Assembly (NCBI GenBank): GCA_937890925.1 | Contig: CALAEK010000064.1 | Location: 591 to 64,590, forward strand | Length of the DNA stretch: 64,000 nt | DNA from: an uncultured Riemerella sp. | Lineage (GTDB): Bacteria > Bacteroidota > Bacteroidia > Flavobacteriales > Weeksellaceae | Direction of reading: 5' to 3' | Shown here: one piece after another, positions 1-64,000 of the stretch | Layout: each line of letters starts with the position of its first letter | Numbering within the stretch: position 1 is the first letter of the stretch | The notes under the pieces: model-generated | The model's input: only the letters and a program-made list of their open reading frames with translations | Databases searched by the model: none | Told to the model about the DNA's origin: nothing | Translations under genes and position numbers: made by a program

Positions 1-32
1 CTTTTTTTACAATTTTTAAACAAGAGCCAAAT

Positions 33-431
33 TTATCCCACATTTGCACTGGGATTCCCCAGTGAAGGCATATTTTTTAAAGTGCTTATATGGTCTTTCA
101 ATAGTGATATTACTTCTTCTTTTTGAGCTATCTCTTTGTCTTTTGCCGATAGTAACTGTTCATAGAGTTTTGTGTTTGTAGAATTATCCTCTGAATTTTG
201 CTCTAAAGTCTTTATCATATTTCCTTTCCCAGTAAGTAACCATGTGGGCGAAATTTCGCTATAAACTTCCACAATATTGATTAAATATTCTCCTCCTATT
301 TCACTATTTAGAGATTTTCCTTTCAGGTTTGAATAAGATATATTCGTTTTATCGCAAAATTCTTTTTTTTGAATGCCTTGATTTTCAATAAATTGCAGTA
401 TCCTTGCTTTTATAGGTGAAATTTTATCCAT
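33..431 (-). CDS. cI-like XRE-family HTH lysogeny repressor
   Basis: N-terminal HTH (ARILQFIENQGIQKKEFCDKTNISYSNL). The motif WLLTGKGNM is shared with the repressor at 43931..44338. The C-terminus is a coiled coil with no S24 peptidase domain. It is divergent from a cro-like gene. Confidence 0.75.
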   Translation of the reverse strand: MDKISPIKARILQFIENQGIQKKEFCDKTNISYSNLKGKSLNSEIGGEYLINIVEVYSEISPTWLLTGKGNMIKTLEQNSEDNSTNTKLYEQLLSAKDKEIAQKEEVISLLKDHISTLKNMPSLGNPSANVG

Positions 432-438
432 ATTTTCT

Positions 439-469
439 TTTGAAGTATGAAATTTTATACTTACATTTG
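439..469 (+). promoter_or_regulatory. Rightward early promoter with an embedded operator
   Basis: -33 TTTG (439-442) and -7 TACATTTG (462-469) match the Bacteroidota TTTG/TAnnTTTG consensus with a 19-nt spacer. The inverted repeat AAGTAT-N8-ATACTT (443-462) fills that spacer. The ATG of the cro-like gene lies about 50 nt downstream. Confidence 0.5.
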
Positions 470-520
470 CAGTAATAAATTATTTATATAAACATAATAA
501 TAAAAAGTAAATACAAATAT

Positions 521-718
521 ATGAAAATATCAAAAAAGATTATAGATAAGATTTTACGAGACAACAAATTCAGCTTAAAAATAGCACTGATATTAGACAT
601 TCAGCAAACCTCTGTAAGAGCGTTGGCTAGAAGTAATTCTGATAAACTAGGTCATGCTAAATTAGTTGAATTTTACAAGGAAGAAGGTTTCTCTGAAAAA
701 GACATTTGGAGTAAATAG
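521..718 (+). CDS. Cro-like small early regulator
   Basis: 65 aa, divergent from the repressor. Clearly homologous to 44488..44742 (IIDKILRDNKFSLK / IIEKILNDNNFSIE; FYKEEGFSEKDI / FYKEQGFTEEEI). Confidence 0.6.
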   Translation: MKISKKIIDKILRDNKFSLKIALILDIQQTSVRALARSNSDKLGHAKLVEFYKEEGFSEKDIWSK

Positions 719-1014
719 TTTTTTCAATGACAGCGGAGAATGTACTGCCTATTATCAAAGCATTAGACGCAAAGGAACAACAGCGGTTAATGCAGATGCT
801 TGGTGTTGGAGCAGAAAAAACATCTTCGACAAAGACGAAACATTACCTAGAAAGAGATATTCGACAAAGATTATTGTCTACCATATTCAAGCCACGAAGG
901 GTCTAAATATTATCACAAATTCTTTCTTCATAACTTTTTGGACTACAGACCAGCCTAGACGGGGTGCAGTGGCTTTTTAACTTAAAAACTCAATTATAAT
1001 TTAAAATAAATAAG

Positions 1015-1323
1015 ATGAAAAAAACAGATAAACCGCTTGCGGTAAATTTAGAATTTGAAGAGCAATTAAAGGAATTGCTGTCACAGGCTCCAGAGGGCTT
1101 TGGGTTCTTGTGTTTCTATTACCTTACAAATGGAGAAAAGCCTTGTGACGAGGGTGTTATAGGTCGGTCAAACGAGCCGTTCATTGCTCATACTATTGTG
1201 AATTCAATGCTGAAAAGTGAGACTGTTAGCGACTTGATACAGGCTGCATCCTCATATGTTACTGAATGTAGAACTCGTGAAAACAAAGGTAATCATGACA
1301 AGCACCAAAAGACAACAGTATAA
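1015..1323 (+). CDS. Hypothetical early protein
   Basis: 102-aa ORF in the early operon with protein-like composition. No motif recognised. Confidence 0.4.
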   Translation: MKKTDKPLAVNLEFEEQLKELLSQAPEGFGFLCFYYLTNGEKPCDEGVIGRSNEPFIAHTIVNSMLKSETVSDLIQAASSYVTECRTRENKGNHDKHQKTTV

Positions 1324-1480
1324 CGCCTGCTACAGGCTGAGAAAAAAGGGAGTGAAAATTTCTACACCAGAAAAAACCATATATGGTTCAGCTGAACTGA
1401 GTGAGAAACCTACGGTTTTCCTGCTCCTTGAAAAATTTTCTTTTGTTGTTCAAACTCAAATATTCGCAAATGAAAAGTAG
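1295..1480 (+). CDS. Hypothetical small basic protein
   Basis: Internal ATG of track ORF 1256..1480 (MTSTKRQQYNACYRLRKKG...). It belongs to a chain of short overlapping early ORFs. Confidence 0.3.
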   Translation: MTSTKRQQYNACYRLRKKGVKISTPEKTIYGSAELSEKPTVFLLLEKFSFVVQTQIFANEK

Positions 1481-1655
1481 AATTGAGAATCCCAAACTAA
1501 GGGCTTTTGTAGAGGGTTTCAAAAAAACATCCACACCAGTCACTGTTATAGATTTCATAAAAGGGAAAGGGGATGGTTTCAGTATTGGTTTTAAAACTAA
1601 AATAGACAGATTAGCCAAGGATAGCGAAGCTGTAATAAAAATTGTAACTGGATAA
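1470..1655 (+). CDS. Hypothetical small protein
   Basis: Internal ATG of track ORF 1401..1655 (MKSRIENPKLRAFVEGF...). Its stop overlaps the next start (ATGA at 1655). Confidence 0.35.
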   Translation: MKSRIENPKLRAFVEGFKKTSTPVTVIDFIKGKGDGFSIGFKTKIDRLAKDSEAVIKIVTG

Positions 1656-1960
1656 TGATTTACGAAAAAAGAAATAAATACACCTGGGTATTAAAGGAGA
1701 AAGAAAAAAACAATACAGTGCCTGTTTCAGAAGCTGTTTCGGAAAAGCCGACAAAACAAAATTCTCGATATAAAACGGCTCAGTATCGGACTTTCTGCAA
1801 AAGACTTTTTACTTATAAAAAGTTTGTTTGCAAAACGGAACTGAATATCCTTATAAAAGAACAACTGCACGCCAATACCACTTGGTATCGCAATCGGATG
1901 GTTCAGCTGGGGTTCTTGAAAGAGGAATTTAATGTTTTCAAACCAGGAGAGAATTTATAA
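1655..1960 (+). CDS. Hypothetical early protein
   Basis: 101-aa ORF coupled to the upstream ORF and followed by a hairpin with a T-run. Confidence 0.4.
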   Translation: MIYEKRNKYTWVLKEKEKNNTVPVSEAVSEKPTKQNSRYKTAQYRTFCKRLFTYKKFVCKTELNILIKEQLHANTTWYRNRMVQLGFLKEEFNVFKPGENL

Positions 1961-2003
1961 AAGATGAACAAGTATTTTTTTCATTGTATTTAAATTTAAG
2001 TTT

Positions 2004-2042
2004 CCCAGCTGGTTTCGGTGTGAGCCTGCCAGCTGGTTTTTT
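2004..2042 (+). terminator. Rho-independent terminator candidate
   Basis: CCAGCTGG ... CCAGCTGG (a self-complementary octamer, twice) followed by TTTTTT. Confidence 0.45.
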
Positions 2043-2058
2043 ATCTAAACTATAAGAA

Positions 2059-5019
2059 ATGAATTTCCCAATAAATCAACAAGATATATTCCAGGCGACT
2101 AATGGCGGGCTGGACTTGATACAGAGGTTTTTGCCTCAAGTTCGGCAGAACAAGCATTTTAAAATACGGCACGAGGGAACAGAGTCTGCTAATCTTTCCA
2201 AGAAGGACGGGATTTATTTCGTGAAAGACTGGGGAGACACGGGAGGTTTCTACGCCGAAAGCCGAAACGGAATCCACATTTATGCCCACGAAATGGGGCT
2301 TACTTATTTCGAAGCTCTTTTGCAGCTGGGTAGAGAATTGGGGATTTTGGACGAAAATAAAACTAAACCTAAAAATATAAATGTATGCAAGTTTTCCGAG
2401 TTTGAAGGAACGCTGAACGAGGACGGATTTTGCTACGAAACCAAGGACTTTACACCTTACGAGCTGGAGGTTCTTGGACCGTTGATGACGGAGGAAGTAT
2501 GCAGAAGGTATGGGCTTTATTCCTTGAAGTCTTATTCATGGCTCAAAAAGGAAGAAAACACCCAAAAAGAACTCTGCAATGTCTACACGGTGGAGAGTTC
2601 CGAAACCTATCCTGTTTTTGCCTTTATCGTAAAAGCAGGAGGCGGAAAGAAGAAAATCCACCTGGAGGGCGAAAATAAAAATGTAGTAGTAGAAGAACCC
2701 GAAGAGGAAAGAGTTTGGCTGAAAATCTACAAACCAAAATCTGCAGACAAGAAATACCGATTTTCTTACCTTGGCAAGAAGCCATCGCAGCACATTTTTG
2801 GGCTGGAGAATGTAAAGTCTATTTACAACAAACTCCAGCAGGAAGTAGAGGAGTCTTATGATGATGAGGAGGAATCTGCACCAGCCAAAGTGAAGAAATT
2901 AGAGCGAATTATCATCTGCTCTGGCGATAGAGATTCTCTCAATATGGCTTCTACGGGCGAAACCGTGGTTTGGTTCAATTCTGAAACAGCAGACATTACC
3001 GAAACACAAATTGCGATGCTTTTCAAATATGCATTTGAGGTTATCAATGTTCCAGACCTTGACCCTACAGGCTTCGAGGCTGGGAAGAAACTGGCTTTGG
3101 AGCATATGGATATCAAGACTGCGTGGCTCCCAGAAAGCCTTACCAAGTCCAAAGATTTTAGAGGTAATCCTAAAAAGGATTTTACCGACTTCATGAAATC
3201 TGAAGCTGCATTTGAGGACAAGGAACAAAAAGAGCTTCGAGCAAAAGTAAAGAGATTTCTGGAACTTGCCAGACCTGCTAAGTTTTGGATTGAAAAGTGG
3301 AGAACGAATAAAGAAGGGAAGAAAATAGACCACGCACCAACCTACAGTGTGAATTACAAAAATGCGTTCAATTTTTTGAAGCTGAATGGATTTTTCAGAA
3401 TAAAAGACGCCACCAGAAAGGATGGTTACTATTTTGTTCAGCAGAACAAGCACATTCTTCGGGAGGTTTCCTCGCAGGAAATCAAAGACTTTTTCAATAA
3501 GTTTTTGGATGAAAAACAAAAAGAAAAAGGGCTTCGACTTTTTCCCGATGAATTGCTGAACATGGTAATAGGTTCGGAGGCAGTTTCGGAGAAAAAACTT
3601 CAGAACCTGGAGAGCAAGGAGTTTGATTTTACAGACTTTACTCCTACTTCTCAGTTTTTCTTCTTTGATAAATTCATTTGGGAAGTCAGCAAGGATAAAA
3701 TAGAGAGGATAGATAAAGGCTACAGCCGTTATGTGATGGAGGACGATATTTTGAACGAAATCATTTTCCGCCAGACCAGAACAACTCTGAACACTTCTAA
3801 ACTGAATATAGAAGAGCCGTTTTTCAACATTAAAAAAGATGAGAATAACAACTGGAAGTTGGATATTGTAAGAAGTGACTGCGACTTTATGAACTACTTT
3901 ATCAACACCTGCCGAGTTCATTGGAAAGAGGAACTGAGAGACTTGAAGCCGTCTGAATATGATAATTATTTAGATGAAAATAAATTTATTATCAATAAAG
4001 AAACGCTTTCAGAGGATCAGATCTACGAACAAGAATTGCATTTTATCAACAAGGTGTATTCTTTCGGATATATGCTCCACCGATACAAAGACCCTGCTAA
4101 GGCTTGGTGTCTGTATATCATGGACAATGAGGTGGTGGATGATAACGAGTCCCACGGACGAACAGGGAAGTCTATTTTTTCCAGCCATGCTTTGAGGCTG
4201 TTCATGAACTCCAAGTATTTAGGGGCGAGAAAAAAGGGACTGCTGGAGAGCGACTTCTTGTATGATGGAATAACGGAACAGACGGACTATGTACTGTTCG
4301 ATGATGCGGATAAGAGATTCCAGTTTCAGCAATTATTCACTGACATTACTGGTGACTTGAATGTAAACCCGAAGAACCAGAACGCTTATTTGATTCCGTT
4401 TTACTTGTCTCCGAAATTCTGCATTTCTACAAACTATGCGCCTTATGGGCTGGACAGTTCCACCAGAGGGAGGATTTTATTCATGTCGTTCGGGAATTGG
4501 TATCATGGCGAAATAGAAGGTTTTACAGAGCGAAATCCGATGCATGATTTTAACAATAGATTTTTCACTGACTGGGATGAAAAACAGTGGAATTTGTTCT
4601 TAAACTTTGCCATGCAGTGTCTGCAGTTCTACCTTTCCACGAATGAAAAGATAGGCGCACCAGAAGGGAATATCAGAAAGAGAAACCTATTGGCTGAAAT
4701 TGGAGTTGTATTCTTTGAATGGGCTGAAGACTATTTTAAAGATGAGAATATTAACCAAGCGGTGTGCCGACGAGTGATGTATGAAAACTTGAAGAATTAT
4801 AATAATTCCATGAAGCAGATTTCGGCGACTTCTTTCAAGAATAAACTAAAGCAGTTCTGTGAGCTGAAAGGATACATATTTAATCCAAAGGATCAGCTGA
4901 CAGATAAAGCAGGGCAAAGAATTATGAAATGGACAGACAGCAAAACAGAAGAACATTTCTTTATCCAAGTCCCAGAGGAAAGCACCGAAGAAAACGAACC
5001 AGATGAACTATTTTTTTAA
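2059..5019 (+). CDS. Phage primase-helicase (Toprim domain plus P-loop SF3/D5-like helicase)
   Basis: Toprim-like segment RIIICSGDRDSLNMAS...INVPDLDPTGFEAG. Walker A is ESHGRTGKS and Walker B is YVLFDDAD. The 986-aa size is typical of fused phage or integrative-element primase-helicases. Confidence 0.85.
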   Translation: MNFPINQQDIFQATNGGLDLIQRFLPQVRQNKHFKIRHEGTESANLSKKDGIYFVKDWGDTGGFYAESRNGIHIYAHEMGLTYFEALLQLGRELGILDENKTKPKNINVCKFSEFEGTLNEDGFCYETKDFTPYELEVLGPLMTEEVCRRYGLYSLKSYSWLKKEENTQKELCNVYTVESSETYPVFAFIVKAGGGKKKIHLEGENKNVVVEEPEEERVWLKIYKPKSADKKYRFSYLGKKPSQHIFGLENVKSIYNKLQQEVEESYDDEEESAPAKVKKLERIIICSGDRDSLNMASTGETVVWFNSETADITETQIAMLFKYAFEVINVPDLDPTGFEAGKKLALEHMDIKTAWLPESLTKSKDFRGNPKKDFTDFMKSEAAFEDKEQKELRAKVKRFLELARPAKFWIEKWRTNKEGKKIDHAPTYSVNYKNAFNFLKLNGFFRIKDATRKDGYYFVQQNKHILREVSSQEIKDFFNKFLDEKQKEKGLRLFPDELLNMVIGSEAVSEKKLQNLESKEFDFTDFTPTSQFFFFDKFIWEVSKDKIERIDKGYSRYVMEDDILNEIIFRQTRTTLNTSKLNIEEPFFNIKKDENNNWKLDIVRSDCDFMNYFINTCRVHWKEELRDLKPSEYDNYLDENKFIINKETLSEDQIYEQELHFINKVYSFGYMLHRYKDPAKAWCLYIMDNEVVDDNESHGRTGKSIFSSHALRLFMNSKYLGARKKGLLESDFLYDGITEQTDYVLFDDADKRFQFQQLFTDITGDLNVNPKNQNAYLIPFYLSPKFCISTNYAPYGLDSSTRGRILFMSFGNWYHGEIEGFTERNPMHDFNNRFFTDWDEKQWNLFLNFAMQCLQFYLSTNEKIGAPEGNIRKRNLLAEIGVVFFEWAEDYFKDENINQAVCRRVMYENLKNYNNSMKQISATSFKNKLKQFCELKGYIFNPKDQLTDKAGQRIMKWTDSKTEEHFFIQVPEESTEENEPDELFF

Positions 5020-5038
5020 AAGATAAATATTTGAAACT

Positions 5039-5392
5039 ATGATAGAAATGGAATATCCTTTAACCAAACAAATGCTGAGAAAGCAGTATGGTTATTTATC
5101 ATTTGAGTGCACATTTATGAATATGGATGTTATCACCGTAAAGAGTGTGAAAACTTCAAGATGTGTAATGATTACTTATTGCGGAGCGTGGAAATCTGGG
5201 CTTATCTGCTGGGATGAAACCCTGCGTTGGGAAAAAGCGTTTCAGGTCTTTAAGGAAGTGCCGAACAATTACAATGATTTAGAGCAATGGGAGAGAGAGA
5301 ATTCGGAAAGAATAGAACTTTTCAAACCACCCAAGGACGACTATGTTTTTATAGATGACAAATTAGTAAGACAAGTGATAAAAACAAGATAA
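5039..5392 (+). CDS. Hypothetical protein
   Basis: 117-aa ORF in the same operon. No motif recognised. Confidence 0.4.
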   Translation: MIEMEYPLTKQMLRKQYGYLSFECTFMNMDVITVKSVKTSRCVMITYCGAWKSGLICWDETLRWEKAFQVFKEVPNNYNDLEQWERENSERIELFKPPKDDYVFIDDKLVRQVIKTR

Positions 5393-5397
5393 AAAAT

Positions 5398-5640
5398 ATG
5401 GACAGAATAAAATTATTTACAACGGGATTTACTCAGGTATTCCTGGTTGTGTTGAACACTTATTTCATTACGAGGGAATTCCTATTTGGAATCCTTGCAT
5501 GTGGCTTCCTTATTAGCTTTGTATGGTCGCACAATGTGAAGAAAATTGCCTTTGGCAGTGAGCTGGATAGAATTATTTATTCTCTTGGAGCGATGACTGG
5601 GAGTATCCTGGCATTTTACTTTGGGAAATTGATTTATTAA
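5398..5640 (+). CDS. Small membrane protein
   Basis: 80 aa with three hydrophobic helices (FTQVFLVVLNTYFI, FGILACGFLISFVW, IIYSLGAMTGSILAFYF). Confidence 0.45.
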   Translation: MDRIKLFTTGFTQVFLVVLNTYFITREFLFGILACGFLISFVWSHNVKKIAFGSELDRIIYSLGAMTGSILAFYFGKLIY

Positions 5641-5884
5641 AAAAACATTATGGAAGAAATGAATAAACCTAAAGTGGAGAAATCTGGAAAATCCAAAGAG
5701 CTAAATGGATATTTAAAAATACCAAAAAAAGTGATATTATTTATGAAAATAGTATGAAAATAAAAGTTTTAAATGTGAAATTTTGGAGTTCTGATATGGA
5801 CTTTCACGATTTAGTAATTCTAACTTTAAAAAGATTACCAGATAAAACTTGGTTTGAAATCATAAAAGAAAAATTATGTAGATT

Positions 5885-6358
5885 ATGGAAACAAAAGAAA
5901 TGAAAATTCAGGTGCCTGAGGGCTACAAAATTGACAGAGAAAATTCAACTTTTGAAAATATAATTTTCAGGAAGGTGGAAAGAAAACTTTCTAAAAGATG
6001 GGAAGATTTGCCTTTTGTAGAAGGCTGGTTTATAGATGCTAAATGCCGTATTATTGAAACAGGAAGGCTTAATACTCAAGAATATAATAAAAACACATTT
6101 CCAACTAAAGAAGAAGCAGAAGCATGCTTGGCTTTGGCTCAACTTTGCCAGTTAAGAGATAGATACAATGGCGGTTGGAAGCCTGATTGGGAAGACGATG
6201 GAGAAATAAAATATTGTATTGAGTTTTTTAAAGGAAAAATTGAGAAGGAAGTTCATTATGTAACAAAAAGAGTGTTGTGTTTTAAAACACGAGAACTTAG
6301 AGATGATTTTTTAGAAAACTTCAATGATTTAATTGAGATAGCTAAACCTTTGTTATGA
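5885..6358 (+). CDS. Hypothetical protein
   Basis: 157-aa ORF whose stop overlaps the next start (ATGA). Confidence 0.5.
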   Translation: METKEMKIQVPEGYKIDRENSTFENIIFRKVERKLSKRWEDLPFVEGWFIDAKCRIIETGRLNTQEYNKNTFPTKEEAEACLALAQLCQLRDRYNGGWKPDWEDDGEIKYCIEFFKGKIEKEVHYVTKRVLCFKTRELRDDFLENFNDLIEIAKPLL

Positions 6359-6795
6359 TAGACTACGAAGAATTTTTAGTTCCAGTTGAGATAGCGAAGG
6401 AACTTAAAGAAATAGGATTTAATGAACCGTGTTTATTTGTGTTAAATCCTCATAATACTTTAATACTAAGTTCAGAGGTTCATGACAAGGGAATAATTGA
6501 TATTAGAAAAATCAAACCTCGTAGTAATGGTAAATTAGGAGAAGATTTTTGCTCAGTCCCAACCTACGAACAGGTATTTGACTGGTTTTGGGAAAAGGAG
6601 TATCCAGTCCATTTTCTCAATACAATAGAGCGCTCGACAGATAACATTGGGTGGATTTTTTGCATAAGAGAAAAAAAAGAAATGACAATCATTTACAACT
6701 CTTATAAAGATGTACGACTAGGATGTATCAGAGAGCTAATCAAAATTTATAAAAATGAAAATTTTGTACCTGACATTGAAGAAAAAATGGTTTGA
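6355..6795 (+). CDS. Hypothetical protein
   Basis: 146-aa ORF, translationally coupled on both sides. Confidence 0.5.
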   Translation: MIDYEEFLVPVEIAKELKEIGFNEPCLFVLNPHNTLILSSEVHDKGIIDIRKIKPRSNGKLGEDFCSVPTYEQVFDWFWEKEYPVHFLNTIERSTDNIGWIFCIREKKEMTIIYNSYKDVRLGCIRELIKIYKNENFVPDIEEKMV

Positions 6796-7027
6796 CTTAA
6801 TTAAATCGGGAGAAAAAACAGAAGAATACCGTGAAATAAAACCTTATTGGGAAAAGCGGTTTGAAGGGATAAATTCTGGAAAGCTTCATTTCAAAAACGG
6901 ATATTCTAAAAAGGCTCCCCACTTCATTATAGAATTAAAGGGAATTGAGATAAGAGAGGGCAAAGAAGAATGGGGAGCAGAAAAAGGCAAGAAGTATTTT
7001 GTTTTAAAATTAGGTAAAATATTATGA
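6755..7027 (+). CDS. ASCH (PUA-like) domain protein
   Basis: LKKKWFDLIKSGEKTEEYREIKPYW ... GYSKKAPHFIIELKGIE resembles the short phage ASCH family. Confidence 0.5.
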   Translation: MKILYLTLKKKWFDLIKSGEKTEEYREIKPYWEKRFEGINSGKLHFKNGYSKKAPHFIIELKGIEIREGKEEWGAEKGKKYFVLKLGKIL

Positions 7028-7137
7028 GAATGGAAATAGGAGGAAACTTAATGTTTCTTTTGTTTATAGTAGCAATACTATATTTTGTTTACAGAGTTTT
7101 TAAAGATGACTTATAAAAACAATTAAATTTTAATCAT

Positions 7138-7491
7138 ATGGATATTATTGGAAACATCTACAGCAGAGAGGCTGCGGAGCAGAAAACAGAAACATTCCGT
7201 GTTCAAGAATTCTTATTGGATGCATCTTACTTTGACAATTACAATCAAACAAACAGAGAAAATTTTCTCAAAATGCAGGTTAAGAACGCCAATATTGACA
7301 AGTTGGCGGCGATTCCTAACGGAAGTAGAGTGAAGGTCTTTTTTACCATAGAAGGAAGATTCTACGACAAAGAGGATGGAACAAAGGGACACGCTCAGAA
7401 TCTCTCTGCGTTCAATTTCGAAGTGATTAAGCTGGCTGAGAATAAACCAGCCACTCCTGCTGCTCCTGCACCACAAGAAACCGACTTCTAG
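7138..7491 (+). CDS. DUF3127-type OB-fold (SSB-like) protein
   Basis: The pattern MDIIGNIY...FRVQEFLL...VKVFFTIEGRFY... matches Bacteroidota DUF3127 proteins. It has a Pro/Ala linker and an acidic-aromatic tip (QETDF) like SSB tails. Confidence 0.5.
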   Translation: MDIIGNIYSREAAEQKTETFRVQEFLLDASYFDNYNQTNRENFLKMQVKNANIDKLAAIPNGSRVKVFFTIEGRFYDKEDGTKGHAQNLSAFNFEVIKLAENKPATPAAPAPQETDF

Positions 7492-7524
7492 ATGCTTAGG
7501 CGCTAATTAGTTTTTTTTCATTGT

Positions 7525-7557
7525 AATCCGCTCAGATTTGGGCGGATTTTTCTTTTT
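7525..7557 (+). terminator. Rho-independent terminator
   Basis: AATCCGC-N10-GCGGATT followed by a T-rich run. Confidence 0.6.
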
Positions 7558-7619
7558 GATATACATCAGTTTTCGCACACCTACAAGGCGGCGATTTTCA
7601 CAACCCCCCGCCACCCCCA

Positions 7620-7865
7620 AAAAGTTGTAAAAAAGTTGTAAGGATTGTAAGGAATTATCCGAGCGCTCTGTTTGTCGGGTTTTATCGCCTTACAACTTTT
7701 ATTTTTATTTTGTAAGGAATGGATAATCCTTACAAAAAAATTGTAAGGGAAAAACTGCCTTACAAAATGAATTTGGCTATTGTATGGGATTCTTACAACT
7801 CAAAGTAAGGTATAAATATTTGAAAAATAAGCACTTACAAAATCCTTACAATTCTTACAACTTTT
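7620..7865. repeat. Cluster of about 12 copies of TTGTAAGG / CCTTACAA in both orientations (iteron or operator field)
   Basis: Copies lie near 7624, 7636, 7645, 7688(rc), 7709, 7728(rc), 7741, 7758(rc), 7790(rc), 7833(rc), 7844(rc) and 7853(rc). Several form inverted pairs, e.g. TTGTAAGGA-N8-TCCTTACAA and TTGTAAGG-N9-CCTTACAA. A C-rich tract CCCCCCGCCACCCCC precedes the field. The 480-bp gap holds no ORF. Confidence 0.8.
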
Positions 7866-7968
7866 TTCCTACTTTTTAGAGAATTTCAGAATAAAAGTTT
7901 CAGAAACTAAAAAAAGCAGAGCCTTTATAATATGGTGGAAAAATCATATACTTGCTGAAAAAATAAGG

Positions 7969-8451
7969 ATGCTAGTAAGTATATTTTTGCCAGTGAGTAA
8001 GCCGATCAAGCAGTTTTTGACTCAGAAATTTGGTGCAGAATATCAGCCAAGCCGAGATAATTGGTTTGGAATTCTTATCAGTTCTCTTTTGAGCAAGAAA
8101 AATTCGAACTGGGATGATCGTGCAAAAAATGAAGTCTTTGAGGAGGAATATAAAATTTCCTTCAAATTGTCTTATTCAGACAAGCACGGCATCTGCATTC
8201 TTCCTACGCATGAGCAGCTGCTTCGGCGTGCGGTGGAAAGTTTGTTTCGGGAGCATCTGTATGAAACAGCAGTTCTCAACAAACTCTACTATGATATAGA
8301 GTATAAAACCTCTATAGAAAACCTGCTGAATTTCTACGGAATCCACGAGGAAGAAAAATCCTATTATCAAACTATCATTAGGGATTTTAACAGAAAAAAG
8401 GATAAAATCGCCCAACGATTAGAAAATCAGCCAAATAAAATATTTTCGTGA
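7969..8451 (+). CDS. Hypothetical protein, first gene after the repeat field
   Basis: 160-aa ORF. No motif recognised. Confidence 0.4.
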   Translation: MLVSIFLPVSKPIKQFLTQKFGAEYQPSRDNWFGILISSLLSKKNSNWDDRAKNEVFEEEYKISFKLSYSDKHGICILPTHEQLLRRAVESLFREHLYETAVLNKLYYDIEYKTSIENLLNFYGIHEEEKSYYQTIIRDFNRKKDKIAQRLENQPNKIFS

Positions 8452-8465
8452 AAAAAAAATAAAAT

Positions 8466-8921
8466 ATGGTAAAAATCAGCAATATTCCAGAAAAATTCTT
8501 TCGTGAAATTAGAGAAATCGAAATTTTCAACGCCAAAGAATATTCATTCACGGCGAACAGCACAGGCAAGAGTATTTCTGCTGAACCGAAAATAATCTTT
8601 AAAAACATCGTTCCCGAAGACTTTGATAGGTCTATCAAAAGAAAATTCAAAAACGGAAACTCTTTTTTCGAAGTTGATTTATCATTTAATCTCCACAGTA
8701 TGAACCCGATGGACATTATTACTTATTCTGTTCTTTTGAACAAAAAGGGTTTTGCCATCCGCCTGGTGACCAATGTAGATTCCATGATATTGGGTAATGA
8801 ACAGGAGCCGTTCATGGTAGAAGTTCACGATGGGCGCAAGGATGATAATTCTGGAAGTGATAGAATGCAGATCCAAATTTCTGGCGCTACCATTATAGAA
8901 CCCAAAGCCCAGAGCTTATAA
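8466..8921 (+). CDS. Hypothetical protein
   Basis: 151-aa ORF. No motif recognised. Confidence 0.4.
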   Translation: MVKISNIPEKFFREIREIEIFNAKEYSFTANSTGKSISAEPKIIFKNIVPEDFDRSIKRKFKNGNSFFEVDLSFNLHSMNPMDIITYSVLLNKKGFAIRLVTNVDSMILGNEQEPFMVEVHDGRKDDNSGSDRMQIQISGATIIEPKAQSL

Positions 8922-8981
8922 TTTTTTCTGTCTTTTTTTACGCACTAAACATTTTGGATTTTTGAAAAATAAAATCTAAGA

Positions 8982-9797
8982 ATGTTTAATGGTAATACTT
9001 TATTAAATACTCCGCTGGCAATAGACAAAGGCTATTTGATGAGCCTTGTTCCATCATTGGCAGCAGAATTTATGTTGATGAAATCCTCTCCTATACAGAG
9101 TGTAAAGGAGAGAGAAATGCAGTATTTATCCAAAATCAACAAACAGGGAGAAGGGAAAGAAAACATGAAGTTTCCTGTAATAGTGGATATTGTGGGAGCA
9201 ATCACTAAATATTCTACTTACTTCTCTTACGGCACCCAGTTCCTTGGGGAGCTCTTGAAAGAATTGGATAGAAGCCCGAGTGTTTCGGGAATTATTCTCA
9301 ATATAGATTCTGGAGGCGGTATGGTTTCTGGAACCGCAGAACTTACCCATATCATCAAGAATTTAGAAACTCCTACTATATCATATACTAGCGGTTATCA
9401 GTGTTCGGCTGCGCTGGACATTGCTTCTGGGTGTGATTATCACATGGCATCTCCTTTTGCTGATAAAATCGGCTCCATTGGGACGATGCTCTCTTATCAA
9501 GATTTTTCGGCAATGTTCGAAAAATGGGGAGCGAAGATTTATGAAATCTATGCTCCGCAGTCTACAGAGAAGAACAAGGAGTATCGTGAGTTGATGAAAG
9601 GAAACGAAAAACTCTACACTGAACAGCTGAAAGTTTTAGCAGATGATTTTATTTCCAGAATGAAAGAAAATTTTGGGGAGAAGCTGAAAGATGACGGGCA
9701 TGTTTTCAAAGGGAAAACCTACACTCCGAAAGAGGCTTTGGAAATCGGTCTTATAGATGAACTCGGTTCTTTAGCAGATGCATTGAGCAAATTTTAA
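8982..9797 (+). CDS. S49 (SppA/ClpP-fold) prohead protease
   Basis: GIILNIDSGGGMVSG ... SGYQCSAALDIASGCDY ... IGSIG is typical of S49 peptidases. It sits directly upstream of the scaffold-like and capsid genes. Confidence 0.8.
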   Translation: MFNGNTLLNTPLAIDKGYLMSLVPSLAAEFMLMKSSPIQSVKEREMQYLSKINKQGEGKENMKFPVIVDIVGAITKYSTYFSYGTQFLGELLKELDRSPSVSGIILNIDSGGGMVSGTAELTHIIKNLETPTISYTSGYQCSAALDIASGCDYHMASPFADKIGSIGTMLSYQDFSAMFEKWGAKIYEIYAPQSTEKNKEYRELMKGNEKLYTEQLKVLADDFISRMKENFGEKLKDDGHVFKGKTYTPKEALEIGLIDELGSLADALSKF

Positions 9798-9815
9798 TCA
9801 ATAAATTAAATAAAA

Positions 9816-10286
9816 ATGAAATTCACAAGAATCACAGCCCTATTGGGACTAGCGCAACTAACATTCCATGCAGGAGTGTTTGGAACGCAGAAGCCTTTTG
9901 CGAAGCTATCGGAAGAGGATTTGGAAAAAATAGAAAACGCCTTGGCTGGTCTGGAATCAGAAGGAATGGCGGAAGAACTGGAAAGCACCAAGCAGAGTCT
10001 TTCTGATGCTGTAACGAATCTAGAGGTCGTAAAAAAAAATTCGGAAGAAACGGCACAGGCGGTAGAAGCCGCACTAGAAACTGCAGGGTTAAAAGAAGAG
10101 GCTAAAGAAAGCGTAGTGGAGAACATCGCTTTACTTGGGGAAAAATGCAAGGAATTCGGAGGCTCTAAAAACAGACATTCTGTGGTAGAGAATGACGGAA
10201 AGGAGGTTTCTGAAAATGGTTTGATTGGAGGATTTATGAATCCAGAAGATGAGCACAACAAGTTGCTCCAGAGAATAAAAAAGTAG
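9816..10286 (+). CDS. Scaffolding-protein candidate
   Basis: 156 aa, Glu/Ala-rich and helical, lying between the protease and the capsid gene. Confidence 0.45.
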   Translation: MKFTRITALLGLAQLTFHAGVFGTQKPFAKLSEEDLEKIENALAGLESEGMAEELESTKQSLSDAVTNLEVVKKNSEETAQAVEAALETAGLKEEAKESVVENIALLGEKCKEFGGSKNRHSVVENDGKEVSENGLIGGFMNPEDEHNKLLQRIKK

Positions 10287-10307
10287 AATAAATAAAAAAA
10301 TAAGAAT

Positions 10308-11321
10308 ATGAGTTTAAAAACAGATCAGATTAAAAACGAGCTTATTCGTTATTTATCTGTAAATCCTACTTTATTCAGCGGTATGGTTTTATCCAGCGAG
10401 GTTTACATCAACCGATTTGTTAGAACCGTAACCAAGGTAAAGGGACATTATCCATCGGTTCAGGCATTGATGAGCCATGCAGTTCAGATTTTTGATTCCA
10501 AGAAAGTGACTCCGTATGGAGATATTACATTCTTGTATAAAGATTTGAAGAATTTTCATCAAAAAGTGGATTTCCAAATTGATCCAGCAGAAATCATAGG
10601 AAGTGTTTTTGAAGAAAAATACGAAGAAAGTAAAGGACTGCAACAAAAGAGCATCTCTGTTCTTGCTATGCAGATTTTAAAAGAAAAAGTGATTGATGAT
10701 GTTAATATTCTATCTATCACTGGTAAGTATGATGGTTCACAGAAAGGGCAGGCTTCTCCTACATTCGGATCATCAATGGACGGGCTGAACGAAGTTCACA
10801 AGAAAATAGCAGCAGAAACTACAAATCCTGCGTTCTTGGTTCCTGGTGATGCGATAACCAAAACCAATGTTTTGGATGTGGTAACGGAGTATGAAAGACA
10901 GATTCCATCACTTTATAAAAACAAAGTGAAAACTATCTTCATGAGCCAAGCTGATGCGGAAGACTATCAGATCGCATACGAAGATAAATTCGGACAAAAC
11001 AAGTTCCAGGATGATGCCATGAGAACAAGACTTGGCAAGAGACAAATCGTGGGCATACCGAACCTTACTAAAGGAACTATCGTGTCTACGGTGGACAATA
11101 ACCTATTAAGGCTTATTGACGAAATAGACAATCCAGCGACTATTACTTCGGTTCAAGAAAGCGGAAGAGTATTGAATGTTCTTGGAGAGTTCTCTCTTGG
11201 ATATGATTATGCTGTAAACCAATTGGTATTCATGCATACATCAGACGGAACGAAGAAACGAGGATTGAACAATGCTGACCAGAACGAATTGTTCTATGCA
11301 AGTGAAAAACTAAGTGTGTAA
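10308..11321 (+). CDS. Major capsid protein candidate
   Basis: 337-aa ORF right after the protease and scaffold genes, followed by a strong terminator. The call rests on position and size only. Confidence 0.55.
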   Translation: MSLKTDQIKNELIRYLSVNPTLFSGMVLSSEVYINRFVRTVTKVKGHYPSVQALMSHAVQIFDSKKVTPYGDITFLYKDLKNFHQKVDFQIDPAEIIGSVFEEKYEESKGLQQKSISVLAMQILKEKVIDDVNILSITGKYDGSQKGQASPTFGSSMDGLNEVHKKIAAETTNPAFLVPGDAITKTNVLDVVTEYERQIPSLYKNKVKTIFMSQADAEDYQIAYEDKFGQNKFQDDAMRTRLGKRQIVGIPNLTKGTIVSTVDNNLLRLIDEIDNPATITSVQESGRVLNVLGEFSLGYDYAVNQLVFMHTSDGTKKRGLNNADQNELFYASEKLSV

Positions 11322-11328
11322 TCCTATA

Positions 11329-11361
11329 CCTGTAGGCACTTTTGGTGCTTACAGGTTTTTC
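11329..11361 (+). terminator. Rho-independent terminator after the capsid gene
   Basis: CCTGTAGGCAC-TTTTG-GTGCTTACAGG followed by TTTTT. Confidence 0.6.
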
Positions 11362-11377
11362 TAAAAAAAATAATATT

Positions 11378-11803
11378 ATGGCAAAAGAAGACGAAAAAGT
11401 TTCTGAAAACATCGAAGAAACTGCAGGTAATACTGAAGAATCTACAGAAAATGTAGCAAAGGAAACTCAGCTTGATACCAGGGAAAACGAACTGAATGTT
11501 TTTGCGGACCAGCTGAAAGAAAAAGAAGCTGAACTGGACAATCGTGAGAAAGAAATCGCAAAAAGAGAAGCTGAACTGGATAAGAGAGAAAAATCTCTTA
11601 CAAAGAAAGAACCTAAACCAGCAGAGCCAAAAGCAGAAGCTGTTTCTTTTGAGTTCAATAGAGAGAAATACAGATTCACTGATGATGCTCCGAGCAAAAT
11701 CAGAATCGACGGCATCGTGAAAACTCAGCAGGAAATCTCCCAAGACGAAGATATACTGCTTCAGTTGGTCGTTGGCGGGTCTGGATTGATAGAAAAAGTT
11801 TAA
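11378..11803 (+). CDS. Glu/Lys-rich coiled-coil protein (head decoration or scaffold-like)
   Basis: The first ATG (MAKEDEKV...) lies inside track ORF 11342..11803. Repeated motifs REKEIAKREAELDKREK. Confidence 0.45.
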   Translation: MAKEDEKVSENIEETAGNTEESTENVAKETQLDTRENELNVFADQLKEKEAELDNREKEIAKREAELDKREKSLTKKEPKPAEPKAEAVSFEFNREKYRFTDDAPSKIRIDGIVKTQQEISQDEDILLQLVVGGSGLIEKV

Positions 11804-11823
11804 CCAAAAAAATAAATAAAATT

Positions 11824-12375
11824 ATGGCAAGTTGTTTTGATAGCATTCCGCACGAGAACTTGGAGCATTGTCCAAACGATGAAATCAATTCTGGGATTGC
11901 AACGAAGTTGTATTATGTTCCCGTAGATTTCATTAAAAGTATGGCAAAGCCTACGATTTCTACTACCTATGCCAGCAGGGTAACCATTGCAGCAGGAGGT
12001 ATTGTTCTTAATAGTGGCAAAGCGTGGAAATCCATCGATATTCAGATGGATGAAGGAGAGTTGAAACCGACCCTTACAGGTAATGTGGGCAACAAGAAGA
12101 CAAAAACAGAATTGGAATTTCTTATTCCTGGTCTCAGAACGGAAGTGCTGGGCTGGATAGATGCCTATAAGAATGCTCCGTGTGTTTTTGTGGTAAAAGA
12201 TGCCAACGGAAAACTCTTTGTGATTGGAAACAAAGACCTTGGAGCAAGAATAGATTCTGCCGAGGGAACTACAGGTAAGAAGATAGATGATAACTCTGGA
12301 GTAACAGTGAAGTTGGTAGCGAATGCGAAAACTTGTGTGTATGAAGGAGAAATCACATTAGAACCTGCAGCGTAG
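11824..12375 (+). CDS. Virion structural protein, paralog A (tail-tube-like family)
   Basis: Homologous to 21303..21944. Shared elements: E-L-x-CP, LYY, GK-K, TG-V, F-V-D-NG, GN, G-T-GKK, YEG/YEYAG. Confidence 0.45.
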   Translation: MASCFDSIPHENLEHCPNDEINSGIATKLYYVPVDFIKSMAKPTISTTYASRVTIAAGGIVLNSGKAWKSIDIQMDEGELKPTLTGNVGNKKTKTELEFLIPGLRTEVLGWIDAYKNAPCVFVVKDANGKLFVIGNKDLGARIDSAEGTTGKKIDDNSGVTVKLVANAKTCVYEGEITLEPAA

Positions 12376-12388
12376 AAAATTGGAAAAG

Positions 12389-12712
12389 ATGGATAAAAAG
12401 TATTTCAAACTGAATGTTCCGATTGGAACAAGGATTATCAGTTCTCGTGGTGATTTTGTAGTGGAAGAAGTTCCAGATGATGCTTTTGATTTTTTCCAAA
12501 GAGGCTCTCAGTGGCTTTCGCTAGTGCCAGAGGCTGTAGAGGGTCTTTCCAAATTGTCGGAAACGAAACTTAAAAGCCTTTTAGCTCTCAAAGAAAGGCA
12601 GGATATGACAGAAGATGCTGGCATTATCCGAGAGGCTTTGGAGCAAATTCTCCTTACGAGAACGGAGACAGCGGAAGATAAATCAAAATCACAAAAGAAA
12701 CAGGAAGCCTAG
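12389..12712 (+). CDS. Hypothetical protein
   Basis: First ATG (MDKKYFKL...) within track ORF 12380..12712. Confidence 0.4.
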   Translation: MDKKYFKLNVPIGTRIISSRGDFVVEEVPDDAFDFFQRGSQWLSLVPEAVEGLSKLSETKLKSLLALKERQDMTEDAGIIREALEQILLTRTETAEDKSKSQKKQEA

Positions 12713-12733
12713 TGCTTTCTGTTTTTTATCATT

Positions 12734-13435
12734 ATGAACGCAAAAGAGCACCAAGAACTTTTAGAAAAGTATATTTCATACGGAGGAAACCAGCGGATAA
12801 CGGAAGCCTGCAGGAGGTTTTCCCTGCAGAATTTTGCAAAGCTGAAATATGAATTTTCTCGATTGAATAAGCCTGCAGAAGCTAAAGTTTCAGCTGAAAT
12901 CCTAACCGATAAACCAGCAGACCAAGAGAGTGGAAATCCGAAAACAGAAGCACCGAGAAAAGTATTCAATGATTTTATTGCAGATTATCCCGTGGAGCTT
13001 CATAAGGCTTTCCGCAGACGCTGGGGGCTATGGATGGAGGCTTGCTCTCTTAAAATTCAGCTCGGAGAACTTGACCCTAAAGATGAAGACGAAGCCTTTG
13101 AGCTTCAGTGGAAAATTTGGGTATGTTTTAGAGAATTTGACCAGTGCCAAAAGGTGCTGAAACATTACAGAGAGCATAAGAGAATAATGCCTTTGGAGAC
13201 TGAAACTGATTTTGAGGGAATGAGTGAGCTGGAAATTTATAAGCATCGGGACAATCTTAGGGCGCTGATTACGAGGAGAAAGCAGACCATTAAGAAAATG
13301 GAAAACTCTCTGCCTGCTCCCGAAGACCCAGAGTATAAGAGCCGACTGCACACGCTGAATCTAAAACGGGAACAGCTCCAAGAAAAAGAAAACGAACTCA
13401 TGGAATGCGAAAGATTTTTGAATAATGGAAAATAA
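12734..13435 (+). CDS. Hypothetical protein
   Basis: 233-aa ORF whose end overlaps the start of the methyltransferase gene. Confidence 0.45.
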   Translation: MNAKEHQELLEKYISYGGNQRITEACRRFSLQNFAKLKYEFSRLNKPAEAKVSAEILTDKPADQESGNPKTEAPRKVFNDFIADYPVELHKAFRRRWGLWMEACSLKIQLGELDPKDEDEAFELQWKIWVCFREFDQCQKVLKHYREHKRIMPLETETDFEGMSELEIYKHRDNLRALITRRKQTIKKMENSLPAPEDPEYKSRLHTLNLKREQLQEKENELMECERFLNNGK

Positions 13436-14765
13436 AATACATGCTCCTTTGGAATGGTATACGGTTCAGAGGAAAGTAAAAGAGTTAGTGCCTTGTGATT
13501 TTAATCCAAGACAAATAAATGATGCCGATATGAAGAAACTCCGAGAGAGCTTGGAGAAATTTAATTTGGTAGAAATTCCAGTCATTGACCTGGACAATAC
13601 GCTGATAGCAGGACACCAGAGAGTAGCTGCGTTGTTCGTGCTGGGGCGTGGTGAGGACAATATCGATGTAAGGATTCCAAACCGAAAGCTTACCGAGGAG
13701 GAATTCAAAGAATACATGCTCCGAAGTAATATCCATAATGGTGAATTTGATTGGGAAAAAATAGAGGAATTCTTTCAAGATTTAGACCTTGAAGGTATCG
13801 GAATGGATATGGGCGATTTTGATGAATTTTTGAAGCAGAACGCTGTGCTTCCGCCTGAAGAAGAGGGCGATTTTGATGCCTCGCTCCCTGAAAAAACGCA
13901 AAGCGTGGAGGGGGATTTATTCGAATTAGTTTCTAAAGATAAAAACATAAAGCATAGATTTTTGTGCGGTAGTTCTACCGATTCAGAAAACTGGGCGAGG
14001 TTGCTTGGTGATGACAAACTGAATCTATTACTTACCGACCCGCCGTATAATGTAGACTATCAAGGAGGAACGAAAGACAAACTAAAAATCAAGAATGATA
14101 AGATGAGCAATGATAATTTTTATCGATTCTTATATGATTTCTTTGTGAATAGTTATGTTTTTTCTCATGCTGGTGCGCCTGCGTATGTGTTTTATTCGGA
14201 TTTGGAGGCTATCAATTTCAGACAATCTATGCTGGATGCAGGGTATAAGATTTCCTCTACTTTGGTCTGGGTAAAAAATTCATTTGTATTAGGAAGGCTG
14301 GACTATCATATGCAGCATGAACCTGTTATTTTCTGCGAAGAAACACAGCCAACAGAGATAGAAACACACCGTTCCCTGGTATATGGTTGGAATGCAGAAG
14401 GAGCTCATCCTTGGTATACGGACAGAAAGCAAAGTTCGATTTTAAGGTTTGACAAACCACAGCGAAATGCAGACCATCCTACGATGAAACCTTTGGATTT
14501 AATGGGGTATTTGATTAAGAATTCCAGCAGACAGGGGGAAATTGTAGGTGATGGCTTCTTAGGTTCTGGCTCTACTTTGATAGCTTGTGAGCAAAATTGG
14601 AGAGCGTGCAGAGGCTTTGAGCTGGACACGAGGTTTTCGGATGTTATTGTAAGACGGTGGGTGTCCTATATGAAAGAAAACGGATTGGCTTATGAAGTAT
14701 GGAGAAACGGCGAGCAACTCACGGATGCTGAAATAGAGCAATTTAATAAAAAGTCAGAGGAATAA
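13425..14765 (+). CDS. ParB-like N-terminal domain fused to an N6/N4 DNA methyltransferase (beta class)
   Basis: ParB/Srx-like LIAGHQRVAAL. Motif IV is LLLTDPPYNV and the downstream motif I is GDGFLGSGSTLIA. This is the common phage ParB-MTase architecture. No restriction partner is present. Confidence 0.85.
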   Translation: MENKIHAPLEWYTVQRKVKELVPCDFNPRQINDADMKKLRESLEKFNLVEIPVIDLDNTLIAGHQRVAALFVLGRGEDNIDVRIPNRKLTEEEFKEYMLRSNIHNGEFDWEKIEEFFQDLDLEGIGMDMGDFDEFLKQNAVLPPEEEGDFDASLPEKTQSVEGDLFELVSKDKNIKHRFLCGSSTDSENWARLLGDDKLNLLLTDPPYNVDYQGGTKDKLKIKNDKMSNDNFYRFLYDFFVNSYVFSHAGAPAYVFYSDLEAINFRQSMLDAGYKISSTLVWVKNSFVLGRLDYHMQHEPVIFCEETQPTEIETHRSLVYGWNAEGAHPWYTDRKQSSILRFDKPQRNADHPTMKPLDLMGYLIKNSSRQGEIVGDGFLGSGSTLIACEQNWRACRGFELDTRFSDVIVRRWVSYMKENGLAYEVWRNGEQLTDAEIEQFNKKSEE

Positions 14766-14781
14766 ACCTCTGATTTTTTTT
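14754..14781 (+). terminator. Rho-independent terminator
   Basis: TCAGAGG-AATAAA-CCTCTGA followed by T8. Confidence 0.6.
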
Positions 14782-14811
14782 ATAAAAAAAGTGAAAAAAG
14801 TTCATAAAATA

Positions 14812-14843
14812 TTTGCATAATAGTATATAAATGTATATCTTTG
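14812..14843 (+). promoter_or_regulatory. Bacteroidota-type promoter for hicAB
   Basis: -33 TTTG (14812-14815) and -7 TATCTTTG (14836-14843) with a 20-nt spacer. Confidence 0.45.
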
Positions 14844-14871
14844 TGGTGTTAAATTGATAAACGATAGTTCT

Positions 14872-15051
14872 ATGAAGTACAGCGCATTTTTTAGAGAAAT
14901 TAGAAGAAAAGGTTGGTGGTTCTTAAGGCAGGGAAAGGGAAGCCATGAAATTTGGACAAACGGCAAAATAGAAGTAGCCATTCCCAATCACGGAGCGAAA
15001 GAATTGTCCAGCGGATTAGAAAAAGCATTAAGAAAACAAATGGGACTGTAA
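14872..15051 (+). CDS. hicA: HicA-family mRNA interferase toxin
   Basis: MKYSAFFREIRRKGWWFLRQGKGSHEIW...IPNHGAKELSSGLEKALRKQMGL is the HicA signature. The ATG lies inside track ORF 14854..15051. Confidence 0.8.
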   Translation: MKYSAFFREIRRKGWWFLRQGKGSHEIWTNGKIEVAIPNHGAKELSSGLEKALRKQMGL

Positions 15052-15078
15052 AAAGTCCCATATTAAAAAAATAAAAAT

Positions 15079-15462
15079 ATGAAGACAATAAATGTAATAA
15101 TAGAAAGAGCAAACGATGGAACATTCGGGGCTTATGCTGAAAATGTACCAGGAATCTATGGTGCAGGAGATGATGTAAAAGAAGTAAAACAAAGTATTCT
15201 TGATGGAATAGAAACGATGAAAGAAATCGGCAACTTTCCTTATAAAGAATACGAAATAAAGTATAAATTTGATACAGAGAGTCTTTTGCAATATTATAAA
15301 GGCATCTTGGGAAATCCTGCATTTGAAAAGATTACAGGTATCAATCAGAAATTAATTCATCATTATGCTACAGGATTGAAAAAACCTCGTGAAGCACAGC
15401 GCAAAAAAATTGAAGAAGGCTTACACGCTTTAGGAAGAGAACTTTTATCAATAGAACTATAA
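15079..15462 (+). CDS. hicB: HicB-family antitoxin
   Basis: N-terminal HicB/UPF0150 fold (INVIIERANDGTFGAYAENVPGIYGAGDDVKEVKQSI) plus a C-terminal HTH-like region. It lies directly after hicA. Confidence 0.8.
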   Translation: MKTINVIIERANDGTFGAYAENVPGIYGAGDDVKEVKQSILDGIETMKEIGNFPYKEYEIKYKFDTESLLQYYKGILGNPAFEKITGINQKLIHHYATGLKKPREAQRKKIEEGLHALGRELLSIEL

Positions 15463-15496
15463 GTATCAATTTAACACATTTACTTTATCTATTGTT

Positions 15497-15521
15497 GCCC
15501 TGCATTTGCAGGGCTTTTTTG
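15497..15521 (+). terminator. Rho-independent terminator
   Basis: GCCCTGCA..TGCAGGGC followed by T6. Confidence 0.7.
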
Positions 15522-15561
15522 TGTCTTTTACAGAAAAAATCCTAAAAATTATCTTTGAGGC

Positions 15562-16134
15562 ATGGAATTGTCAAAATTCAAGAAAGACAGCAGTTTTCAG
15601 CGTATAAAGGCGAGTTACCTGGATGAGAGTTCAGTGGAACTGACCGAGCGTGAGGCAGAGAAGAAAAAGCGGATGAGCCACGCATGGTCACTGAGATTGA
15701 ACAACAAATACTCTACCTATCAAGTAATTCAGATACTGATGAGAGACCACGGGATTTCTCAGGCTTCGGCGTATCGTGAGTATAATATGTCCATGCAGAT
15801 TTTTGGCGAGCTGGATGCTACTACATTGGCGGCGGAACGGCAGGTGCTGAAAGAGGCTTTCTGGAACGAATACCAGAAGGCTGTAAAAGCTGGCAATGGA
15901 GACCTTGCAGTTAAGGCGTTGAAAGAATACAGGGAACTATTTAATTTTGATGAAAACGAAAACCAGATAGACCCTAATAAGATACAAGCACATGAGTATA
16001 ACATCAGAATGCCGAGAAGAATTTATAAGATGATGGATAAGGAGTTTGCGTATGGTGTGGTAGATTTTAATAATTTAGAAATCGAGGATGCAGAATTTAG
16101 GGAAGTAGAAGAAAATGAAGATGATGATGAATAG
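15562..16134 (+). CDS. Terminase small subunit candidate
   Basis: 190 aa with an acidic tail. It overlaps the start of the large terminase. The call is positional. Confidence 0.45.
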   Translation: MELSKFKKDSSFQRIKASYLDESSVELTEREAEKKKRMSHAWSLRLNNKYSTYQVIQILMRDHGISQASAYREYNMSMQIFGELDATTLAAERQVLKEAFWNEYQKAVKAGNGDLAVKALKEYRELFNFDENENQIDPNKIQAHEYNIRMPRRIYKMMDKEFAYGVVDFNNLEIEDAEFREVEENEDDDE

Positions 16135-17653
16135 AGAGATTAGCAATTTGATAAAACCACAGAAGGATATTCTGCTCAATCCTATGCAGATGGCGGCAGT
16201 TCTGGCGAACCATCGCTATAAAATTCCTTATATCACAATAGAAGCGGCGAGGGGGTCGGGTAAGTCTACTGTATTGGGGTGGTTCTTAAAGGAAGCCGTG
16301 AGGCAGATGCCACGCTCTACAGGTGTGATTGTGGGGGAATCTTTTGTGCAGATAAAGACCAGAACCCTGCCATCTACCAAGGAGGGACTAGAGATGTTCG
16401 GACTATGGGAGGGGTATGATTATGTAGTAGGCAGGAGCGGGGTATCTATGGGCTTCGAGCGACCATTCCAAGCGCCTGACAGCTGGAATAATGTAATTCA
16501 TTTCAGAAATGGCGCTATTGCGATAATGGTTTCGCTGGATAATCCCAATTCAGGAAGGGGGCTTAACTCCTACTGGATTATAGGAGATGAGGCAGCATTG
16601 CTGACTTATGACCGATTATTCAATAATGTTTTGACGACGAATAGAGCCAAGAAGGAAATATTCAAAGGTAAATCTATGCTTCATGCCGAGATATTCGTTT
16701 CTTCTGTGGCGATGACCAAGAAGGGGGAATGGTTCACTAATAGGGAGAAAATGGCAATGGAAAACCCAAAAGAGTATACCTTTATTAAAGCATCTTCGAA
16801 AGTAAATATCCATAACCTAGAGCCTGGCTGGATAGAGAAGATGAGAAGAGAGGCGCTTTCAAAGACTATGTTTGAAGCTGAGATACTGAACATCCGCCCT
16901 GGGAAGATAGCAGATGGTTTCTATGCACAGCTCAGCAAGAAGAATTATTATAAGTATAAATACGATATTGATGCTTTGGGGGATTTGACAGAAAACTATG
17001 TGCCAAGCAGTAAGTATGACACTGACCTGGTGCGTGGTGTTCCGTTACAATTCAATTTGGATTTCGGGGGAAGAATTAACTGTGGGACAGTGTCGCAGCA
17101 TTTAGAAAGCCAAGGAGAAATAAGGTTCATCAAGGAGTTCTTTGCGAAGAACCCTGATAAACTTTCCGATATGGTTAAGCAGTTCATTGACTACTATAAA
17201 CACCACCAATCCAGCTGTAATGTGGTGCATCTGTATCATGACCGCTCTGGTTACAAGTCCGAGGCGAACTCCAAGACTACATTGGCAGAAGATGTAGAGA
17301 ATGCACTCCGTTCGGCTGGGTGGATAGTGATTAACCAGACACCGAACACGAATAATCCCGAGCATATACAGAAGTTCAGATTGATTAACGAAATTCTTTC
17401 CGAGCAGAATCCTCGGCTTCCTATTGTTAGGATAAATGAAAACCAGTGTCCGAATTTGATAATATCAATGGAGAATGCACCGCTGACGAGCGATGATGCC
17501 TTTAAGAAAGACAAATCCTCCGAGCGAAGCAGTACAATTCCACAGGAACACGCCACTCACTTTTCGGATACGCTGGATTACTGTTTGTTTTGGCAGTTCG
17601 GTTATCTTTTGGATTACGACTACTCCGATTCCTTTATTATTACCAATATTTAA
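16115..17653 (+). CDS. terL: Terminase large subunit
   Basis: Walker A is EAARGSGKST and Walker B is YWIIGDEAALL. The C-terminal nuclease-like half contains acidic motifs (NLDFGG, HDRSG, SDTLDY). 512 aa. Confidence 0.85.
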   Translation: MKMMMNREISNLIKPQKDILLNPMQMAAVLANHRYKIPYITIEAARGSGKSTVLGWFLKEAVRQMPRSTGVIVGESFVQIKTRTLPSTKEGLEMFGLWEGYDYVVGRSGVSMGFERPFQAPDSWNNVIHFRNGAIAIMVSLDNPNSGRGLNSYWIIGDEAALLTYDRLFNNVLTTNRAKKEIFKGKSMLHAEIFVSSVAMTKKGEWFTNREKMAMENPKEYTFIKASSKVNIHNLEPGWIEKMRREALSKTMFEAEILNIRPGKIADGFYAQLSKKNYYKYKYDIDALGDLTENYVPSSKYDTDLVRGVPLQFNLDFGGRINCGTVSQHLESQGEIRFIKEFFAKNPDKLSDMVKQFIDYYKHHQSSCNVVHLYHDRSGYKSEANSKTTLAEDVENALRSAGWIVINQTPNTNNPEHIQKFRLINEILSEQNPRLPIVRINENQCPNLIISMENAPLTSDDAFKKDKSSERSSTIPQEHATHFSDTLDYCLFWQFGYLLDYDYSDSFIITNI

Positions 17654-17664
17654 AACCTACAGAG

Positions 17665-17691
17665 TCTCCTCATTCCGAGGAGATTTTTTTT
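17665..17691 (+). terminator. Rho-independent terminator
   Basis: TCTCCTC-ATTCC-GAGGAGA followed by T8. Confidence 0.7.
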
Positions 17692-17938
17692 GTTTTTGGC
17701 TTTCCAGCATTTCGGGAAGTCCCTTTCATATTTCGGTAAAAAATAAAACTGCAATTGTAGAAAAAACTAAGGCGGCTCGTGGGTTAATTCGCACACTTTG
17801 AGAAAAAAATAAAAAATTCATAGGTTAAGAGATTGATAAACAAATGATTAGTTTCAAAATTTTGAGAAAGAGCCTTGTTTTTTGGTGTTTTTTGGTGTGT
17901 CTTTTATGCTTTCAGTGTGTTGTTTGATATTTGCGGTA

Positions 17939-18261
17939 TGGAAAAAACGCTGTTTTTATCTGATGTTCTCACGGAAATGAAAAAAGTAGATGCCCGCAAA
18001 AATCCTGTTCCTTTTTCTCTAAAAATTAGAAGTTTTAACCTGCAAAATAAAACGGGGGGAAAATTGATAAGTTACGAGGATGCTGTTTTGCTCCGTCCTC
18101 CTGCGAAAAAAGGGGCGGTAAGGCTGGCGGATGAAACGCCCTTTAAAAATCCGAACCACTGGGAAAATCGCACCAGAAATATCAAACTGAAAAACGGCGA
18201 AATAAAGAAAATACACATTATTTTCATTGAGGAATTTAACGGCAAAAAGGTGGTTTTTTAA
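17939..18261 (+). CDS. Hypothetical protein
   Basis: ATG (MEKTLFLSDV...) inside track ORF 17875..18261, 18 nt upstream of the MTase-like gene. Confidence 0.4.
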
Positions 18262-18279
18262 TATTGATATTGATAAAAC

Positions 18280-19008
18280 ATGGAACTTACAAAAGAAAGA
18301 AAACATAAAACAGGAGCTTATTATACTCCAAAGGAGTGGGCGAATTTGGCAGTGGAGTACATGAAAAAAGCGTTGCCAGAGCCACTGGAAAAATATGTTT
18401 TCTATGACCCTGCTGGAGGCGAAGGAGCTTTACTGGAAGCCTTGCCTGAGGGGTGTGAAAAATATGCGACTACACTGGAGGTAGAAGATGTAGAAATTAT
18501 GCGAAGCAAAGGGATGAAGGCTTGGCAATTTGATTTTTTGAATGATAATATCTATGAACTTCCGCACATTCTTCATCATGCGGCACAATGTGGAAGACTG
18601 GTGGTTTTTACCAATCCACCATTCGTAAAACTCCCATCCATTCCTAAAACTTGGGCTCACGAAACCTACGGAACGAATGATAGTATTTATCTGTTTTTCT
18701 ACCGAATATATGAAGAACTCAGGGCAAACTACTTGTGCAGTTTTAATAAGCCGCTGGGAAGACCTACCATGTCCATACATGGAGAGAATTTATATTACAA
18801 CTGGGATTTTTTAGGCGGATTTATGAGCTGGACAAAGGAACATTGGGGGCTTTCAGGAAGTTTTGCTATTGATTTTAATATGTTTGAACTGGTGGATGGC
18901 TGGATTGAGAGGCAGGAAGGAGGGAGACCTTATATTGTGCTGGATGTTTGGCAAGGTGGAGAAAAAACAGGAGAAAAGAAAAGTTACTTTTATAATAAGT
19001 CTTTTTGA
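18280..19008 (+). CDS. Short gamma-class N6-adenine DNA methyltransferase-like protein
   Basis: GAYYTPKEWA, motif I YDPAGGEGALL and motif IV VFTNPPFVK appear in gamma order. At only 242 aa there is no obvious separate target-recognition domain. Confidence 0.6.
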   Translation: MELTKERKHKTGAYYTPKEWANLAVEYMKKALPEPLEKYVFYDPAGGEGALLEALPEGCEKYATTLEVEDVEIMRSKGMKAWQFDFLNDNIYELPHILHHAAQCGRLVVFTNPPFVKLPSIPKTWAHETYGTNDSIYLFFYRIYEELRANYLCSFNKPLGRPTMSIHGENLYYNWDFLGGFMSWTKEHWGLSGSFAIDFNMFELVDGWIERQEGGRPYIVLDVWQGGEKTGEKKSYFYNKSF

Positions 19009-19051
19009 TAAACAATTCTTTTTTAGATTTTTGATTTTAAAATAAATAAAA

Positions 19052-20392
19052 ATGCAGAAAATAGATAATGATACCTATATAGTAGGGGGTAATTCTGTGG
19101 TGAGTTTCAGCGGTGCTGCCAAAGGTGCCAGCGCTGAACCTCACAGTGTTGCGAAAATAAATGCATCGGCTACAGATTCCAATAACTGGTGTAACTGGGG
19201 CGATGATAACCAATATCCTAAACGCCTGATGGAAAAAGTGGCGATGGTGGGCGCTGCTTTGGGCGGATTGGAGGTGCTTACTTCGGCTCATTATGGGCTG
19301 GGGCTGAAGGTTTTTGAATTAGTGGAAACCGAGGGCGATGCTGAATTTAGGGAGAAAATTCCCAGCAGTGAGCCAGATATCTATGATTTTTTTGACCGAA
19401 CGCAGTTTGAATTGGTATTGAGTGATTTGGTGGCAGATTTTGAGTGTTTTGGTATCGCTTTCCCAGAATTTCTGCTCAGTCCAAACGGCGAAGAAATTAT
19501 TTCTGTGTCGAGACAACAGGCAGGGTTCTGCAGGTTTGAAAAGCCAAAAAATGGAATGATAGAAAATATCTACATCAATTCTGCTTGGGGCGAAACGGAT
19601 TTTAACGAAAAAGATACCATAAAGGTGCGATGCTTCGGGCAGAATTTGTCCATGCATGAAATCAAGGACTACTGCAAGGCGAAGAAAATCAGCAAGTTCA
19701 TTGTTCCGATTGTCAATACCTTGATGATAGAGAAAGTTTATCCATCAGTCGGCTGGCATTCTTCGTTCAAAAACGGCTGGATGGATGTAGTATTGTCTGT
19801 TCCAGAACTGAAAAAACGAATGTTTGAGCAGCAGTTTAATTTTAAATATATGATTCATATCGCTGATGATTTCTTTATTCACAGATACGGAAAGGATGAG
19901 TGGGCGAAGTTCGATAGCAACCTCAAAAACAAACTCAGAGAAGAGCTGGTAAACAGCATAGATAAAGAGATGACGGGGAATAAAGGGAGCGGAAAAAGTT
20001 TGATTTCTCCATTTTTTAGGGACAAAAATTCGGGAGAGCTCATAAAGGGAATTCAGATTGAGGAAATTAAGCAGACACAGGCTGGCGGTGATTTTCTGCC
20101 CGATGCCAGTGCAGGAAACTCGGAGATTTTGTTCTCTATGGGGGTAGATCCAGCCCTTTTGGGTGCGGGTGTTCCTGGTGGGAAAAACTTGAGCGGTTCT
20201 GGTTCTGATAAGCGGGAGGCATGGACGATACTTTGTGCGAGGCTTCCGAGGAAACACGCCCGAACGCTTTGGGTTTTCAGACTAATTCAGAAATGGAATA
20301 ACTGGAACAAAGACCTTGTGGCGAAATTCCCGAACATCAATCTGACAACCTTGGACAAAAATCCAAATGGACAAGTGGCAGTTAAGAATTAA
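19052..20392 (+). CDS. Portal protein candidate
   Basis: 446-aa ORF downstream of the terminase. The call rests on size and position only. Confidence 0.45.
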   Translation: MQKIDNDTYIVGGNSVVSFSGAAKGASAEPHSVAKINASATDSNNWCNWGDDNQYPKRLMEKVAMVGAALGGLEVLTSAHYGLGLKVFELVETEGDAEFREKIPSSEPDIYDFFDRTQFELVLSDLVADFECFGIAFPEFLLSPNGEEIISVSRQQAGFCRFEKPKNGMIENIYINSAWGETDFNEKDTIKVRCFGQNLSMHEIKDYCKAKKISKFIVPIVNTLMIEKVYPSVGWHSSFKNGWMDVVLSVPELKKRMFEQQFNFKYMIHIADDFFIHRYGKDEWAKFDSNLKNKLREELVNSIDKEMTGNKGSGKSLISPFFRDKNSGELIKGIQIEEIKQTQAGGDFLPDASAGNSEILFSMGVDPALLGAGVPGGKNLSGSGSDKREAWTILCARLPRKHARTLWVFRLIQKWNNWNKDLVAKFPNINLTTLDKNPNGQVAVKN

Positions 20393-20440
20393 ATTACCAA
20401 AAGTAAAAGTTTCGTAATCAGTGCGGAAAATATAGTAATA

Positions 20441-21301
20441 ATGGAAAAAATAACAGAACAGAAAGCCAGAGAGCTGGTGAGCTTTCCGAAGAATTTTGAT
20501 TTTGAATTGATAGACCAGCAGTATGGATTTGAGAGAAAGATTTTCTCTGTAGTAGACAAAAATGTTTTTGAGGAACTGAAGAGTTCAAGCCCAGTGGCTT
20601 ATCATTATCTGGCAATAGCGGGGCTTCATTACAGTTTTGTTTTGTCGTTTCCGAGGATAAAGGTTCATCTGAGTAACTATGGAATTAACCAATATGAGCA
20701 GGGAACGACCAAGAACGCCAGTTGGTGGGATGTTCGTGACTTGGCTTTGAGTTGGCTCAGAAAGGCAGATTTTTATTTAGAAAAAGCTCTAAATATTTTA
20801 GAGGGAAAACAAAATATTTCTTTTTTCAAGAGAAGTTTTTCTCTACTGCCATTTTCTGCATCGAAATATTATTTCGGAGAAATTTCTCCAGAGGTTTATT
20901 TGAGACTTTCAGATTTGATGCGTGTTGATTTGGACGAACTTCTTTCCAAAATGAAACCTTGTGAAGCAGATGTTCTTCTGGGCGATGATGAATTAAGAGG
21001 TATGATAATGAAATATTGCATCGAGAAGTCTATCGCAGATGCGGCGGCGGAGCAGGGATTTCTGTTTACCAGCACAGGCATTGTGGTACAGTATGAGGAA
21101 TTGCCGTGGCAGAAGTCTGTAGTGCTTACAGATGAGGAAAAAAGAATATTCCAGGAACGCCATATCAGGGGAAGTGAACGCTACCTTACACAAATATGGG
21201 ATTATCTAAGTATATACAGGGACAAATTCCCTTGCTGGAGCGGGGAAGATTCTCAGCCGAAAGTCCCTATCATCGCAAAAAAGGGAGGTCTCTTCTTGTA
21301 A
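20441..21301 (+). CDS. Hypothetical virion-module protein
   Basis: 286-aa ORF between the portal candidate and the structural paralog. Confidence 0.4.
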   Translation: MEKITEQKARELVSFPKNFDFELIDQQYGFERKIFSVVDKNVFEELKSSSPVAYHYLAIAGLHYSFVLSFPRIKVHLSNYGINQYEQGTTKNASWWDVRDLALSWLRKADFYLEKALNILEGKQNISFFKRSFSLLPFSASKYYFGEISPEVYLRLSDLMRVDLDELLSKMKPCEADVLLGDDELRGMIMKYCIEKSIADAAAEQGFLFTSTGIVVQYEELPWQKSVVLTDEEKRIFQERHIRGSERYLTQIWDYLSIYRDKFPCWSGEDSQPKVPIIAKKGGLFL

Positions 21302-21302
21302 T

Positions 21303-21944
21303 ATGATGTCTTTTTTTAGCACCCTGCGGGGTGCTATTTTTGTTCTTGTGATTACAGAAATACATACAGAAGATTTGCATTATTGCCCGAGCACAGAGGT
21401 GTTTGGAGGTATTTTGGTGAGGCTCTACTATGCTTCTGTTTCAGACTTTGCGAAAATAGTTCTTCCAGAAGCGGAGGGTTACGAAGACAGCAGGACAATT
21501 TCTAAAGGAAATATTTTACTCAAACACGGAAAAAGCCTAAAGGCTGTGGATGTTTATCTAGACCAAGGTTCTCTATCGGAGAAGGTCACTGGCAGTGTGA
21601 AGAGATGGAAGCAGATGAGCGAGCTTTCGTTTCAGCTGACAGGAATGACGCCTAGAAACCTTGGTTTTCTTTCTCAAACGGGGAATTCTGGACTGGTGTT
21701 TTTGGTTTCGGATAGTAACGGCAGAGCTTGGGTTCTGGGGAATCTTAGAAACGCTGCATACCTTACCAGTGGAGATGCTACTTCTGGGAAGAAATTCGAA
21801 GAGGATAATATGGTAAGTTTCACTTTTTCAGCAAATTCGGGGCTGTATGAATATGCAGGAAGCATCGCTGAAATAGGAGAGGAGGAGAAGAAAAAACAAG
21901 TAGGAGGATTCTCCAGAGGATTTAGTAAAGGATTTAGAATATAA
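21303..21944 (+). CDS. Virion structural protein, paralog B (tail-tube-like family)
   Basis: Homologous to 11824..12375, with an extra Gly/Lys-rich C-terminal tail. Confidence 0.45.
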   Translation: MMSFFSTLRGAIFVLVITEIHTEDLHYCPSTEVFGGILVRLYYASVSDFAKIVLPEAEGYEDSRTISKGNILLKHGKSLKAVDVYLDQGSLSEKVTGSVKRWKQMSELSFQLTGMTPRNLGFLSQTGNSGLVFLVSDSNGRAWVLGNLRNAAYLTSGDATSGKKFEEDNMVSFTFSANSGLYEYAGSIAEIGEEEKKKQVGGFSRGFSKGFRI

Positions 21945-21955
21945 ATAAAGAAACA

Positions 21956-23710
21956 ATGAGTAATGTGTCTACATTGGAAGAAATTAAAGGACTTCTTCCT
22001 GACAACAACAATGGAGAAATTACAGAAGCAAAACTCAGAGAAAGTTTTGAGAAAACCTTTTCTGAATTAAATAGAAAAGCAGATTCATCTAGAATAGAGA
22101 GTGTAGAGAGTGTTCTTCCTCTAGTTGCGACCAAAGAGGAGCTGAAAGCTGTTGAAGATAAAATAAAGAGCGGAGGCTCTACACCTGCTCCCAGCGTAAA
22201 TAACAAACTTGCTGGAAAGAAGATTTCGTTCATTGGAGATTCTATTACTTCGTGGGGAGAGAGTACAAATAATGAATATACACCAGCCAAAGGTTATGCC
22301 TATGAGGATGTATGGACTGCACAACTTTTAAGTCTTACAGGTGGAGTAAAAGCAACGCTTGATGGCAGGGCTGGTTCTAGAGTTACAGGAATAGATGGCG
22401 ACGCCTTTGCTTTTTCCAGAACAAAAGTGGTAGCTCAAGATAGTGATTTTATATTCATTTTCATGGGCGCAAATGACCAGCGTGCACTGAATGTGCCTAC
22501 TACTGGTGTTCCTTTGGGAGAAATTAAAGATAAAACTTCTCTTGGGGATATTACTAATGTAAACAATCCAAACCTTAAAAAGTTCACAGAAGCTTATCAG
22601 TTAGCATTGGAGAATATGCTTCCTTATTATAAAAAGTCACAAATCATATTGATGACTCCACTTCGGTCTTTCCATGAGGGGTCTACAGATGACCAAAATA
22701 AAGATTCTGATAAACTTGCTGAAAGGATCATTGATATAGCAAAGATGTATGGTATCAAGTGGATAGATATGAGGGAAGTAGGTATAACTAAATATAACCA
22801 TGGAATCTATTTTTATGATGGTTTGCATCCAAATAAAAGAGGGCACAGGCTAATTGCAGAGTATGTAACCAGCAAAATGCTGGAATTTGGGACAGTGGGG
22901 AAATTGGAGGCATCGGATTATTACACTAAAACACAAATAGATGAAAAACTAAAAGCCCTACCAAAAGGGAATACACCTACTCCTTCAGGTAATATGGTTA
23001 TAGGTGGAGCTAATCTTTTTAAAAATACGGCTCTTCCGTTACTTTCACCTAACAACCCCTCTCCAAGTGAAAATACGGGAACTTCTGCTGTTATGAGTGA
23101 TGCTACAGGAAGTTTTGTGAGGTATACTCCTGTATCTCATCAAGTTGTCGGAGTATATGGTTTTAAAATGGAGGGTATAGTTGCAGGAACTCATTCTAGA
23201 AGTATGGATTTTAGGCATTCTCACACAGGGAATGTTACAATTTGGGGACAGAGTATTCCTCCGAATGTTTGGACTAGGATAAAGCAGGAAGCCTTTAATT
23301 TGGACAGTTCGTGGATGGTAGCGTTTACTTCTGATGTTCAAGGGGTAGCTGTAGACATTAGAAATTTTAAGCTAGAAAAAGGGACAAAAGCAACAGATTG
23401 GACACCACATATTTCTGAATACAACCTTGGAATTTCTGATACTATGGTGGATACTGTATTGCCTTGGACACATGATTTGGAAGTTGTGGCAGAAACGAAT
23501 GGTGCTAATGACCGAGTAATCTACAAGCTCCCAAGAATAGAAAGTTTTGCTGAAATATTGGAGTTTAGACTTATTCAGCGTAGCGGCACAGTTACCGAAA
23601 TAAAAGGTTTGAAAGTGATAACTACCATTACAGGTAGAAAAGGTATTCCATTAAAGGCGGAAGAAATAGGAGACCCAGTGAAAGTGTATATAAAGGCTTT
23701 ATTGAAGTAA
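21956..23710 (+). CDS. Tail fibre/spike with an SGNH (GDSL) esterase domain
   Basis: N-terminal coiled-coil segment. GDSL block I is KISFIGDSITSWG and block V is YDGLHPNKRGH. The C-terminal roughly 270 aa is beta-rich, consistent with a receptor-binding region. Confidence 0.7.
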   Translation: MSNVSTLEEIKGLLPDNNNGEITEAKLRESFEKTFSELNRKADSSRIESVESVLPLVATKEELKAVEDKIKSGGSTPAPSVNNKLAGKKISFIGDSITSWGESTNNEYTPAKGYAYEDVWTAQLLSLTGGVKATLDGRAGSRVTGIDGDAFAFSRTKVVAQDSDFIFIFMGANDQRALNVPTTGVPLGEIKDKTSLGDITNVNNPNLKKFTEAYQLALENMLPYYKKSQIILMTPLRSFHEGSTDDQNKDSDKLAERIIDIAKMYGIKWIDMREVGITKYNHGIYFYDGLHPNKRGHRLIAEYVTSKMLEFGTVGKLEASDYYTKTQIDEKLKALPKGNTPTPSGNMVIGGANLFKNTALPLLSPNNPSPSENTGTSAVMSDATGSFVRYTPVSHQVVGVYGFKMEGIVAGTHSRSMDFRHSHTGNVTIWGQSIPPNVWTRIKQEAFNLDSSWMVAFTSDVQGVAVDIRNFKLEKGTKATDWTPHISEYNLGISDTMVDTVLPWTHDLEVVAETNGANDRVIYKLPRIESFAEILEFRLIQRSGTVTEIKGLKVITTITGRKGIPLKAEEIGDPVKVYIKALLK

Positions 23711-23727
23711 AAAATAATAATTTAAAA

Positions 23728-24255
23728 ATGAATATAAAAGAATTTATTGTGGACAACCTGGTGTTGTTATACAAAGGGAGTTTTTCGCAGAAGTTGTTGG
23801 CATCAGCACAGTTGTCTCTAGCTCCAGCGGCAGCCGTAACTCTCACGGAACGGATTAGCGGGTGGTATGTAGAAAGTGAGTTTTTCCTATTCTGCTTGTG
23901 TGTGGTTTTAGTAATAGACCATATTTTAGATAGTTATGTTCACTTGATAATTCTTAAGGATTTCACATTCAAAGGAAATCTCAAAGAATTGATTACTAAA
24001 TTATCTATTATTTCAATGGGATTTATCATTTTGTCTGTTATCAATAAGGTTTTGGAACCGATAGAGTTTTTCAAGAGTTATTTCAGCGTATTGGTTCAGC
24101 TCATGGTTATTCTCTATCCTGGCGCTACTGCACTTACAAACATGTCGGTTGTTACAGGGGGAAGATTCCCGCCGAGCGGACTTTTGGATAAAATAAAAAA
24201 CTTCCACAATAGTGGAGATATTGACGATTTAAAAAGCAAAAAAGATGAAAAGTAA
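23728..24255 (+). CDS. Multi-pass membrane protein (holin-like)
   Basis: 175 aa with several hydrophobic helices. It is the first gene of the lysis cluster. Confidence 0.4.
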   Translation: MNIKEFIVDNLVLLYKGSFSQKLLASAQLSLAPAAAVTLTERISGWYVESEFFLFCLCVVLVIDHILDSYVHLIILKDFTFKGNLKELITKLSIISMGFIILSVINKVLEPIEFFKSYFSVLVQLMVILYPGATALTNMSVVTGGRFPPSGLLDKIKNFHNSGDIDDLKSKKDEK

Positions 24256-24766
24256 AATCAGCCACAGAATAGGATTCTGGCTCCTGCTTGCTTGTCTGCT
24301 ATTGTCCATGGTAAGCTGTGGGAGCCGAAAGGCAGTCCTAGAAAAAGAGAAGTCAGAAATCAGCATTCACGAAGCTGAAAGAGAGAAAAAAGATTCCACG
24401 GGGATTTCCCAAACCAGGGAACACGAGGAATATAGCAGTATCAGTATGGATTCTGGGTTTAGTATTACTCCGATCGGGAATACACCTGCGGAATTTTCAT
24501 TTTTCTACAATGGTAAAGAAGTCAAAGGAAAGACTACAGGGAAACTGGATTTTAATAATAAGAAGGATTTGTCAAATAAAAAAACTGACACCTATAAAAC
24601 AGATACTGTTGCAGTAAGCACCGATAAAGAAAAAGAAACACAGACTAAAGCAAAAACAGAAACCAAATCCAAGCAGACCGAACGGAGGGAGAGCTGGTGG
24701 GTTTATTTCGTAATATTTGCTGCGGGAGGTCTATGCTGGGAATTTTTGAGAAACAAGATATTTTAA
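24245..24766 (+). CDS. Lipoprotein with a C-terminal TM helix (unimolecular-spanin-like topology)
   Basis: Signal peptide plus lipobox (LLLSMVSCGS) and a C-terminal helix WWVYFVIFAAGGLCWEFL. It lies in the lysis cluster. Confidence 0.45.
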   Translation: MKSKISHRIGFWLLLACLLLSMVSCGSRKAVLEKEKSEISIHEAEREKKDSTGISQTREHEEYSSISMDSGFSITPIGNTPAEFSFFYNGKEVKGKTTGKLDFNNKKDLSNKKTDTYKTDTVAVSTDKEKETQTKAKTETKSKQTERRESWWVYFVIFAAGGLCWEFLRNKIF

Positions 24767-24777
24767 AATTTAGATTA

Positions 24778-24966
24778 ATGTATAGTATTAATTTGATATG
24801 TCTAATTGCTGCATTGTTCTTTCTAATCATGAGTACTTCTGATAAAACAGAACTTTATGATAGGAGGGGAGTAGATGTGGAGCTTGAAACAATGAAAACT
24901 ATAATGTATATAGTATGTTCATTTATTCTTATTGTGTGTTCAGTAAAAGATTGGAGTAATAATTAA
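24778..24966 (+). CDS. Two-TM small membrane protein (holin candidate)
   Basis: Internal ATG of track ORF 24697..24966. 62 aa with helices INLICLIAALFFLIM and IMYIVCSFILIVCSV. Confidence 0.35.
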   Translation: MYSINLICLIAALFFLIMSTSDKTELYDRRGVDVELETMKTIMYIVCSFILIVCSVKDWSNN

Positions 24967-24978
24967 ATTTATAAAGCT

Positions 24979-25140
24979 ATGAGTACATTTGATGCCTTAG
25001 GGCTTATTTTCATTGGAATTGGAATTGGTTTTGTGCTAACCAAAGGCTGGCAGCTTCATAAGTCTATCTATGATAAAGCTCGCAGAGATGCCGAAGAAAC
25101 CGAAAGAAAAAGAAAAGAAGAACAAAACCAAAATCCGTAA
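24979..25140 (+). CDS. Single-TM small protein with a charged tail (holin/antiholin candidate)
   Basis: 53-aa ORF below the track cutoff ([24 protein letters not shown]...[19 protein letters not shown]). It ends 2 nt before the endolysin ATG. Confidence 0.4.
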
Positions 25141-25142
25141 AT

Positions 25143-25613
25143 ATGAAAACAGTATCCCATTTTAGAAACAGATTCGGGGCTCCCAATCCTACTGGGGCTG
25201 GTTATTTGGTAACCATAGATCTGCCGTATCCTATGCGGTTGGCTTGGAACAAAAGCCAAACCATTAGAAAAATAACCTGCCACAAGGAAATAGCAGAGCC
25301 GTTGAAAGCCGTATTTTCTGATATTCTGAAACATTACGGACCAGATAAAATCAGAGAATTGGGCATTGATATTTTCGGAGGCTGTTTTAATTTCCGAAAA
25401 ATGCGTGGGGGCAGTGAGTTTTCAGTTCATTCCTGGGGACTTGCCATTGACCTTGACCCTGAAAGAAATCAGCTGAAAGAAACAGCCAGAACAGCCCGTT
25501 TTGCCCGACCAGAATATAAAGCGATGATTGATATCTTCTACAAACACGGCTTTATTTCGCTCGGAAGGGAGAAAAACTATGACTGGATGCATTTCCAGTG
25601 GGAAAAATTTTAG
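25143..25613 (+). CDS. M15-family (VanY-like) peptidoglycan peptidase endolysin
   Basis: [16 protein letters not shown] and DWMHFQW are zinc-ligand motifs of peptidase M15. Confidence 0.8.
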
Positions 25614-25619
25614 TGAAAA

Positions 25620-26390
25620 ATGAATCAAATCAGTGTTCCAGACTGCTGGGAGGAGCTTACGGATTACCAGCAAAGAGAGATTATCCATATCATCAGCCAT
25701 ACGGATACGGAAGATTTTACCGAGCAATACATTCAGATTGTGCAGATTCTTTTGATGAAAAAAGGAAGTATTTGGGAGCGTGTCAAGATGCGAAAGGTTT
25801 TGAAAAACATACCGATTTCTAATTTTGCTCCAGCTCTTAAATTCATATCAGAAGAACCGAAACTGCATCATTTTCCAGAAATTAAAGGCTTGGTAAAACC
25901 TGCCGTAAGAATGGGGGATATTACCATAGAGCAGTTTTCTGTCTGCGATACCTTGTTCTATCGTTACCAGACGGAGAAAAAGGAGGTGTATCTCCGCCAG
26001 CTGGTGGCTGCATTATATCGGCTGGACCCGAAGAGCGAGAGCATAGAACCAAAATTTGATAAAAACCTGCTTCCGAAAGTTGCTGAAATTACAGACAAAA
26101 TAGATGTAAAGGAAGCCGAGCGAATAGGTTTTATCTTCGGAGCAGTGCGGATGTATATTGCCAAGGTGTATCCGAGCATTTTCAAGAGCGACACGCCACG
26201 CTCAGAAGATCAGCCTGTATTTGCTGTCAAGAAAAAATTCACTCCATTTTCTCAAATTGTAGTAATGATGGCAGCAGATGAACTCCGCCTGCTGGGGAAC
26301 CTGCACGAGTGCCAGAAGACTCTGCTGTATGATTTCATGAATGCATTTTTGGAAAGTAATAAAATTCATAAACTGAAAAACAAAGCATAA
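25620..26390 (+). CDS. Hypothetical protein
   Basis: 256-aa ORF coupled to the next gene (ATGA). Confidence 0.4.
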   Translation: MNQISVPDCWEELTDYQQREIIHIISHTDTEDFTEQYIQIVQILLMKKGSIWERVKMRKVLKNIPISNFAPALKFISEEPKLHHFPEIKGLVKPAVRMGDITIEQFSVCDTLFYRYQTEKKEVYLRQLVAALYRLDPKSESIEPKFDKNLLPKVAEITDKIDVKEAERIGFIFGAVRMYIAKVYPSIFKSDTPRSEDQPVFAVKKKFTPFSQIVVMMAADELRLLGNLHECQKTLLYDFMNAFLESNKIHKLKNKA

Positions 26391-26893
26391 TGAGAGGAAC
26401 ATCTTATTTAGAGTTAAAGAATTACTTTAACCAAATCGTGGAAAAATCTGAATTCTTGGAGGATTTTATTGGTTATTTTTCAAGAGAATTAAGAAACAAA
26501 GAGCAGAGTTCCAGAGGAATTCAGTTTCCGTGCTTGGCTCTTTTTAACTATAATTTTGGGATTGAAGGAGAGCAGATGGCGACTTCATCAGCAGTGCGAA
26601 ATCTGAGTTTCGCTATTCTTCTGGACGCTCCAGCAGATGACTACGAAAAACAATACGAGGCAATAGACAAGGCAGAAAAACTGGCTTTGAAAGTAGCATC
26701 ACGAATGCGCTTTGATGCCAATAAACCCGAACATTTCCTTTATGGTGCGTTTGTAAAAAACAGCGTAGAAGTCCGCCCTGTGGAACTGGATGTGAGCAGG
26801 CTCTTCGGGGTAGAAGTGAGTTTCCAGCTGAAGAACATTCAGTCGCTGAAACTTGATGCTGATGACTGGAGCGATGTAGATAAAGTATGCTAA
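26390..26893 (+). CDS. Hypothetical protein
   Basis: 167-aa ORF followed by a strong terminator. Confidence 0.4.
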   Translation: MRGTSYLELKNYFNQIVEKSEFLEDFIGYFSRELRNKEQSSRGIQFPCLALFNYNFGIEGEQMATSSAVRNLSFAILLDAPADDYEKQYEAIDKAEKLALKVASRMRFDANKPEHFLYGAFVKNSVEVRPVELDVSRLFGVEVSFQLKNIQSLKLDADDWSDVDKVC

Positions 26894-26899
26894 TAAAAA

Positions 26900-26933
26900 C
26901 AGCGAGAATGTGGCAAATTCTCGCTGTTTTTTT
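26900..26933 (+). terminator. Rho-independent terminator
   Basis: CAGCGAGAAT-N7-ATTCTCGCTG followed by T7. Confidence 0.7.
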
Positions 26934-27095
26934 CCATGTTATTTTTGATTTGGAAAAAAATCGTGTTTTTTTTCAATAAAACATTTACATTTGTAATGTA
27001 AAATTAGAATTGAATATGGATTGGATTGTATGGGTTATTGCAGCATTGGTTTTCGTGTTTTTTTTCATTGGAGACCAAAGAAAAAACAAGTAGGT

Positions 27096-27452
27096 CTAAT
27101 TTAGATTAGACCTTGTTTCGTTGTCTATATTATTATCTTCCCATTTTAGGTAGTCGGCATACCATTTCCACGCTTCATCCAAGAACTCTGTTTCGGATAT
27201 TATGGGAGACATAGCGCCTCCTGTGGCTTCTACATTATTCTGGACCAAGACAAGCTCAAACACCTCGCTTCCATAATGGTAAATTTTACGAGGCTTATTT
27301 AAGTTGTTCTTGTTGAGAGTAACCGTTGCTATTTCCTCTGGAATAATCAACACCAAAGACAAATAATGTGGAGAATAGATATACTTAAATACTCTATCCT
27401 GCGGTTCTTCTGCCAGAAGGAATTTTGGCATTTTTATTTCTTCTATCTTCAT
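27096..27452 (-). CDS. Hypothetical protein co-transcribed with the HTH regulator
   Basis: 118-aa ORF beginning 3 nt after the stop of the HTH gene. No motif recognised. Opposite strand to the rest of the late region. Confidence 0.5.
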   Translation of the reverse strand: MKIEEIKMPKFLLAEEPQDRVFKYIYSPHYLSLVLIIPEEIATVTLNKNNLNKPRKIYHYGSEVFELVLVQNNVEATGGAMSPIISETEFLDEAWKWYADYLKWEDNNIDNETRSNLN

Positions 27453-27455
27453 AGT

Positions 27456-27701
27456 TTATTTTTTTCTGATTCCTAACCATTCGCCTGTTTTGTCATCGTA
27501 GAAGTGTGCATATCCCTCAGATGTTTCTATGAGTTCGTGAATTTCGCAGCCAATAGCATTTGCTATTTCTTGTATAGAACTAAATTTAGGATTATTGTTC
27601 ATTCTTTTAAAAAGTGATGGGTAACTAATACCTATTTTTTCAGCAACCTTACCTAATTCTATATTTTTTCTTTTGGCTACTTCTTTAAAAAGTAATTTCA
27701 T
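27456..27701 (-). CDS. XRE-family HTH regulator (second repressor-like gene inside the prophage)
   Basis: MKLLFKEVAKRKNIELGKVAEKIGISYPSLFKRMNNNP...IQEIANAIGCEIHELI. The likely start is M18 of track ORF 27456..27752. Confidence 0.7.
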   Translation of the reverse strand: MKLLFKEVAKRKNIELGKVAEKIGISYPSLFKRMNNNPKFSSIQEIANAIGCEIHELIETSEGYAHFYDDKTGEWLGIRKK

Positions 27702-27730
27702 AATGATTATTTTAATGATGCAAATATAAT

Positions 27731-27765
27731 ACTTTATTATAAAGTAAAGCAATACAATATTGTAT
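27731..27765. promoter_or_regulatory. Operator candidates: two perfect palindromes
   Basis: ACTTTATTATAAAGT (27731-27745) and ATACAATATTGTAT (27752-27765) lie just upstream of the HTH gene start. AAAGTAT-type half sites recur up to 27900. Confidence 0.5.
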
Positions 27766-27839
27766 TATAATGAAATTAAAAATAATTACACTTATTATCA
27801 ATGAGTTACACGAAGATATTAAAATAAAGTATAATTTTA

Positions 27840-27872
27840 TTTGTTTTGTATTTCAATAAAGTATTATATTTG
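27840..27872 (+). promoter_or_regulatory. Bacteroidota-type promoter for the 27917..29696 gene set
   Basis: -33 TTTG (27840-27843) and -7 TATATTTG (27865-27872) with a 21-nt spacer. The ATG is 45 nt downstream. Confidence 0.5.
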
Positions 27873-27916
27873 CATAAGAAAATTAAAACAAAGTATAACA
27901 ATTAAAACAAAAAGAT

Positions 27917-28126
27917 ATGACTACGAAAGAAATAACACAAGTATTAAGAGAGAATTTTAAAAAAGCAGGATACAACAATAGAAAAGTATCAATAAAAGCA
28001 ACAAAATATGGCATTGGTGTGGTGATAAAAGTAGAGAAACCTAATTATAAAGAAGATGTTAAAATAGCAAACATAGTAAAAGAATACACAAAATATTGTG
28101 GTGTAACCATTAGACATGATAGATAA
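27917..28126 (+). CDS. Hypothetical small basic protein
   Basis: 69-aa ORF preceded by the conserved 18-nt leader element. Confidence 0.4.
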   Translation: MTTKEITQVLRENFKKAGYNNRKVSIKATKYGIGVVIKVEKPNYKEDVKIANIVKEYTKYCGVTIRHDR

Positions 28127-28195
28127 AAATCAACCGACCTAAGCAAGTCACAAAAAGGCTTTTAAATTTAAATATTAACTTAAAAAATCAAGAAA

Positions 28196-28495
28196 ATGAC
28201 AGATTATTTAGAAACACATAAATGGCAAGAATTTCATGAAAATGGACAATTGTGGATAGATGGAGAAATCGCTGTTGTGTCTGAAAATATAAAACATCTT
28301 TATGATTATCGAACAAAATTTAAAGGTTTTGAAGGCAAGCCTGTATGTAGAATTGGTATTTGGTCTAAGTATTACGATAATGGGCAGCTTCACTGGCAAC
28401 TTGATTATGGTGATGGCAAACATGATTCAAATGTGCCTAAGAAGCAATTTAAAACCCACTATCATGAAGACGGCACACCATTTACAATATCTTAA
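28196..28495 (+). CDS. MORN-variant (YwqK-like) repeat protein
   Basis: Repeats ENGQLWIDGE and YYDNGQLHWQLDYGDGKHD. Confidence 0.55.
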   Translation: MTDYLETHKWQEFHENGQLWIDGEIAVVSENIKHLYDYRTKFKGFEGKPVCRIGIWSKYYDNGQLHWQLDYGDGKHDSNVPKKQFKTHYHEDGTPFTIS

Positions 28496-28543
28496 CATAA
28501 AATCAAGAAAATAAAACAAAGTATAACAATAAAAATCAACAAA

Positions 28544-28897
28544 ATGAAAACATTAGAACAAATGAACAACGAAATTTATAGAGCAAAAAACCTATTTAAC
28601 GAACTAAAAGAGAATGAGGGTAACTTCGGTTATGAAGAATTAAGAAGCCTGACAGATGATTTAGCAGCTGAAATCATAAAGACTGACAACAGGCTATTAT
28701 CAATGAATAAAAAGTGGGTTAATTATGGCACTTTCGCTTCTACAGGCTTTGCTAATAAGTATCACTTTGGCGAAGAACTGGCGCAAATCATCGAAGAGGT
28801 GCTGAATGGTAGAATTACCCACGATGAAGACCACGAATTTGAAGTGAAAGACTACGAAGAACAGATTTCTGAAAGAATTTTTGAAAAAATATACTAA
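28544..28897 (+). CDS. Hypothetical protein
   Basis: 117-aa ORF preceded by the same 18-nt leader element and followed by a terminator. Confidence 0.45.
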   Translation: MKTLEQMNNEIYRAKNLFNELKENEGNFGYEELRSLTDDLAAEIIKTDNRLLSMNKKWVNYGTFASTGFANKYHFGEELAQIIEEVLNGRITHDEDHEFEVKDYEEQISERIFEKIY

Positions 28898-28904
28898 ACC
28901 ACAC

Positions 28905-28929
28905 GCCCTGCTGTTGCAGGGCTTTTTTT
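28905..28929 (+). terminator. Rho-independent terminator
   Basis: GCCCTGC-TGTT-GCAGGGC followed by T7. Confidence 0.7.
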
Positions 28930-28964
28930 ATTATCTTTGTGGCTGAAGAAAAATTTGTGCTGAT

Positions 28965-29696
28965 ATGAAAGATTTTTATCCATCTAATGAGGATTTCAAT
29001 AAAATTCTCGGTTTAGGTTTTTATGATGATATCAAAAGAACTGATTATCATTTGTTTTTAAAAGGGGAAGTTTGTGGAATATTTAATATTTCTATGAATG
29101 AATTGGATATTCTTATTCAAAAAATAGAAAGGATATCCAAAAGAGATGGTTTCAAAAAAGGATTTGAAAAATCATTTTTTGAAGATGAAGTTTCTGTTTT
29201 AGGGATGTATTTACTTTGCTATTATAATGAAGATAGTGACAATAAATTATTTGAAAAATATAAACCACTTTTTGTAGAACAAGGTTTGAGGTTTGCAATC
29301 AAACTCATAGGAAACATTCCATCTGACAAAACAGAAAATCGCAATAGACGAAAGGGAACTATGCCTGGTGTAGATTATGAAGAATTGATAACAATGAATT
29401 CTGTAAAAAAGATTTCTGCAGAATTAAAACAAATGAAAACAGATGTAGAAGATACTTCTCATTTTTTTTATCAGAAAAAAGTAGTTATCACGGGTTCTTT
29501 TGATAAATTTCCCTTAAGAGAAGAAATGGCTAAATTACTACATGAAGTGGGAGCCGATGTGAATTCTGCTATTTCAAAACGAACAGATTATGTAATAATA
29601 GGAGAAGATGCTGGACCGAAAAAGTTAGAAAAAATAACTGAATTAGGAATAGAAACTATTGACGAAAAAAGATTTTTAGAAATTTTTAATTTATGA
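28965..29696 (+). CDS. Protein with a C-terminal BRCT domain
   Basis: The C-terminal 80 aa (KKVVITGSFDKFPLREEMAKLLHEVGADVNSAISKRTDYVIIGEDAGPKKLEKITELGIETIDEKRFLEI) matches the BRCT domain found at the end of NAD-dependent DNA ligases. The N-terminal 160 aa is unrecognised. Confidence 0.6.
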   Translation: MKDFYPSNEDFNKILGLGFYDDIKRTDYHLFLKGEVCGIFNISMNELDILIQKIERISKRDGFKKGFEKSFFEDEVSVLGMYLLCYYNEDSDNKLFEKYKPLFVEQGLRFAIKLIGNIPSDKTENRNRRKGTMPGVDYEELITMNSVKKISAELKQMKTDVEDTSHFFYQKKVVITGSFDKFPLREEMAKLLHEVGADVNSAISKRTDYVIIGEDAGPKKLEKITELGIETIDEKRFLEIFNL

Positions 29697-29733
29697 TATT
29701 GTATAATAAAAAATCATTTGTATATTTGCAACA

Positions 29734-29892
29734 GCGAAATACAATGATAGACAAGGGAGAGTCTTTATAAAATCCCATTTAATTTTAATTTTAATCTAGG
29801 CTTAGCCTTGATAAGTAGTGGTACAATTCCCTTGTGTATTGTTGTGTTTCGCGACCCACGAAAGTCAAGGTTTTTTTTGTTTTCGTGGTTTT
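29734..29892 (+). ncRNA. Structured RNA / 5' leader candidate (26-bp long-range helix plus terminator-like hairpin)
   Basis: A -7 box TATATTTG lies at 29721-29728. Arm 1 (29734-29759, GCGAAAUACAAUGAUAGACAAGGGAG) pairs with arm 2 (29827-29852) at 25 of 26 positions, four of them G-U wobbles valid only in the plus-strand RNA. A hairpin CCACGAAA-N17-TTTCGTGG plus TTTT follows at 29856-29892. Confidence 0.45.
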
Positions 29893-29921
29893 AAAGGGAA
29901 TTTAATTTAAATTTTTATAAT

Positions 29922-30269
29922 ATGCGAAACACGACAACAATTGCACAACCTGTGAAGCATAGTAGCAGAGTGCTTAGAAGAAAAGAAATCGTTAATATTG
30001 ACCGTTCAGTTCCGTTTTTAGAAATACTGAAAATAAGGATTCTGGAGAATAATAATTGTATGGCGGCTCTCAAAAAACCACAGAATACCTTTCAGTTTGT
30101 GAAAGATAATAAAGGAAGCATCACCGCCCGCATGATAGAAACAGGAGCTTTCAAGGTTTCGTTCAGTTCGGATGCTACAGGGAGAACGGCGTTTGCCTAC
30201 GGAAAGAGCTTTGAGAAGGCTTATCAAAATCTTATTCGTAATTTTAACCAAAAATACCTTGCAGCATGA
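29922..30269 (+). CDS. Hypothetical protein
   Basis: 115-aa ORF. Its first 27 nt are a third copy of the leader arm sequence. Confidence 0.45.
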   Translation: MRNTTTIAQPVKHSSRVLRRKEIVNIDRSVPFLEILKIRILENNNCMAALKKPQNTFQFVKDNKGSITARMIETGAFKVSFSSDATGRTAFAYGKSFEKAYQNLIRNFNQKYLAA

Positions 30270-30505
30270 ACGAGTTTAATGACAAACTAAGCATTTGGCT
30301 GGATTTTCAGCGGGATTTTTTCTCAAAAAATGATGTACAGGAAGAACTGCTGGACCTGCCCATAAGACTGAAAGACAATACCGCTTCGGGGAAAGATTTA
30401 GAGCTGTTAAACGAGATGTGCCAGCGGTTTCTGAGATTATCTTTCGTGGTTACCAAACACCCGAAGGAATTAGATAAATTGATACATTATTTAGACTCTG
30501 AGTGA
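30266..30505 (+). CDS. Hypothetical protein
   Basis: 79-aa ORF, overlap-coupled to its neighbour. Confidence 0.4.
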   Translation: MNEFNDKLSIWLDFQRDFFSKNDVQEELLDLPIRLKDNTASGKDLELLNEMCQRFLRLSFVVTKHPKELDKLIHYLDSE

Positions 30506-30825
30506 TGGAAGATTACAAAGAAAAAATAAAAGAATTGTTCCTGCGGTATTACAGGAACATCGGCGAGGAGGAGGAGAAAACCTATCTCTCCACCAAGAGG
30601 ATCTTAGAAATGGTGGGGGGGGTAATTCCTTCAAAGCCTATCAGCGAGCATGATATCTATGAATGCATGACGGATATGGGCTTTTACCAAGAGTTGGAAA
30701 TCACCTACGGACAGGTATGTATTTTTAAAGGAGATGAAGAAAAAGGCATTCCTGCTGAATATGACAGAGTCGAAGTAGACCGAGTATTCAAATGGGTGGT
30801 CTTTGAAAAGAAACACGGAGTATAA
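30502..30825 (+). CDS. Hypothetical protein
   Basis: 107-aa ORF, overlap-coupled and followed by a terminator. Confidence 0.4.
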   Translation: MMEDYKEKIKELFLRYYRNIGEEEEKTYLSTKRILEMVGGVIPSKPISEHDIYECMTDMGFYQELEITYGQVCIFKGDEEKGIPAEYDRVEVDRVFKWVVFEKKHGV

Positions 30826-30830
30826 ACTTT

Positions 30831-30873
30831 CGCCCAGTATATAGAATGAAGACTATTGCTGGGCGTTTTTTTT
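30831..30873 (+). terminator. Rho-independent terminator
   Basis: CGCCCAG ... CTGGGCG followed by T8. Confidence 0.55.
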
Positions 30874-30889
30874 GTTGTAAATTTGGAGT

Positions 30890-31354
30890 ATGGAATACAG
30901 AGATGAATTAGAAATCGCACAAAAAGCAGAGCAGATGCTCACGGGTGCTATTCGTAATAAAACCAATTCTTTTGCGGACCACTATAATGGAAAAAAAGAA
31001 GACGAACCAAGTCTCAAACAGGCATCTGCTAAATCCTATGTAAAAAAATACGGCAGGAAGAAAGACGGGAACCAGCAGATTTTCTTACGCAGGCTGGTTA
31101 TTCGTATGGCTCGGCACGGCTTTGTCCAGCATTACGGAGTCAATAGTCTGCGTGCTGGTGGGTTTAGAAAATCCAAATTGGGAAATTCATACCACTATGA
31201 TGCTCACGATATGGAGATGAGAGCCCAGCCATTCATAGGAGATGCTATCAAACAAAGTGATGTAGTAGAGTTTGTTTCCCAGAATGTAGCAGAACTCAGA
31301 GCGAAGAATTTCGCTGAAGAGCTTATATTTCCACTTTCGCATTTTGCTAAATGA
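30890..31354 (+). CDS. Hypothetical protein upstream of the tape measure
   Basis: 154-aa ORF. No motif recognised. Confidence 0.4.
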   Translation: MEYRDELEIAQKAEQMLTGAIRNKTNSFADHYNGKKEDEPSLKQASAKSYVKKYGRKKDGNQQIFLRRLVIRMARHGFVQHYGVNSLRAGGFRKSKLGNSYHYDAHDMEMRAQPFIGDAIKQSDVVEFVSQNVAELRAKNFAEELIFPLSHFAK

Positions 31355-31426
31355 AAATAATTGCTTATTTTAGAGGTATGAAAAATATAATAAAACATTC
31401 ATAACACTCACATACTTGAACAATGG

Positions 31427-31454
31427 CGGACTGAGTTTTCAGTCCGTTTTTTTT
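31427..31454 (+). terminator. Rho-independent terminator
   Basis: CGGACTGA-GTTT-TCAGTCCG followed by T8. Confidence 0.7.
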
Positions 31455-31506
31455 GTCCTTTGGAGAGAAACAGAAAAAATCAATCTTTGGGAATTAAAGA
31501 TTGAAC

Positions 31507-34500
31507 ATGGCAAAGAATGTATCTACAACAATAGTTTTAAAGGTAAACGGAAAAGATGTTGAAAATTCTTTCAGAGGGTTAAGTAAAGAAGTTAGAAGTT
31601 TAGAAAACGAACTAAAAGAGCTCACACCAGGAACTGAAAGATTCATGAGAAAAGCTGCGGAACTCAAAGAAGTAAAAGAGCATTTTTCGAGAGTAAAAGG
31701 CGAGATTGATGCTGTAAGTGGCAGACTGAAGGAGTCAGAGGGCTTTTTAGGAAAATTACGCTCCAAACTTTCTGATGTAGGGCTTGGCTTTGGGGCTATC
31801 GGTGCAGGTTTGGCTGGTCTCCATCTAAAAAACACAGCAGAAGAACTTCTCAAGGTCTCTGATGCCATGGCAGATGTTCAGAAGACTACAGGCATGGCGC
31901 TGGACGAAGTGAAACAGCTCTGGGAGGCTTTCGATGATATGGACACCAGAACCTCCAAGATGGACAGGCTGAAGATTGCCGAAGTGGGCGGTCGGCTTGG
32001 TGTTCCTAAGGAGGAAATGGCATCTTTCGTTCAAGAGGTAGACAAGGCGTATGTTGCCCTGGGAGATTCTTTCGATGGCGGTTTAGAGGGCGTGGTAGAT
32101 TCTTTGGGTAAAATCAAAGGATTATTCGAGGAGACCAAAGGGCAGAGCTATGCCGATGCTATCAATGGCGTAGGTTCTGCCTTGAACGAACTTGCTGCAT
32201 CGGGAACAGCCAGTGAGGGGAATATTTCAGATTTTGCTCTTAGGATAGGTGCTTTGCCAGACGCACTCAAGCCATCTATTGATAAAGTCTTAGGGCTTGG
32301 TGCAGCGTTTGAAGAATCTGGGGTAGATTCTCAGATTGCAGCTTCGGGATATTCTAACTTTATGAAGGTGGCAGGGGAGAACATCGGATTGTTTGCCCAG
32401 TCTATGCATATGTCCACGGCGGAGGCGAAAGAATTATTTAATACCAATCCAGAAGAATTTTTCTTAAGATTTTCCGAGGGAATGCGGGGTGTAGAAGCCA
32501 CAAAGACGGTTGAGATTTTTGACAGCCTTGGTATAAAATCACTGGAGGTTCAGAAGGCGGTCGGTGCAGCTGCCAATAGAACCGATGAATTCAGAGCTGC
32601 TATGGAAAGGTCTGGCAAGGCAATGGCTGACGGAACTTCCCTTTCAGATGAATTTAGCAAGAAAAATAACAACGCTGCTGCTGTGGTAGAAAAGCTGAAA
32701 AATGCTTTTGCAGAAATGTTTACTTCTAATAATATTATCAATCTTTTTGAGGATGTGATCCGTGTGATTGGCTTCATTACAGGAGTGACCAAGGAAGCAG
32801 GAGACGGCATAAGGGAGTTTAAAGACAGGCTTGCTTTTTTAGCAAAAATCATCGGGGTGATGGTTACTGCTATGGTCAGCTATAAAGCGGCGATGTATCT
32901 TATTGCTCTTTCTACCCAAAAAGCCTATCAGCAGACCATTCTTTATAATGCAGTCCAAAAGGCTAAAATGGTGATAGATAATGCAGCGAAAGGCGTAACC
33001 CTGCTGTATGCAGCAGCAAAGGCTACACTTTCGGGAAATACTGCAGGAGCAACCGCAGCAATGAGAGCCTTTAATATGACTACTAAAATGAACCCGATTG
33101 GCTTATTAGTCGCAGCGGTAATGGCGGCGGTAGCAGCATATAAACTTTATCATAAGGAAGTAGATGCATCTACACAAAAGCAGAAAAATCTAAACGATGC
33201 TTTTGTAGAGGCAGAAAAAAGTATTGTTTCTCAAAAAAATGAGCTGGACCAGCTTATGAAAACTGCCAGAGACGAAACCTTATCTAAAGAAAAAAGACTG
33301 GAGGCTATTAGAAAACTCAACGAAATTTCTCCAGAGTATTTAGGTTTCTTGAATTTGGAAAACATCAATACTCAAGAAGCAACTAAAGCGGTCGATAAAT
33401 ACACCGAGCATCTCCTAAAAATGGCAAGAGTAAAAGCACTTACAGCCAAAATGGATAAAATAGGAGAGCAGATTATTGACAAAGAAAACGAATCACTGGG
33501 CGAAAACCTTGGTTTAGTTGATAAAGCAGCTAATAAAATAAGTAATTTTTTTGGAGGAAAAGATGTTGTAAATCTTGATAAAAATGAAGGTGTTCAATAC
33601 CAAAAATGGCTGAAAGCTGTAGGGAAAAAACGAGCAGATGAGTTAAAAAAAGAATATGCTCATGTTTATGAAAAAAGGAAACAAGATGTACAAGGTTTAA
33701 CGGACCAGCAGAGAGCACTTGCAGAGGAAATAAAAAAAATACAAGGAGAAGAGGGAGGAACTGCTCCTGCTTCTAATAAACCAGTAAATAGTGCTGTAGC
33801 AAATCCGACAAAAAACAAGACTCCCAAAAAGAATTCGGGAGAAGATAAATCCAAATCTGCTTATGAAAAATCATTAGAAGAAAAGCGTAAATATGACAAA
33901 GAACTTCTGGACGCTCATAGAAAATACGAAGATGAAAGGGAAAAAATCCAGCTCGAAGGTTATGAGAAAGAAAAACGGCTTTTGGAAACCGAGCACAATC
34001 GTAATTTAGAAGATATCGAAAATCAGAATAAAGAAAAGAAAGATGCTATTGCCAAAGTGGAGCGAGAGATTTCTGATTTCCAAAAAGCAAAAGCAGGTGC
34101 AAGTCCTCAGGCTCAGAAGAATTATGATGCTGCGATTCAGAATAAAAGAGAAGAAATCGCAGTTATCAACTCCATTATTGCCCAGAACAATAAAATCAAA
34201 GAGCAGATGGAGCATACGCATCAGCTGAAAATAAAAACAATTGATGAAAAAGCAGAACTTGAGAAACATCAGCGTGATATCACGAACTTGCAGAAAGAGG
34301 CGGCTCTTATTCATGAAAAGAATGAGAATGAAATCACAGAAATTAAAACCATGGCAGAGGCAAGGGAAAAACTTGCTGAAATGGAGTTTTTGAAACTCAG
34401 CGATCAAGAGCTGAAAAACATTCATACGCTAGAAGACGCCAAAAAAGCATTGAGAGAAAATGCAAATAGAGCTGCACTGCAGGCACAGATAGAACTCTTC

Positions 34501-35616
34501 AAAAAAGAGCAAAAAATATTGGAGGATTTACTCAGCAATCCAAATGTATTTTCTGAAAAATCAGTGCAGGAACTCAAAGAAAGAATAGCATCTATTACTA
34601 CAGAAGTCAATAAATTGAATGCTGCTAAGAATGGAAATGAAGTAGGTGATGAATCCCAAATCCAGAAAGATGCCCGTAAGGAAATGGACAAAGTCGATAT
34701 TCTTGGGTTTTCGGTTACACAGTGGAGCGATACTTTCAAAAACCTAGACACTACCGAGCGCAAGCTTCAAGCTGTAATGATGGGCGTGCAGGCGTTGAAG
34801 AATGCATTTTCTCAGTTTTCTGAACTTCAGCAAAGACTTAATGAGCGAGAACTCAGAAGTTTTACCAAAGGGCAGGACAACAAGAAAAAAGAGCTTCTGC
34901 GACAGCTGAATGAAGGCTACATCAACCAGGAACAATATCATAAAGGTGTCCAGCTGTTAGAGGAGGAAACCGATGCAAAGAAAGCTGAACTGGCAAACAG
35001 GCAGGCTAAAATTCAGAAAGCAATGGCGATTGCTCAGATTGCCATTAATACAGCTCAAGCAATTATCGGAATATGGGCGCAGGTTCCTAAGTTTGATTTT
35101 GGTATTTCTGCTGGGGTTCTTACTGGTGTGGTGTCGGCTTTGGGTGCTGCGCAGATTGCGGCAGTTCTTGCTCAGCCAGATAGTTTTGACAAAGGTGGTT
35201 TTACAGGTGGAGGCTTCGGTTCTCCTGATAGTTCTGGATTCAGACCAGCGGGAATAGTCCACGAGAACGAATATGTCACTCCTAAATGGATGCTTCAGAA
35301 TCCAGTGGTTGCCGATGTAGTAGACTGGATGGAAAGTATCCGAACAGGAAGGACACAAGCACCAAGAGGCTACGCAGAAGGAGGTTTTACGGGCGGAGGA
35401 CAGACTTCGGGAGGAAATGCTCAGACTCCTGCAACGGCTCAGATGGTTTTAGGAGCAGAAATGCAGCCTCTTTTATCAGACTTGAAACAAGTTCTTTCCG
35501 AACTAAAAGAAAACGGAGTAGAAGCGTGGATGGTAGAGAATGCCGAAAACGGTAAAAGATTGAAAAACGCAATAAAACAATTTGAAAATATAGAGAAAAG
35601 AAATGCGAGAAAATAA
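31507..35616 (+). CDS. Tail tape measure protein
   Basis: About 1370 aa. The N-terminal TP901-type TMP core is IAEVGGRLGVPKEEMASFVQEVDKAYVALGDSF. It has central hydrophobic helices, a long Glu/Lys coiled coil and a Gly-rich C-terminus. The ATG at 31507 is preferred over the TTG at 31501. Confidence 0.85.
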   Translation: MAKNVSTTIVLKVNGKDVENSFRGLSKEVRSLENELKELTPGTERFMRKAAELKEVKEHFSRVKGEIDAVSGRLKESEGFLGKLRSKLSDVGLGFGAIGAGLAGLHLKNTAEELLKVSDAMADVQKTTGMALDEVKQLWEAFDDMDTRTSKMDRLKIAEVGGRLGVPKEEMASFVQEVDKAYVALGDSFDGGLEGVVDSLGKIKGLFEETKGQSYADAINGVGSALNELAASGTASEGNISDFALRIGALPDALKPSIDKVLGLGAAFEESGVDSQIAASGYSNFMKVAGENIGLFAQSMHMSTAEAKELFNTNPEEFFLRFSEGMRGVEATKTVEIFDSLGIKSLEVQKAVGAAANRTDEFRAAMERSGKAMADGTSLSDEFSKKNNNAAAVVEKLKNAFAEMFTSNNIINLFEDVIRVIGFITGVTKEAGDGIREFKDRLAFLAKIIGVMVTAMVSYKAAMYLIALSTQKAYQQTILYNAVQKAKMVIDNAAKGVTLLYAAAKATLSGNTAGATAAMRAFNMTTKMNPIGLLVAAVMAAVAAYKLYHKEVDASTQKQKNLNDAFVEAEKSIVSQKNELDQLMKTARDETLSKEKRLEAIRKLNEISPEYLGFLNLENINTQEATKAVDKYTEHLLKMARVKALTAKMDKIGEQIIDKENESLGENLGLVDKAANKISNFFGGKDVVNLDKNEGVQYQKWLKAVGKKRADELKKEYAHVYEKRKQDVQGLTDQQRALAEEIKKIQGEEGGTAPASNKPVNSAVANPTKNKTPKKNSGEDKSKSAYEKSLEEKRKYDKELLDAHRKYEDEREKIQLEGYEKEKRLLETEHNRNLEDIENQNKEKKDAIAKVEREISDFQKAKAGASPQAQKNYDAAIQNKREEIAVINSIIAQNNKIKEQMEHTHQLKIKTIDEKAELEKHQRDITNLQKEAALIHEKNENEITEIKTMAEAREKLAEMEFLKLSDQELKNIHTLEDAKKALRENANRAALQAQIELFKKEQKILEDLLSNPNVFSEKSVQELKERIASITTEVNKLNAAKNGNEVGDESQIQKDARKEMDKVDILGFSVTQWSDTFKNLDTTERKLQAVMMGVQALKNAFSQFSELQQRLNERELRSFTKGQDNKKKELLRQLNEGYINQEQYHKGVQLLEEETDAKKAELANRQAKIQKAMAIAQIAINTAQAIIGIWAQVPKFDFGISAGVLTGVVSALGAAQIAAVLAQPDSFDKGGFTGGGFGSPDSSGFRPAGIVHENEYVTPKWMLQNPVVADVVDWMESIRTGRTQAPRGYAEGGFTGGGQTSGGNAQTPATAQMVLGAEMQPLLSDLKQVLSELKENGVEAWMVENAENGKRLKNAIKQFENIEKRNARK

Positions 35617-36007
35617 AAATTCTTTCCAAAAATTCAGGGTTTTTGATAACGACCCGATGAATAAGCTTTGCGACCAAGTGATTTCCTTGGTCGAAGAGCT
35701 GACAAATGAAACGCCTGTGGTGTGTGGCTCTGTAGCGAAAGTATTCGGGGGGCAGCTGCAAGAAGACTACACGCCGAAAGATGTAGACTTTGTAGTCAGC
35801 AGGTGGGCTTTCCGCCAATTGCTATGGAAAATTCCTACTGAAATTACAGGCGTAAAAATGATTGAGCAAAATCCCAATAGAATAATTCTCTTTACGAATT
35901 ATCGATATTGTATAGAGATATGGGTTCATAATGCGGTTTCAGAAAAAAGAGAGTTAAAAAAATATCAAAACGAAATTCTTTATACAGATTATGGCAAAGA
36001 AAATTAG
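35603..36007 (+). CDS. Small protein with a possible minimal nucleotidyltransferase-fold motif
   Basis: 134-aa ORF overlapping the TMP stop and the next start. VVCGSVAKVFGG...PKDVDFVV resembles the hG[GS]...D-h-D-h NTase signature, but with a long spacer. Confidence 0.35.
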   Translation: MRENKNSFQKFRVFDNDPMNKLCDQVISLVEELTNETPVVCGSVAKVFGGQLQEDYTPKDVDFVVSRWAFRQLLWKIPTEITGVKMIEQNPNRIILFTNYRYCIEIWVHNAVSEKRELKKYQNEILYTDYGKEN

Positions 36008-38084
36008 ATTAAAAAAAGTTGCGGTTTGTGATAATTGGCGACTTACCTCGAAAAATGGTTATGAGTGCGGCGGATACAGACAAGAAGACGCTCCTTTGGT
36101 GGAGTGGGATGTAAATCCGCCTACTATTGTTTTTGAATACATCAAAGGCAAAGGAATGCCCAGCCAGCAGACCAGCAGGCTTATTTTCCCAGAATTAGAC
36201 TTGTGGAATGATGCTCCATATAAGAAGTTTGTCTATAAAACTCGGGTGACTTATAACCTTGGCGCATCGAACTGGCTCAATGTCAGCACCAAGGAAAAGA
36301 TATTTAGAGAAGGGGGAAACAGCGGAAAGATTAACCCACGCCAAGCAGATGTTCTTTTGGATGTTACAGGGCTTGCGGGGCTGAGTGCGGGAAGATATTC
36401 AGCATCTATCATCTACGAAGCTTACGGGATAGATGACAGAGGCGGTGAACATTACATAGAGCCGAGTTCTGTTTCTGTAACGGTTAAATTAGAAGTTAAG
36501 CAGGGGCAGGCTTCTCCATCAGATTTGGTTACAGACAAGACAGATCTTGTTCTGACTTACAACAAGGCGACAAAGACCCTTAGTGGAGATACCAGGTTAG
36601 AAGTCCGCACTACGGAGCCTATTACTTTTAATATTACTCCAGATTGGGAGTCTTTTTATCCTTTTTCTTTGGACATTTCGAAAGAAACCGATAAAAGTAT
36701 TATAGAAGTTTCAAAGTCTGCATATTCAGACACCACACTAGTAGATTCTACTTATGAATTTCATGCAGAAATAAAAGCGGGAGGAAAGAAAAAGACAATC
36801 GTAATTTTATTTAAAACTATTTCGGGGGAAGTAGTGAAGGATTTTGATTTTTCTCCAAGAATTTTTGAAGATACTTTAATAAAAGGGGTAGATTCTGCAA
36901 AATCTTTCACTGCAGATATCATTAATCCAAATAATTTAGAAATCAGCGTTTCTCTAAAACCATCATTCATAGAAACTGCTGTGATAGAAGGTGGAAAACT
37001 GAAGCTCACTACAGTAAAGCCTGAGAGTATTCCTCCAGGGGCTTACAGCGGAGAAATCCTGCTGTCTGCTGGTTCGATAGAAAAGCGTTTTCCTGTAAGG
37101 TTGAAAATAGCAGAGAGTTTAAGATCAGATTTTAGAGGCGAAGCCTATTATTTTGCTCTGGACAAGAACAAGATAAAGATGAGCCAGAATAATCCTTTCT
37201 CCAGTTATGTGAAAATGAAGTTGGAGATGTTTTTCAAAGGCTATCAGCAGGAATATCAGGAGGTTCAGGAGTATGAATATCTTTATTTCAAAAATGAAGT
37301 AGAGATTTTCCCTGGAGAGGAAATCCAAGATTTTTTTGCCAGATGTAGAGAGCTTTATCCACTGAATGATGTGGGTTATCAGTATAGTTTCGCTTTGGTA
37401 AATATTACCATTACCGAGCATAATACAGAAGATGAACAGCTTTCAGAATACCAGATAAAGAATGTTTTCTTTGTTCCTGGTAGAAGACCGAAGTGCTTCC
37501 CGTTATTTACCAATCATCCTATGCGCAGAACCTATCCAGAATCTGTAATCCGAATCAGTGCAGATGCTATTTCGGAAAAGGCAGAATTTGTTCCGCTGAT
37601 GAATATTTATCAAGGAGGAAAACCCGCTTTTGAGAAGAAAAACGAGGTTCGATCTCATAATTTTATCCGAAAATTATTCGCTGGAAAAGAGAACGAAATC
37701 ATTACTGCTGGGGAGATTAAATATATTCCGTTCCCAGAGGTTGAAAATCCGATTCATATTTTCTTTGAAACGGAGAACTTGGTGTTTGAGTGGTTCTCTG
37801 CTCACGATAAATACCGAATGATTTCAGAGTTTGAGCATTATTTTGATGCCGAAAACAAATTAAAATACGGCAGTAAAAGGAAGAAATCGCTTACTATCAA
37901 TACAGGCTGGATTCTTCGGGAGGAAATTGCGCTGATAGACGACCTGCTGGGGTCTAATCTATGTTTTATCATGATTGGCAATTTAAGGCTGAAAGCCGTA
38001 GCTGTAGGTAAGAAAAACGAAATGTATGATACCAGCGAACATCTGTATCAGATGGATTTAGAGTTTAATGTGATAGAGGAATGA
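35991..38084 (+). CDS. Tail protein (distal tail / baseplate candidate)
   Basis: 697-aa ORF immediately after the tape measure. The call is positional. Confidence 0.5.
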   Translation: MAKKIRLKKVAVCDNWRLTSKNGYECGGYRQEDAPLVEWDVNPPTIVFEYIKGKGMPSQQTSRLIFPELDLWNDAPYKKFVYKTRVTYNLGASNWLNVSTKEKIFREGGNSGKINPRQADVLLDVTGLAGLSAGRYSASIIYEAYGIDDRGGEHYIEPSSVSVTVKLEVKQGQASPSDLVTDKTDLVLTYNKATKTLSGDTRLEVRTTEPITFNITPDWESFYPFSLDISKETDKSIIEVSKSAYSDTTLVDSTYEFHAEIKAGGKKKTIVILFKTISGEVVKDFDFSPRIFEDTLIKGVDSAKSFTADIINPNNLEISVSLKPSFIETAVIEGGKLKLTTVKPESIPPGAYSGEILLSAGSIEKRFPVRLKIAESLRSDFRGEAYYFALDKNKIKMSQNNPFSSYVKMKLEMFFKGYQQEYQEVQEYEYLYFKNEVEIFPGEEIQDFFARCRELYPLNDVGYQYSFALVNITITEHNTEDEQLSEYQIKNVFFVPGRRPKCFPLFTNHPMRRTYPESVIRISADAISEKAEFVPLMNIYQGGKPAFEKKNEVRSHNFIRKLFAGKENEIITAGEIKYIPFPEVENPIHIFFETENLVFEWFSAHDKYRMISEFEHYFDAENKLKYGSKRKKSLTINTGWILREEIALIDDLLGSNLCFIMIGNLRLKAVAVGKKNEMYDTSEHLYQMDLEFNVIEE

Positions 38085-38575
38085 TGATTATTCATATTAT
38101 AGGCGGTATTTGTTCAGGAAAAACTTCTGTCATTGAGAAACTTCGAGAGGAATTTCCAGATATTCTTACATTAATGATAGATGAAGAACGAATGGTAGAT
38201 ATTTCGAAATCTGAAGAAACTATATTTCGCAAAATAGAATCAAGTCAGAGCGATGTTATTGTAATGGAAACGAGCGGACTTAATTATCTGGTTAATAAAT
38301 ATCTTGATAATAAAAATGTTGTAACTATAAAATTAATAGTAAATCATGATGAATTGAAGAAAAGAGTTTTAAAAAGACAAACCGATGAAAATTATCAGCG
38401 AAAATATTTCTGGGGAAATAAAGATTTTGAAGATATAGTAAATTTTAATGACAGTGTATATCATCATACACAGAGTGATGTGGAGATAGATACTTCTTTT
38501 AATTCTGAAGAGGAAATTTATTATATGATTAAAAATATAATTGTAAACAAAAAACAATGCAAGACAAATTTATAA
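38081..38575 (+). CDS. P-loop NTPase / small-molecule-kinase-like protein
   Basis: N-terminal Walker A IIHIIGGICSGKTS and Walker B-like DVIVMETSG. 164 aa. Extremely AT-rich (some 60-nt lines are below 20% GC) compared with about 40% in the flanking tail genes. Both ends overlap neighbouring genes. Confidence 0.55.
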   Translation: MMIIHIIGGICSGKTSVIEKLREEFPDILTLMIDEERMVDISKSEETIFRKIESSQSDVIVMETSGLNYLVNKYLDNKNVVTIKLIVNHDELKKRVLKRQTDENYQRKYFWGNKDFEDIVNFNDSVYHHTQSDVEIDTSFNSEEEIYYMIKNIIVNKKQCKTNL

Positions 38576-40398
38576 CCAACGAGGGGATTGAAATTCCGCT
38601 GGACGGGCTTTCGTTTAGTTTTACCGAAGAAAACCCAAGGTTCAAGGACAGCTTCTGGACCAATTACACTTTGCCCATAGAGTGTCCTTATACAGTGGAA
38701 TTCCTTAGGAAAATAGGTCAGTTTTCTTCGCTTGACAATTCTAAACTTAAGCGGTTTCATGATGGGATCCATATCCACGAGGGGAAGCGGAGAAAAGGAA
38801 AAATCGAGATTCTGGAGTTTGGGACAAAGTCGCTAAAATTCCAGATTGATTCTGGATTTGAAAACTTGCCGAATTTTGACAAAAAACTAGCAGATCTGCC
38901 TTTGCATAATTTCGAAGTTCCAGACATCTACCAGCACGCCAATGAAGTTGTGGAAAAGAGCTATCCTGCATCTGATTATAATTTTCCAAAACTCTATACA
39001 GATGAATACAATCTGGACAGCGAGGAGTGGAAATATTTTGATTCGATGATAAATAATAGAGTGCAGGAACAAGGGAAAGCTGTAAAAAGTTTCCCTAGGA
39101 ATAGAGTAGAGGACGGCATGGATGTTTATAATAAAAACATTATCCACCCGATGCCGTATTTGCTCTATGTTCTAAAGGCTGGGTTTAAAGATGCAGGGTT
39201 CCAGCTTATGGGGGATATTCTTAGCGATGAGCATCTGCTACAGAGATGTATTTTTACTGATAAAAACTATTATACCACAGGAGACCAAAAACTATATAAA
39301 CTCAGCATGTTCAAGGAGGAAGTATATTTGACCGAGCGGACTCCTGGGGGCGATATGTTTGGGAAGTGGAAAAAATCAGTAGTGATAGAGGCGCCAGGGA
39401 AATACAGAATTTATTTCAAAGTGCATAATGCATTGAAGGGCGCCGATGTTAATCTCTATTACGGAGGCAAGCATGTTTATTCTTTCGGTGCTGGTAATCA
39501 GCGCCAAGTGGTGGAAAATCTGAGTTTTGTTTTAGATGTCAGCGAGCAGGATGCTGTAGATAGAAAGGAATTTGTCTTTGAGTATTACGGCTATTTAGAG
39601 GCTCCGCATTTGATGGATTCTTCTAAAAAAGATATAGGTCTAGCGTATATGGAAATCCGCCCGATGAGACAGCACACCATAGAGGGCAATGTGATTCCGT
39701 ATGTATTTAATTTTAACAGAGTTAATCTTAAAAAGGCGGTGCCAGATATGTCGTTCGGGGATTTGGTGACCATCATCAAGAACTGGAGGAATTACGACCT
39801 TACTTTTGACGGCTCCAAGGCTATTATGAATCTTATTAGAATTGATAAAAGCAAAGAGCCAGAGGATTTCAGAGCCTTTGAGGTAGAAAATCCTATCAGG
39901 AAATTTACTGATAAAGAGTATTTTCATTTGAAATTTCCAGAAGTGGAGGGAATGGAAAACAGAAATATTTTCTTCAATGAAAAAGGCTATCAGCTCAATC
40001 CTCATTTTGTGCCTGAAAATACTACAGAAGTTACTGTTAATGGCTTTTGTCTTCCGATGGCGTTTTTCCGTGGTGCTAATACCGCCAAGGCTTACAAGGA
40101 AAGTTCCTTGATGTTGGTTTATTACTCAGGGCTGGACAGAGACGGCGATAACCACGCCACCAATCCGAGAGGGCTAGAAGGAGAGGAGTGCGCCGAGCAT
40201 CTTAAGCCCTGGTATATGAACAGGTTGTCTAACTTCAGTTACAAATGGACATTCATTGCGGAAAAAAACAAAATCCGTAAGTATGATATCCGCTCGGAAA
40301 TTTTCGCCTACAACAAAAGGCACTGGATAAAATCCTGGGTAAAAAATTCCATTTCGGATAAATACTATTCTATAGAGATAGAAACTGAAACTTATTAA
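38557..40398 (+). CDS. Tail protein (tip/baseplate candidate)
   Basis: 613-aa ORF, the last gene of the late operon. The call is positional. Confidence 0.5.
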   Translation: MQDKFITNEGIEIPLDGLSFSFTEENPRFKDSFWTNYTLPIECPYTVEFLRKIGQFSSLDNSKLKRFHDGIHIHEGKRRKGKIEILEFGTKSLKFQIDSGFENLPNFDKKLADLPLHNFEVPDIYQHANEVVEKSYPASDYNFPKLYTDEYNLDSEEWKYFDSMINNRVQEQGKAVKSFPRNRVEDGMDVYNKNIIHPMPYLLYVLKAGFKDAGFQLMGDILSDEHLLQRCIFTDKNYYTTGDQKLYKLSMFKEEVYLTERTPGGDMFGKWKKSVVIEAPGKYRIYFKVHNALKGADVNLYYGGKHVYSFGAGNQRQVVENLSFVLDVSEQDAVDRKEFVFEYYGYLEAPHLMDSSKKDIGLAYMEIRPMRQHTIEGNVIPYVFNFNRVNLKKAVPDMSFGDLVTIIKNWRNYDLTFDGSKAIMNLIRIDKSKEPEDFRAFEVENPIRKFTDKEYFHLKFPEVEGMENRNIFFNEKGYQLNPHFVPENTTEVTVNGFCLPMAFFRGANTAKAYKESSLMLVYYSGLDRDGDNHATNPRGLEGEECAEHLKPWYMNRLSNFSYKWTFIAEKNKIRKYDIRSEIFAYNKRHWIKSWVKNSISDKYYSIEIETETY

Positions 40399-40401
40399 AA
40401 T

Positions 40402-40429
40402 AAACCTCTGATTTTTATATCAGAGGTTT
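40402..40429. terminator. Bidirectional terminator between the tail operon and the integrase
   Basis: AAACCTCTGAT-TTTTAT-ATCAGAGGTTT. Confidence 0.6.
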
Positions 40430-41593
40430 ATCGTTTGTTTCTAATAAGTGACTATAGTCATCTGGTAATTCAGCATCTATATCACGGAGGTATTTTTCAA
40501 GAGCAGTCATGGTGCTGTGTCCTGTAATGAGCATTATATTTGACTTTGTTTCAAAGGGGGTGTATGATTTTCTCAATTCTCTATAAAGGTGCGTTATATA
40601 TGTGTGTCTGAAAGAATACATAGTGTAATCTTTTCCTAATCCAAGTTGTTTTTTTATTTTAGAAAATCTTTTTGTCCAGTAATCACGCCGCCCTACTTCT
40701 GAAACATTCCATTCCTGGGCAAATCCAAAAGGTGTAAAGAGAAAGTTGTCTGGTTTTTTGTTTTCTAAGAAATATAGATCTTGCAAAAGTATTTTTGGGA
40801 TTATTTGCGTTTTAAGTGTTTTGTTTTTGGTTTGAATAGTAAGAGAAGCATTTTTAATATCAATATCTTTTACCTTTAACCTGCATACTTCCAGAGGTCT
40901 AAGGAAATTATAAGAGATGAATTTTATGAATAAATGTAGTTCTTTGTCCTGTTTTTGTAAAGTTTCAAAAATTGTCTGAGCTTGATTTGGGGTATAGGTT
41001 TTATTTCGTTCAGGTTTTGCATTGATTACCTTTATCTTTTTGACAAAGTTTTCAGGGATGTATTCGTTTTCCTCTAAAAAAGAAAAAAATATAGAGAGGT
41101 TGGCTCTTAGGTTGTTTCTGTTTTTTGCACTGGTTGTTTCCAGTGTTTCGTTAAGAAAGTTGGTAACTGTTTTTTTTGTGATATTGGTTATATTTCCATA
41201 GACTTGTTTTTCATTAAGCCATTTTTCAAAGCGTTTTAACCTATAACTATAATCTTTGAATGAACTTTCTTTCATAACGGCTTTGGCGTTGTTGATTGCC
41301 AGTTCTATAGCATCTTTGATGTTTATTTCTTTGTTTTCTGAATATGCATCTTTTTGGTATGCTGTAGGAACACAACCTTCATTAAGCATTTTTTCTAACA
41401 CATTTCGTATATCTGTTAGGTATTTTCTTCTTTCACGGGCATCTTTTATCCTGTTTGCATTTTGGTAAATAGGAGATTGTCTTTCCATCTTCCCTGTTTG
41501 GGGATTTCTATAATAGAAATACACATACCATCTTTTGGAAAGATCTCCTCCTGCATCGTATATTCTGGGTTTAGAAAACAGCAGGCTTTTCAT
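40415..41593 (-). CDS. Tyrosine recombinase (phage integrase)
   Basis: HxxR is MYSFRHTYITHLY and the catalytic Tyr region is GHSTMTALEKYLRD. The Arm-type N-terminus is KPRIYDAGGDLSKRWYVYFYY. The start is placed at M58 of track ORF 40415..41764. Confidence 0.85.
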   Translation of the reverse strand: MKSLLFSKPRIYDAGGDLSKRWYVYFYYRNPQTGKMERQSPIYQNANRIKDARERRKYLTDIRNVLEKMLNEGCVPTAYQKDAYSENKEINIKDAIELAINNAKAVMKESSFKDYSYRLKRFEKWLNEKQVYGNITNITKKTVTNFLNETLETTSAKNRNNLRANLSIFFSFLEENEYIPENFVKKIKVINAKPERNKTYTPNQAQTIFETLQKQDKELHLFIKFISYNFLRPLEVCRLKVKDIDIKNASLTIQTKNKTLKTQIIPKILLQDLYFLENKKPDNFLFTPFGFAQEWNVSEVGRRDYWTKRFSKIKKQLGLGKDYTMYSFRHTYITHLYRELRKSYTPFETKSNIMLITGHSTMTALEKYLRDIDAELPDDYSHLLETNDKPLI

Positions 41594-41660
41594 TTTACAG
41601 TATTCGTTTTTGTATTCGTTTTCGTATTCAATTCTCAAACGGCGTCTAAATTCGTCCATA

Positions 41661-41690
41661 GAAAAAGCGGTTTTGTAATACAAACCGCTT
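41661..41690 (-). terminator. Minus-strand terminator upstream of the integrase start
   Basis: On the minus strand, AAGCGGTTTGTATTACAAAACCGCTT followed by T5. Confidence 0.5.
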
Positions 41691-42045
41691 ATTTCCAATA
41701 ACTTATTTTTTGTAGCGAAGACGGGACTTGAATTTTTATGCTGTATATTCTCATAAATTAACAAATTGTTGTAAATCAGGGTTTTTACGGTATTCCATAG
41801 TTTAACATACTATCATAAATTACTATAAACTATCATCAAATTAGTCCCTGTTTTTTATAATTAGGGACTTTGAATTATAACCTTTCCTTAATGTTAAATA
41901 TGGGTTTTGCAAAACTATCCATCAAATTCAAATTTAACTATTATAATTATATACAGGGCTTACGAAAAAGAAACTAAGAGCTACATTGTTTTACAAATAT
42001 ACCTATTGGTATAGTTATATAGTATTAAAGTTGGTTTTATTGTAT

Positions 42046-43302
42046 TTATAGCAAATTAAATTTTTCCATTGCGCTTATTTTAGTTTCATCAGCAATATCA
42101 ATATAAGGCTTCATAGCCTTGTAATCACTGTGTCCTGTCCATTTCATCACAACTTGTGGTGGAATACCTAAAGATAAAGCATTGCAAATAAAGGTTCTTC
42201 GTCCTGCATGAGTACTCATTAAAGCATATTTTGGTAAAACTTCATCAATTCTTTCCCCACCCCTGTAATAGGTTTCTCTAATAGGCTCATCTATTCCTGC
42301 TAATTCCGAAAATTCTTTAAGATAATCATTCATTTTTTGATTACTAATAGTAGGAAAAATTTTCTCATCAAACATTTTATCTATAAGGTATTTATCTAAA
42401 ATAGATTTACTATGTTTATTTAATTCTATGATTAGATTATCAACCGTTTTAATTGTAGTAATCTCTATATATCCATCTTTAATATCATTTCTTTTTAGAT
42501 TAATAACATCTGAAAATCTCAATCCTGTATAACACTGAAACAGGAAAATGTCCCTTATTTTTTCTAAATGGGTTTTGTTTTCTGGAATTGTGAAATTCTT
42601 AAATTTCTCCAATTCGGATTGGGTGAGAAATATGATTTTTTTCTGTGTTGATTTTAATTTTGGTTTAAATAATTCAAAGCTACTATCATTCATATATCCC
42701 TTTTTAACTGCCCATTTTAGAAACCATTTTACAGAAGATATGATTTTACTAATAGTTGAGTTTTTATGCTTTAATTCATTCTGAAGATATAATTGAAATT
42801 CTGACAATTTTTCTTCATTTAACTGAGATAGTGATAACTCAATATCAAAATCTTGCAAGTGTTTTTTAAGTCCTTGCATTTTTAATTTTGTTCGAAAAGC
42901 CCACTGATTTATTTCTGATTCTTCTTTAATGAATTTATCAAAAATACTAAATAAAGTATCTTCTATAATTCGTTTGTTTTTACCTATCCCCTTATTGAAT
43001 TCTATTCTAAATTCATCAGCGGTAGGTATTTTATTTTCTGCATTAAATTTTGTAAATATGTTTTCACACACCTCTTCATATCTTTGTATCTTACGATTGA
43101 TGACATTTGCAGGAACTTTCTTGTCACCATGTGTAGTATTTATTTTACAGCGTTGAGTTTCCTTACTCCACTTATCAACTTCTATTCTATAGCCTACATT
43201 AAAAGCAACAATAAATCCACTCCATTTTATCCTATAACGAAGTTTAGCAGTAGGATTGTCTTTTTCTTTGTCTAATAAAAATTGTGCGTGGTATTTTATC
43301 AT
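42046..43302 (-). CDS. Tyrosine recombinase (integrase) with an Arm-type N-terminus
   Basis: AKLRYRIKWSGFIVAFNVGYRI (arm-binding domain), STHAGRRTFICNAL and GHSDYKAMKPYID (catalytic Tyr). Confidence 0.85.
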   Translation of the reverse strand: MIKYHAQFLLDKEKDNPTAKLRYRIKWSGFIVAFNVGYRIEVDKWSKETQRCKINTTHGDKKVPANVINRKIQRYEEVCENIFTKFNAENKIPTADEFRIEFNKGIGKNKRIIEDTLFSIFDKFIKEESEINQWAFRTKLKMQGLKKHLQDFDIELSLSQLNEEKLSEFQLYLQNELKHKNSTISKIISSVKWFLKWAVKKGYMNDSSFELFKPKLKSTQKKIIFLTQSELEKFKNFTIPENKTHLEKIRDIFLFQCYTGLRFSDVINLKRNDIKDGYIEITTIKTVDNLIIELNKHSKSILDKYLIDKMFDEKIFPTISNQKMNDYLKEFSELAGIDEPIRETYYRGGERIDEVLPKYALMSTHAGRRTFICNALSLGIPPQVVMKWTGHSDYKAMKPYIDIADETKISAMEKFNLL

Positions 43303-43928
43303 TTACTATTAAATTCTATAGTTATTCCACCTGTTCTTTCAAGTTCACTAAATTCGTATTCTTTTGAAATCAATAATTTGCCATCTGAATATATATTTAT
43401 TGTTTTAGTAAGATTTGTAGGCTCATTATGTTTAAAATCTTTGCGATATGTTCCCATTATTCTTAATATTCCAGATAAAACAGGAGCTGTGGTTTCGTAA
43501 ATTTCTATTTCTTTTAAAGGTATATTGGGGTCGCTTTCTACTCCACTATATCCTTGAAAAACAAATATAGTGTGTTCATTAATAGTACCTCCTTCTCCTC
43601 TCCAATTTATTTTATCATAAGTTTCATCCACTACAATATTTGGTGTGTGTTCGGAATATTTCAGAATAGGAGAGAAATCATTATTGTTTACTTTTTTAAA
43701 CTCTAAATATAGAATTTGGTATAAGTCTTTATAATCTCCTTTATTTATAACTTCTATTTTAATTTTTCTTTCATCTTTGGAAATGCATTTTTTTACACTC
43801 TCGGTGGTAGGTTTTTTATAAATATCCCAACCATTCCATCTCTTCATTATATCTGTACAATTATCTTTCTTTTGAGCAGAAAAAAAGATAGCATGAAATG
43901 TTAATGCTACAAGGAGAATCTTTTTCAT
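43299..43928 (-). CDS. Secreted protein in the lysogeny operon (superinfection-exclusion candidate)
   Basis: Signal peptide MKKILLVALTFHAIFFSAQ. It lies between the repressor and the integrase on the same strand, with a 4-nt overlap with int. Confidence 0.5.
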   Translation of the reverse strand: MKKILLVALTFHAIFFSAQKKDNCTDIMKRWNGWDIYKKPTTESVKKCISKDERKIKIEVINKGDYKDLYQILYLEFKKVNNNDFSPILKYSEHTPNIVVDETYDKINWRGEGGTINEHTIFVFQGYSGVESDPNIPLKEIEIYETTAPVLSGILRIMGTYRKDFKHNEPTNLTKTINIYSDGKLLISKEYEFSELERTGGITIEFNSK

Positions 43929-43930
43929 AA

Positions 43931-44338
43931 TTACTTATTCTTTAGAATTTCCAATAATGTATCTATTTGTTTTTGACTTGTTTTTAATCTTTCATTTAAT
44001 TCCTTTTGTACATCTTGATACCCTTTTTGAAGCTCTAATAAATTTGAAAAATCATTGTGGGAAATTGTCACATTTCCTTCAATGTTATTTATATTACTGT
44101 TTATACTATTATTTCCTTTTGCTTTTTGCGTATTTATTGGTTTAATCATTTCTCCTTTTCCTGTTAAAAGCCATTTTTCATTTAATTGAGGGTACACATT
44201 CAATATCTTATTTAAACTTCGAGAGCTGATACTTTCTCCTAAATTATTAACATATCCAGCAGATAAACCTACATTTTGAGCAAATTTATTTTGTCCAATG
44301 CCTAAATATTCTAAAAAAATTATTAATCTATCTTTCAT
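43931..44338 (-). CDS. cI-like HTH repressor
   Basis: HTH FLEYLGIGQNKFAQNVGLSAGYVNNL, motif WLLTGKGEM and a coiled-coil C-terminus. Homolog of 33..431. Confidence 0.75.
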   Translation of the reverse strand: MKDRLIIFLEYLGIGQNKFAQNVGLSAGYVNNLGESISSRSLNKILNVYPQLNEKWLLTGKGEMIKPINTQKAKGNNSINSNINNIEGNVTISHNDFSNLLELQKGYQDVQKELNERLKTSQKQIDTLLEILKNK

Positions 44339-44487
44339 AAAAATTTTGTTTCTGATAATCAGTTATTTATAATGATGTTCATATAATAAAGTATATAAAT
44401 CATATTATTTTATATAAAAAATTATATATTCGCAATATAAATATAGTTATATTTTAAATACAAATTAACAACAAATATATAAAAATT

Positions 44488-44742
44488 ATGGAAGTAAGTG
44501 AAACCATCATTGAAAAAATACTGAATGATAATAACTTCAGTATAGAATTAGCAAAAAGACTTGGAAATCAGCAACAATCAGTTCTTGGTTTAGCAAGAAG
44601 GAATAGCAGGAATCTAACCCTTTGGGAAGCGGTAATGTTCTATAAAGAACAAGGCTTTACAGAAGAAGAGATTTTTAAAAATTATCAGTTATATAATTCA
44701 TCAGTAAAACCTAAAAAATCTAAAAATGAAAGAGTTAATTAA
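44488..44742 (+). CDS. Cro-like small regulator
   Basis: Homolog of 521..718, divergent from the repressor. Confidence 0.6.
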   Translation: MEVSETIIEKILNDNNFSIELAKRLGNQQQSVLGLARRNSRNLTLWEAVMFYKEQGFTEEEIFKNYQLYNSSVKPKKSKNERVN

Positions 44743-45322
44743 AATTACACAACACAATGGAAATTCTTTTATTTCAGCGAGAGAATTACATAAGTTTTTG
44801 GAGGTAGGAAAAGTTTTTGGAGCATGGATAAATGAGCGTATTGAGCAATTTGGATTCATTGAAAATCAAGACTATGTAGTTTTTTCCGAAATTGGAAAAA
44901 ACCCAAAAGGAGGACGCCCAATGAAAGAATACCTTCTTTCAATAGATATGGCAAAAGAACTTTCAATGCTGGAAAGAAACGAAAAAGGAAAACAAGCAAG
45001 AATATACTTTATAGAATGTGAAAAAAGGCTCAGAGAGCAAAGTCTAAATTATTATTCTATTGAAGTTTCCCCTGAAAGAATAGCAGAAAGAAGAAAAATA
45101 TTACAAAAACAATTTGTAGAAGAACTTCGCAAATACTTTTATAGAGGGGATTTGACAAATGTTTCCAAAGAAAATAAAATTTCTTATAATAAAATAATTA
45201 GAGTGATGAATGGAAACTCCTTTGACGACAGAATTATAGATATTCTCTATGAAAAAGCAATGAATAATAAGTATTCTTTGGAATGTAAAATGGAAGTAAT
45301 GATAACCGACTTAAAATCATAA
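44726..45322 (+). CDS. AntA/Rha-type phage antirepressor
   Basis: ISARELHKFLEVGKVFGAWINERIEQFGFIENQDYVVF ... LSIDMAKELSMLERNEKGKQARIYFIECEKRL is typical of AntA-like antirepressor N-terminal domains. Confidence 0.7.
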   Translation: MKELIKITQHNGNSFISARELHKFLEVGKVFGAWINERIEQFGFIENQDYVVFSEIGKNPKGGRPMKEYLLSIDMAKELSMLERNEKGKQARIYFIECEKRLREQSLNYYSIEVSPERIAERRKILQKQFVEELRKYFYRGDLTNVSKENKISYNKIIRVMNGNSFDDRIIDILYEKAMNNKYSLECKMEVMITDLKS

Positions 45323-45324
45323 AA

Positions 45325-45609
45325 ATGAATATTGATAGAGACACTCCAATGTGGCAACTGACTCTTGGTGATTTTTTACAAGCATTTCAGAAATATACCG
45401 AAATACCTAATAATCCAGAACAAGAAGTTATAGAAAAAAAAGAGTATGTATATGGAATTAATGGTCTAGCAGATTTAATAGGGTGTTCTAAAACCCACGC
45501 TTCTCGATTAAAAAGTCAAGGAATATTTGATGAAGCGATAATCCAAAGAGGCAGAAAAATAATTATTGATAGAGAAAAAGCTTTAGAGTTATTTAATAAT
45601 AAATTATAA
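45325..45609 (+). CDS. DUF3853-like HTH (excisionase-like) protein, paralog 1
   Basis: EYVYGINGLADLIGCSKTHASRLKSQGIFDEAIIQRGRKIIIDREKALELF. Confidence 0.6.
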   Translation: MNIDRDTPMWQLTLGDFLQAFQKYTEIPNNPEQEVIEKKEYVYGINGLADLIGCSKTHASRLKSQGIFDEAIIQRGRKIIIDREKALELFNNKL

Positions 45610-45614
45610 ATACT

Positions 45615-45884
45615 ATGGACATCAATCCTAATACTCAATTATTACACCTTACGGTGGCAGAATATATAGAGTTGCATAAGGTAGTAACTGGGCAAAAAAA
45701 AGAAATTAAAGAATATGTGTATGGATTGAAAGGCTTGGCAAAGATATTAGGCTGTTCAAGAACAACTGCTTCTAAAATTAAAAACTCTGGGATGATAGAT
45801 GATGCAATATCTCAAGTGGGAAAGTTAATCGTAATAGATAAGAAAAAAGTTCTTGAAATTATAGCAAAAGAGAATGAATTATGA
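45615..45884 (+). CDS. DUF3853-like HTH (excisionase-like) protein, paralog 2
   Basis: EYVYGLKGLAKILGCSRTTASKIKNSGMIDDAISQVGKLIVIDKKKVLEI. Tandem paralog of the previous gene. Confidence 0.6.
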   Translation: MDINPNTQLLHLTVAEYIELHKVVTGQKKEIKEYVYGLKGLAKILGCSRTTASKIKNSGMIDDAISQVGKLIVIDKKKVLEIIAKENEL

Positions 45885-46585
45885 ATTATACTGAATTAAC
45901 AACCAAATTTTGGTCTATAAATGAAAAATCTCCATTAGGAGCATCTGCTATTGCATTATATTTTTTTCTATTGGAAAAATGTAGACAAAATGATGGCAAA
46001 GATTTTACAATATCAGATAATGCAATAGGTCAAAAATTATCTTTAACTAGACCAACTATTAATGCTCTTAAATCAAAATTAAGAAATGTTGGTTTAATTC
46101 AGTATCAAACAAGAAATGGGGTACCAAGTATTTATAGAATAATAACTGATATTTCTTTCTTACTACAAGAATCACTCCAAAAAGAGACTTTAAATATTAA
46201 AAATAAAGTAAGTCAAGAATCAGAACCATTCAAAAAAATGATAGAAAGCCCTATTATAAATGACATTCAACCTAAAATATTAGAAGAAAAAACAATTCAT
46301 ACATCAACAAGAGAAAATATAAATATACCCTCATTAGATGAGTTTATGAATTTTGCTAAAAGTTTAGAAATTTATGATGAAACAATGGATTTTGCTATCA
46401 AATCAAAATATGAATCATGGAGAGACAATGGCTGGGTCAATGGACTTGGAATCCCTATAAATAAGTGGCAAAATAATTTAAAAAATACACTACCACATTT
46501 AAAAACCTCAAAAAAGAAACTTTCAGGACTTCAGCCAAATAACATTCCTACTATAAAACGCCCAAAACAAACTTACAATGAATAA
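45881..46585 (+). CDS. Replication organiser (DnaD-like winged-helix N-terminus)
   Basis: GASAIALYFFLLEKCRQNDGKDFTISDNAIGQKLSLTRPTINALKSKLRNVGLIQYQ. It overlaps the start of dnaB. Confidence 0.5.
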   Translation: MNYTELTTKFWSINEKSPLGASAIALYFFLLEKCRQNDGKDFTISDNAIGQKLSLTRPTINALKSKLRNVGLIQYQTRNGVPSIYRIITDISFLLQESLQKETLNIKNKVSQESEPFKKMIESPIINDIQPKILEEKTIHTSTRENINIPSLDEFMNFAKSLEIYDETMDFAIKSKYESWRDNGWVNGLGIPINKWQNNLKNTLPHLKTSKKKLSGLQPNNIPTIKRPKQTYNE

Positions 46586-47891
46586 CACAAATATTAAATT
46601 AGAAAAAGAAATTTTAGCTCATTTAATTCAAGAATCATCCTTGTTCGCTAACCATTATACCAAACTAAATCTTAATCTATTCACAACAAAAGAAAATAGA
46701 CTTATATACTCTGTTATTGCGGACTTATGGGAAAATGGTAAAGGAATAGATTTAATGATTGTAACATTAGAATTAAATAAGAGAGGGCATTCTCATTTAG
46801 ACCATTATGTTATAGACTTGATGACTAACTCTTTTTCTTCTGCAAACTTTGAATATCATTTAATGGTTTTGGTGGAACTATCTGTAAAAAGAGATTTTAT
46901 AGATAAGTTTTCAAAATTATTGAGGTTTGCTCAAGAACCCAATATGGATATATTTGATATTCGTGATAAAGCTTTTGAGTATTTTGATAATTTATTTTTA
47001 GACCAATTTATAGACAACAATAAGCAATATCAAAGCTTTTCAAGTCTTGTTCATAAAGCAGAAGAGAGATTTGACAATATCAATCTTAATGGGATTACAG
47101 GTATCCCAAGTTCATTAGGTATTATCAATAAAACAATGGGAGGTTGGCAAAATTCAGACCTTACTATTGTGGCAGGAAGACCTGGAATGGGAAAAACAGC
47201 ATTTTTAGTTCAGCAGGTAGTAGATTTAGCAATCCAAAATATGGCAGTAGGTATATTCTCATTGGAGATGTCTGCAGAACAAATTGCTGTGAGAATTATT
47301 ACAAATTATACCAAAATTCCAAACTCTTCAATATTGAGAAAAGGTCTGAAAGAAGATGAAAGAGAGCGGTATTATCACTATAAGGAAGACTTGACCAAAC
47401 TAAAAATACATATTGATGACACTCCATCAATATCTATTCAAGATTTAAAAGTCAAGGCTAAAATGATGAAATTGAAATATAATATAAAAGCCTTATTTGT
47501 TGATTATCTACAATTAGCAACTTATGAAAAATCACAAAATAGAGAGCAAGAAATCGCTAAAATTTCATCAGGATTAAAGGCTATTGCAAAAGAATTAGAT
47601 ATACCAGTAATCGCTCTCTCTCAACTTTCAAGAGCTGTAGAGAGCCGACCTAATAAACGCCCTCAATTATCCGATTTAAGAGAGTCTGGTTCAATAGAAC
47701 AGGATGCAGATGAAGTCATTTTCCTCTATCGTCCAGAATATTACAATATTGATGAATGGGATGATTACAATAATGCTCCTACAAAAAATGAGGTGGAAAT
47801 TATGATAGCTAAAAATAGAAATGGAGGATTATTAGATGAGAGATATAAAGTAAATATGGCGATTTCTGAATTTAGAAATATAGAATATTAA
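46578..47891 (+). CDS. dnaB: DnaB-family replicative helicase
   Basis: Walker A GRPGMGKTAF, DYLQL, and ALSQLSRAVESRPNKRPQLSDLRESGSIEQDADEVIFLYRPEYY. Confidence 0.9.
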   Translation: MNNTNIKLEKEILAHLIQESSLFANHYTKLNLNLFTTKENRLIYSVIADLWENGKGIDLMIVTLELNKRGHSHLDHYVIDLMTNSFSSANFEYHLMVLVELSVKRDFIDKFSKLLRFAQEPNMDIFDIRDKAFEYFDNLFLDQFIDNNKQYQSFSSLVHKAEERFDNINLNGITGIPSSLGIINKTMGGWQNSDLTIVAGRPGMGKTAFLVQQVVDLAIQNMAVGIFSLEMSAEQIAVRIITNYTKIPNSSILRKGLKEDERERYYHYKEDLTKLKIHIDDTPSISIQDLKVKAKMMKLKYNIKALFVDYLQLATYEKSQNREQEIAKISSGLKAIAKELDIPVIALSQLSRAVESRPNKRPQLSDLRESGSIEQDADEVIFLYRPEYYNIDEWDDYNNAPTKNEVEIMIAKNRNGGLLDERYKVNMAISEFRNIEY

Positions 47892-47906
47892 CCCAAAATA
47901 AAAAAT

Positions 47907-48119
47907 ATGAAAAATATAAATAAACAAAATCTTTCCAAAGACATTCAGCGACAAAAAATAATGTTTGGAATAAGTCTTTTTGCAGTGATATATCTTATCT
48001 ATTTTGGAGCTCAAAATAAAGAATGGAGCTATTATTGTGCAATAGCTTCAGCTTATATTTTTACAAAGACTATGAAATTTTTAATAAAAATTTACAAAAA
48101 TCATAAGCTTCTAAAATGA
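47907..48119 (+). CDS. Small membrane protein
   Basis: 70 aa with two hydrophobic helices. Confidence 0.35.
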   Translation: MKNINKQNLSKDIQRQKIMFGISLFAVIYLIYFGAQNKEWSYYCAIASAYIFTKTMKFLIKIYKNHKLLK

Positions 48120-48322
48120 GAATCTTAAGTCCTTTTTATTTCAAAATAATTGCTCTGTTGTCAATGAATTTAGATCTGTTTAGAATAATAAAACAAGAAG
48201 CTATGAAAAAAATTAAACCTAAATTGATAGTAATTTTCCTAATATTAACACTGTTAATACTCTTTTTTCTGAAAAAGTTAGAGTTTATATTTATGATACC
48301 TCCAAGTCCATTTTTTATTTAA
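48116..48322 (+). CDS. Small membrane protein
   Basis: 68 aa, hydrophobic, overlap-coupled. Confidence 0.3.
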   Translation: MRILSPFYFKIIALLSMNLDLFRIIKQEAMKKIKPKLIVIFLILTLLILFFLKKLEFIFMIPPSPFFI

Positions 48323-48332
48323 AATCAATATC

Positions 48333-48518
48333 ATGAATGAATTAGAACTATTTACAGAAGAATTATTTCCACCCACAAGGGAGGAATTAGAAGAAATCTT
48401 GGAAACTATACAAAAGCAACTGGAAGACCCAAAATTTGAAGAACATTGGGCGTTTTTACATCAGCAGTATTTACTTAAAAAACAACTATTAAAAGATTTA
48501 GAAGATGAAAACTTTTGA
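48333..48518 (+). CDS. Small, highly acidic protein
   Basis: 61 aa rich in Glu/Leu. Confidence 0.35.
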   Translation: MNELELFTEELFPPTREELEEILETIQKQLEDPKFEEHWAFLHQQYLLKKQLLKDLEDENF

Positions 48519-49008
48519 AAATTACACTATTGTTAAAGAAACAGAATGGGCTATACTCATCAAAGTCTTTGTTTCTGAATTAGAAAAAGAAGTAGAATTT
48601 TGGTTACCCAAATCCAAAACAGAAAAAAAAGATGAGGGTTTAGAAATTGACACCGAAACTTGGGAAACCAAAATAGAAGAATTGAAAACTCCACAAGAGG
48701 AAGAGTGCGTATTTGTCTATGTAGATAAATACGAAGAATTAGAAAAATCTTACAAACTAATCCTTACTGCTACTCTCAAAAAAATAAATACTAATCCTTG
48801 GGCTTTTGTTCCCAAAACTTTGGTCAAAGACCTCGGAGAAATTGAAGAGAATGAAAGAGGAAAGTTTTATTTTAAAATCCCCCTTTGGTTTTGGGAAAAG
48901 AATTTAGAGAAAATCATTTCTGATACCTTGGAATTTTTCAATAAAGATAAAGAAAAGGGAGAGGAAAAATTCAAGAAGAATGATTTTAAATTATGGAGTT
49001 TGGAATAA
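48505..49008 (+). CDS. Hypothetical Glu/Lys-rich protein
   Basis: 167-aa ORF, the last gene of the AT-rich block. Confidence 0.4.
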   Translation: MKTFENYTIVKETEWAILIKVFVSELEKEVEFWLPKSKTEKKDEGLEIDTETWETKIEELKTPQEEECVFVYVDKYEELEKSYKLILTATLKKINTNPWAFVPKTLVKDLGEIEENERGKFYFKIPLWFWEKNLEKIISDTLEFFNKDKEKGEEKFKKNDFKLWSLE

Positions 49009-49141
49009 TAGTAACTATATAGTTAAGTAGCTTTTTATTTAAAAAAAAGAAAATCATGATAAAAATCATATTGCATAGGAATATAAAAGCTTATACATTT
49101 GCGAATGTTAAAATTTTGTTAAATAAATATTCAAATAGAAG

Positions 49142-49837
49142 ATGAAGAAACTGGGTTTAATGCTACTGCTAATTTCTGGACTATCCAAAGGTCAGTATTT
49201 AGATAATTTAACCTATGGTCTGAAACTTGGTGCTCTGCATTCCCGTGTTACCAATCTTCCAGAGATGCTTATTGGTAGGGAAAACAATCGACAATTGTTT
49301 GATATTACAAGTAAGGGCGTTTTCGGAGTTGAAGGCGGTCTTTTTTTAAATTATAAACTTCCTGCTTCCAGAGTTGCTATTCAGCCGGAGCTATTATTTC
49401 GTTATTCAGGAGCAGAAGTAAATTACAACAACGAAACCACAGGCAGTAGTTACAAACTAGGGCTTAGGTATTCATATTTAATGCTTGGCGGAATTTATAA
49501 GGTATATCCTTTCTTAGGGTTAAATATAGGCATAGGAGCTTTCTATTCTAAAAATCTTACTCCACATGCAATAAGTTATAACTCCAATGAGCGTAATGGT
49601 CTCTATGATACCAATTTTCGCCAGTTCTATAGAGAAGGAATTGTGGGGAAGGATGATTTTAATTTGAGCTTTTCCTTAGGATATGAACTTGAGGATAATT
49701 TCCATTTTGATTTAAGATATTATCTTGGTGTGGGAGATATGATAGGAAATAGAGTGACTTCTTTTCAATTTTTGGAAAACACTAATCGTAACTCTTATCT
49801 AAGTCTCTCCGTAGGATATAGTTTTCATAATTGGTAA
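49142..49837 (+). CDS. Porin-family outer-membrane beta-barrel protein
   Basis: Signal peptide MKKLGLMLLLISGLSKGQ, alternating beta-strand pattern, and an aromatic C-terminus (YSFHNW). Confidence 0.7.
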   Translation: MKKLGLMLLLISGLSKGQYLDNLTYGLKLGALHSRVTNLPEMLIGRENNRQLFDITSKGVFGVEGGLFLNYKLPASRVAIQPELLFRYSGAEVNYNNETTGSSYKLGLRYSYLMLGGIYKVYPFLGLNIGIGAFYSKNLTPHAISYNSNERNGLYDTNFRQFYREGIVGKDDFNLSFSLGYELEDNFHFDLRYYLGVGDMIGNRVTSFQFLENTNRNSYLSLSVGYSFHNW

Positions 49838-49843
49838 AAAGAA

Positions 49844-50578
49844 ATGAAGAAAATAGGATTTTTGTTGTTGCTGATTTCTGCTTCAGCAGCATATGGACAG
49901 CGTTCAGAAAGAAGAATTACTTATGGTGTATTTGCAGGAGGAATGTATTCTAAAATCACCAACATTGAAAAGGTACTTATCCCTGATAATATGTATGCAG
50001 GTTATACCATAAAAGAACCCTATAAATTTGGCTATGGAGCAGGTGCTTTCTTAAACTGGTACTATCCTGAAGTGAGAATCAGTTTTCAGCCTGAACTCTA
50101 CTATTCCTACCAGCCTGGACAACTTGAATATACCGACACTAACGGATTAAACTATACCCTTAAATTTCCTTATCATAGCCTCAATGCAGGGTTTATGGTA
50201 AAGTTTTACTTTACAGAAGGTTTTTATGCAGGAGCAGGTCCTTATTTTAACTTTAATTTAGATAAAGATGTTTTGGAATACCGTTCCAACGGAGCAGAGA
50301 TGTCCAGAAAGTCGGGTGTTTATTTTGAGCCCGATGCTGTGGTACAGAATGTTTTAAAACAGTCATTGGAAGGTAAAGACTATTTCCATTTAGGTATGGG
50401 TATCGGTTATGAGTTTGATAATAAACTGAATATAGGCATCCGTTATCATTTGGGATTGTCAGACGCTTTGGAAACTCAGCAGAATGGACACCGCTACCGA
50501 GAGCAGAATAACATGGTCAATGCTTTTTTTCTCAATATCGGTTACCGCTTTACTTTTGACGGATACAATAACTTTTAA
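49844..50578 (+). CDS. Porin-family outer-membrane beta-barrel protein (tandem paralog)
   Basis: Signal peptide MKKIGFLLLLISASAAYGQ. Same architecture as the previous gene (GIRYHLGLSD / DLRYYLGVGD). Confidence 0.7.
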   Translation: MKKIGFLLLLISASAAYGQRSERRITYGVFAGGMYSKITNIEKVLIPDNMYAGYTIKEPYKFGYGAGAFLNWYYPEVRISFQPELYYSYQPGQLEYTDTNGLNYTLKFPYHSLNAGFMVKFYFTEGFYAGAGPYFNFNLDKDVLEYRSNGAEMSRKSGVYFEPDAVVQNVLKQSLEGKDYFHLGMGIGYEFDNKLNIGIRYHLGLSDALETQQNGHRYREQNNMVNAFFLNIGYRFTFDGYNNF

Positions 50579-50592
50579 AATATACGAAAAAT

Positions 50593-52575
50593 ATGAGGAA
50601 ACTTTATTTTTCACTAGGAGTTTTACTTTCCTTTTATAAGGTTTATGCACAAGAAAAATATCCTTCAGGAGTTCCCACTCCGATCTACTGGATAAAAACT
50701 GAAAAGGAAAAAGGAAAAACACAGGTAAAAGAAAAAATAAAAGGACAGGAAATTCATTTTGATAAAGCAGAAGGGCTTAGCATCAATGGAAATCCTGTTT
50801 TTTACATCAAAGAAGGAAAAACAATTTCTCTGCCTTTAGAAAAATCTGCAGCAGAACATTACTCACTTTTTGTAGTTTATAAAGGAGAAAAAAACGAAGG
50901 AGAATACCCCTTATGGTCTCTTTTAAATACATCTGCTGCTCAGTATAAACTAGTAGCGACCAACCGTCGTTTTGCTGATATGGAAAAAACTCTGTACAGC
51001 AGCTATCCGCAGGGAAATAGAGACAAGGTAAAAATTCATTATTACCAGCATTATAAAAATCTAGAGTCCAAGGAAAATAATACCCCAAATAAATCTTCTC
51101 AGTACGAACTTCATTTAGCAGGTAAAATAGCTCATCTGCCACTTGAAGAATTTTCTGGATATATTGGAGAAATATTACTTTATGACCGAGTGCTTTCCCC
51201 TATGGAAATGCAGCAGGTAGCATCTTATTTATCCATTAAATATGGTGTTTCTCTCAGCCAGACAGAATATAAAAATTACTATAACAGTAGAGGAGAGAAA
51301 ATATGGGATTATACTGAACATAAGGAATTTAATCAAAATATTACTGCTGTAGGAAAAGATAAAGAGGGAGAAATCTCCCAGATGGCCAGTAGAAATTCTA
51401 ATGATGAGCAGATGATTACGGTAGGGCTCACTGCAAAAAATGACAAGGAAATTCCAGATGGTTATTTTGTTTTCTGGAGTGATAATGGTAAAGAATTAGA
51501 ACTAAAAAAACAAAAAGAAGGTCAGCCCAGAGGACTCTCCAGAGTCTGGTTAATGGATTATCATAAACATTCTAATGTAGAACTGCATTGGAAGGCTGAC
51601 CCTAGAGTCCTGCCTCCTCTTTCAAGTGATGAAGAAGCAAAGTCTAGTGAGAAAAATGATTACTATTGGCTGGTCACAGATTCTTCTAAGGAGCGATTAT
51701 TTCATCCTACTTCAACAAAGTATCATAAATTAGGAAAAGTTTCCTCCCAAAAGCCATTGAGTTTTAATAATTGGGAAGATTCTGTCAATGGACAGACTGC
51801 TTATAGTATCTGGATGGCACCAGAGATGTTTTCTCATCTAGATATAGAAGCCTCCAAATGCAGGGAAAGTCTCTCTGGAAAAGTTAGATTTAATATTGTG
51901 GGTGGACAGGCTCCTTATCATGTAACCCTTCATAGAGAAGAAACTCCTTCCTATCAGCAAAGTATGAACTTAAGTTCTGAAGAACTTAATCAAAAGGCTC
52001 TGCGCCTTTCTTCAGGAAAGTATTTATACAACATTTCTGATGCTTATGGAAGGACTTACAAGGATAGCTTTTATCTCTCTGACGGAGATGCTCCGCTACC
52101 AAATCTCAATTCAGAATATATCATCGCTAAAAAACCACTGCTACTGTCTCCAGAAGAAAGCTTGCCTAAAGGGAGCTATGCCTATCAGTGGTACCAGAAC
52201 GGTCGTCTAGTTTCAGAAAACAAAAATTATCTCCTCAGCCAGGCAGGTGACTATGAGCTTAGAATCAAAAACGAGCATGGCTGTAAATCTGTTTCTAAAT
52301 TCAAGACTTATGTAGAAAATGAAATTGCGGACTCCCAGATTCTGCTCTATCCTAATCCTGCTCCAGGAGGAAAATTTACGCTTCAGGCAGCGTTCCCTAA
52401 AACTACCAGCGGACAGGTCAGCATTTATACCATGGAGGGAAGGCTCATGCAGTCACAGAATTTCTATAATCTATCTCAGTATGAATATCATGGAAATATT
52501 GGTGTTTCAGGGGTATATATCATCCAAATTAAAACACTATTGGGAGAAAACAGCTTAAAACTTATTGTTCATTAA
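50593..52575 (+). CDS. T9SS-sorted surface protein with a LamG-like domain and SprB-type repeat
   Basis: Signal peptide. LamG-type end motif GYIGEILLYDRVLSPMEMQQVASYLSIKYGV. SprB-like repeat CRESLSGKVRFNIVGGQAPYHVTL. T9SS C-terminal domain LLYPNPAPGGKFTLQ...GVYIIQIKT...LKLIV. Confidence 0.75.
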   Translation: MRKLYFSLGVLLSFYKVYAQEKYPSGVPTPIYWIKTEKEKGKTQVKEKIKGQEIHFDKAEGLSINGNPVFYIKEGKTISLPLEKSAAEHYSLFVVYKGEKNEGEYPLWSLLNTSAAQYKLVATNRRFADMEKTLYSSYPQGNRDKVKIHYYQHYKNLESKENNTPNKSSQYELHLAGKIAHLPLEEFSGYIGEILLYDRVLSPMEMQQVASYLSIKYGVSLSQTEYKNYYNSRGEKIWDYTEHKEFNQNITAVGKDKEGEISQMASRNSNDEQMITVGLTAKNDKEIPDGYFVFWSDNGKELELKKQKEGQPRGLSRVWLMDYHKHSNVELHWKADPRVLPPLSSDEEAKSSEKNDYYWLVTDSSKERLFHPTSTKYHKLGKVSSQKPLSFNNWEDSVNGQTAYSIWMAPEMFSHLDIEASKCRESLSGKVRFNIVGGQAPYHVTLHREETPSYQQSMNLSSEELNQKALRLSSGKYLYNISDAYGRTYKDSFYLSDGDAPLPNLNSEYIIAKKPLLLSPEESLPKGSYAYQWYQNGRLVSENKNYLLSQAGDYELRIKNEHGCKSVSKFKTYVENEIADSQILLYPNPAPGGKFTLQAAFPKTTSGQVSIYTMEGRLMQSQNFYNLSQYEYHGNIGVSGVYIIQIKTLLGENSLKLIVH

Positions 52576-52585
52576 TTGTATCAAC

Positions 52586-55500
52586 ATGAGAAAAAAATAC
52601 TTCTATAATCTATTTTTATTTTTAGGGATAAGTGCCAGCTTAGGAGCTGTAACCTATGTTTCAAGGCATTTAGACTTTTTCAGCACTAAAGAAATAGAAA
52701 ACAAAAATAAACCTGATACTACAGAAGAACATCCTAATTTATCTGGAAAGCTTCTTACTCCTTCCTCTGCAGCGGTCATCAGTCAGAAGGGATTTTGGGC
52801 TGAATTTCCAGAAAGAAGTGTTTCTAAGGCACTAAGGGTATCTGTTTCTGCCCTAAATAAAAGAAATCTTCCTGCTCTAGGAAGCAACATAATTAATCTA
52901 ACAAAAAATGCGGAGGGTTATCGTATGCGGCCTGGGGGAATTTTATTTGAAAAGGAAATTTCTATTGAAATTGCTTATGACAAAACTAAAATCCCAGAAG
53001 GATATACTGAAAAAGACATTTCCATTTTCTTCTACGACAGAGCTAAAAAGCTATGGCAGAAACTTCCGCAATCAGAAGTAAAATCTCATTTAGCAGAGAG
53101 TGTCAGCGGGAAAACTAAGGAATCTTCAGACTTTATTGCGGGAATTATCAAACTTCCTGAAAGTCCCGATACTTCAGGTTTTACTCCTACCAGCATCAGT
53201 GGGCTCAAAGCTGCAAGCCCTTTTGTTGGAGTACAGTCAGTTTCTCCACCTTCAGCAAGTCCAGACGGCTCGGCTTCAACCTCCTTTTCTATAGATCTTC
53301 CAGCTGGAAGAGCAGGTATGCAGCCAGGGCTGAGTATACAATACAGCAGTGATGGCGGTCAAAGCTGGCTGGGAACAGGATGGAATTTAACCCTTCCTTC
53401 TCTAAGTATTGATACCCGTTGGGGAGCACCTCGTTATGATGCTCAATATGAGACAGAATCTTATATTTTATCAGGAGAAGAACTTCTACCTAACACCCAC
53501 AGAAATGAGTGGGAAAACAGAACTACAAACAAGCGTTTTTACCCAAGAAGGGAAGGGAGCTTTAACCAAATCATTAGAAAAGGAAACCATCCTAATAATT
53601 ATCATTGGATGGTAAAATCTAAAAGTGGGGTTACTTTTTACTATGGGGGAGATGAAAACAGTATAGCTGCTTCTTCTGTGCTTGCAGATCCTCAGGGTAA
53701 TATAGGGCATTGGGCGATTTCTTCTCAGAAAGACCTGAAAGGAAACAGTATCCACTATGAATATGTAAAAGATGGCGGGGTACTCTACCCTAAAAGTATT
53801 TATTATACTGGAAAAAACAACACCAAAGGGGCTTACTCTGTACATTTTATTACAGACAAAGACTTGGGAGAAAACCTAAGAAATGATGTTCAAATTTCTG
53901 CAAGGCTTGGTTTTAAACAACAGCACGACAGGCTTCTTCGAAAAATAGAAATAAAGTACTCTGGACAAATGGTTCGCTCTTATGAGTTGGTCTACAGAGA
54001 GGGCGCCTTCAAAAAAACATTACTGAAAGAAATCCGCAGTTATGATGCCGAAGGACAGCTTTTCTATACTAACAAAATGGATTATTATGATGATGTCCAT
54101 GACAGTAATGGCAATTATATTCCTTTTGGAGCTTTTAAAACTTGGCAAGTTCCATCTGATAACATTGCCTATACTATTCTAGGAATAGATGGTTTTTCTG
54201 GTAAACCTACACTGGTGGGAACTTCCAACTCCGAGAGTGGAGGGGTAAACTTCCGAGTGGGAGTAGGAATTACAGGAATAGGCAGATTTAATAACAGTAC
54301 CTTAGGAGGCGGTGGAGGAAGCAACTGGGGAAGCACTCATTCTAAAGTTCTCTTTCAGGATATAGATGGAGATAACCTTCCTGATAAAATTTATATTGAT
54401 GGTAGCAGCGTTTACTATAGAAAAAACCTTACCGCTTTAGGAACAGAAGGTTTTGGTCCCAAAATTCCTATTAATCTCTCTAGTTTAGGAAGAACAAAAT
54501 CTAATTCCTATAATTTTGGAGTAGACTTAATGGTTAATCTTAACAATAAAGTAGGTTTTCCTATTGGTTATAACAAACAGGTATCTAAGAATATCACTGA
54601 GAGTTATTTCATGGACTTCAATGGAGATGGACTGGTAGATTTTGCCAATAGAGGGACGATATACTATAACCGTCTGGTAAATGGAATACCAACATTCTCA
54701 CCAAGTAGTACAGGTACACCTTCTCCTATTCTCAACACAGGAACCCTTAGCATCTCAGGAACCACGGGAATTACCCGAGAGGAATTGGAAAGAAACAATC
54801 CGCTTCATGATGTGGTAAGAACCTGGAAAGCTCCAGTGGCAGGAAGAATTTCCATTTCCCATACCTACAAATTGATAGAAGATTTATCTCCTAAAAGAGC
54901 TGAGTATACAAAAAATGATGGCACTCCAAAAGCAGATGGGGTAAAGCTTTATTTTCAGCATAAAGGAAATCTTGTTTGGCAGGAAGATATTACTGCTGAT
55001 GATTATGCCTTGAAATCCAAAACCGAAGAACTCAATGTACAGAAAGGAGATGTGCTTTACTTCAGAGTAAGCTCTAAGGAAGATGGAAACTATGATAAAA
55101 CTTTTTGGAAACCAGAGATTACTTATACTTCTCTTGCTGCAGCACAGGATGAAAACAGCCTTGATTTAAAGAAATATACCATAGAGGATATTCTCTTTTC
55201 TTCTGAGCAGATGTATGCTTTTCCAAGCGATACTCGTCCTACATTAAGAGGTAACTTTGTAAAAGGAGCTACTACAGATGGTATTAAATTAAAATTTTAT
55301 AAGATAGACCTTACTCATGGCAGTAAAACTCTTGTTCATGAGCAGTATTTCAGTGAAGCTGCTGCTACCTATGATTTGTCTTTAATCCCGCTGGGCAACT
55401 TCCAGCAGGCTGAAGCACTGAAAGTAGAAATAGAAAGTGAAACAGAAATTAACTGGAGAAATATAGACTTTAGACCTAGTATAGAATATGTAGACGGAGA

Positions 55501-58500
55501 GGGGAGAAATGTCAGCCATCCTATTAATGCTGACTTTAAAATTTATGAGAAGCTTGATAACTTCTATACTCCACGCTATATGATGCCTTCACAAAAAGGA
55601 AAGCTAAGGATTCATCTATATTCTGCTACTCCTCCTACTTCACCAACACCTGCTCCCGCTCCAGGAACCCCACCAACCAGTGGAGATATCCTTCTAACAG
55701 CAAAGCAGGAAGGAAAAGTAGTAGCGCGTAAACGCTACAAGGTAGTGAATGGGATACTAAGTCTGAATCCAAAACCTTCTGATATAGTATCTGATTCTGT
55801 GGTATTAGGAAAAGAAGTTTTTCTAGAAGCCAATGTTTCCAATAAAAAAATGAAAGAATTCCTTGATGACCATCATTTTGAAATTAAAGCTCAAATTAAG
55901 GATTCTATAAGACTGGCGAAGACAGACCCTCGATATACTCCTACTCATCGTCATCATATTGCTACCTCCATTCAGCAACATAGAGATTATGGGGTTTATA
56001 TTCCTTTTGAGGAACCTCATAGTGAAGTAAAATTTGGTAAAACCTTCAGAGGATGGGGAAGTTTTGTGCTTAATGGAACTAAAGCTTCTAGTACCATAGA
56101 CCAAAGTCTGCTGGTAGAGAACTATGGAAATTATGACAGCTCTAACCCTCCTAATGTAGATCCTAGTCAGCATGATGGAAGTATTGCCCGTCCAGAAATG
56201 GAGGCTTCTAATCATTATTTCATTAGAACAAAAGGGAATACTCCTATTTCAAGATTTACAGGATTAGAAGATGATATTTATATCAGCAGAGAGGAGTTTT
56301 CTCCTTCCAGATTAGGGGAAAATGATATTATTCAGTATTTAGACACTTCACTTCCTGTGCTTTCAGGAGGTAGTGGTAGAGCCTTAAATATGGTTAATGA
56401 AGGGCGTAGTGAGGTCTTCTCTATAGGAGCAAATTTCGGAGGGGGAAGTGTAGGAATTGGTGGTTCCAGAGGTTCTGGGGATACCTATATCAAAGAGACC
56501 ATGGCGGATTTCAATGGTGACCGTTTCCCAGATTTTGTCCGTGGAGGCTTTGTGCAGTATACCACCCCGAGAGGAGGCATCTCAGCTCAAGCTGCAGAAA
56601 TAGGAGACTTCACTCATTCTAAAACCTCTAACCAAGGAGGCTCTATCAATGGAACCTATGCCCATCCTTTAGCTAAATCGTCTGCATCTAAAAATACAGA
56701 GAAATCTACCCAACAGCAGCAAAATACTGCTACCCAAGGAGCACAAGATGCTGATAAGGCAAAAGCAACACTGGGACTCAGCGGAGGCATCTCTTCTGGA
56801 GAAGACCATGCAGAGCATACCTATACCGATATTAATGGAGACGGGCTGGCAGACAGAGTAACGAGTAGTTATGTTTCCTACAATACGGGATATGGCTTCT
56901 GGAGTCCAGAACCTTGGAATTTTGGAGAACTCAATAAAGGAGAAAGTACAGATACCAGTGGAGGTCCAAGTCTTGGTTTTTCAAGACAATCAGGATCCTT
57001 TACTGGAGGATACAGCTACGGAAAATCTATCACTGATATGAAAACCCAGCTGCTGGATATGACTGGTGATGGACTGGCAGATAAAGTAATCTACCAAGAC
57101 CATGGAACTCTTGTTTATCCTAACCTTGGAAACCGATGGGATACCACTCCTCTGTTCATTCCTAGAACAGCTGGAAGACCTGTAGGAAGAAATGTCTCCA
57201 TAAGTCATGGAGGGGGTGTGAATATTTCTATTGACCCGCCACCTATACTATTTATCCGTCTCAGTTTTAAAGGAGGCGGTTCCTATGGAACCAATACTAA
57301 CCGTGTAGAGGCTACTTTCCTTGATGTAGATGGTGATGGCAACTTAGATTATGTACTCTCTGAAGATGAAAATGACCTGAGAGTAGCCTATTCTAATATC
57401 CGCAGAACCAATATGCTGAAGAGGGTAGAAACAGCAACAGGAAGCTGGTTTGAAATAGATTATGAGCGTAAAATGCCAACTTATGAAAACCCTAACAGCC
57501 AATGGGTACTCAAAGAAGTAAAGGTATTTGATGGCTATACTGGTGATGGAGAAGATTACGCTATCTCAAGATTTGAATACAACAAACCTTACTATGACCG
57601 AAGAGAGCGCAGTTTCTATGGTTATGGTGAGGTAAAGCAGATGCAGATCAATCCACAAGATGGTACAGTGCTGAGAACCAGTGTTCAGGAATATTACAAT
57701 GAAGACTTTTTTAGAAAATCTCAGCTTAAGAAAAGTACAACCTTTGATAAAAATGGAGCGAAACTCAGCGAAAGCAGTGTAACTTACCATATCGCAGATG
57801 CACAAAGCGGGGCGGTAATCCCATCAAACCAACTTTCTCTTCCGCAGATGGATACAAAATCTGTATTCATAGCACCAAAAGAGGAGAGAGAACGAGTATA
57901 TGAGCAGAGCGACTACCTAGAAAAGAAAACGGAGAAACACTATGACCGAGTAGGAAATATCGTCAAGTACATAGACCATGGAGCAGGAAAACCTTCTGAT
58001 AAGATAGAAGCTGATATCCGCTATTATGAAAGTGCAACCCCTTACTTCGGGGGTATTGCCCAAAGTATCATCGTAAAAGATGCTAATGGAGAGGTAAGAA
58101 AACGGGAAGCAGACATCCACCCGCAGACTGCAGAAGTCATCAAAATACGCCAGTTCTCTGGAGTAGGAATCTATACAGAGACACAGCTTTCTTATGATGA
58201 ATACGGCAACCTGGTACAGGTAACTGGTGCAGAGAATGAGAAAGGACAACGCTCACAGCTCAGCTATCAGTACAACCCTGAAACTCACAGCCATATTACC
58301 AAGATTAAAGATCATTTTGGGTATGAAAATACCATGGAGTATGACTACCGCTTTGGAGCACCAGTAAAAACTACTGACCGAAACGGGGAAAGTATGCTCT
58401 ATACGCTGGATGCCAAGGGAAGAACCATCAGTATCTTAGGACCTAAAGAAGCCAAAGCTGGAAAACCCTACACCATCCGCTATGAGTATCCGAACCTTAA

Positions 58501-60757
58501 TCAGCCCCGCCCTGCTGGACAGCTGCCTTATGCACTGACCAGAAACTATGACCCTGAACATAACCGAGATATAGAAACCTATACCTATGCCGACGGGCTG
58601 GGAAGAGCGGTGCAGGTGAAAAAGACCGCAAGTATCTTCAGGGGAAGAGGACTTGCTGATGAAGAAAAACACATCATCTCTGGAAAACAGATATATGATG
58701 CCTTAGGCAGGGTAGTAGAGACCTATTATCCATTCACTGTATCGGTGCAGAGCCAGCTGGTGCCCGCACCAAGCAGCAGCATATCACCTACTAAAACCCT
58801 CTATGATGAGAAAGACCGACCAGTAGAGCAGATTCTGCCTGATGGTTCCAGCGTGAAAACGGCCTATAAAATCACCCACCACAAGGGAGAAAATACCCTG
58901 CACACCACACAGACAGATGCGCTCAATAGACAAAGCCATACCTATACCGATGCGCAGGGAAGAGTGCTGACCCAAGTGCAGCCTGACGGCACAGAGACCC
59001 ATTTTGAATACAGTGCCATAGGAGAGCTTACCAAGGTAACTGATGCACAGGGACACCAGACCCTGAGCGAGTATGACCTCTTAGGAAGAAGAACCAAATT
59101 AGTACATCCTGATGCAGGAACGACTATTTTAGTCTATGACAAGGCAGGAAATCTCATCAAGAGACAAACCAGCCAGATACGCGGAGAAATGCCTGATGGC
59201 TACATCACCTACCACTATGACTACAACCGCCTGCAGGAGATAAAATACCCGAAATACCCTGAAAACAGTGTCCGCTACCACTATGGAGCACAAAGTGAGC
59301 AGGCAGGAAGAAGAGGAAGACTCTGGCTGGTAGAAGATGCGAGTGGAGGAACTGAATACTTCTACGGAGATATGGGCGAGGTAACTAAGGAAATCCGAAG
59401 TCTGCGTATAAAGCCCGTAGAAGTGCAGACCTATGTGACCCAGTATGAATACGACAGCTGGAACCGTATCCAAAAGCTGGTTTATCCTGATGGAGAAAGA
59501 CTGGACTTTGGGTATAATATAGCAGGGAACTTAACGAGCCTGAAAGGCTATAAAGCTCCCGAAGGCACAGCACCAAGTGAGGAGCATGCCTACACCTACC
59601 TGAAACAGCAGGGCTATGATGAGTTTGAGCAGAAAGTATACCGTCTCTACGGAAACGATACCGAGACCCGCTACCACTACGACCCTGTGATGAGACGCCT
59701 TGAACATCTCAAGGCCGAAAGTCTTACTCCAGCAGGAGGCGGGGGAAATTTCCTTATCCAGAACAACCGTTATGCGTATGATTTGGTAGGGAACATCCTC
59801 AAGGTGGAGAACCAGCTCCCGATTATCCGCAATGCACTGGGCGGGGCATCCAGCTATGAATATCAGTATGATAATCTCAACCGGCTGACCCACGCCAAAG
59901 GAAACTACACCGGAGAGCTTACCAGTGCCAGCTATGAGCTGAAAATGAGTTATAATAATCTTAACTCCATCACAAAGAAAGAGCTAAACCACCTCTCCGG
60001 AGGGGTGCAGAAGGGCTATACGCTGGACTACAGCTACAACAACCCTGCCCACCCTCACGCCCCGAGTGAAATCATGGAGATGGGTAAACCTAAAGCCCGA
60101 ACTTACCAGTATGACGGCAACGGTAACCCTGTCTACTACGAGGAATCCAAGAGTTTCCGCTCGATGGTCTGGGACGAGGAAAACAGGCTGAGAGGCATTA
60201 ACGATAATGGAAAACTGCATCTCTACACCTACGACCACACGGGCGAAAGAGCGGTGAAAAGCAGCGGGGAGAGCAGTACGGTGGTGACCAACGGGCTGAC
60301 ATCGGCGGTCATCACCCATATGGACGACTATACCGCCTATGTAAACCCTTATTTCGTGGTGCAGAAAGGGAAATTTACCAAGCATTATTTTGAGGGTTCG
60401 GCAAGGATAGTGAGCAAGCTGGGTGAAGGAACCTTTGTGCATAAAAACACGGGCATCATGGCGGGAGGAATAGACTACATCCGCCAGAGTGCCCAAATGC
60501 AGGAGGCAAGAGACAGGTATATTAAAGGGTCTCTGACCCCGCCAGGTCCGCCGACACAGCATGGCATTTATGCTTCGCCTGAATGGACAGGACAGCCTTA
60601 CTTGGATGGCAAAACCAATAAACCAAGTGAATTTAATAGGTTAATAGTCTTAAAAATAACACTATCACTAATAAAAAAGGGGTTGAGTTCTGGTAAATTA
60701 GTTGTATTTTTGTGTTGTGGTATAGTTTCTTTTGTATTTTTAATACTCCAAAAGTAA
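52586..60757 (+). CDS. Giant SpvB/TcdB-N - FG-GAP(VCBS) - RHS/YD-repeat protein, apparently truncated at the 3' end
   Basis: The ATG at 52586 (MRKKYFYN..., signal-anchor helix) is preferred over 52565. SpvB motif SIDLPAGRAGMQPGLSIQYSSDGGQSWLGTGWNLTLPSLSIDTRWGAPRY. At least 6 FG-GAP-like DxDGDGxxD loops. Many YD repeats (YDxxGNL, DAxGRxxxxxYD). The sequence stops after ...FTKHYFEGSARIVSKLG... without the terminal YYHxDHLGS...PFGE core or a toxin tip. The last roughly 45 codons are AT-rich and hydrophobic. Confidence 0.85.
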   Translation: MRKKYFYNLFLFLGISASLGAVTYVSRHLDFFSTKEIENKNKPDTTEEHPNLSGKLLTPSSAAVISQKGFWAEFPERSVSKALRVSVSALNKRNLPALGSNIINLTKNAEGYRMRPGGILFEKEISIEIAYDKTKIPEGYTEKDISIFFYDRAKKLWQKLPQSEVKSHLAESVSGKTKESSDFIAGIIKLPESPDTSGFTPTSISGLKAASPFVGVQSVSPPSASPDGSASTSFSIDLPAGRAGMQPGLSIQYSSDGGQSWLGTGWNLTLPSLSIDTRWGAPRYDAQYETESYILSGEELLPNTHRNEWENRTTNKRFYPRREGSFNQIIRKGNHPNNYHWMVKSKSGVTFYYGGDENSIAASSVLADPQGNIGHWAISSQKDLKGNSIHYEYVKDGGVLYPKSIYYTGKNNTKGAYSVHFITDKDLGENLRNDVQISARLGFKQQHDRLLRKIEIKYSGQMVRSYELVYREGAFKKTLLKEIRSYDAEGQLFYTNKMDYYDDVHDSNGNYIPFGAFKTWQVPSDNIAYTILGIDGFSGKPTLVGTSNSESGGVNFRVGVGITGIGRFNNSTLGGGGGSNWGSTHSKVLFQDIDGDNLPDKIYIDGSSVYYRKNLTALGTEGFGPKIPINLSSLGRTKSNSYNFGVDLMVNLNNKVGFPIGYNKQVSKNITESYFMDFNGDGLVDFANRGTIYYNRLVNGIPTFSPSSTGTPSPILNTGTLSISGTTGITREELERNNPLHDVVRTWKAPVAGRISISHTYKLIEDLSPKRAEYTKNDGTPKADGVKLYFQHKGNLVWQEDITADDYALKSKTEELNVQKGDVLYFRVSSKEDGNYDKTFWKPEITYTSLAAAQDENSLDLKKYTIEDILFSSEQMYAFPSDTRPTLRGNFVKGATTDGIKLKFYKIDLTHGSKTLVHEQYFSEAAATYDLSLIPLGNFQQAEALKVEIESETEINWRNIDFRPSIEYVDGEGRNVSHPINADFKIYEKLDNFYTPRYMMPSQKGKLRIHLYSATPPTSPTPAPAPGTPPTSGDILLTAKQEGKVVARKRYKVVNGILSLNPKPSDIVSDSVVLGKEVFLEANVSNKKMKEFLDDHHFEIKAQIKDSIRLAKTDPRYTPTHRHHIATSIQQHRDYGVYIPFEEPHSEVKFGKTFRGWGSFVLNGTKASSTIDQSLLVENYGNYDSSNPPNVDPSQHDGSIARPEMEASNHYFIRTKGNTPISRFTGLEDDIYISREEFSPSRLGENDIIQYLDTSLPVLSGGSGRALNMVNEGRSEVFSIGANFGGGSVGIGGSRGSGDTYIKETMADFNGDRFPDFVRGGFVQYTTPRGGISAQAAEIGDFTHSKTSNQGGSINGTYAHPLAKSSASKNTEKSTQQQQNTATQGAQDADKAKATLGLSGGISSGEDHAEHTYTDINGDGLADRVTSSYVSYNTGYGFWSPEPWNFGELNKGESTDTSGGPSLGFSRQSGSFTGGYSYGKSITDMKTQLLDMTGDGLADKVIYQDHGTLVYPNLGNRWDTTPLFIPRTAGRPVGRNVSISHGGGVNISIDPPPILFIRLSFKGGGSYGTNTNRVEATFLDVDGDGNLDYVLSEDENDLRVAYSNIRRTNMLKRVETATGSWFEIDYERKMPTYENPNSQWVLKEVKVFDGYTGDGEDYAISRFEYNKPYYDRRERSFYGYGEVKQMQINPQDGTVLRTSVQEYYNEDFFRKSQLKKSTTFDKNGAKLSESSVTYHIADAQSGAVIPSNQLSLPQMDTKSVFIAPKEERERVYEQSDYLEKKTEKHYDRVGNIVKYIDHGAGKPSDKIEADIRYYESATPYFGGIAQSIIVKDANGEVRKREADIHPQTAEVIKIRQFSGVGIYTETQLSYDEYGNLVQVTGAENEKGQRSQLSYQYNPETHSHITKIKDHFGYENTMEYDYRFGAPVKTTDRNGESMLYTLDAKGRTISILGPKEAKAGKPYTIRYEYPNLNQPRPAGQLPYALTRNYDPEHNRDIETYTYADGLGRAVQVKKTASIFRGRGLADEEKHIISGKQIYDALGRVVETYYPFTVSVQSQLVPAPSSSISPTKTLYDEKDRPVEQILPDGSSVKTAYKITHHKGENTLHTTQTDALNRQSHTYTDAQGRVLTQVQPDGTETHFEYSAIGELTKVTDAQGHQTLSEYDLLGRRTKLVHPDAGTTILVYDKAGNLIKRQTSQIRGEMPDGYITYHYDYNRLQEIKYPKYPENSVRYHYGAQSEQAGRRGRLWLVEDASGGTEYFYGDMGEVTKEIRSLRIKPVEVQTYVTQYEYDSWNRIQKLVYPDGERLDFGYNIAGNLTSLKGYKAPEGTAPSEEHAYTYLKQQGYDEFEQKVYRLYGNDTETRYHYDPVMRRLEHLKAESLTPAGGGGNFLIQNNRYAYDLVGNILKVENQLPIIRNALGGASSYEYQYDNLNRLTHAKGNYTGELTSASYELKMSYNNLNSITKKELNHLSGGVQKGYTLDYSYNNPAHPHAPSEIMEMGKPKARTYQYDGNGNPVYYEESKSFRSMVWDEENRLRGINDNGKLHLYTYDHTGERAVKSSGESSTVVTNGLTSAVITHMDDYTAYVNPYFVVQKGKFTKHYFEGSARIVSKLGEGTFVHKNTGIMAGGIDYIRQSAQMQEARDRYIKGSLTPPGPPTQHGIYASPEWTGQPYLDGKTNKPSEFNRLIVLKITLSLIKKGLSSGKLVVFLCCGIVSFVFLILQK

Positions 60758-60845
60758 TGATTTTCAATGTGTTTTTCTAATAAACTATGCTATTTTTTTA
60801 GATAAAACAGCAAGTTATTTACTTGCAAAACTTAAGTTTCTATTT

Positions 60846-61673
60846 ATGACCAAACAAGAAAAATTAATAGGTATTCATCCAAATAATACAGATCCTTTTG
60901 GGAAATGGCTTAAAGTAAATGATCTACCCGATTCTGCTACAAAATGTCATAGAGAACTAACAGAATCTACTGTTATAGATAACGATTTAATCGAATGGAT
61001 AGCAAGAAAAATTATCAATCATCACTACACTCAATTTAGGATAGATAGACTAAAACAAAAATATGAAAGTTTAGGCTATGCAGAATATGCTGCGCAACAT
61101 AGAAAACTGCCAATTGAAGACAAAGTAAAAAAAGGTAATGCAACTGAAATTCTTTTGACTGATTATATCCAGACAACACGAGGAAAGGAATTTATCAAAG
61201 TTTTCAAGTTAAGATATAATCCAAACGTTGATCAAGCGATAAAAGGAGATGACACATTGATGGTTGACTTATTTGAAGAAAACGGGAATGAAAAAATAAA
61301 AATATATTTAGGGGAATCTAAATTCCGAAAAGCGCCATCAAAGAAGGTTGTCGAAGATATTGCTAATTCTCTGAGTAAAGACACCTTACCTTTATCATAT
61401 ACTTTTCTAGTAGAAGAAATTGCAAAAACGGATGAAATACTTGCAGAAAAATTAGATGATTACATTGTACAGGACGTAAAAGATAGAGGTGATTTGATTT
61501 ATGCAGGATTGCTGTTGAGCAATACCGATACTTCAAGAACTGTCGAAAGGCATCTGAATAGTGATAACTCTAACTTAGTATTCATTTCAGTTGGCATTGA
61601 TAATCCAGAAAGATTTATTGAATCCGTATTTGAAAGAGCAGAAGAACTAATTGCTAATCCTGATTTGCTATGA
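60846..61673 (+). CDS. hamA: HamA-like (DUF1837-type) PD-(D/E)xK effector of a Hachiman-type system
   Basis: 275 aa with D...ExK signature IKGDDTLMVDL ... IYLGESKFRK. Its stop overlaps the start of a DExH helicase gene (ATGA). Size and pairing fit HamA. Family assignment comes from architecture, not from a database search. Confidence 0.6.
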   Translation: MTKQEKLIGIHPNNTDPFGKWLKVNDLPDSATKCHRELTESTVIDNDLIEWIARKIINHHYTQFRIDRLKQKYESLGYAEYAAQHRKLPIEDKVKKGNATEILLTDYIQTTRGKEFIKVFKLRYNPNVDQAIKGDDTLMVDLFEENGNEKIKIYLGESKFRKAPSKKVVEDIANSLSKDTLPLSYTFLVEEIAKTDEILAEKLDDYIVQDVKDRGDLIYAGLLLSNTDTSRTVERHLNSDNSNLVFISVGIDNPERFIESVFERAEELIANPDLL

Positions 61674-64000
61674 ATATAGAACATATTGAAGAAAGTTATC
61701 GGGCATTAGAATCAGATTCTACTCTACAAAATTTGATTGCCCAAGCTAATGCAAGATATATCCTTTATAATACAAGGGAATCCCAACAGAATTTCCCTCG
61801 ATATACGATTAAGGATGAACAACTAAATATTCTTGCGTTCAAATATCTGAATATTGGCTGTAACTATTTTGAACATCACGACTATACAAAAGCTGCGAGC
61901 TCTTTAGAAAAAGGAGCTTTAGTACTTGAATACATACATGGATCGATTAATACCGAGACAAAGAACAAGAGTTTATTTTGTCTGATTTCTGCGCTTGCTT
62001 ATTATGTTTGTTTTCAGTATTCAAAGTCATTTATACTTATACGCAAATCTCAAAGCGACACAGTAATAGCCTCATTGATATCTCTATTTCTCAATAGAGA
62101 ATTCAAACAATTGCAAAAGAATATAGATCGAATTATTACAGATCCTACCTATAGTGATAAATATTTGGCTGAAGATTTTAAGGAAGATAATGCTAAGAAA
62201 GTCTATGAAATTACAATTGCAAAAGCAATAAATAATTATGTCCAATTCTATCACACAGGGGATAATACATTTTTAGAGACAGCAAAACGAAATCTTACTA
62301 ATCTTCAAGAAATAGCTGAGATAAGGAGAGAACCCGATATTTGGTGGGTAATTCGACTGTTACTTCTCATCATAGATGGTTTTAGAGAATCTTCGTTATG
62401 GCATGTATTAGGACATTATTTCAATATCAAACATAAATTTCCTTTAAAGTATATACAATCATTAGTATATAAAGATCGTAGCATCACAGAGCTATTCCTT
62501 ACTCAAAGGAACTCCTTACCTAAAGTTTTAAACAGAGAGCAAAATGGAAGTATTATCAGTATCCCAACAAGTAGTGGCAAAACAAGAATTGGTGAAATTG
62601 CAATTTTGAACTGCTTGTCAAATAATCCTGATGCAAAAATTCTTTTCATTGCCCCTTTCAGATCGTTAGCCTATGAAATAGAAAATTCACTTGATGAAAT
62701 TTTTAATAATCTTGATATTTCAGTTTCACATTTGTATGGGGGTAGTCTATTCAGTAAACTTGATGAAAAAGTCATAGAAGAATCCTCTGTAATTGTAGTA
62801 ACACCAGAAAAAGCTAAAGCTCTATTAAGAAGTAATACAGATATACTTTCGAGCATTAAGTTGGTAATTGTAGATGAAGGACATTTACTTGGAGCAAACA
62901 AAAGACTTATCGTAAATGAAATGTTTTATGAAGAACTGAGATACCATGTTAGTGTTAATGGTGGTAAATTTTTGCTTTTATCCGCTGTTTTACCAAATGC
63001 AGAAGATTTATCTGAATGGCTTACCGGTTCTTCCGATAATGTGTATAAAGAAAACTGGCGACCTTCTGATGAAAGAATTGGAATAATGGAGTGGAATGGG
63101 AGGGCTGTTAACTTAAAATGGAAAAGTAATGATACAGAAAGAAATTCGTTTAACCCTAATTTTATTGTACAACAAGAATTACCCAAGAAGCCGCGACAAA
63201 GAAAAACTTATTATTTTCCAGAAAGCAAGAACCAAGCTATTGCTGCTACTGCATACAAACTAAGAGATTTTGGCCCCGTCTTGATATTTGTTGGCAAAAA
63301 AGAATCCGTATTTACTATAGCAAGAGAATATGAAGAATGTATTGAGACTGAAGATGATAAATTTAGGTTTAAAAACGAAGCCAATTGGGAAGCTTTCCAA
63401 TTGGCCTGTGTCGAATCTTATGGAAAAGATTCTGAATGGCTCAGATTTGCAAAAATGGGGATTTTTTGTCATAATGCAGACCTACTTTCAGATGTTCGAC
63501 TTCCATTAGAACGACTAATGAGAAGTGAAAAACCCAGAGTAATTATTGCAACCTCAACATTGGGGCAGGGGGTCAATCTTGGTGTGTCTACTGTCATTTT
63601 TTCTACTTTGTATCAGGGGAAGACACTAATTACCAAAAGAGATTTTTGGAATATTGCAGGTAGAGCTGGCCGTGCGTTTGTAGATCATGAAGGGAAGATT
63701 TTAGTTGCACTTGACATTACGGGAAAGGATCATAATAAAATTAGATGGAAGAGAAATCTCATTTCAGAATACTTAAATAAAGATAATATTGATGCTGCAA
63801 GAAGCGGCTGTTTGAGGTTAATAAGAGTATTAAAAAACATATCACTATCAAATGGGTTGTCATTTGACACACTTATTAACTTACTTGCAGAAAACCGTAT
63901 TGATGAGATTCACGAACAATCAGATGAGATTGATGCTCTTCTTGATTGGATTGATGACGGCTTATTATCACTACATAATTCTAATAACCCCGAAGGGAAT
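61670..64000 (+). CDS. hamB: HamB-like SF2 DExH helicase (partial; open to the window end)
   Basis: Not in the ORF track because no stop is reached. Manual translation gives 777 sense codons. Motif I IPTSSGKTRIGE, II LVIVDEGHLL, III LLSAVLPN, V VIIATSTLGQGVNLG, VI WNIAGRAGRAFVDHEG. A roughly 290-aa non-helicase region precedes the core. Confidence 0.75.
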   Translation, partial: MNIEHIEESYRALESDSTLQNLIAQANARYILYNTRESQQNFPRYTIKDEQLNILAFKYLNIGCNYFEHHDYTKAASSLEKGALVLEYIHGSINTETKNKSLFCLISALAYYVCFQYSKSFILIRKSQSDTVIASLISLFLNREFKQLQKNIDRIITDPTYSDKYLAEDFKEDNAKKVYEITIAKAINNYVQFYHTGDNTFLETAKRNLTNLQEIAEIRREPDIWWVIRLLLLIIDGFRESSLWHVLGHYFNIKHKFPLKYIQSLVYKDRSITELFLTQRNSLPKVLNREQNGSIISIPTSSGKTRIGEIAILNCLSNNPDAKILFIAPFRSLAYEIENSLDEIFNNLDISVSHLYGGSLFSKLDEKVIEESSVIVVTPEKAKALLRSNTDILSSIKLVIVDEGHLLGANKRLIVNEMFYEELRYHVSVNGGKFLLLSAVLPNAEDLSEWLTGSSDNVYKENWRPSDERIGIMEWNGRAVNLKWKSNDTERNSFNPNFIVQQELPKKPRQRKTYYFPESKNQAIAATAYKLRDFGPVLIFVGKKESVFTIAREYEECIETEDDKFRFKNEANWEAFQLACVESYGKDSEWLRFAKMGIFCHNADLLSDVRLPLERLMRSEKPRVIIATSTLGQGVNLGVSTVIFSTLYQGKTLITKRDFWNIAGRAGRAFVDHEGKILVALDITGKDHNKIRWKRNLISEYLNKDNIDAARSGCLRLIRVLKNISLSNGLSFDTLINLLAENRIDEIHEQSDEIDALLDWIDDGLLSLHNSNNPEGN

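Follow-up and report, generated by a model that had tools for sequence, protein, structure and literature searches.

Background

The reference Hachiman system for the locus described here is HamAB of E. coli ECOR31 (PDB 8VX9, 8VXA, 8VXC and 8VXY; Tuck et al., Cell 2024, PMC12278908), in which mutation of HamA E138 or K140, or of HamB D431, abolishes defence (PMC12278908). In the type III-B HamAB of S. thermophilus, HamA activity is confined to the complex and shows a loose preference for CNNNG (PMC13064477). Defence by this system is abolished by mutation of the HamA motifs G-D-x-x-E, D and E-x-K or of HamB motifs I, II and V, and the HamA substitution D90A has the same effect (PMC13064477). 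An OB-like fold in HamB has been reported only for type III-A (PMC13064477). Within the Weeksellaceae, Hachiman genes have been described as cargo of integrative and conjugative elements (ICEs) in Elizabethkingia anophelis (PMC13019914).

We analyzed a stretch of 64,000 nucleotides from an uncultured Riemerella sp. (the window), which ends in a gene pair that an initial annotation had read as Hachiman-type HamA and HamB behind a truncated rhs gene (Table 1). The reading is supported by the DUF1837/HamA similarity of the smaller protein and by the grouping of the helicase with HamB. We put the probability at about 0.95 that the two genes make up a complete Hachiman system, of PADLOC type I (HamA1 + HamB1).

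Table 1. Features at the rhs/Hachiman locus, in window coordinates
Feature	Position	Strand	Basis or remark
TcB/TcC-like Rhs (YD-repeat) toxin gene, conserved part, truncated at codon 2684	52565..60614	+	Pfam SpvB, TcdB_toxin_midN, RHS_repeat
Read-through end of the rhs ORF after the truncation: 46 low-GC codons of unrelated sequence and a stop	60615..60757	+	Mostly inside the Hachiman leader
Leader of the HamAB module, 216 nt, presumed native promoter	60630..60845	+	Start of homology with L083-L086
Bacteroidota-type -7 box candidate, TATTTTTG	60705-60712		TAnnTTTG match in the leader
hamA, DUF1837 effector nuclease, 275 aa	60846..61673	+	ATG start; Pfam, PADLOC, PDB, AF2 model
HamA predicted active site: D136; E157; K159	61251-61253; 61314-61316; 61320-61322	+	G97 and E101 also conserved
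hamB, SF2 Ski2-like sensor helicase, first 777 of 1118 codons	61670..64000	+	Translation, Pfam, PADLOC, PDB
HamB motif I, SGKT	62573-62584	+	Residue 302
HamB motif II, DEGH	62873-62884	+	Residue 402
HamB motif VI, GRAGR	63659-63673	+	Residue 664

Results

Identity of the gene pair

The 275-aa protein matches Pfam HamA/DUF1837 (PF08878) with 51.3 bits, against a gathering cut-off of 25, and the PADLOC HamA1 model PDLC00155 over its full length (E 1.5e-95, 317.9 bits; residues 1-271 against 1-273 of 276). Searches of the PDB returned 8vx9_A with an E-value of 4e-6 by single sequence and 5.3e-10 by profile. The AF2 model of HamA (pLDDT 83.2, pTM 0.85) was compared with the PDB using Foldseek, and the top three matches to this predicted structure were the Hachiman nuclease-subunit chains 8vx9_A, 8vxy_A and 8zue_A, led by 8vx9_A (E 5e-8, TM 0.66/0.69); the matches that followed were weak and comprised the nucleases MspJI and AspBHI. 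The PD-(D/E)xK-like signature (GDD...ESK) noticed at the outset is present as G134-D135-D136 and G156-E157-S158-K159. Residues G97, E101, D136, E157 and K159 are invariant in comparisons with 17 and 26 homologues and have counterparts that are essential in S. thermophilus HamA (PMC13064477), and E157 and K159 align to ECOR31 E138 and K140, the residues mutated in 8VXY. These alignments show the predicted active site, D136...E157-x-K159, to be intact.

The TGA stop codon of hamA (61671-61673) overlaps the ATG of hamB (61670-61672) in a 4-nt ATGA (61670-61673), beyond which the hamB frame runs without a stop for 777 codons until the window ends, both as originally described. Given this overlap, hamA and hamB are probably co-expressed. 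The pair had also been called hidden from the ORF track, which holds for the helicase ORF but not for the 275-aa ORF, which is listed; the former is missing from the list only because it runs off the end of the window. A metagenome contig (L003) that is 100% identical to window positions 60459-64000, a shared length of about 3.5 kb, completes HamB to 1118 aa. Extension into overlapping contigs thereby recovered the HamB C-terminus, and no third gene was found.

All five SF2 DExH motifs initially listed for the helicase are in place, with SAV (motif III) at residue 438 and TSTLGQGVN (motif V) at residue 628 in addition to those in Table 1, and D402 aligns to ECOR31 D431. The PADLOC HamB1 model PDLC00192 scored 1109 bits with the window fragment and 1449.7 bits with the completed protein, of which it covers residues 1-1117 with model positions 1-1103 of 1104. 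Pfam domains of HamB are DEAD, ResIII and Helicase_C. The best PDB match is 8vx9_B (E 1.3e-61; residues 183-1029 aligned with 210-1085), followed by Slh1, ASCC3, Brr2 and Hel308, and the Hachiman complex 8VX9 is the best PDB match of both proteins. Ahead of the RecA core, Hachiman helicases have a HamB-specific N-terminal region, the NAH, which binds HamA. Here the profiles PDLC00192 and PDLC00174 begin to align at residues 1-3, and the ECOR31 alignment starts at residue 183 (ECOR31 210). By sequence profiles, the completed hamB is shown to encode a predicted Ski2/Hel308-like SF2 DNA helicase with intact ATPase/helicase motifs and a putative N-terminal region of HamB type.

The generic ResIII and DEAD domains, together with sub-threshold NCBIfam matches to Hel308-type and ligase-associated DEXH helicases and the many Ski2, Brr2 and Hel308 structures matched in the RecA core, could instead point to a restriction (HsdR/Res-type) or repair (Lhr/Hel308/Ski2-type) helicase that happens to adjoin an unrelated small nuclease. 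These matches, however, cover only the RecA core, at about residues 266-690, and the NCBIfam Hel308-type scores do not exceed 124 bits, with cut-offs of 887-1216, whereas the HamB1 profile spans nearly the entire protein and the best PDB match is better than the next by about 20 orders of magnitude. The helicase groups with HamB1, its partner is a bona fide HamA, and neither the module nor the 5 kb that follow encode a methyltransferase, a specificity subunit or a repair partner. Because of these profile scores and the lack of partner genes, a restriction or repair helicase was rejected, a reading that we consider vanishingly improbable.

Neighboring nuclease-helicase families were also considered, namely the PADLOC candidate PDC-M23, Shango SngC, AbpAB with its Cap4-fused AbpA, and the three-gene Hachiman type II. 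Secondary PADLOC matches to PDC-M23B (226 bits), SngC (101), HamB2 (106) and HamA2 (about 20) lend themselves to such an assignment, but the scores are 6-14 times below that of HamB1 and arise from the helicase core only. In particular, the type II models gave at most 21 bits for HamA2 and 107 bits for HamB2, where the type I models gave 318 bits (HamA1) and 1450 bits (HamB1). HamA is 275 aa long without an N-terminal Cap4-like fusion, and neither HamC nor any other third gene follows hamB; membership of one of these families is therefore extremely unlikely. The two genes of the type I Hachiman pair lie side by side on one strand without a further obligatory gene, and the module common to several genomic contexts consists of these two genes only. 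The pair is of an already known kind, belonging to a subfamily that has been modelled and annotated and that standard annotation tools recognize.

The truncated rhs gene and its junction

Six related genomes (L007-L012) are 95.6-98% identical to the window rhs gene up to position 60614 (60601 in L010), beyond which the tail of the window ORF has no homology to any Rhs homologue compared. In these genomes the Rhs ORF continues for about 390 further codons to 3075-3100 aa, whereas the ORF in the window comprises 2730 aa. Since the sister genomes match up to the break and then continue the Rhs ORF, the initial description of the gene as truncated was accurate. The homologues carry the core end (YFYHPDHLGSS...YYGARYYDP...DPL) and a variable toxin tip, and past the rhs core they have immunity-like ORFs and orphan cassettes. 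An intact polymorphic toxin of this kind would have the conserved core end followed by a C-terminal toxin domain and an immunity gene; the window rhs, ending 46 codons after the break, is not one. An assembly chimera at the junction was rejected, as five metagenome assemblies made independently of each other (L001-L004 and L006) contain the same junction. An inversion that had moved the lost 3' end to the opposite strand was also sought, and tblastn with the sequences of Rhs tips and orphan cassettes found no match in L091 and L092, over the roughly 5 kb of downstream sequence covered.

The cassette (60615-64000) has a GC content of 32.5%, with a range of 24.5-40.5% in 200-nt windows, while the last 2 kb of rhs have 49.7% with a maximum of 54%. 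The GC contrast reported at first (about 30% against 50-57%) is real but smaller than was stated. It is also weak evidence for the recent insertion proposed from it, because the unusual stretch is the GC-rich rhs core and not the cassette; mean GC is 36.9% for the window and 30.8% for the 12 kb before rhs. Insertion is instead backed by the break at 60614 and by the presence of the module in other contexts. A prophage-like region was observed further upstream in the window, with about 19 kb between its end and the cassette; no link between the two was seen.

Extent, copies and maintenance of the module

Homology to four contigs from other contexts (L083-L086, 95.9% identity) begins at position 9785 of L001, corresponding to window position 60630, and the mobile HamAB module extends for about 4.42 kb from this point to 23 nt beyond the stop codon of hamB. 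Near-identical modules (96%) were found in other genomic contexts in human-oral metagenomes, and conjugative transposons of Bacteroidota (L087 and L088) contain more distant copies, with HamA identities of 89% and 81%. As read from these alignments, the comparison shows that, in an uncultured oral Flavobacteriaceae/Riemerella-like lineage, the module has taken the place of the 3' end of an rhs toxin gene. Visual inspection of the module ends revealed neither inverted nor direct terminal repeats.

A scan of IMG/VR returned three "viral" contigs with a HamA of 81% identity. The one examined, L088, carries genes for TraM, a TraN-like protein, TraO and TraQ, which identify it as a conjugative transposon, and a phage-borne Hachiman was therefore rejected.

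The leader contains a single match to the Bacteroidota-type -7 box TAnnTTTG, which is treated as a candidate only because the motif is not enriched across the window (67 occurrences against 79 expected). Likewise, the number of sigma-70 promoters predicted in a scan (30) was not above the shuffled expectation of 25.7. Downstream of hamB, 490 nt of AT-rich non-coding DNA precede an ATPase_2/DUF234 gene that is absent beside other copies of the module. No third gene, restriction partner or anything else related to Hachiman was found after hamB in the module and the 5 kb downstream of it.

The position of the cassette at a rearranged junction beside a truncated gene raises the question of whether it is a decaying, non-functional remnant of the rearrangement that also destroyed rhs. 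HamA N98 could be taken in the same sense, as it occupies the position of the G-D-x-x-E aspartate of E. coli and S. thermophilus HamA, a residue essential in the latter. Yet this asparagine is kept across the whole HamA clade, copies on conjugative elements included, which favors a variant specific to the clade over decay. Both ORFs are full length relative to the family profiles, all catalytic and helicase motifs are intact, and the HamA and HamB protein sequences are identical in independent samples. Compared with the 85-89% identical homologue in L087, hamA has a dN/dS of 0.08 and hamB one of 0.14, neither gene is interrupted by a stop codon, and values across relatives are 0.08-0.19; by these estimates both genes are under purifying selection relative to L087. 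A decaying remnant is accordingly very unlikely.

Possible exchange at the rhs flank

The contents of the rhs 3' flank differ between lineages. In the window lineage the type I Hachiman module stands in place of the rhs tip, and two of the related genomes (L011 and L012) carry another Hachiman subtype (PDLC00166/PDLC00180) after an intact rhs and one small ORF. Other sister genomes have orphan toxin/immunity arrays at this flank, interspersed with a conserved repeat of about 60 nt with the core AACACATCTGGAACATTACC. An inverted copy of the repeat lies beside a serine recombinase downstream of Hachiman in L091, a more divergent contig (88-90% identical). We speculate that the flank could be a recombination hotspot at which whole defence cassettes are swapped by an exchange like that of Rhs toxin tips, although we regard this as improbable. 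If the recombinase and the repeat did drive such exchange, they would constitute an integron-like capture system common to toxin tips and anti-phage genes.

Discussion

For Hachiman biology as such the pair matters little, and its value is modest and contextual. The case documents a Hachiman module at 96% identity across human-oral contexts with more distant conjugative copies, and the arrival of the module appears to have cost the host the toxin end of its rhs gene. It also offers a convenient native Hachiman for characterizing an example from Flavobacteriia. The initial annotation knew of no characterized example from a Flavobacteriia-like host. This stands as far as experiments are concerned, as we found no experimentally characterized Hachiman from Flavobacteriia in the literature searched, but it does not extend to annotation, given the HamA names assigned by NCBI in Flavobacterium and Psychroserpens and the Hachiman genes reported on Elizabethkingia ICEs (PMC13019914).

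We infer anti-phage activity, complex formation and a damage-sensing trigger from a homologous system whose HamA shares only about 20% identity with that of the window. By analogy with ECOR31 HamAB (PMC12278908), HamA and HamB would form a 1:1 complex in which HamB would keep HamA inactive while scanning intact dsDNA. Upon phage infection, HamB would load onto damaged DNA or free DNA ends and hydrolyze ATP, which would activate HamA for indiscriminate DNA degradation; the infected cell would be cleared of DNA and phage replication would fail (PMC12278908). Because S. thermophilus HamAB behaves differently, the details of activation may differ between subtypes.

With ECOR31 HamAB the window pair shares the two-gene organization, a HamA of DUF1837 fold with the E-x-K motif aligned, and a HamB of similar length (1118 against 1174 aa) with DEGH in register. 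It differs in the low HamA identity, which was obtained from a structural alignment, in the first ~180 HamB residues, which phmmer left unaligned, in N98 in place of the ECOR31 aspartate, and in its host, a member of the Bacteroidota and not of the Proteobacteria. The S. thermophilus type III-B motifs G-(D)-x-x-E, D and E-x-K in HamA and I, II and V in HamB are kept (PMC13064477), with N for D in the first HamA motif. Unlike that system, the locus has no PezAT/AbiJ partner, and its HamB is much longer and can be aligned with ECOR31 HamB across most of the latter's C-terminal region (up to 1085 of 1174). AbpAB of E. coli K-12 is different again, in that AbpA combines an N-terminal Cap4-like endonuclease with a catalytically inactive HamA-like domain, whereas the window HamA consists of DUF1837 alone with the active-site residues present; 8zue_A, the third structural match, has a TM of only 0.43.

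The Elizabethkingia anophelis case comes from the same or a neighboring host family, and there, as in L087 and L088, Hachiman is cargo of a Bacteroidota ICE (PMC13019914). The window module, in contrast, is not visibly in an ICE and adjoins a truncated chromosomal rhs gene. The nearest counterparts are annotated Bacteroidota proteins. DUF1837 proteins of Prevotella metagenome-assembled genomes are 86-89% identical to the window HamA, and NCBI entries named "Hachiman antiphage defense system protein HamA" are 87% identical in Bacteroides intestinalis and 64-68% identical in Flavobacterium sp. LM4 and Psychroserpens sp. The window pair shares with these the subfamily PDLC00155/PDLC00192, the HamA length of 275-276 aa and the invariant residues, and hamB likewise encodes 1118 aa in L083 and L087. 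It differs from the annotated Bacteroidota copies only in context, as its closest relatives lie in Bacteroidia or in conjugative transposons and not beside rhs.

Identity of the HamA and HamB proteins

The 275-codon ORF scores 51.3 bits with the Pfam HamA family (PF08878, formerly DUF1837; gathering score 25), and the PADLOC HamA1 model PDLC00155 covers its whole length (E 1.5e-95, 318 bits). HamA of E. coli ECOR31 was its only significant sequence match among solved structures (8VX9_A; E 4e-6), which a family profile improved to E 5.3e-10. When modelled with AlphaFold2 from an alignment of 26 homologues (pLDDT 83, pTM 0.85), the protein had as its three best structural matches 8vx9_A, 8vxy_A and 8zue_A (best TM 0.66/0.69), all of them Hachiman nuclease-subunit chains, with the restriction nucleases MspJI and AspBHI following as weak matches. 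HamA carries the motifs G134-D135-D136 and G156-E157-S158-K159, of which E157 and K159 align with ECOR31 E138 and K140, the positions altered in the nuclease-dead E138A/K140A complex (8VXY; PMC12278908). Residues G97, E101, D136, E157 and K159 are invariant in family alignments, and their counterparts in S. thermophilus HamA have been found essential (PMC13064477). The single deviation is N98, which replaces the aspartate of the E. coli and S. thermophilus proteins; this asparagine is conserved throughout the HamA clade and therefore looks like a clade trait rather than decay.

A sequence look-up placed the exact HamA sequence on eight metagenome contigs. The hamB ORF was completed to 1118 aa from L003 (100% identical to window 60459-64000 and 1147 nt longer) and L001 (99.2% identical to 50849-64000 and 1637 nt longer). 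The PADLOC HamB1 model PDLC00192 matches the full protein end to end (1-1117 against 1-1103 of 1104; 1450 bits), and HamB1 profiles cover the N-terminal 290 residues from residue 1. Residues 183-1029 align with 210-1085 of ECOR31 HamB (E 1.3e-61). The next structures, Slh1, ASCC3, Brr2 and Hel308, match the RecA core only and are approximately 20 orders of magnitude weaker, in agreement with the literature, which places HamB with the Ski2-like helicases (PMC12278908). A repair helicase was rejected, as NCBIfam models reached at most 124 bits against cut-offs of at least 887. The helicase motifs are SGKT (302), DEGH (402), SAV (438), TSTLGQGVN (628) and GRAGR (664), and D402 aligns with ECOR31 D431, mutation of which kills defence (PMC12278908).

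The TGA stop of hamA overlaps the hamB ATG at 61670. No third Hachiman gene follows hamB in the downstream extension contigs, where approximately 490 nt of AT-rich non-coding DNA separate the hamB stop from the start of an ATPase_2/DUF234 gene that is missing beside other copies of the module. Neither gene has an internal stop, and against an 85-89% identical homologue both are under purifying selection (dN/dS 0.08 in hamA, 0.14 in hamB). The features described in the initial annotation (275-codon ORF, stop/start overlap, 777-codon open frame and motifs) are all present and in place. Its remark that the pair was hidden from the ORF track applies to the helicase ORF, missing from the list only because it runs off the window end, but not to the 275-aa ORF, which the list shows.

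Feature coordinates in the window and in comparison contigs
Feature	Contig	Position	Strand	Remark
hamA	window	60846-61673	+	275 codons
hamB	window	from 61670, open to window edge	+	first 777 codons inside window
T9SS C-terminal sorting-domain protein	window	50593-52575		660 aa; end overlaps rhs start (52565)
N6/N4 DNA methylase	window	13425-14765		prophage-like block
Terminase large subunit	window	16115-17653		phrog_2
GDSL lipase-domain protein	window	21956-23710		prophage-like block
Tail tape-measure	window	31501-35616		prophage-like block
Integrase	window	40415-41764	-	prophage-like block
Second tyrosine integrase	window	42046-43302	-	
AntA antirepressor	window	44726-45322		
DnaB-type replicative helicase	window	46578-47891		
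Second Hachiman subtype	L011	13381-16301		
Second Hachiman subtype	L012	14106-14506		
~60-nt repeat	L007	13264-13329, 16287-16353, 17376-17553		
~60-nt repeat	L009	13935-14002, 15517-15574, 18785-18962		
~60-nt repeat	L010	19116-19175		
~60-nt repeat	L013	20787-20852		
~60-nt repeat	L077			
Repeat, 181-nt version	L091	6214-6392	inverted	next to serine recombinase downstream of Hachiman
ATPase_2/DUF234 gene	L091	about 3470-4551		
Serine recombinase	L091	about 5749-6130	+	
Serine recombinase	L092	110-685	-	
Large helicase ORF	L007	17645-20413	-	
Large helicase ORF	L009	19054-22323	-	

Host and the truncated rhs gene

Among species-representative genomes, the last 830 residues of the rhs ORF are 98-99% identical at the protein level to those of uncultured human-oral Flavobacteriaceae and Riemerella MAGs (L007-L012 and L016), and the Flavobacteriia-like host initially proposed is therefore right. 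Cultured relatives are at ~66% (Bergeyella, Riemerella) and ~55% (Flavobacterium). DNA of the sister MAGs is 95.6-98% identical to window 50000-60614 (to 60601 in one MAG), after which the sequences are unrelated. Their Rhs ORFs (3075-3100 aa) continue past the break into the conserved end of the core (YFYHPDHLGSS...YYGARYYDP...DPL) and then a toxin tip that varies, with immunity-like ORFs 3' of the gene and, in three loci, orphan tip/immunity cassettes as well. The window ORF (2730 aa; SpvB, TcdB_midN and RHS repeats) instead breaks at codon 2684 and stops after 46 unrelated codons, so rhs is truly truncated, as had been claimed. An artefactual rhs/Hachiman junction was rejected because the same junction occurs in five independent assemblies.

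Window 49142-60757, which includes rhs, is a conserved block in which two OMP beta-barrel proteins, a T9SS sorting-domain protein and the SpvB/TcdB_midN/RHS protein follow one another in an order also found in Bergeyella and Riemerella, an arrangement that points to an Rhs toxin locus linked to the T9SS. Elsewhere in the window, about 5900-41800 is a prophage-like block with ORFs on the same strand, and the genes at 42046-47891, which lie between this prophage and rhs, perhaps form another small mobile element. No tRNA was found in the window.

The GC contrast cited as a sign of recent insertion does exist: the cassette has 32.5% GC, the window 36.9% on average and the 12 kb before rhs 30.8%, against 49.7% in the final 2 kb of the rhs core (200-nt maximum 54%). 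However, only this end of the rhs core is GC-high, so the contrast mainly reflects the core and is a poor guide to the age of the insertion.

Mobility of the module

The module (~4.42 kb) begins at window 60630, ends 23 nt after the hamB stop and comprises a 216-nt leader, hamA and hamB. It is 95.9% identical to copies with different flanks in four contigs from other samples (L083-L086); the record of L084 names a human oral metagenome as its source. Downstream of the copy in L083 are SSB and a PRTRC gene set (ThiF, E2, Prok_Ub), and upstream of that in L086 is an integrase fragment. A more distant copy (L087, a 4.6-Mb genome; HamA 89%) is flanked on one side by the gene of a T4SS coupling protein and on the other by relaxase, MobC, ParA and TraG genes. 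An 81% identical pair occurs in an IMG/VR "viral" contig (L088; IMGVR_UViG_3300008722_000389), in which positions 969-4559 encode TraM, DUF4138 (TraN-like), TraO and TraQ, with a KilAC/Bro-N antirepressor gene alongside. These Tra genes beside HamAB identify a Bacteroidota conjugative transposon, and the phage label was rejected. The distant copies lie inside conjugative transposons, and the HamAB pair thus behaves as a compact cargo module of Bacteroidota mobile elements. In the window, the module has either inserted into the end of rhs or recombined with it.

Neither terminal repeats (by eye) nor a transposase were seen at the module ends. The leader contains a candidate Bacteroidota -7 box (TATTTTTG, 60705-60712); both promoter scans gave no excess over chance. 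In contig ODST01000205.1 (L092 9742-10533 against window 54907-55698), the module's left end (window 60647) abuts rhs at 55698, a second junction ~5 kb further into rhs that may represent another deletion variant or else an assembly error.

The variable flank downstream of rhs

The region downstream of rhs differs among sister strains, holding orphan tip arrays, a second Hachiman subtype or the window module, and this variability is the one thread with some novelty, outside the Hachiman finding itself. The second subtype sits just 3' of an intact rhs and a 91-aa ORF. Its HamA (280 aa; PDLC00166, 427 bits) is only 22% identical to that of the window and its HamB has 693 aa (PDLC00180, 802 bits); being distinct from the window pair, it shows that sister strains differ in Hachiman at the same flank.

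A conserved ~60-nt repeat (core AACACATCTGGAACATTACC), absent from the window, recurs between orphan rhs-tip/immunity cassettes, Bergeyella cardium included, and may act in recombination or as a promoter that the cassettes share. Downstream of the Hachiman cassette, the ATPase_2/DUF234 gene is followed by a small serine recombinase (Resolvase + HTH_7, 191 aa); L092 has an OMP beta-barrel gene where the ATPase gene would sit. L091, a related contig at a greater distance (88-90% identity with the window), contains many frameshifts and has the look of an error-prone assembly. The repeat and the recombinase might drive the exchange at this flank. The orphan rhs array in L007 and L009 is bordered by a large helicase ORF (>920-1089 aa) with weak PADLOC matches to BrxHII, DrmD and PbeA, which may be part of another defence or mobile-element module.

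Comparison with known systems

Intact domains, motifs and gene coupling are the parts of the mechanism seen in the pair. By analogy with ECOR31 HamAB (PMC12278908), HamA and HamB would form a heterodimer in which HamB keeps HamA in check as it scans intact dsDNA; damaged DNA or free ends made by infection would load the helicase, ATP-driven remodelling would activate HamA, and its non-specific DNA degradation would abort the infection. The activation step is the least secure, since S. thermophilus HamAB differs in detail, its nuclease being active within the complex with a loose CNNNG preference (PMC13064477).

The Hachiman reading was borne out by the HamA and HamB1 profiles and by the ECOR31 structure matches. 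At the sequence level, all defining features examined were found apart from the HamB N-terminal region, a putative one that profiles match; the pair lacks those that define type II Hachiman, AbpAB, restriction helicases or repair helicases. The claim that Flavobacteriia-like hosts offer no characterized example holds for experiments only, none having been found in the literature searched. An 87% identical homologue in Bacteroides intestinalis is already named "Hachiman antiphage defense system protein HamA", as are Flavobacterium and Psychroserpens homologues (64-68% identity), PADLOC models fit both proteins end to end, Hachiman genes are reported as ICE cargo in Elizabethkingia anophelis, also of the Weeksellaceae (PMC13019914), and they are predicted in Tenacibaculum (PMC10013915). 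The window Hachiman is real and was correctly read, yet it is an ordinary member of a system that was known before.
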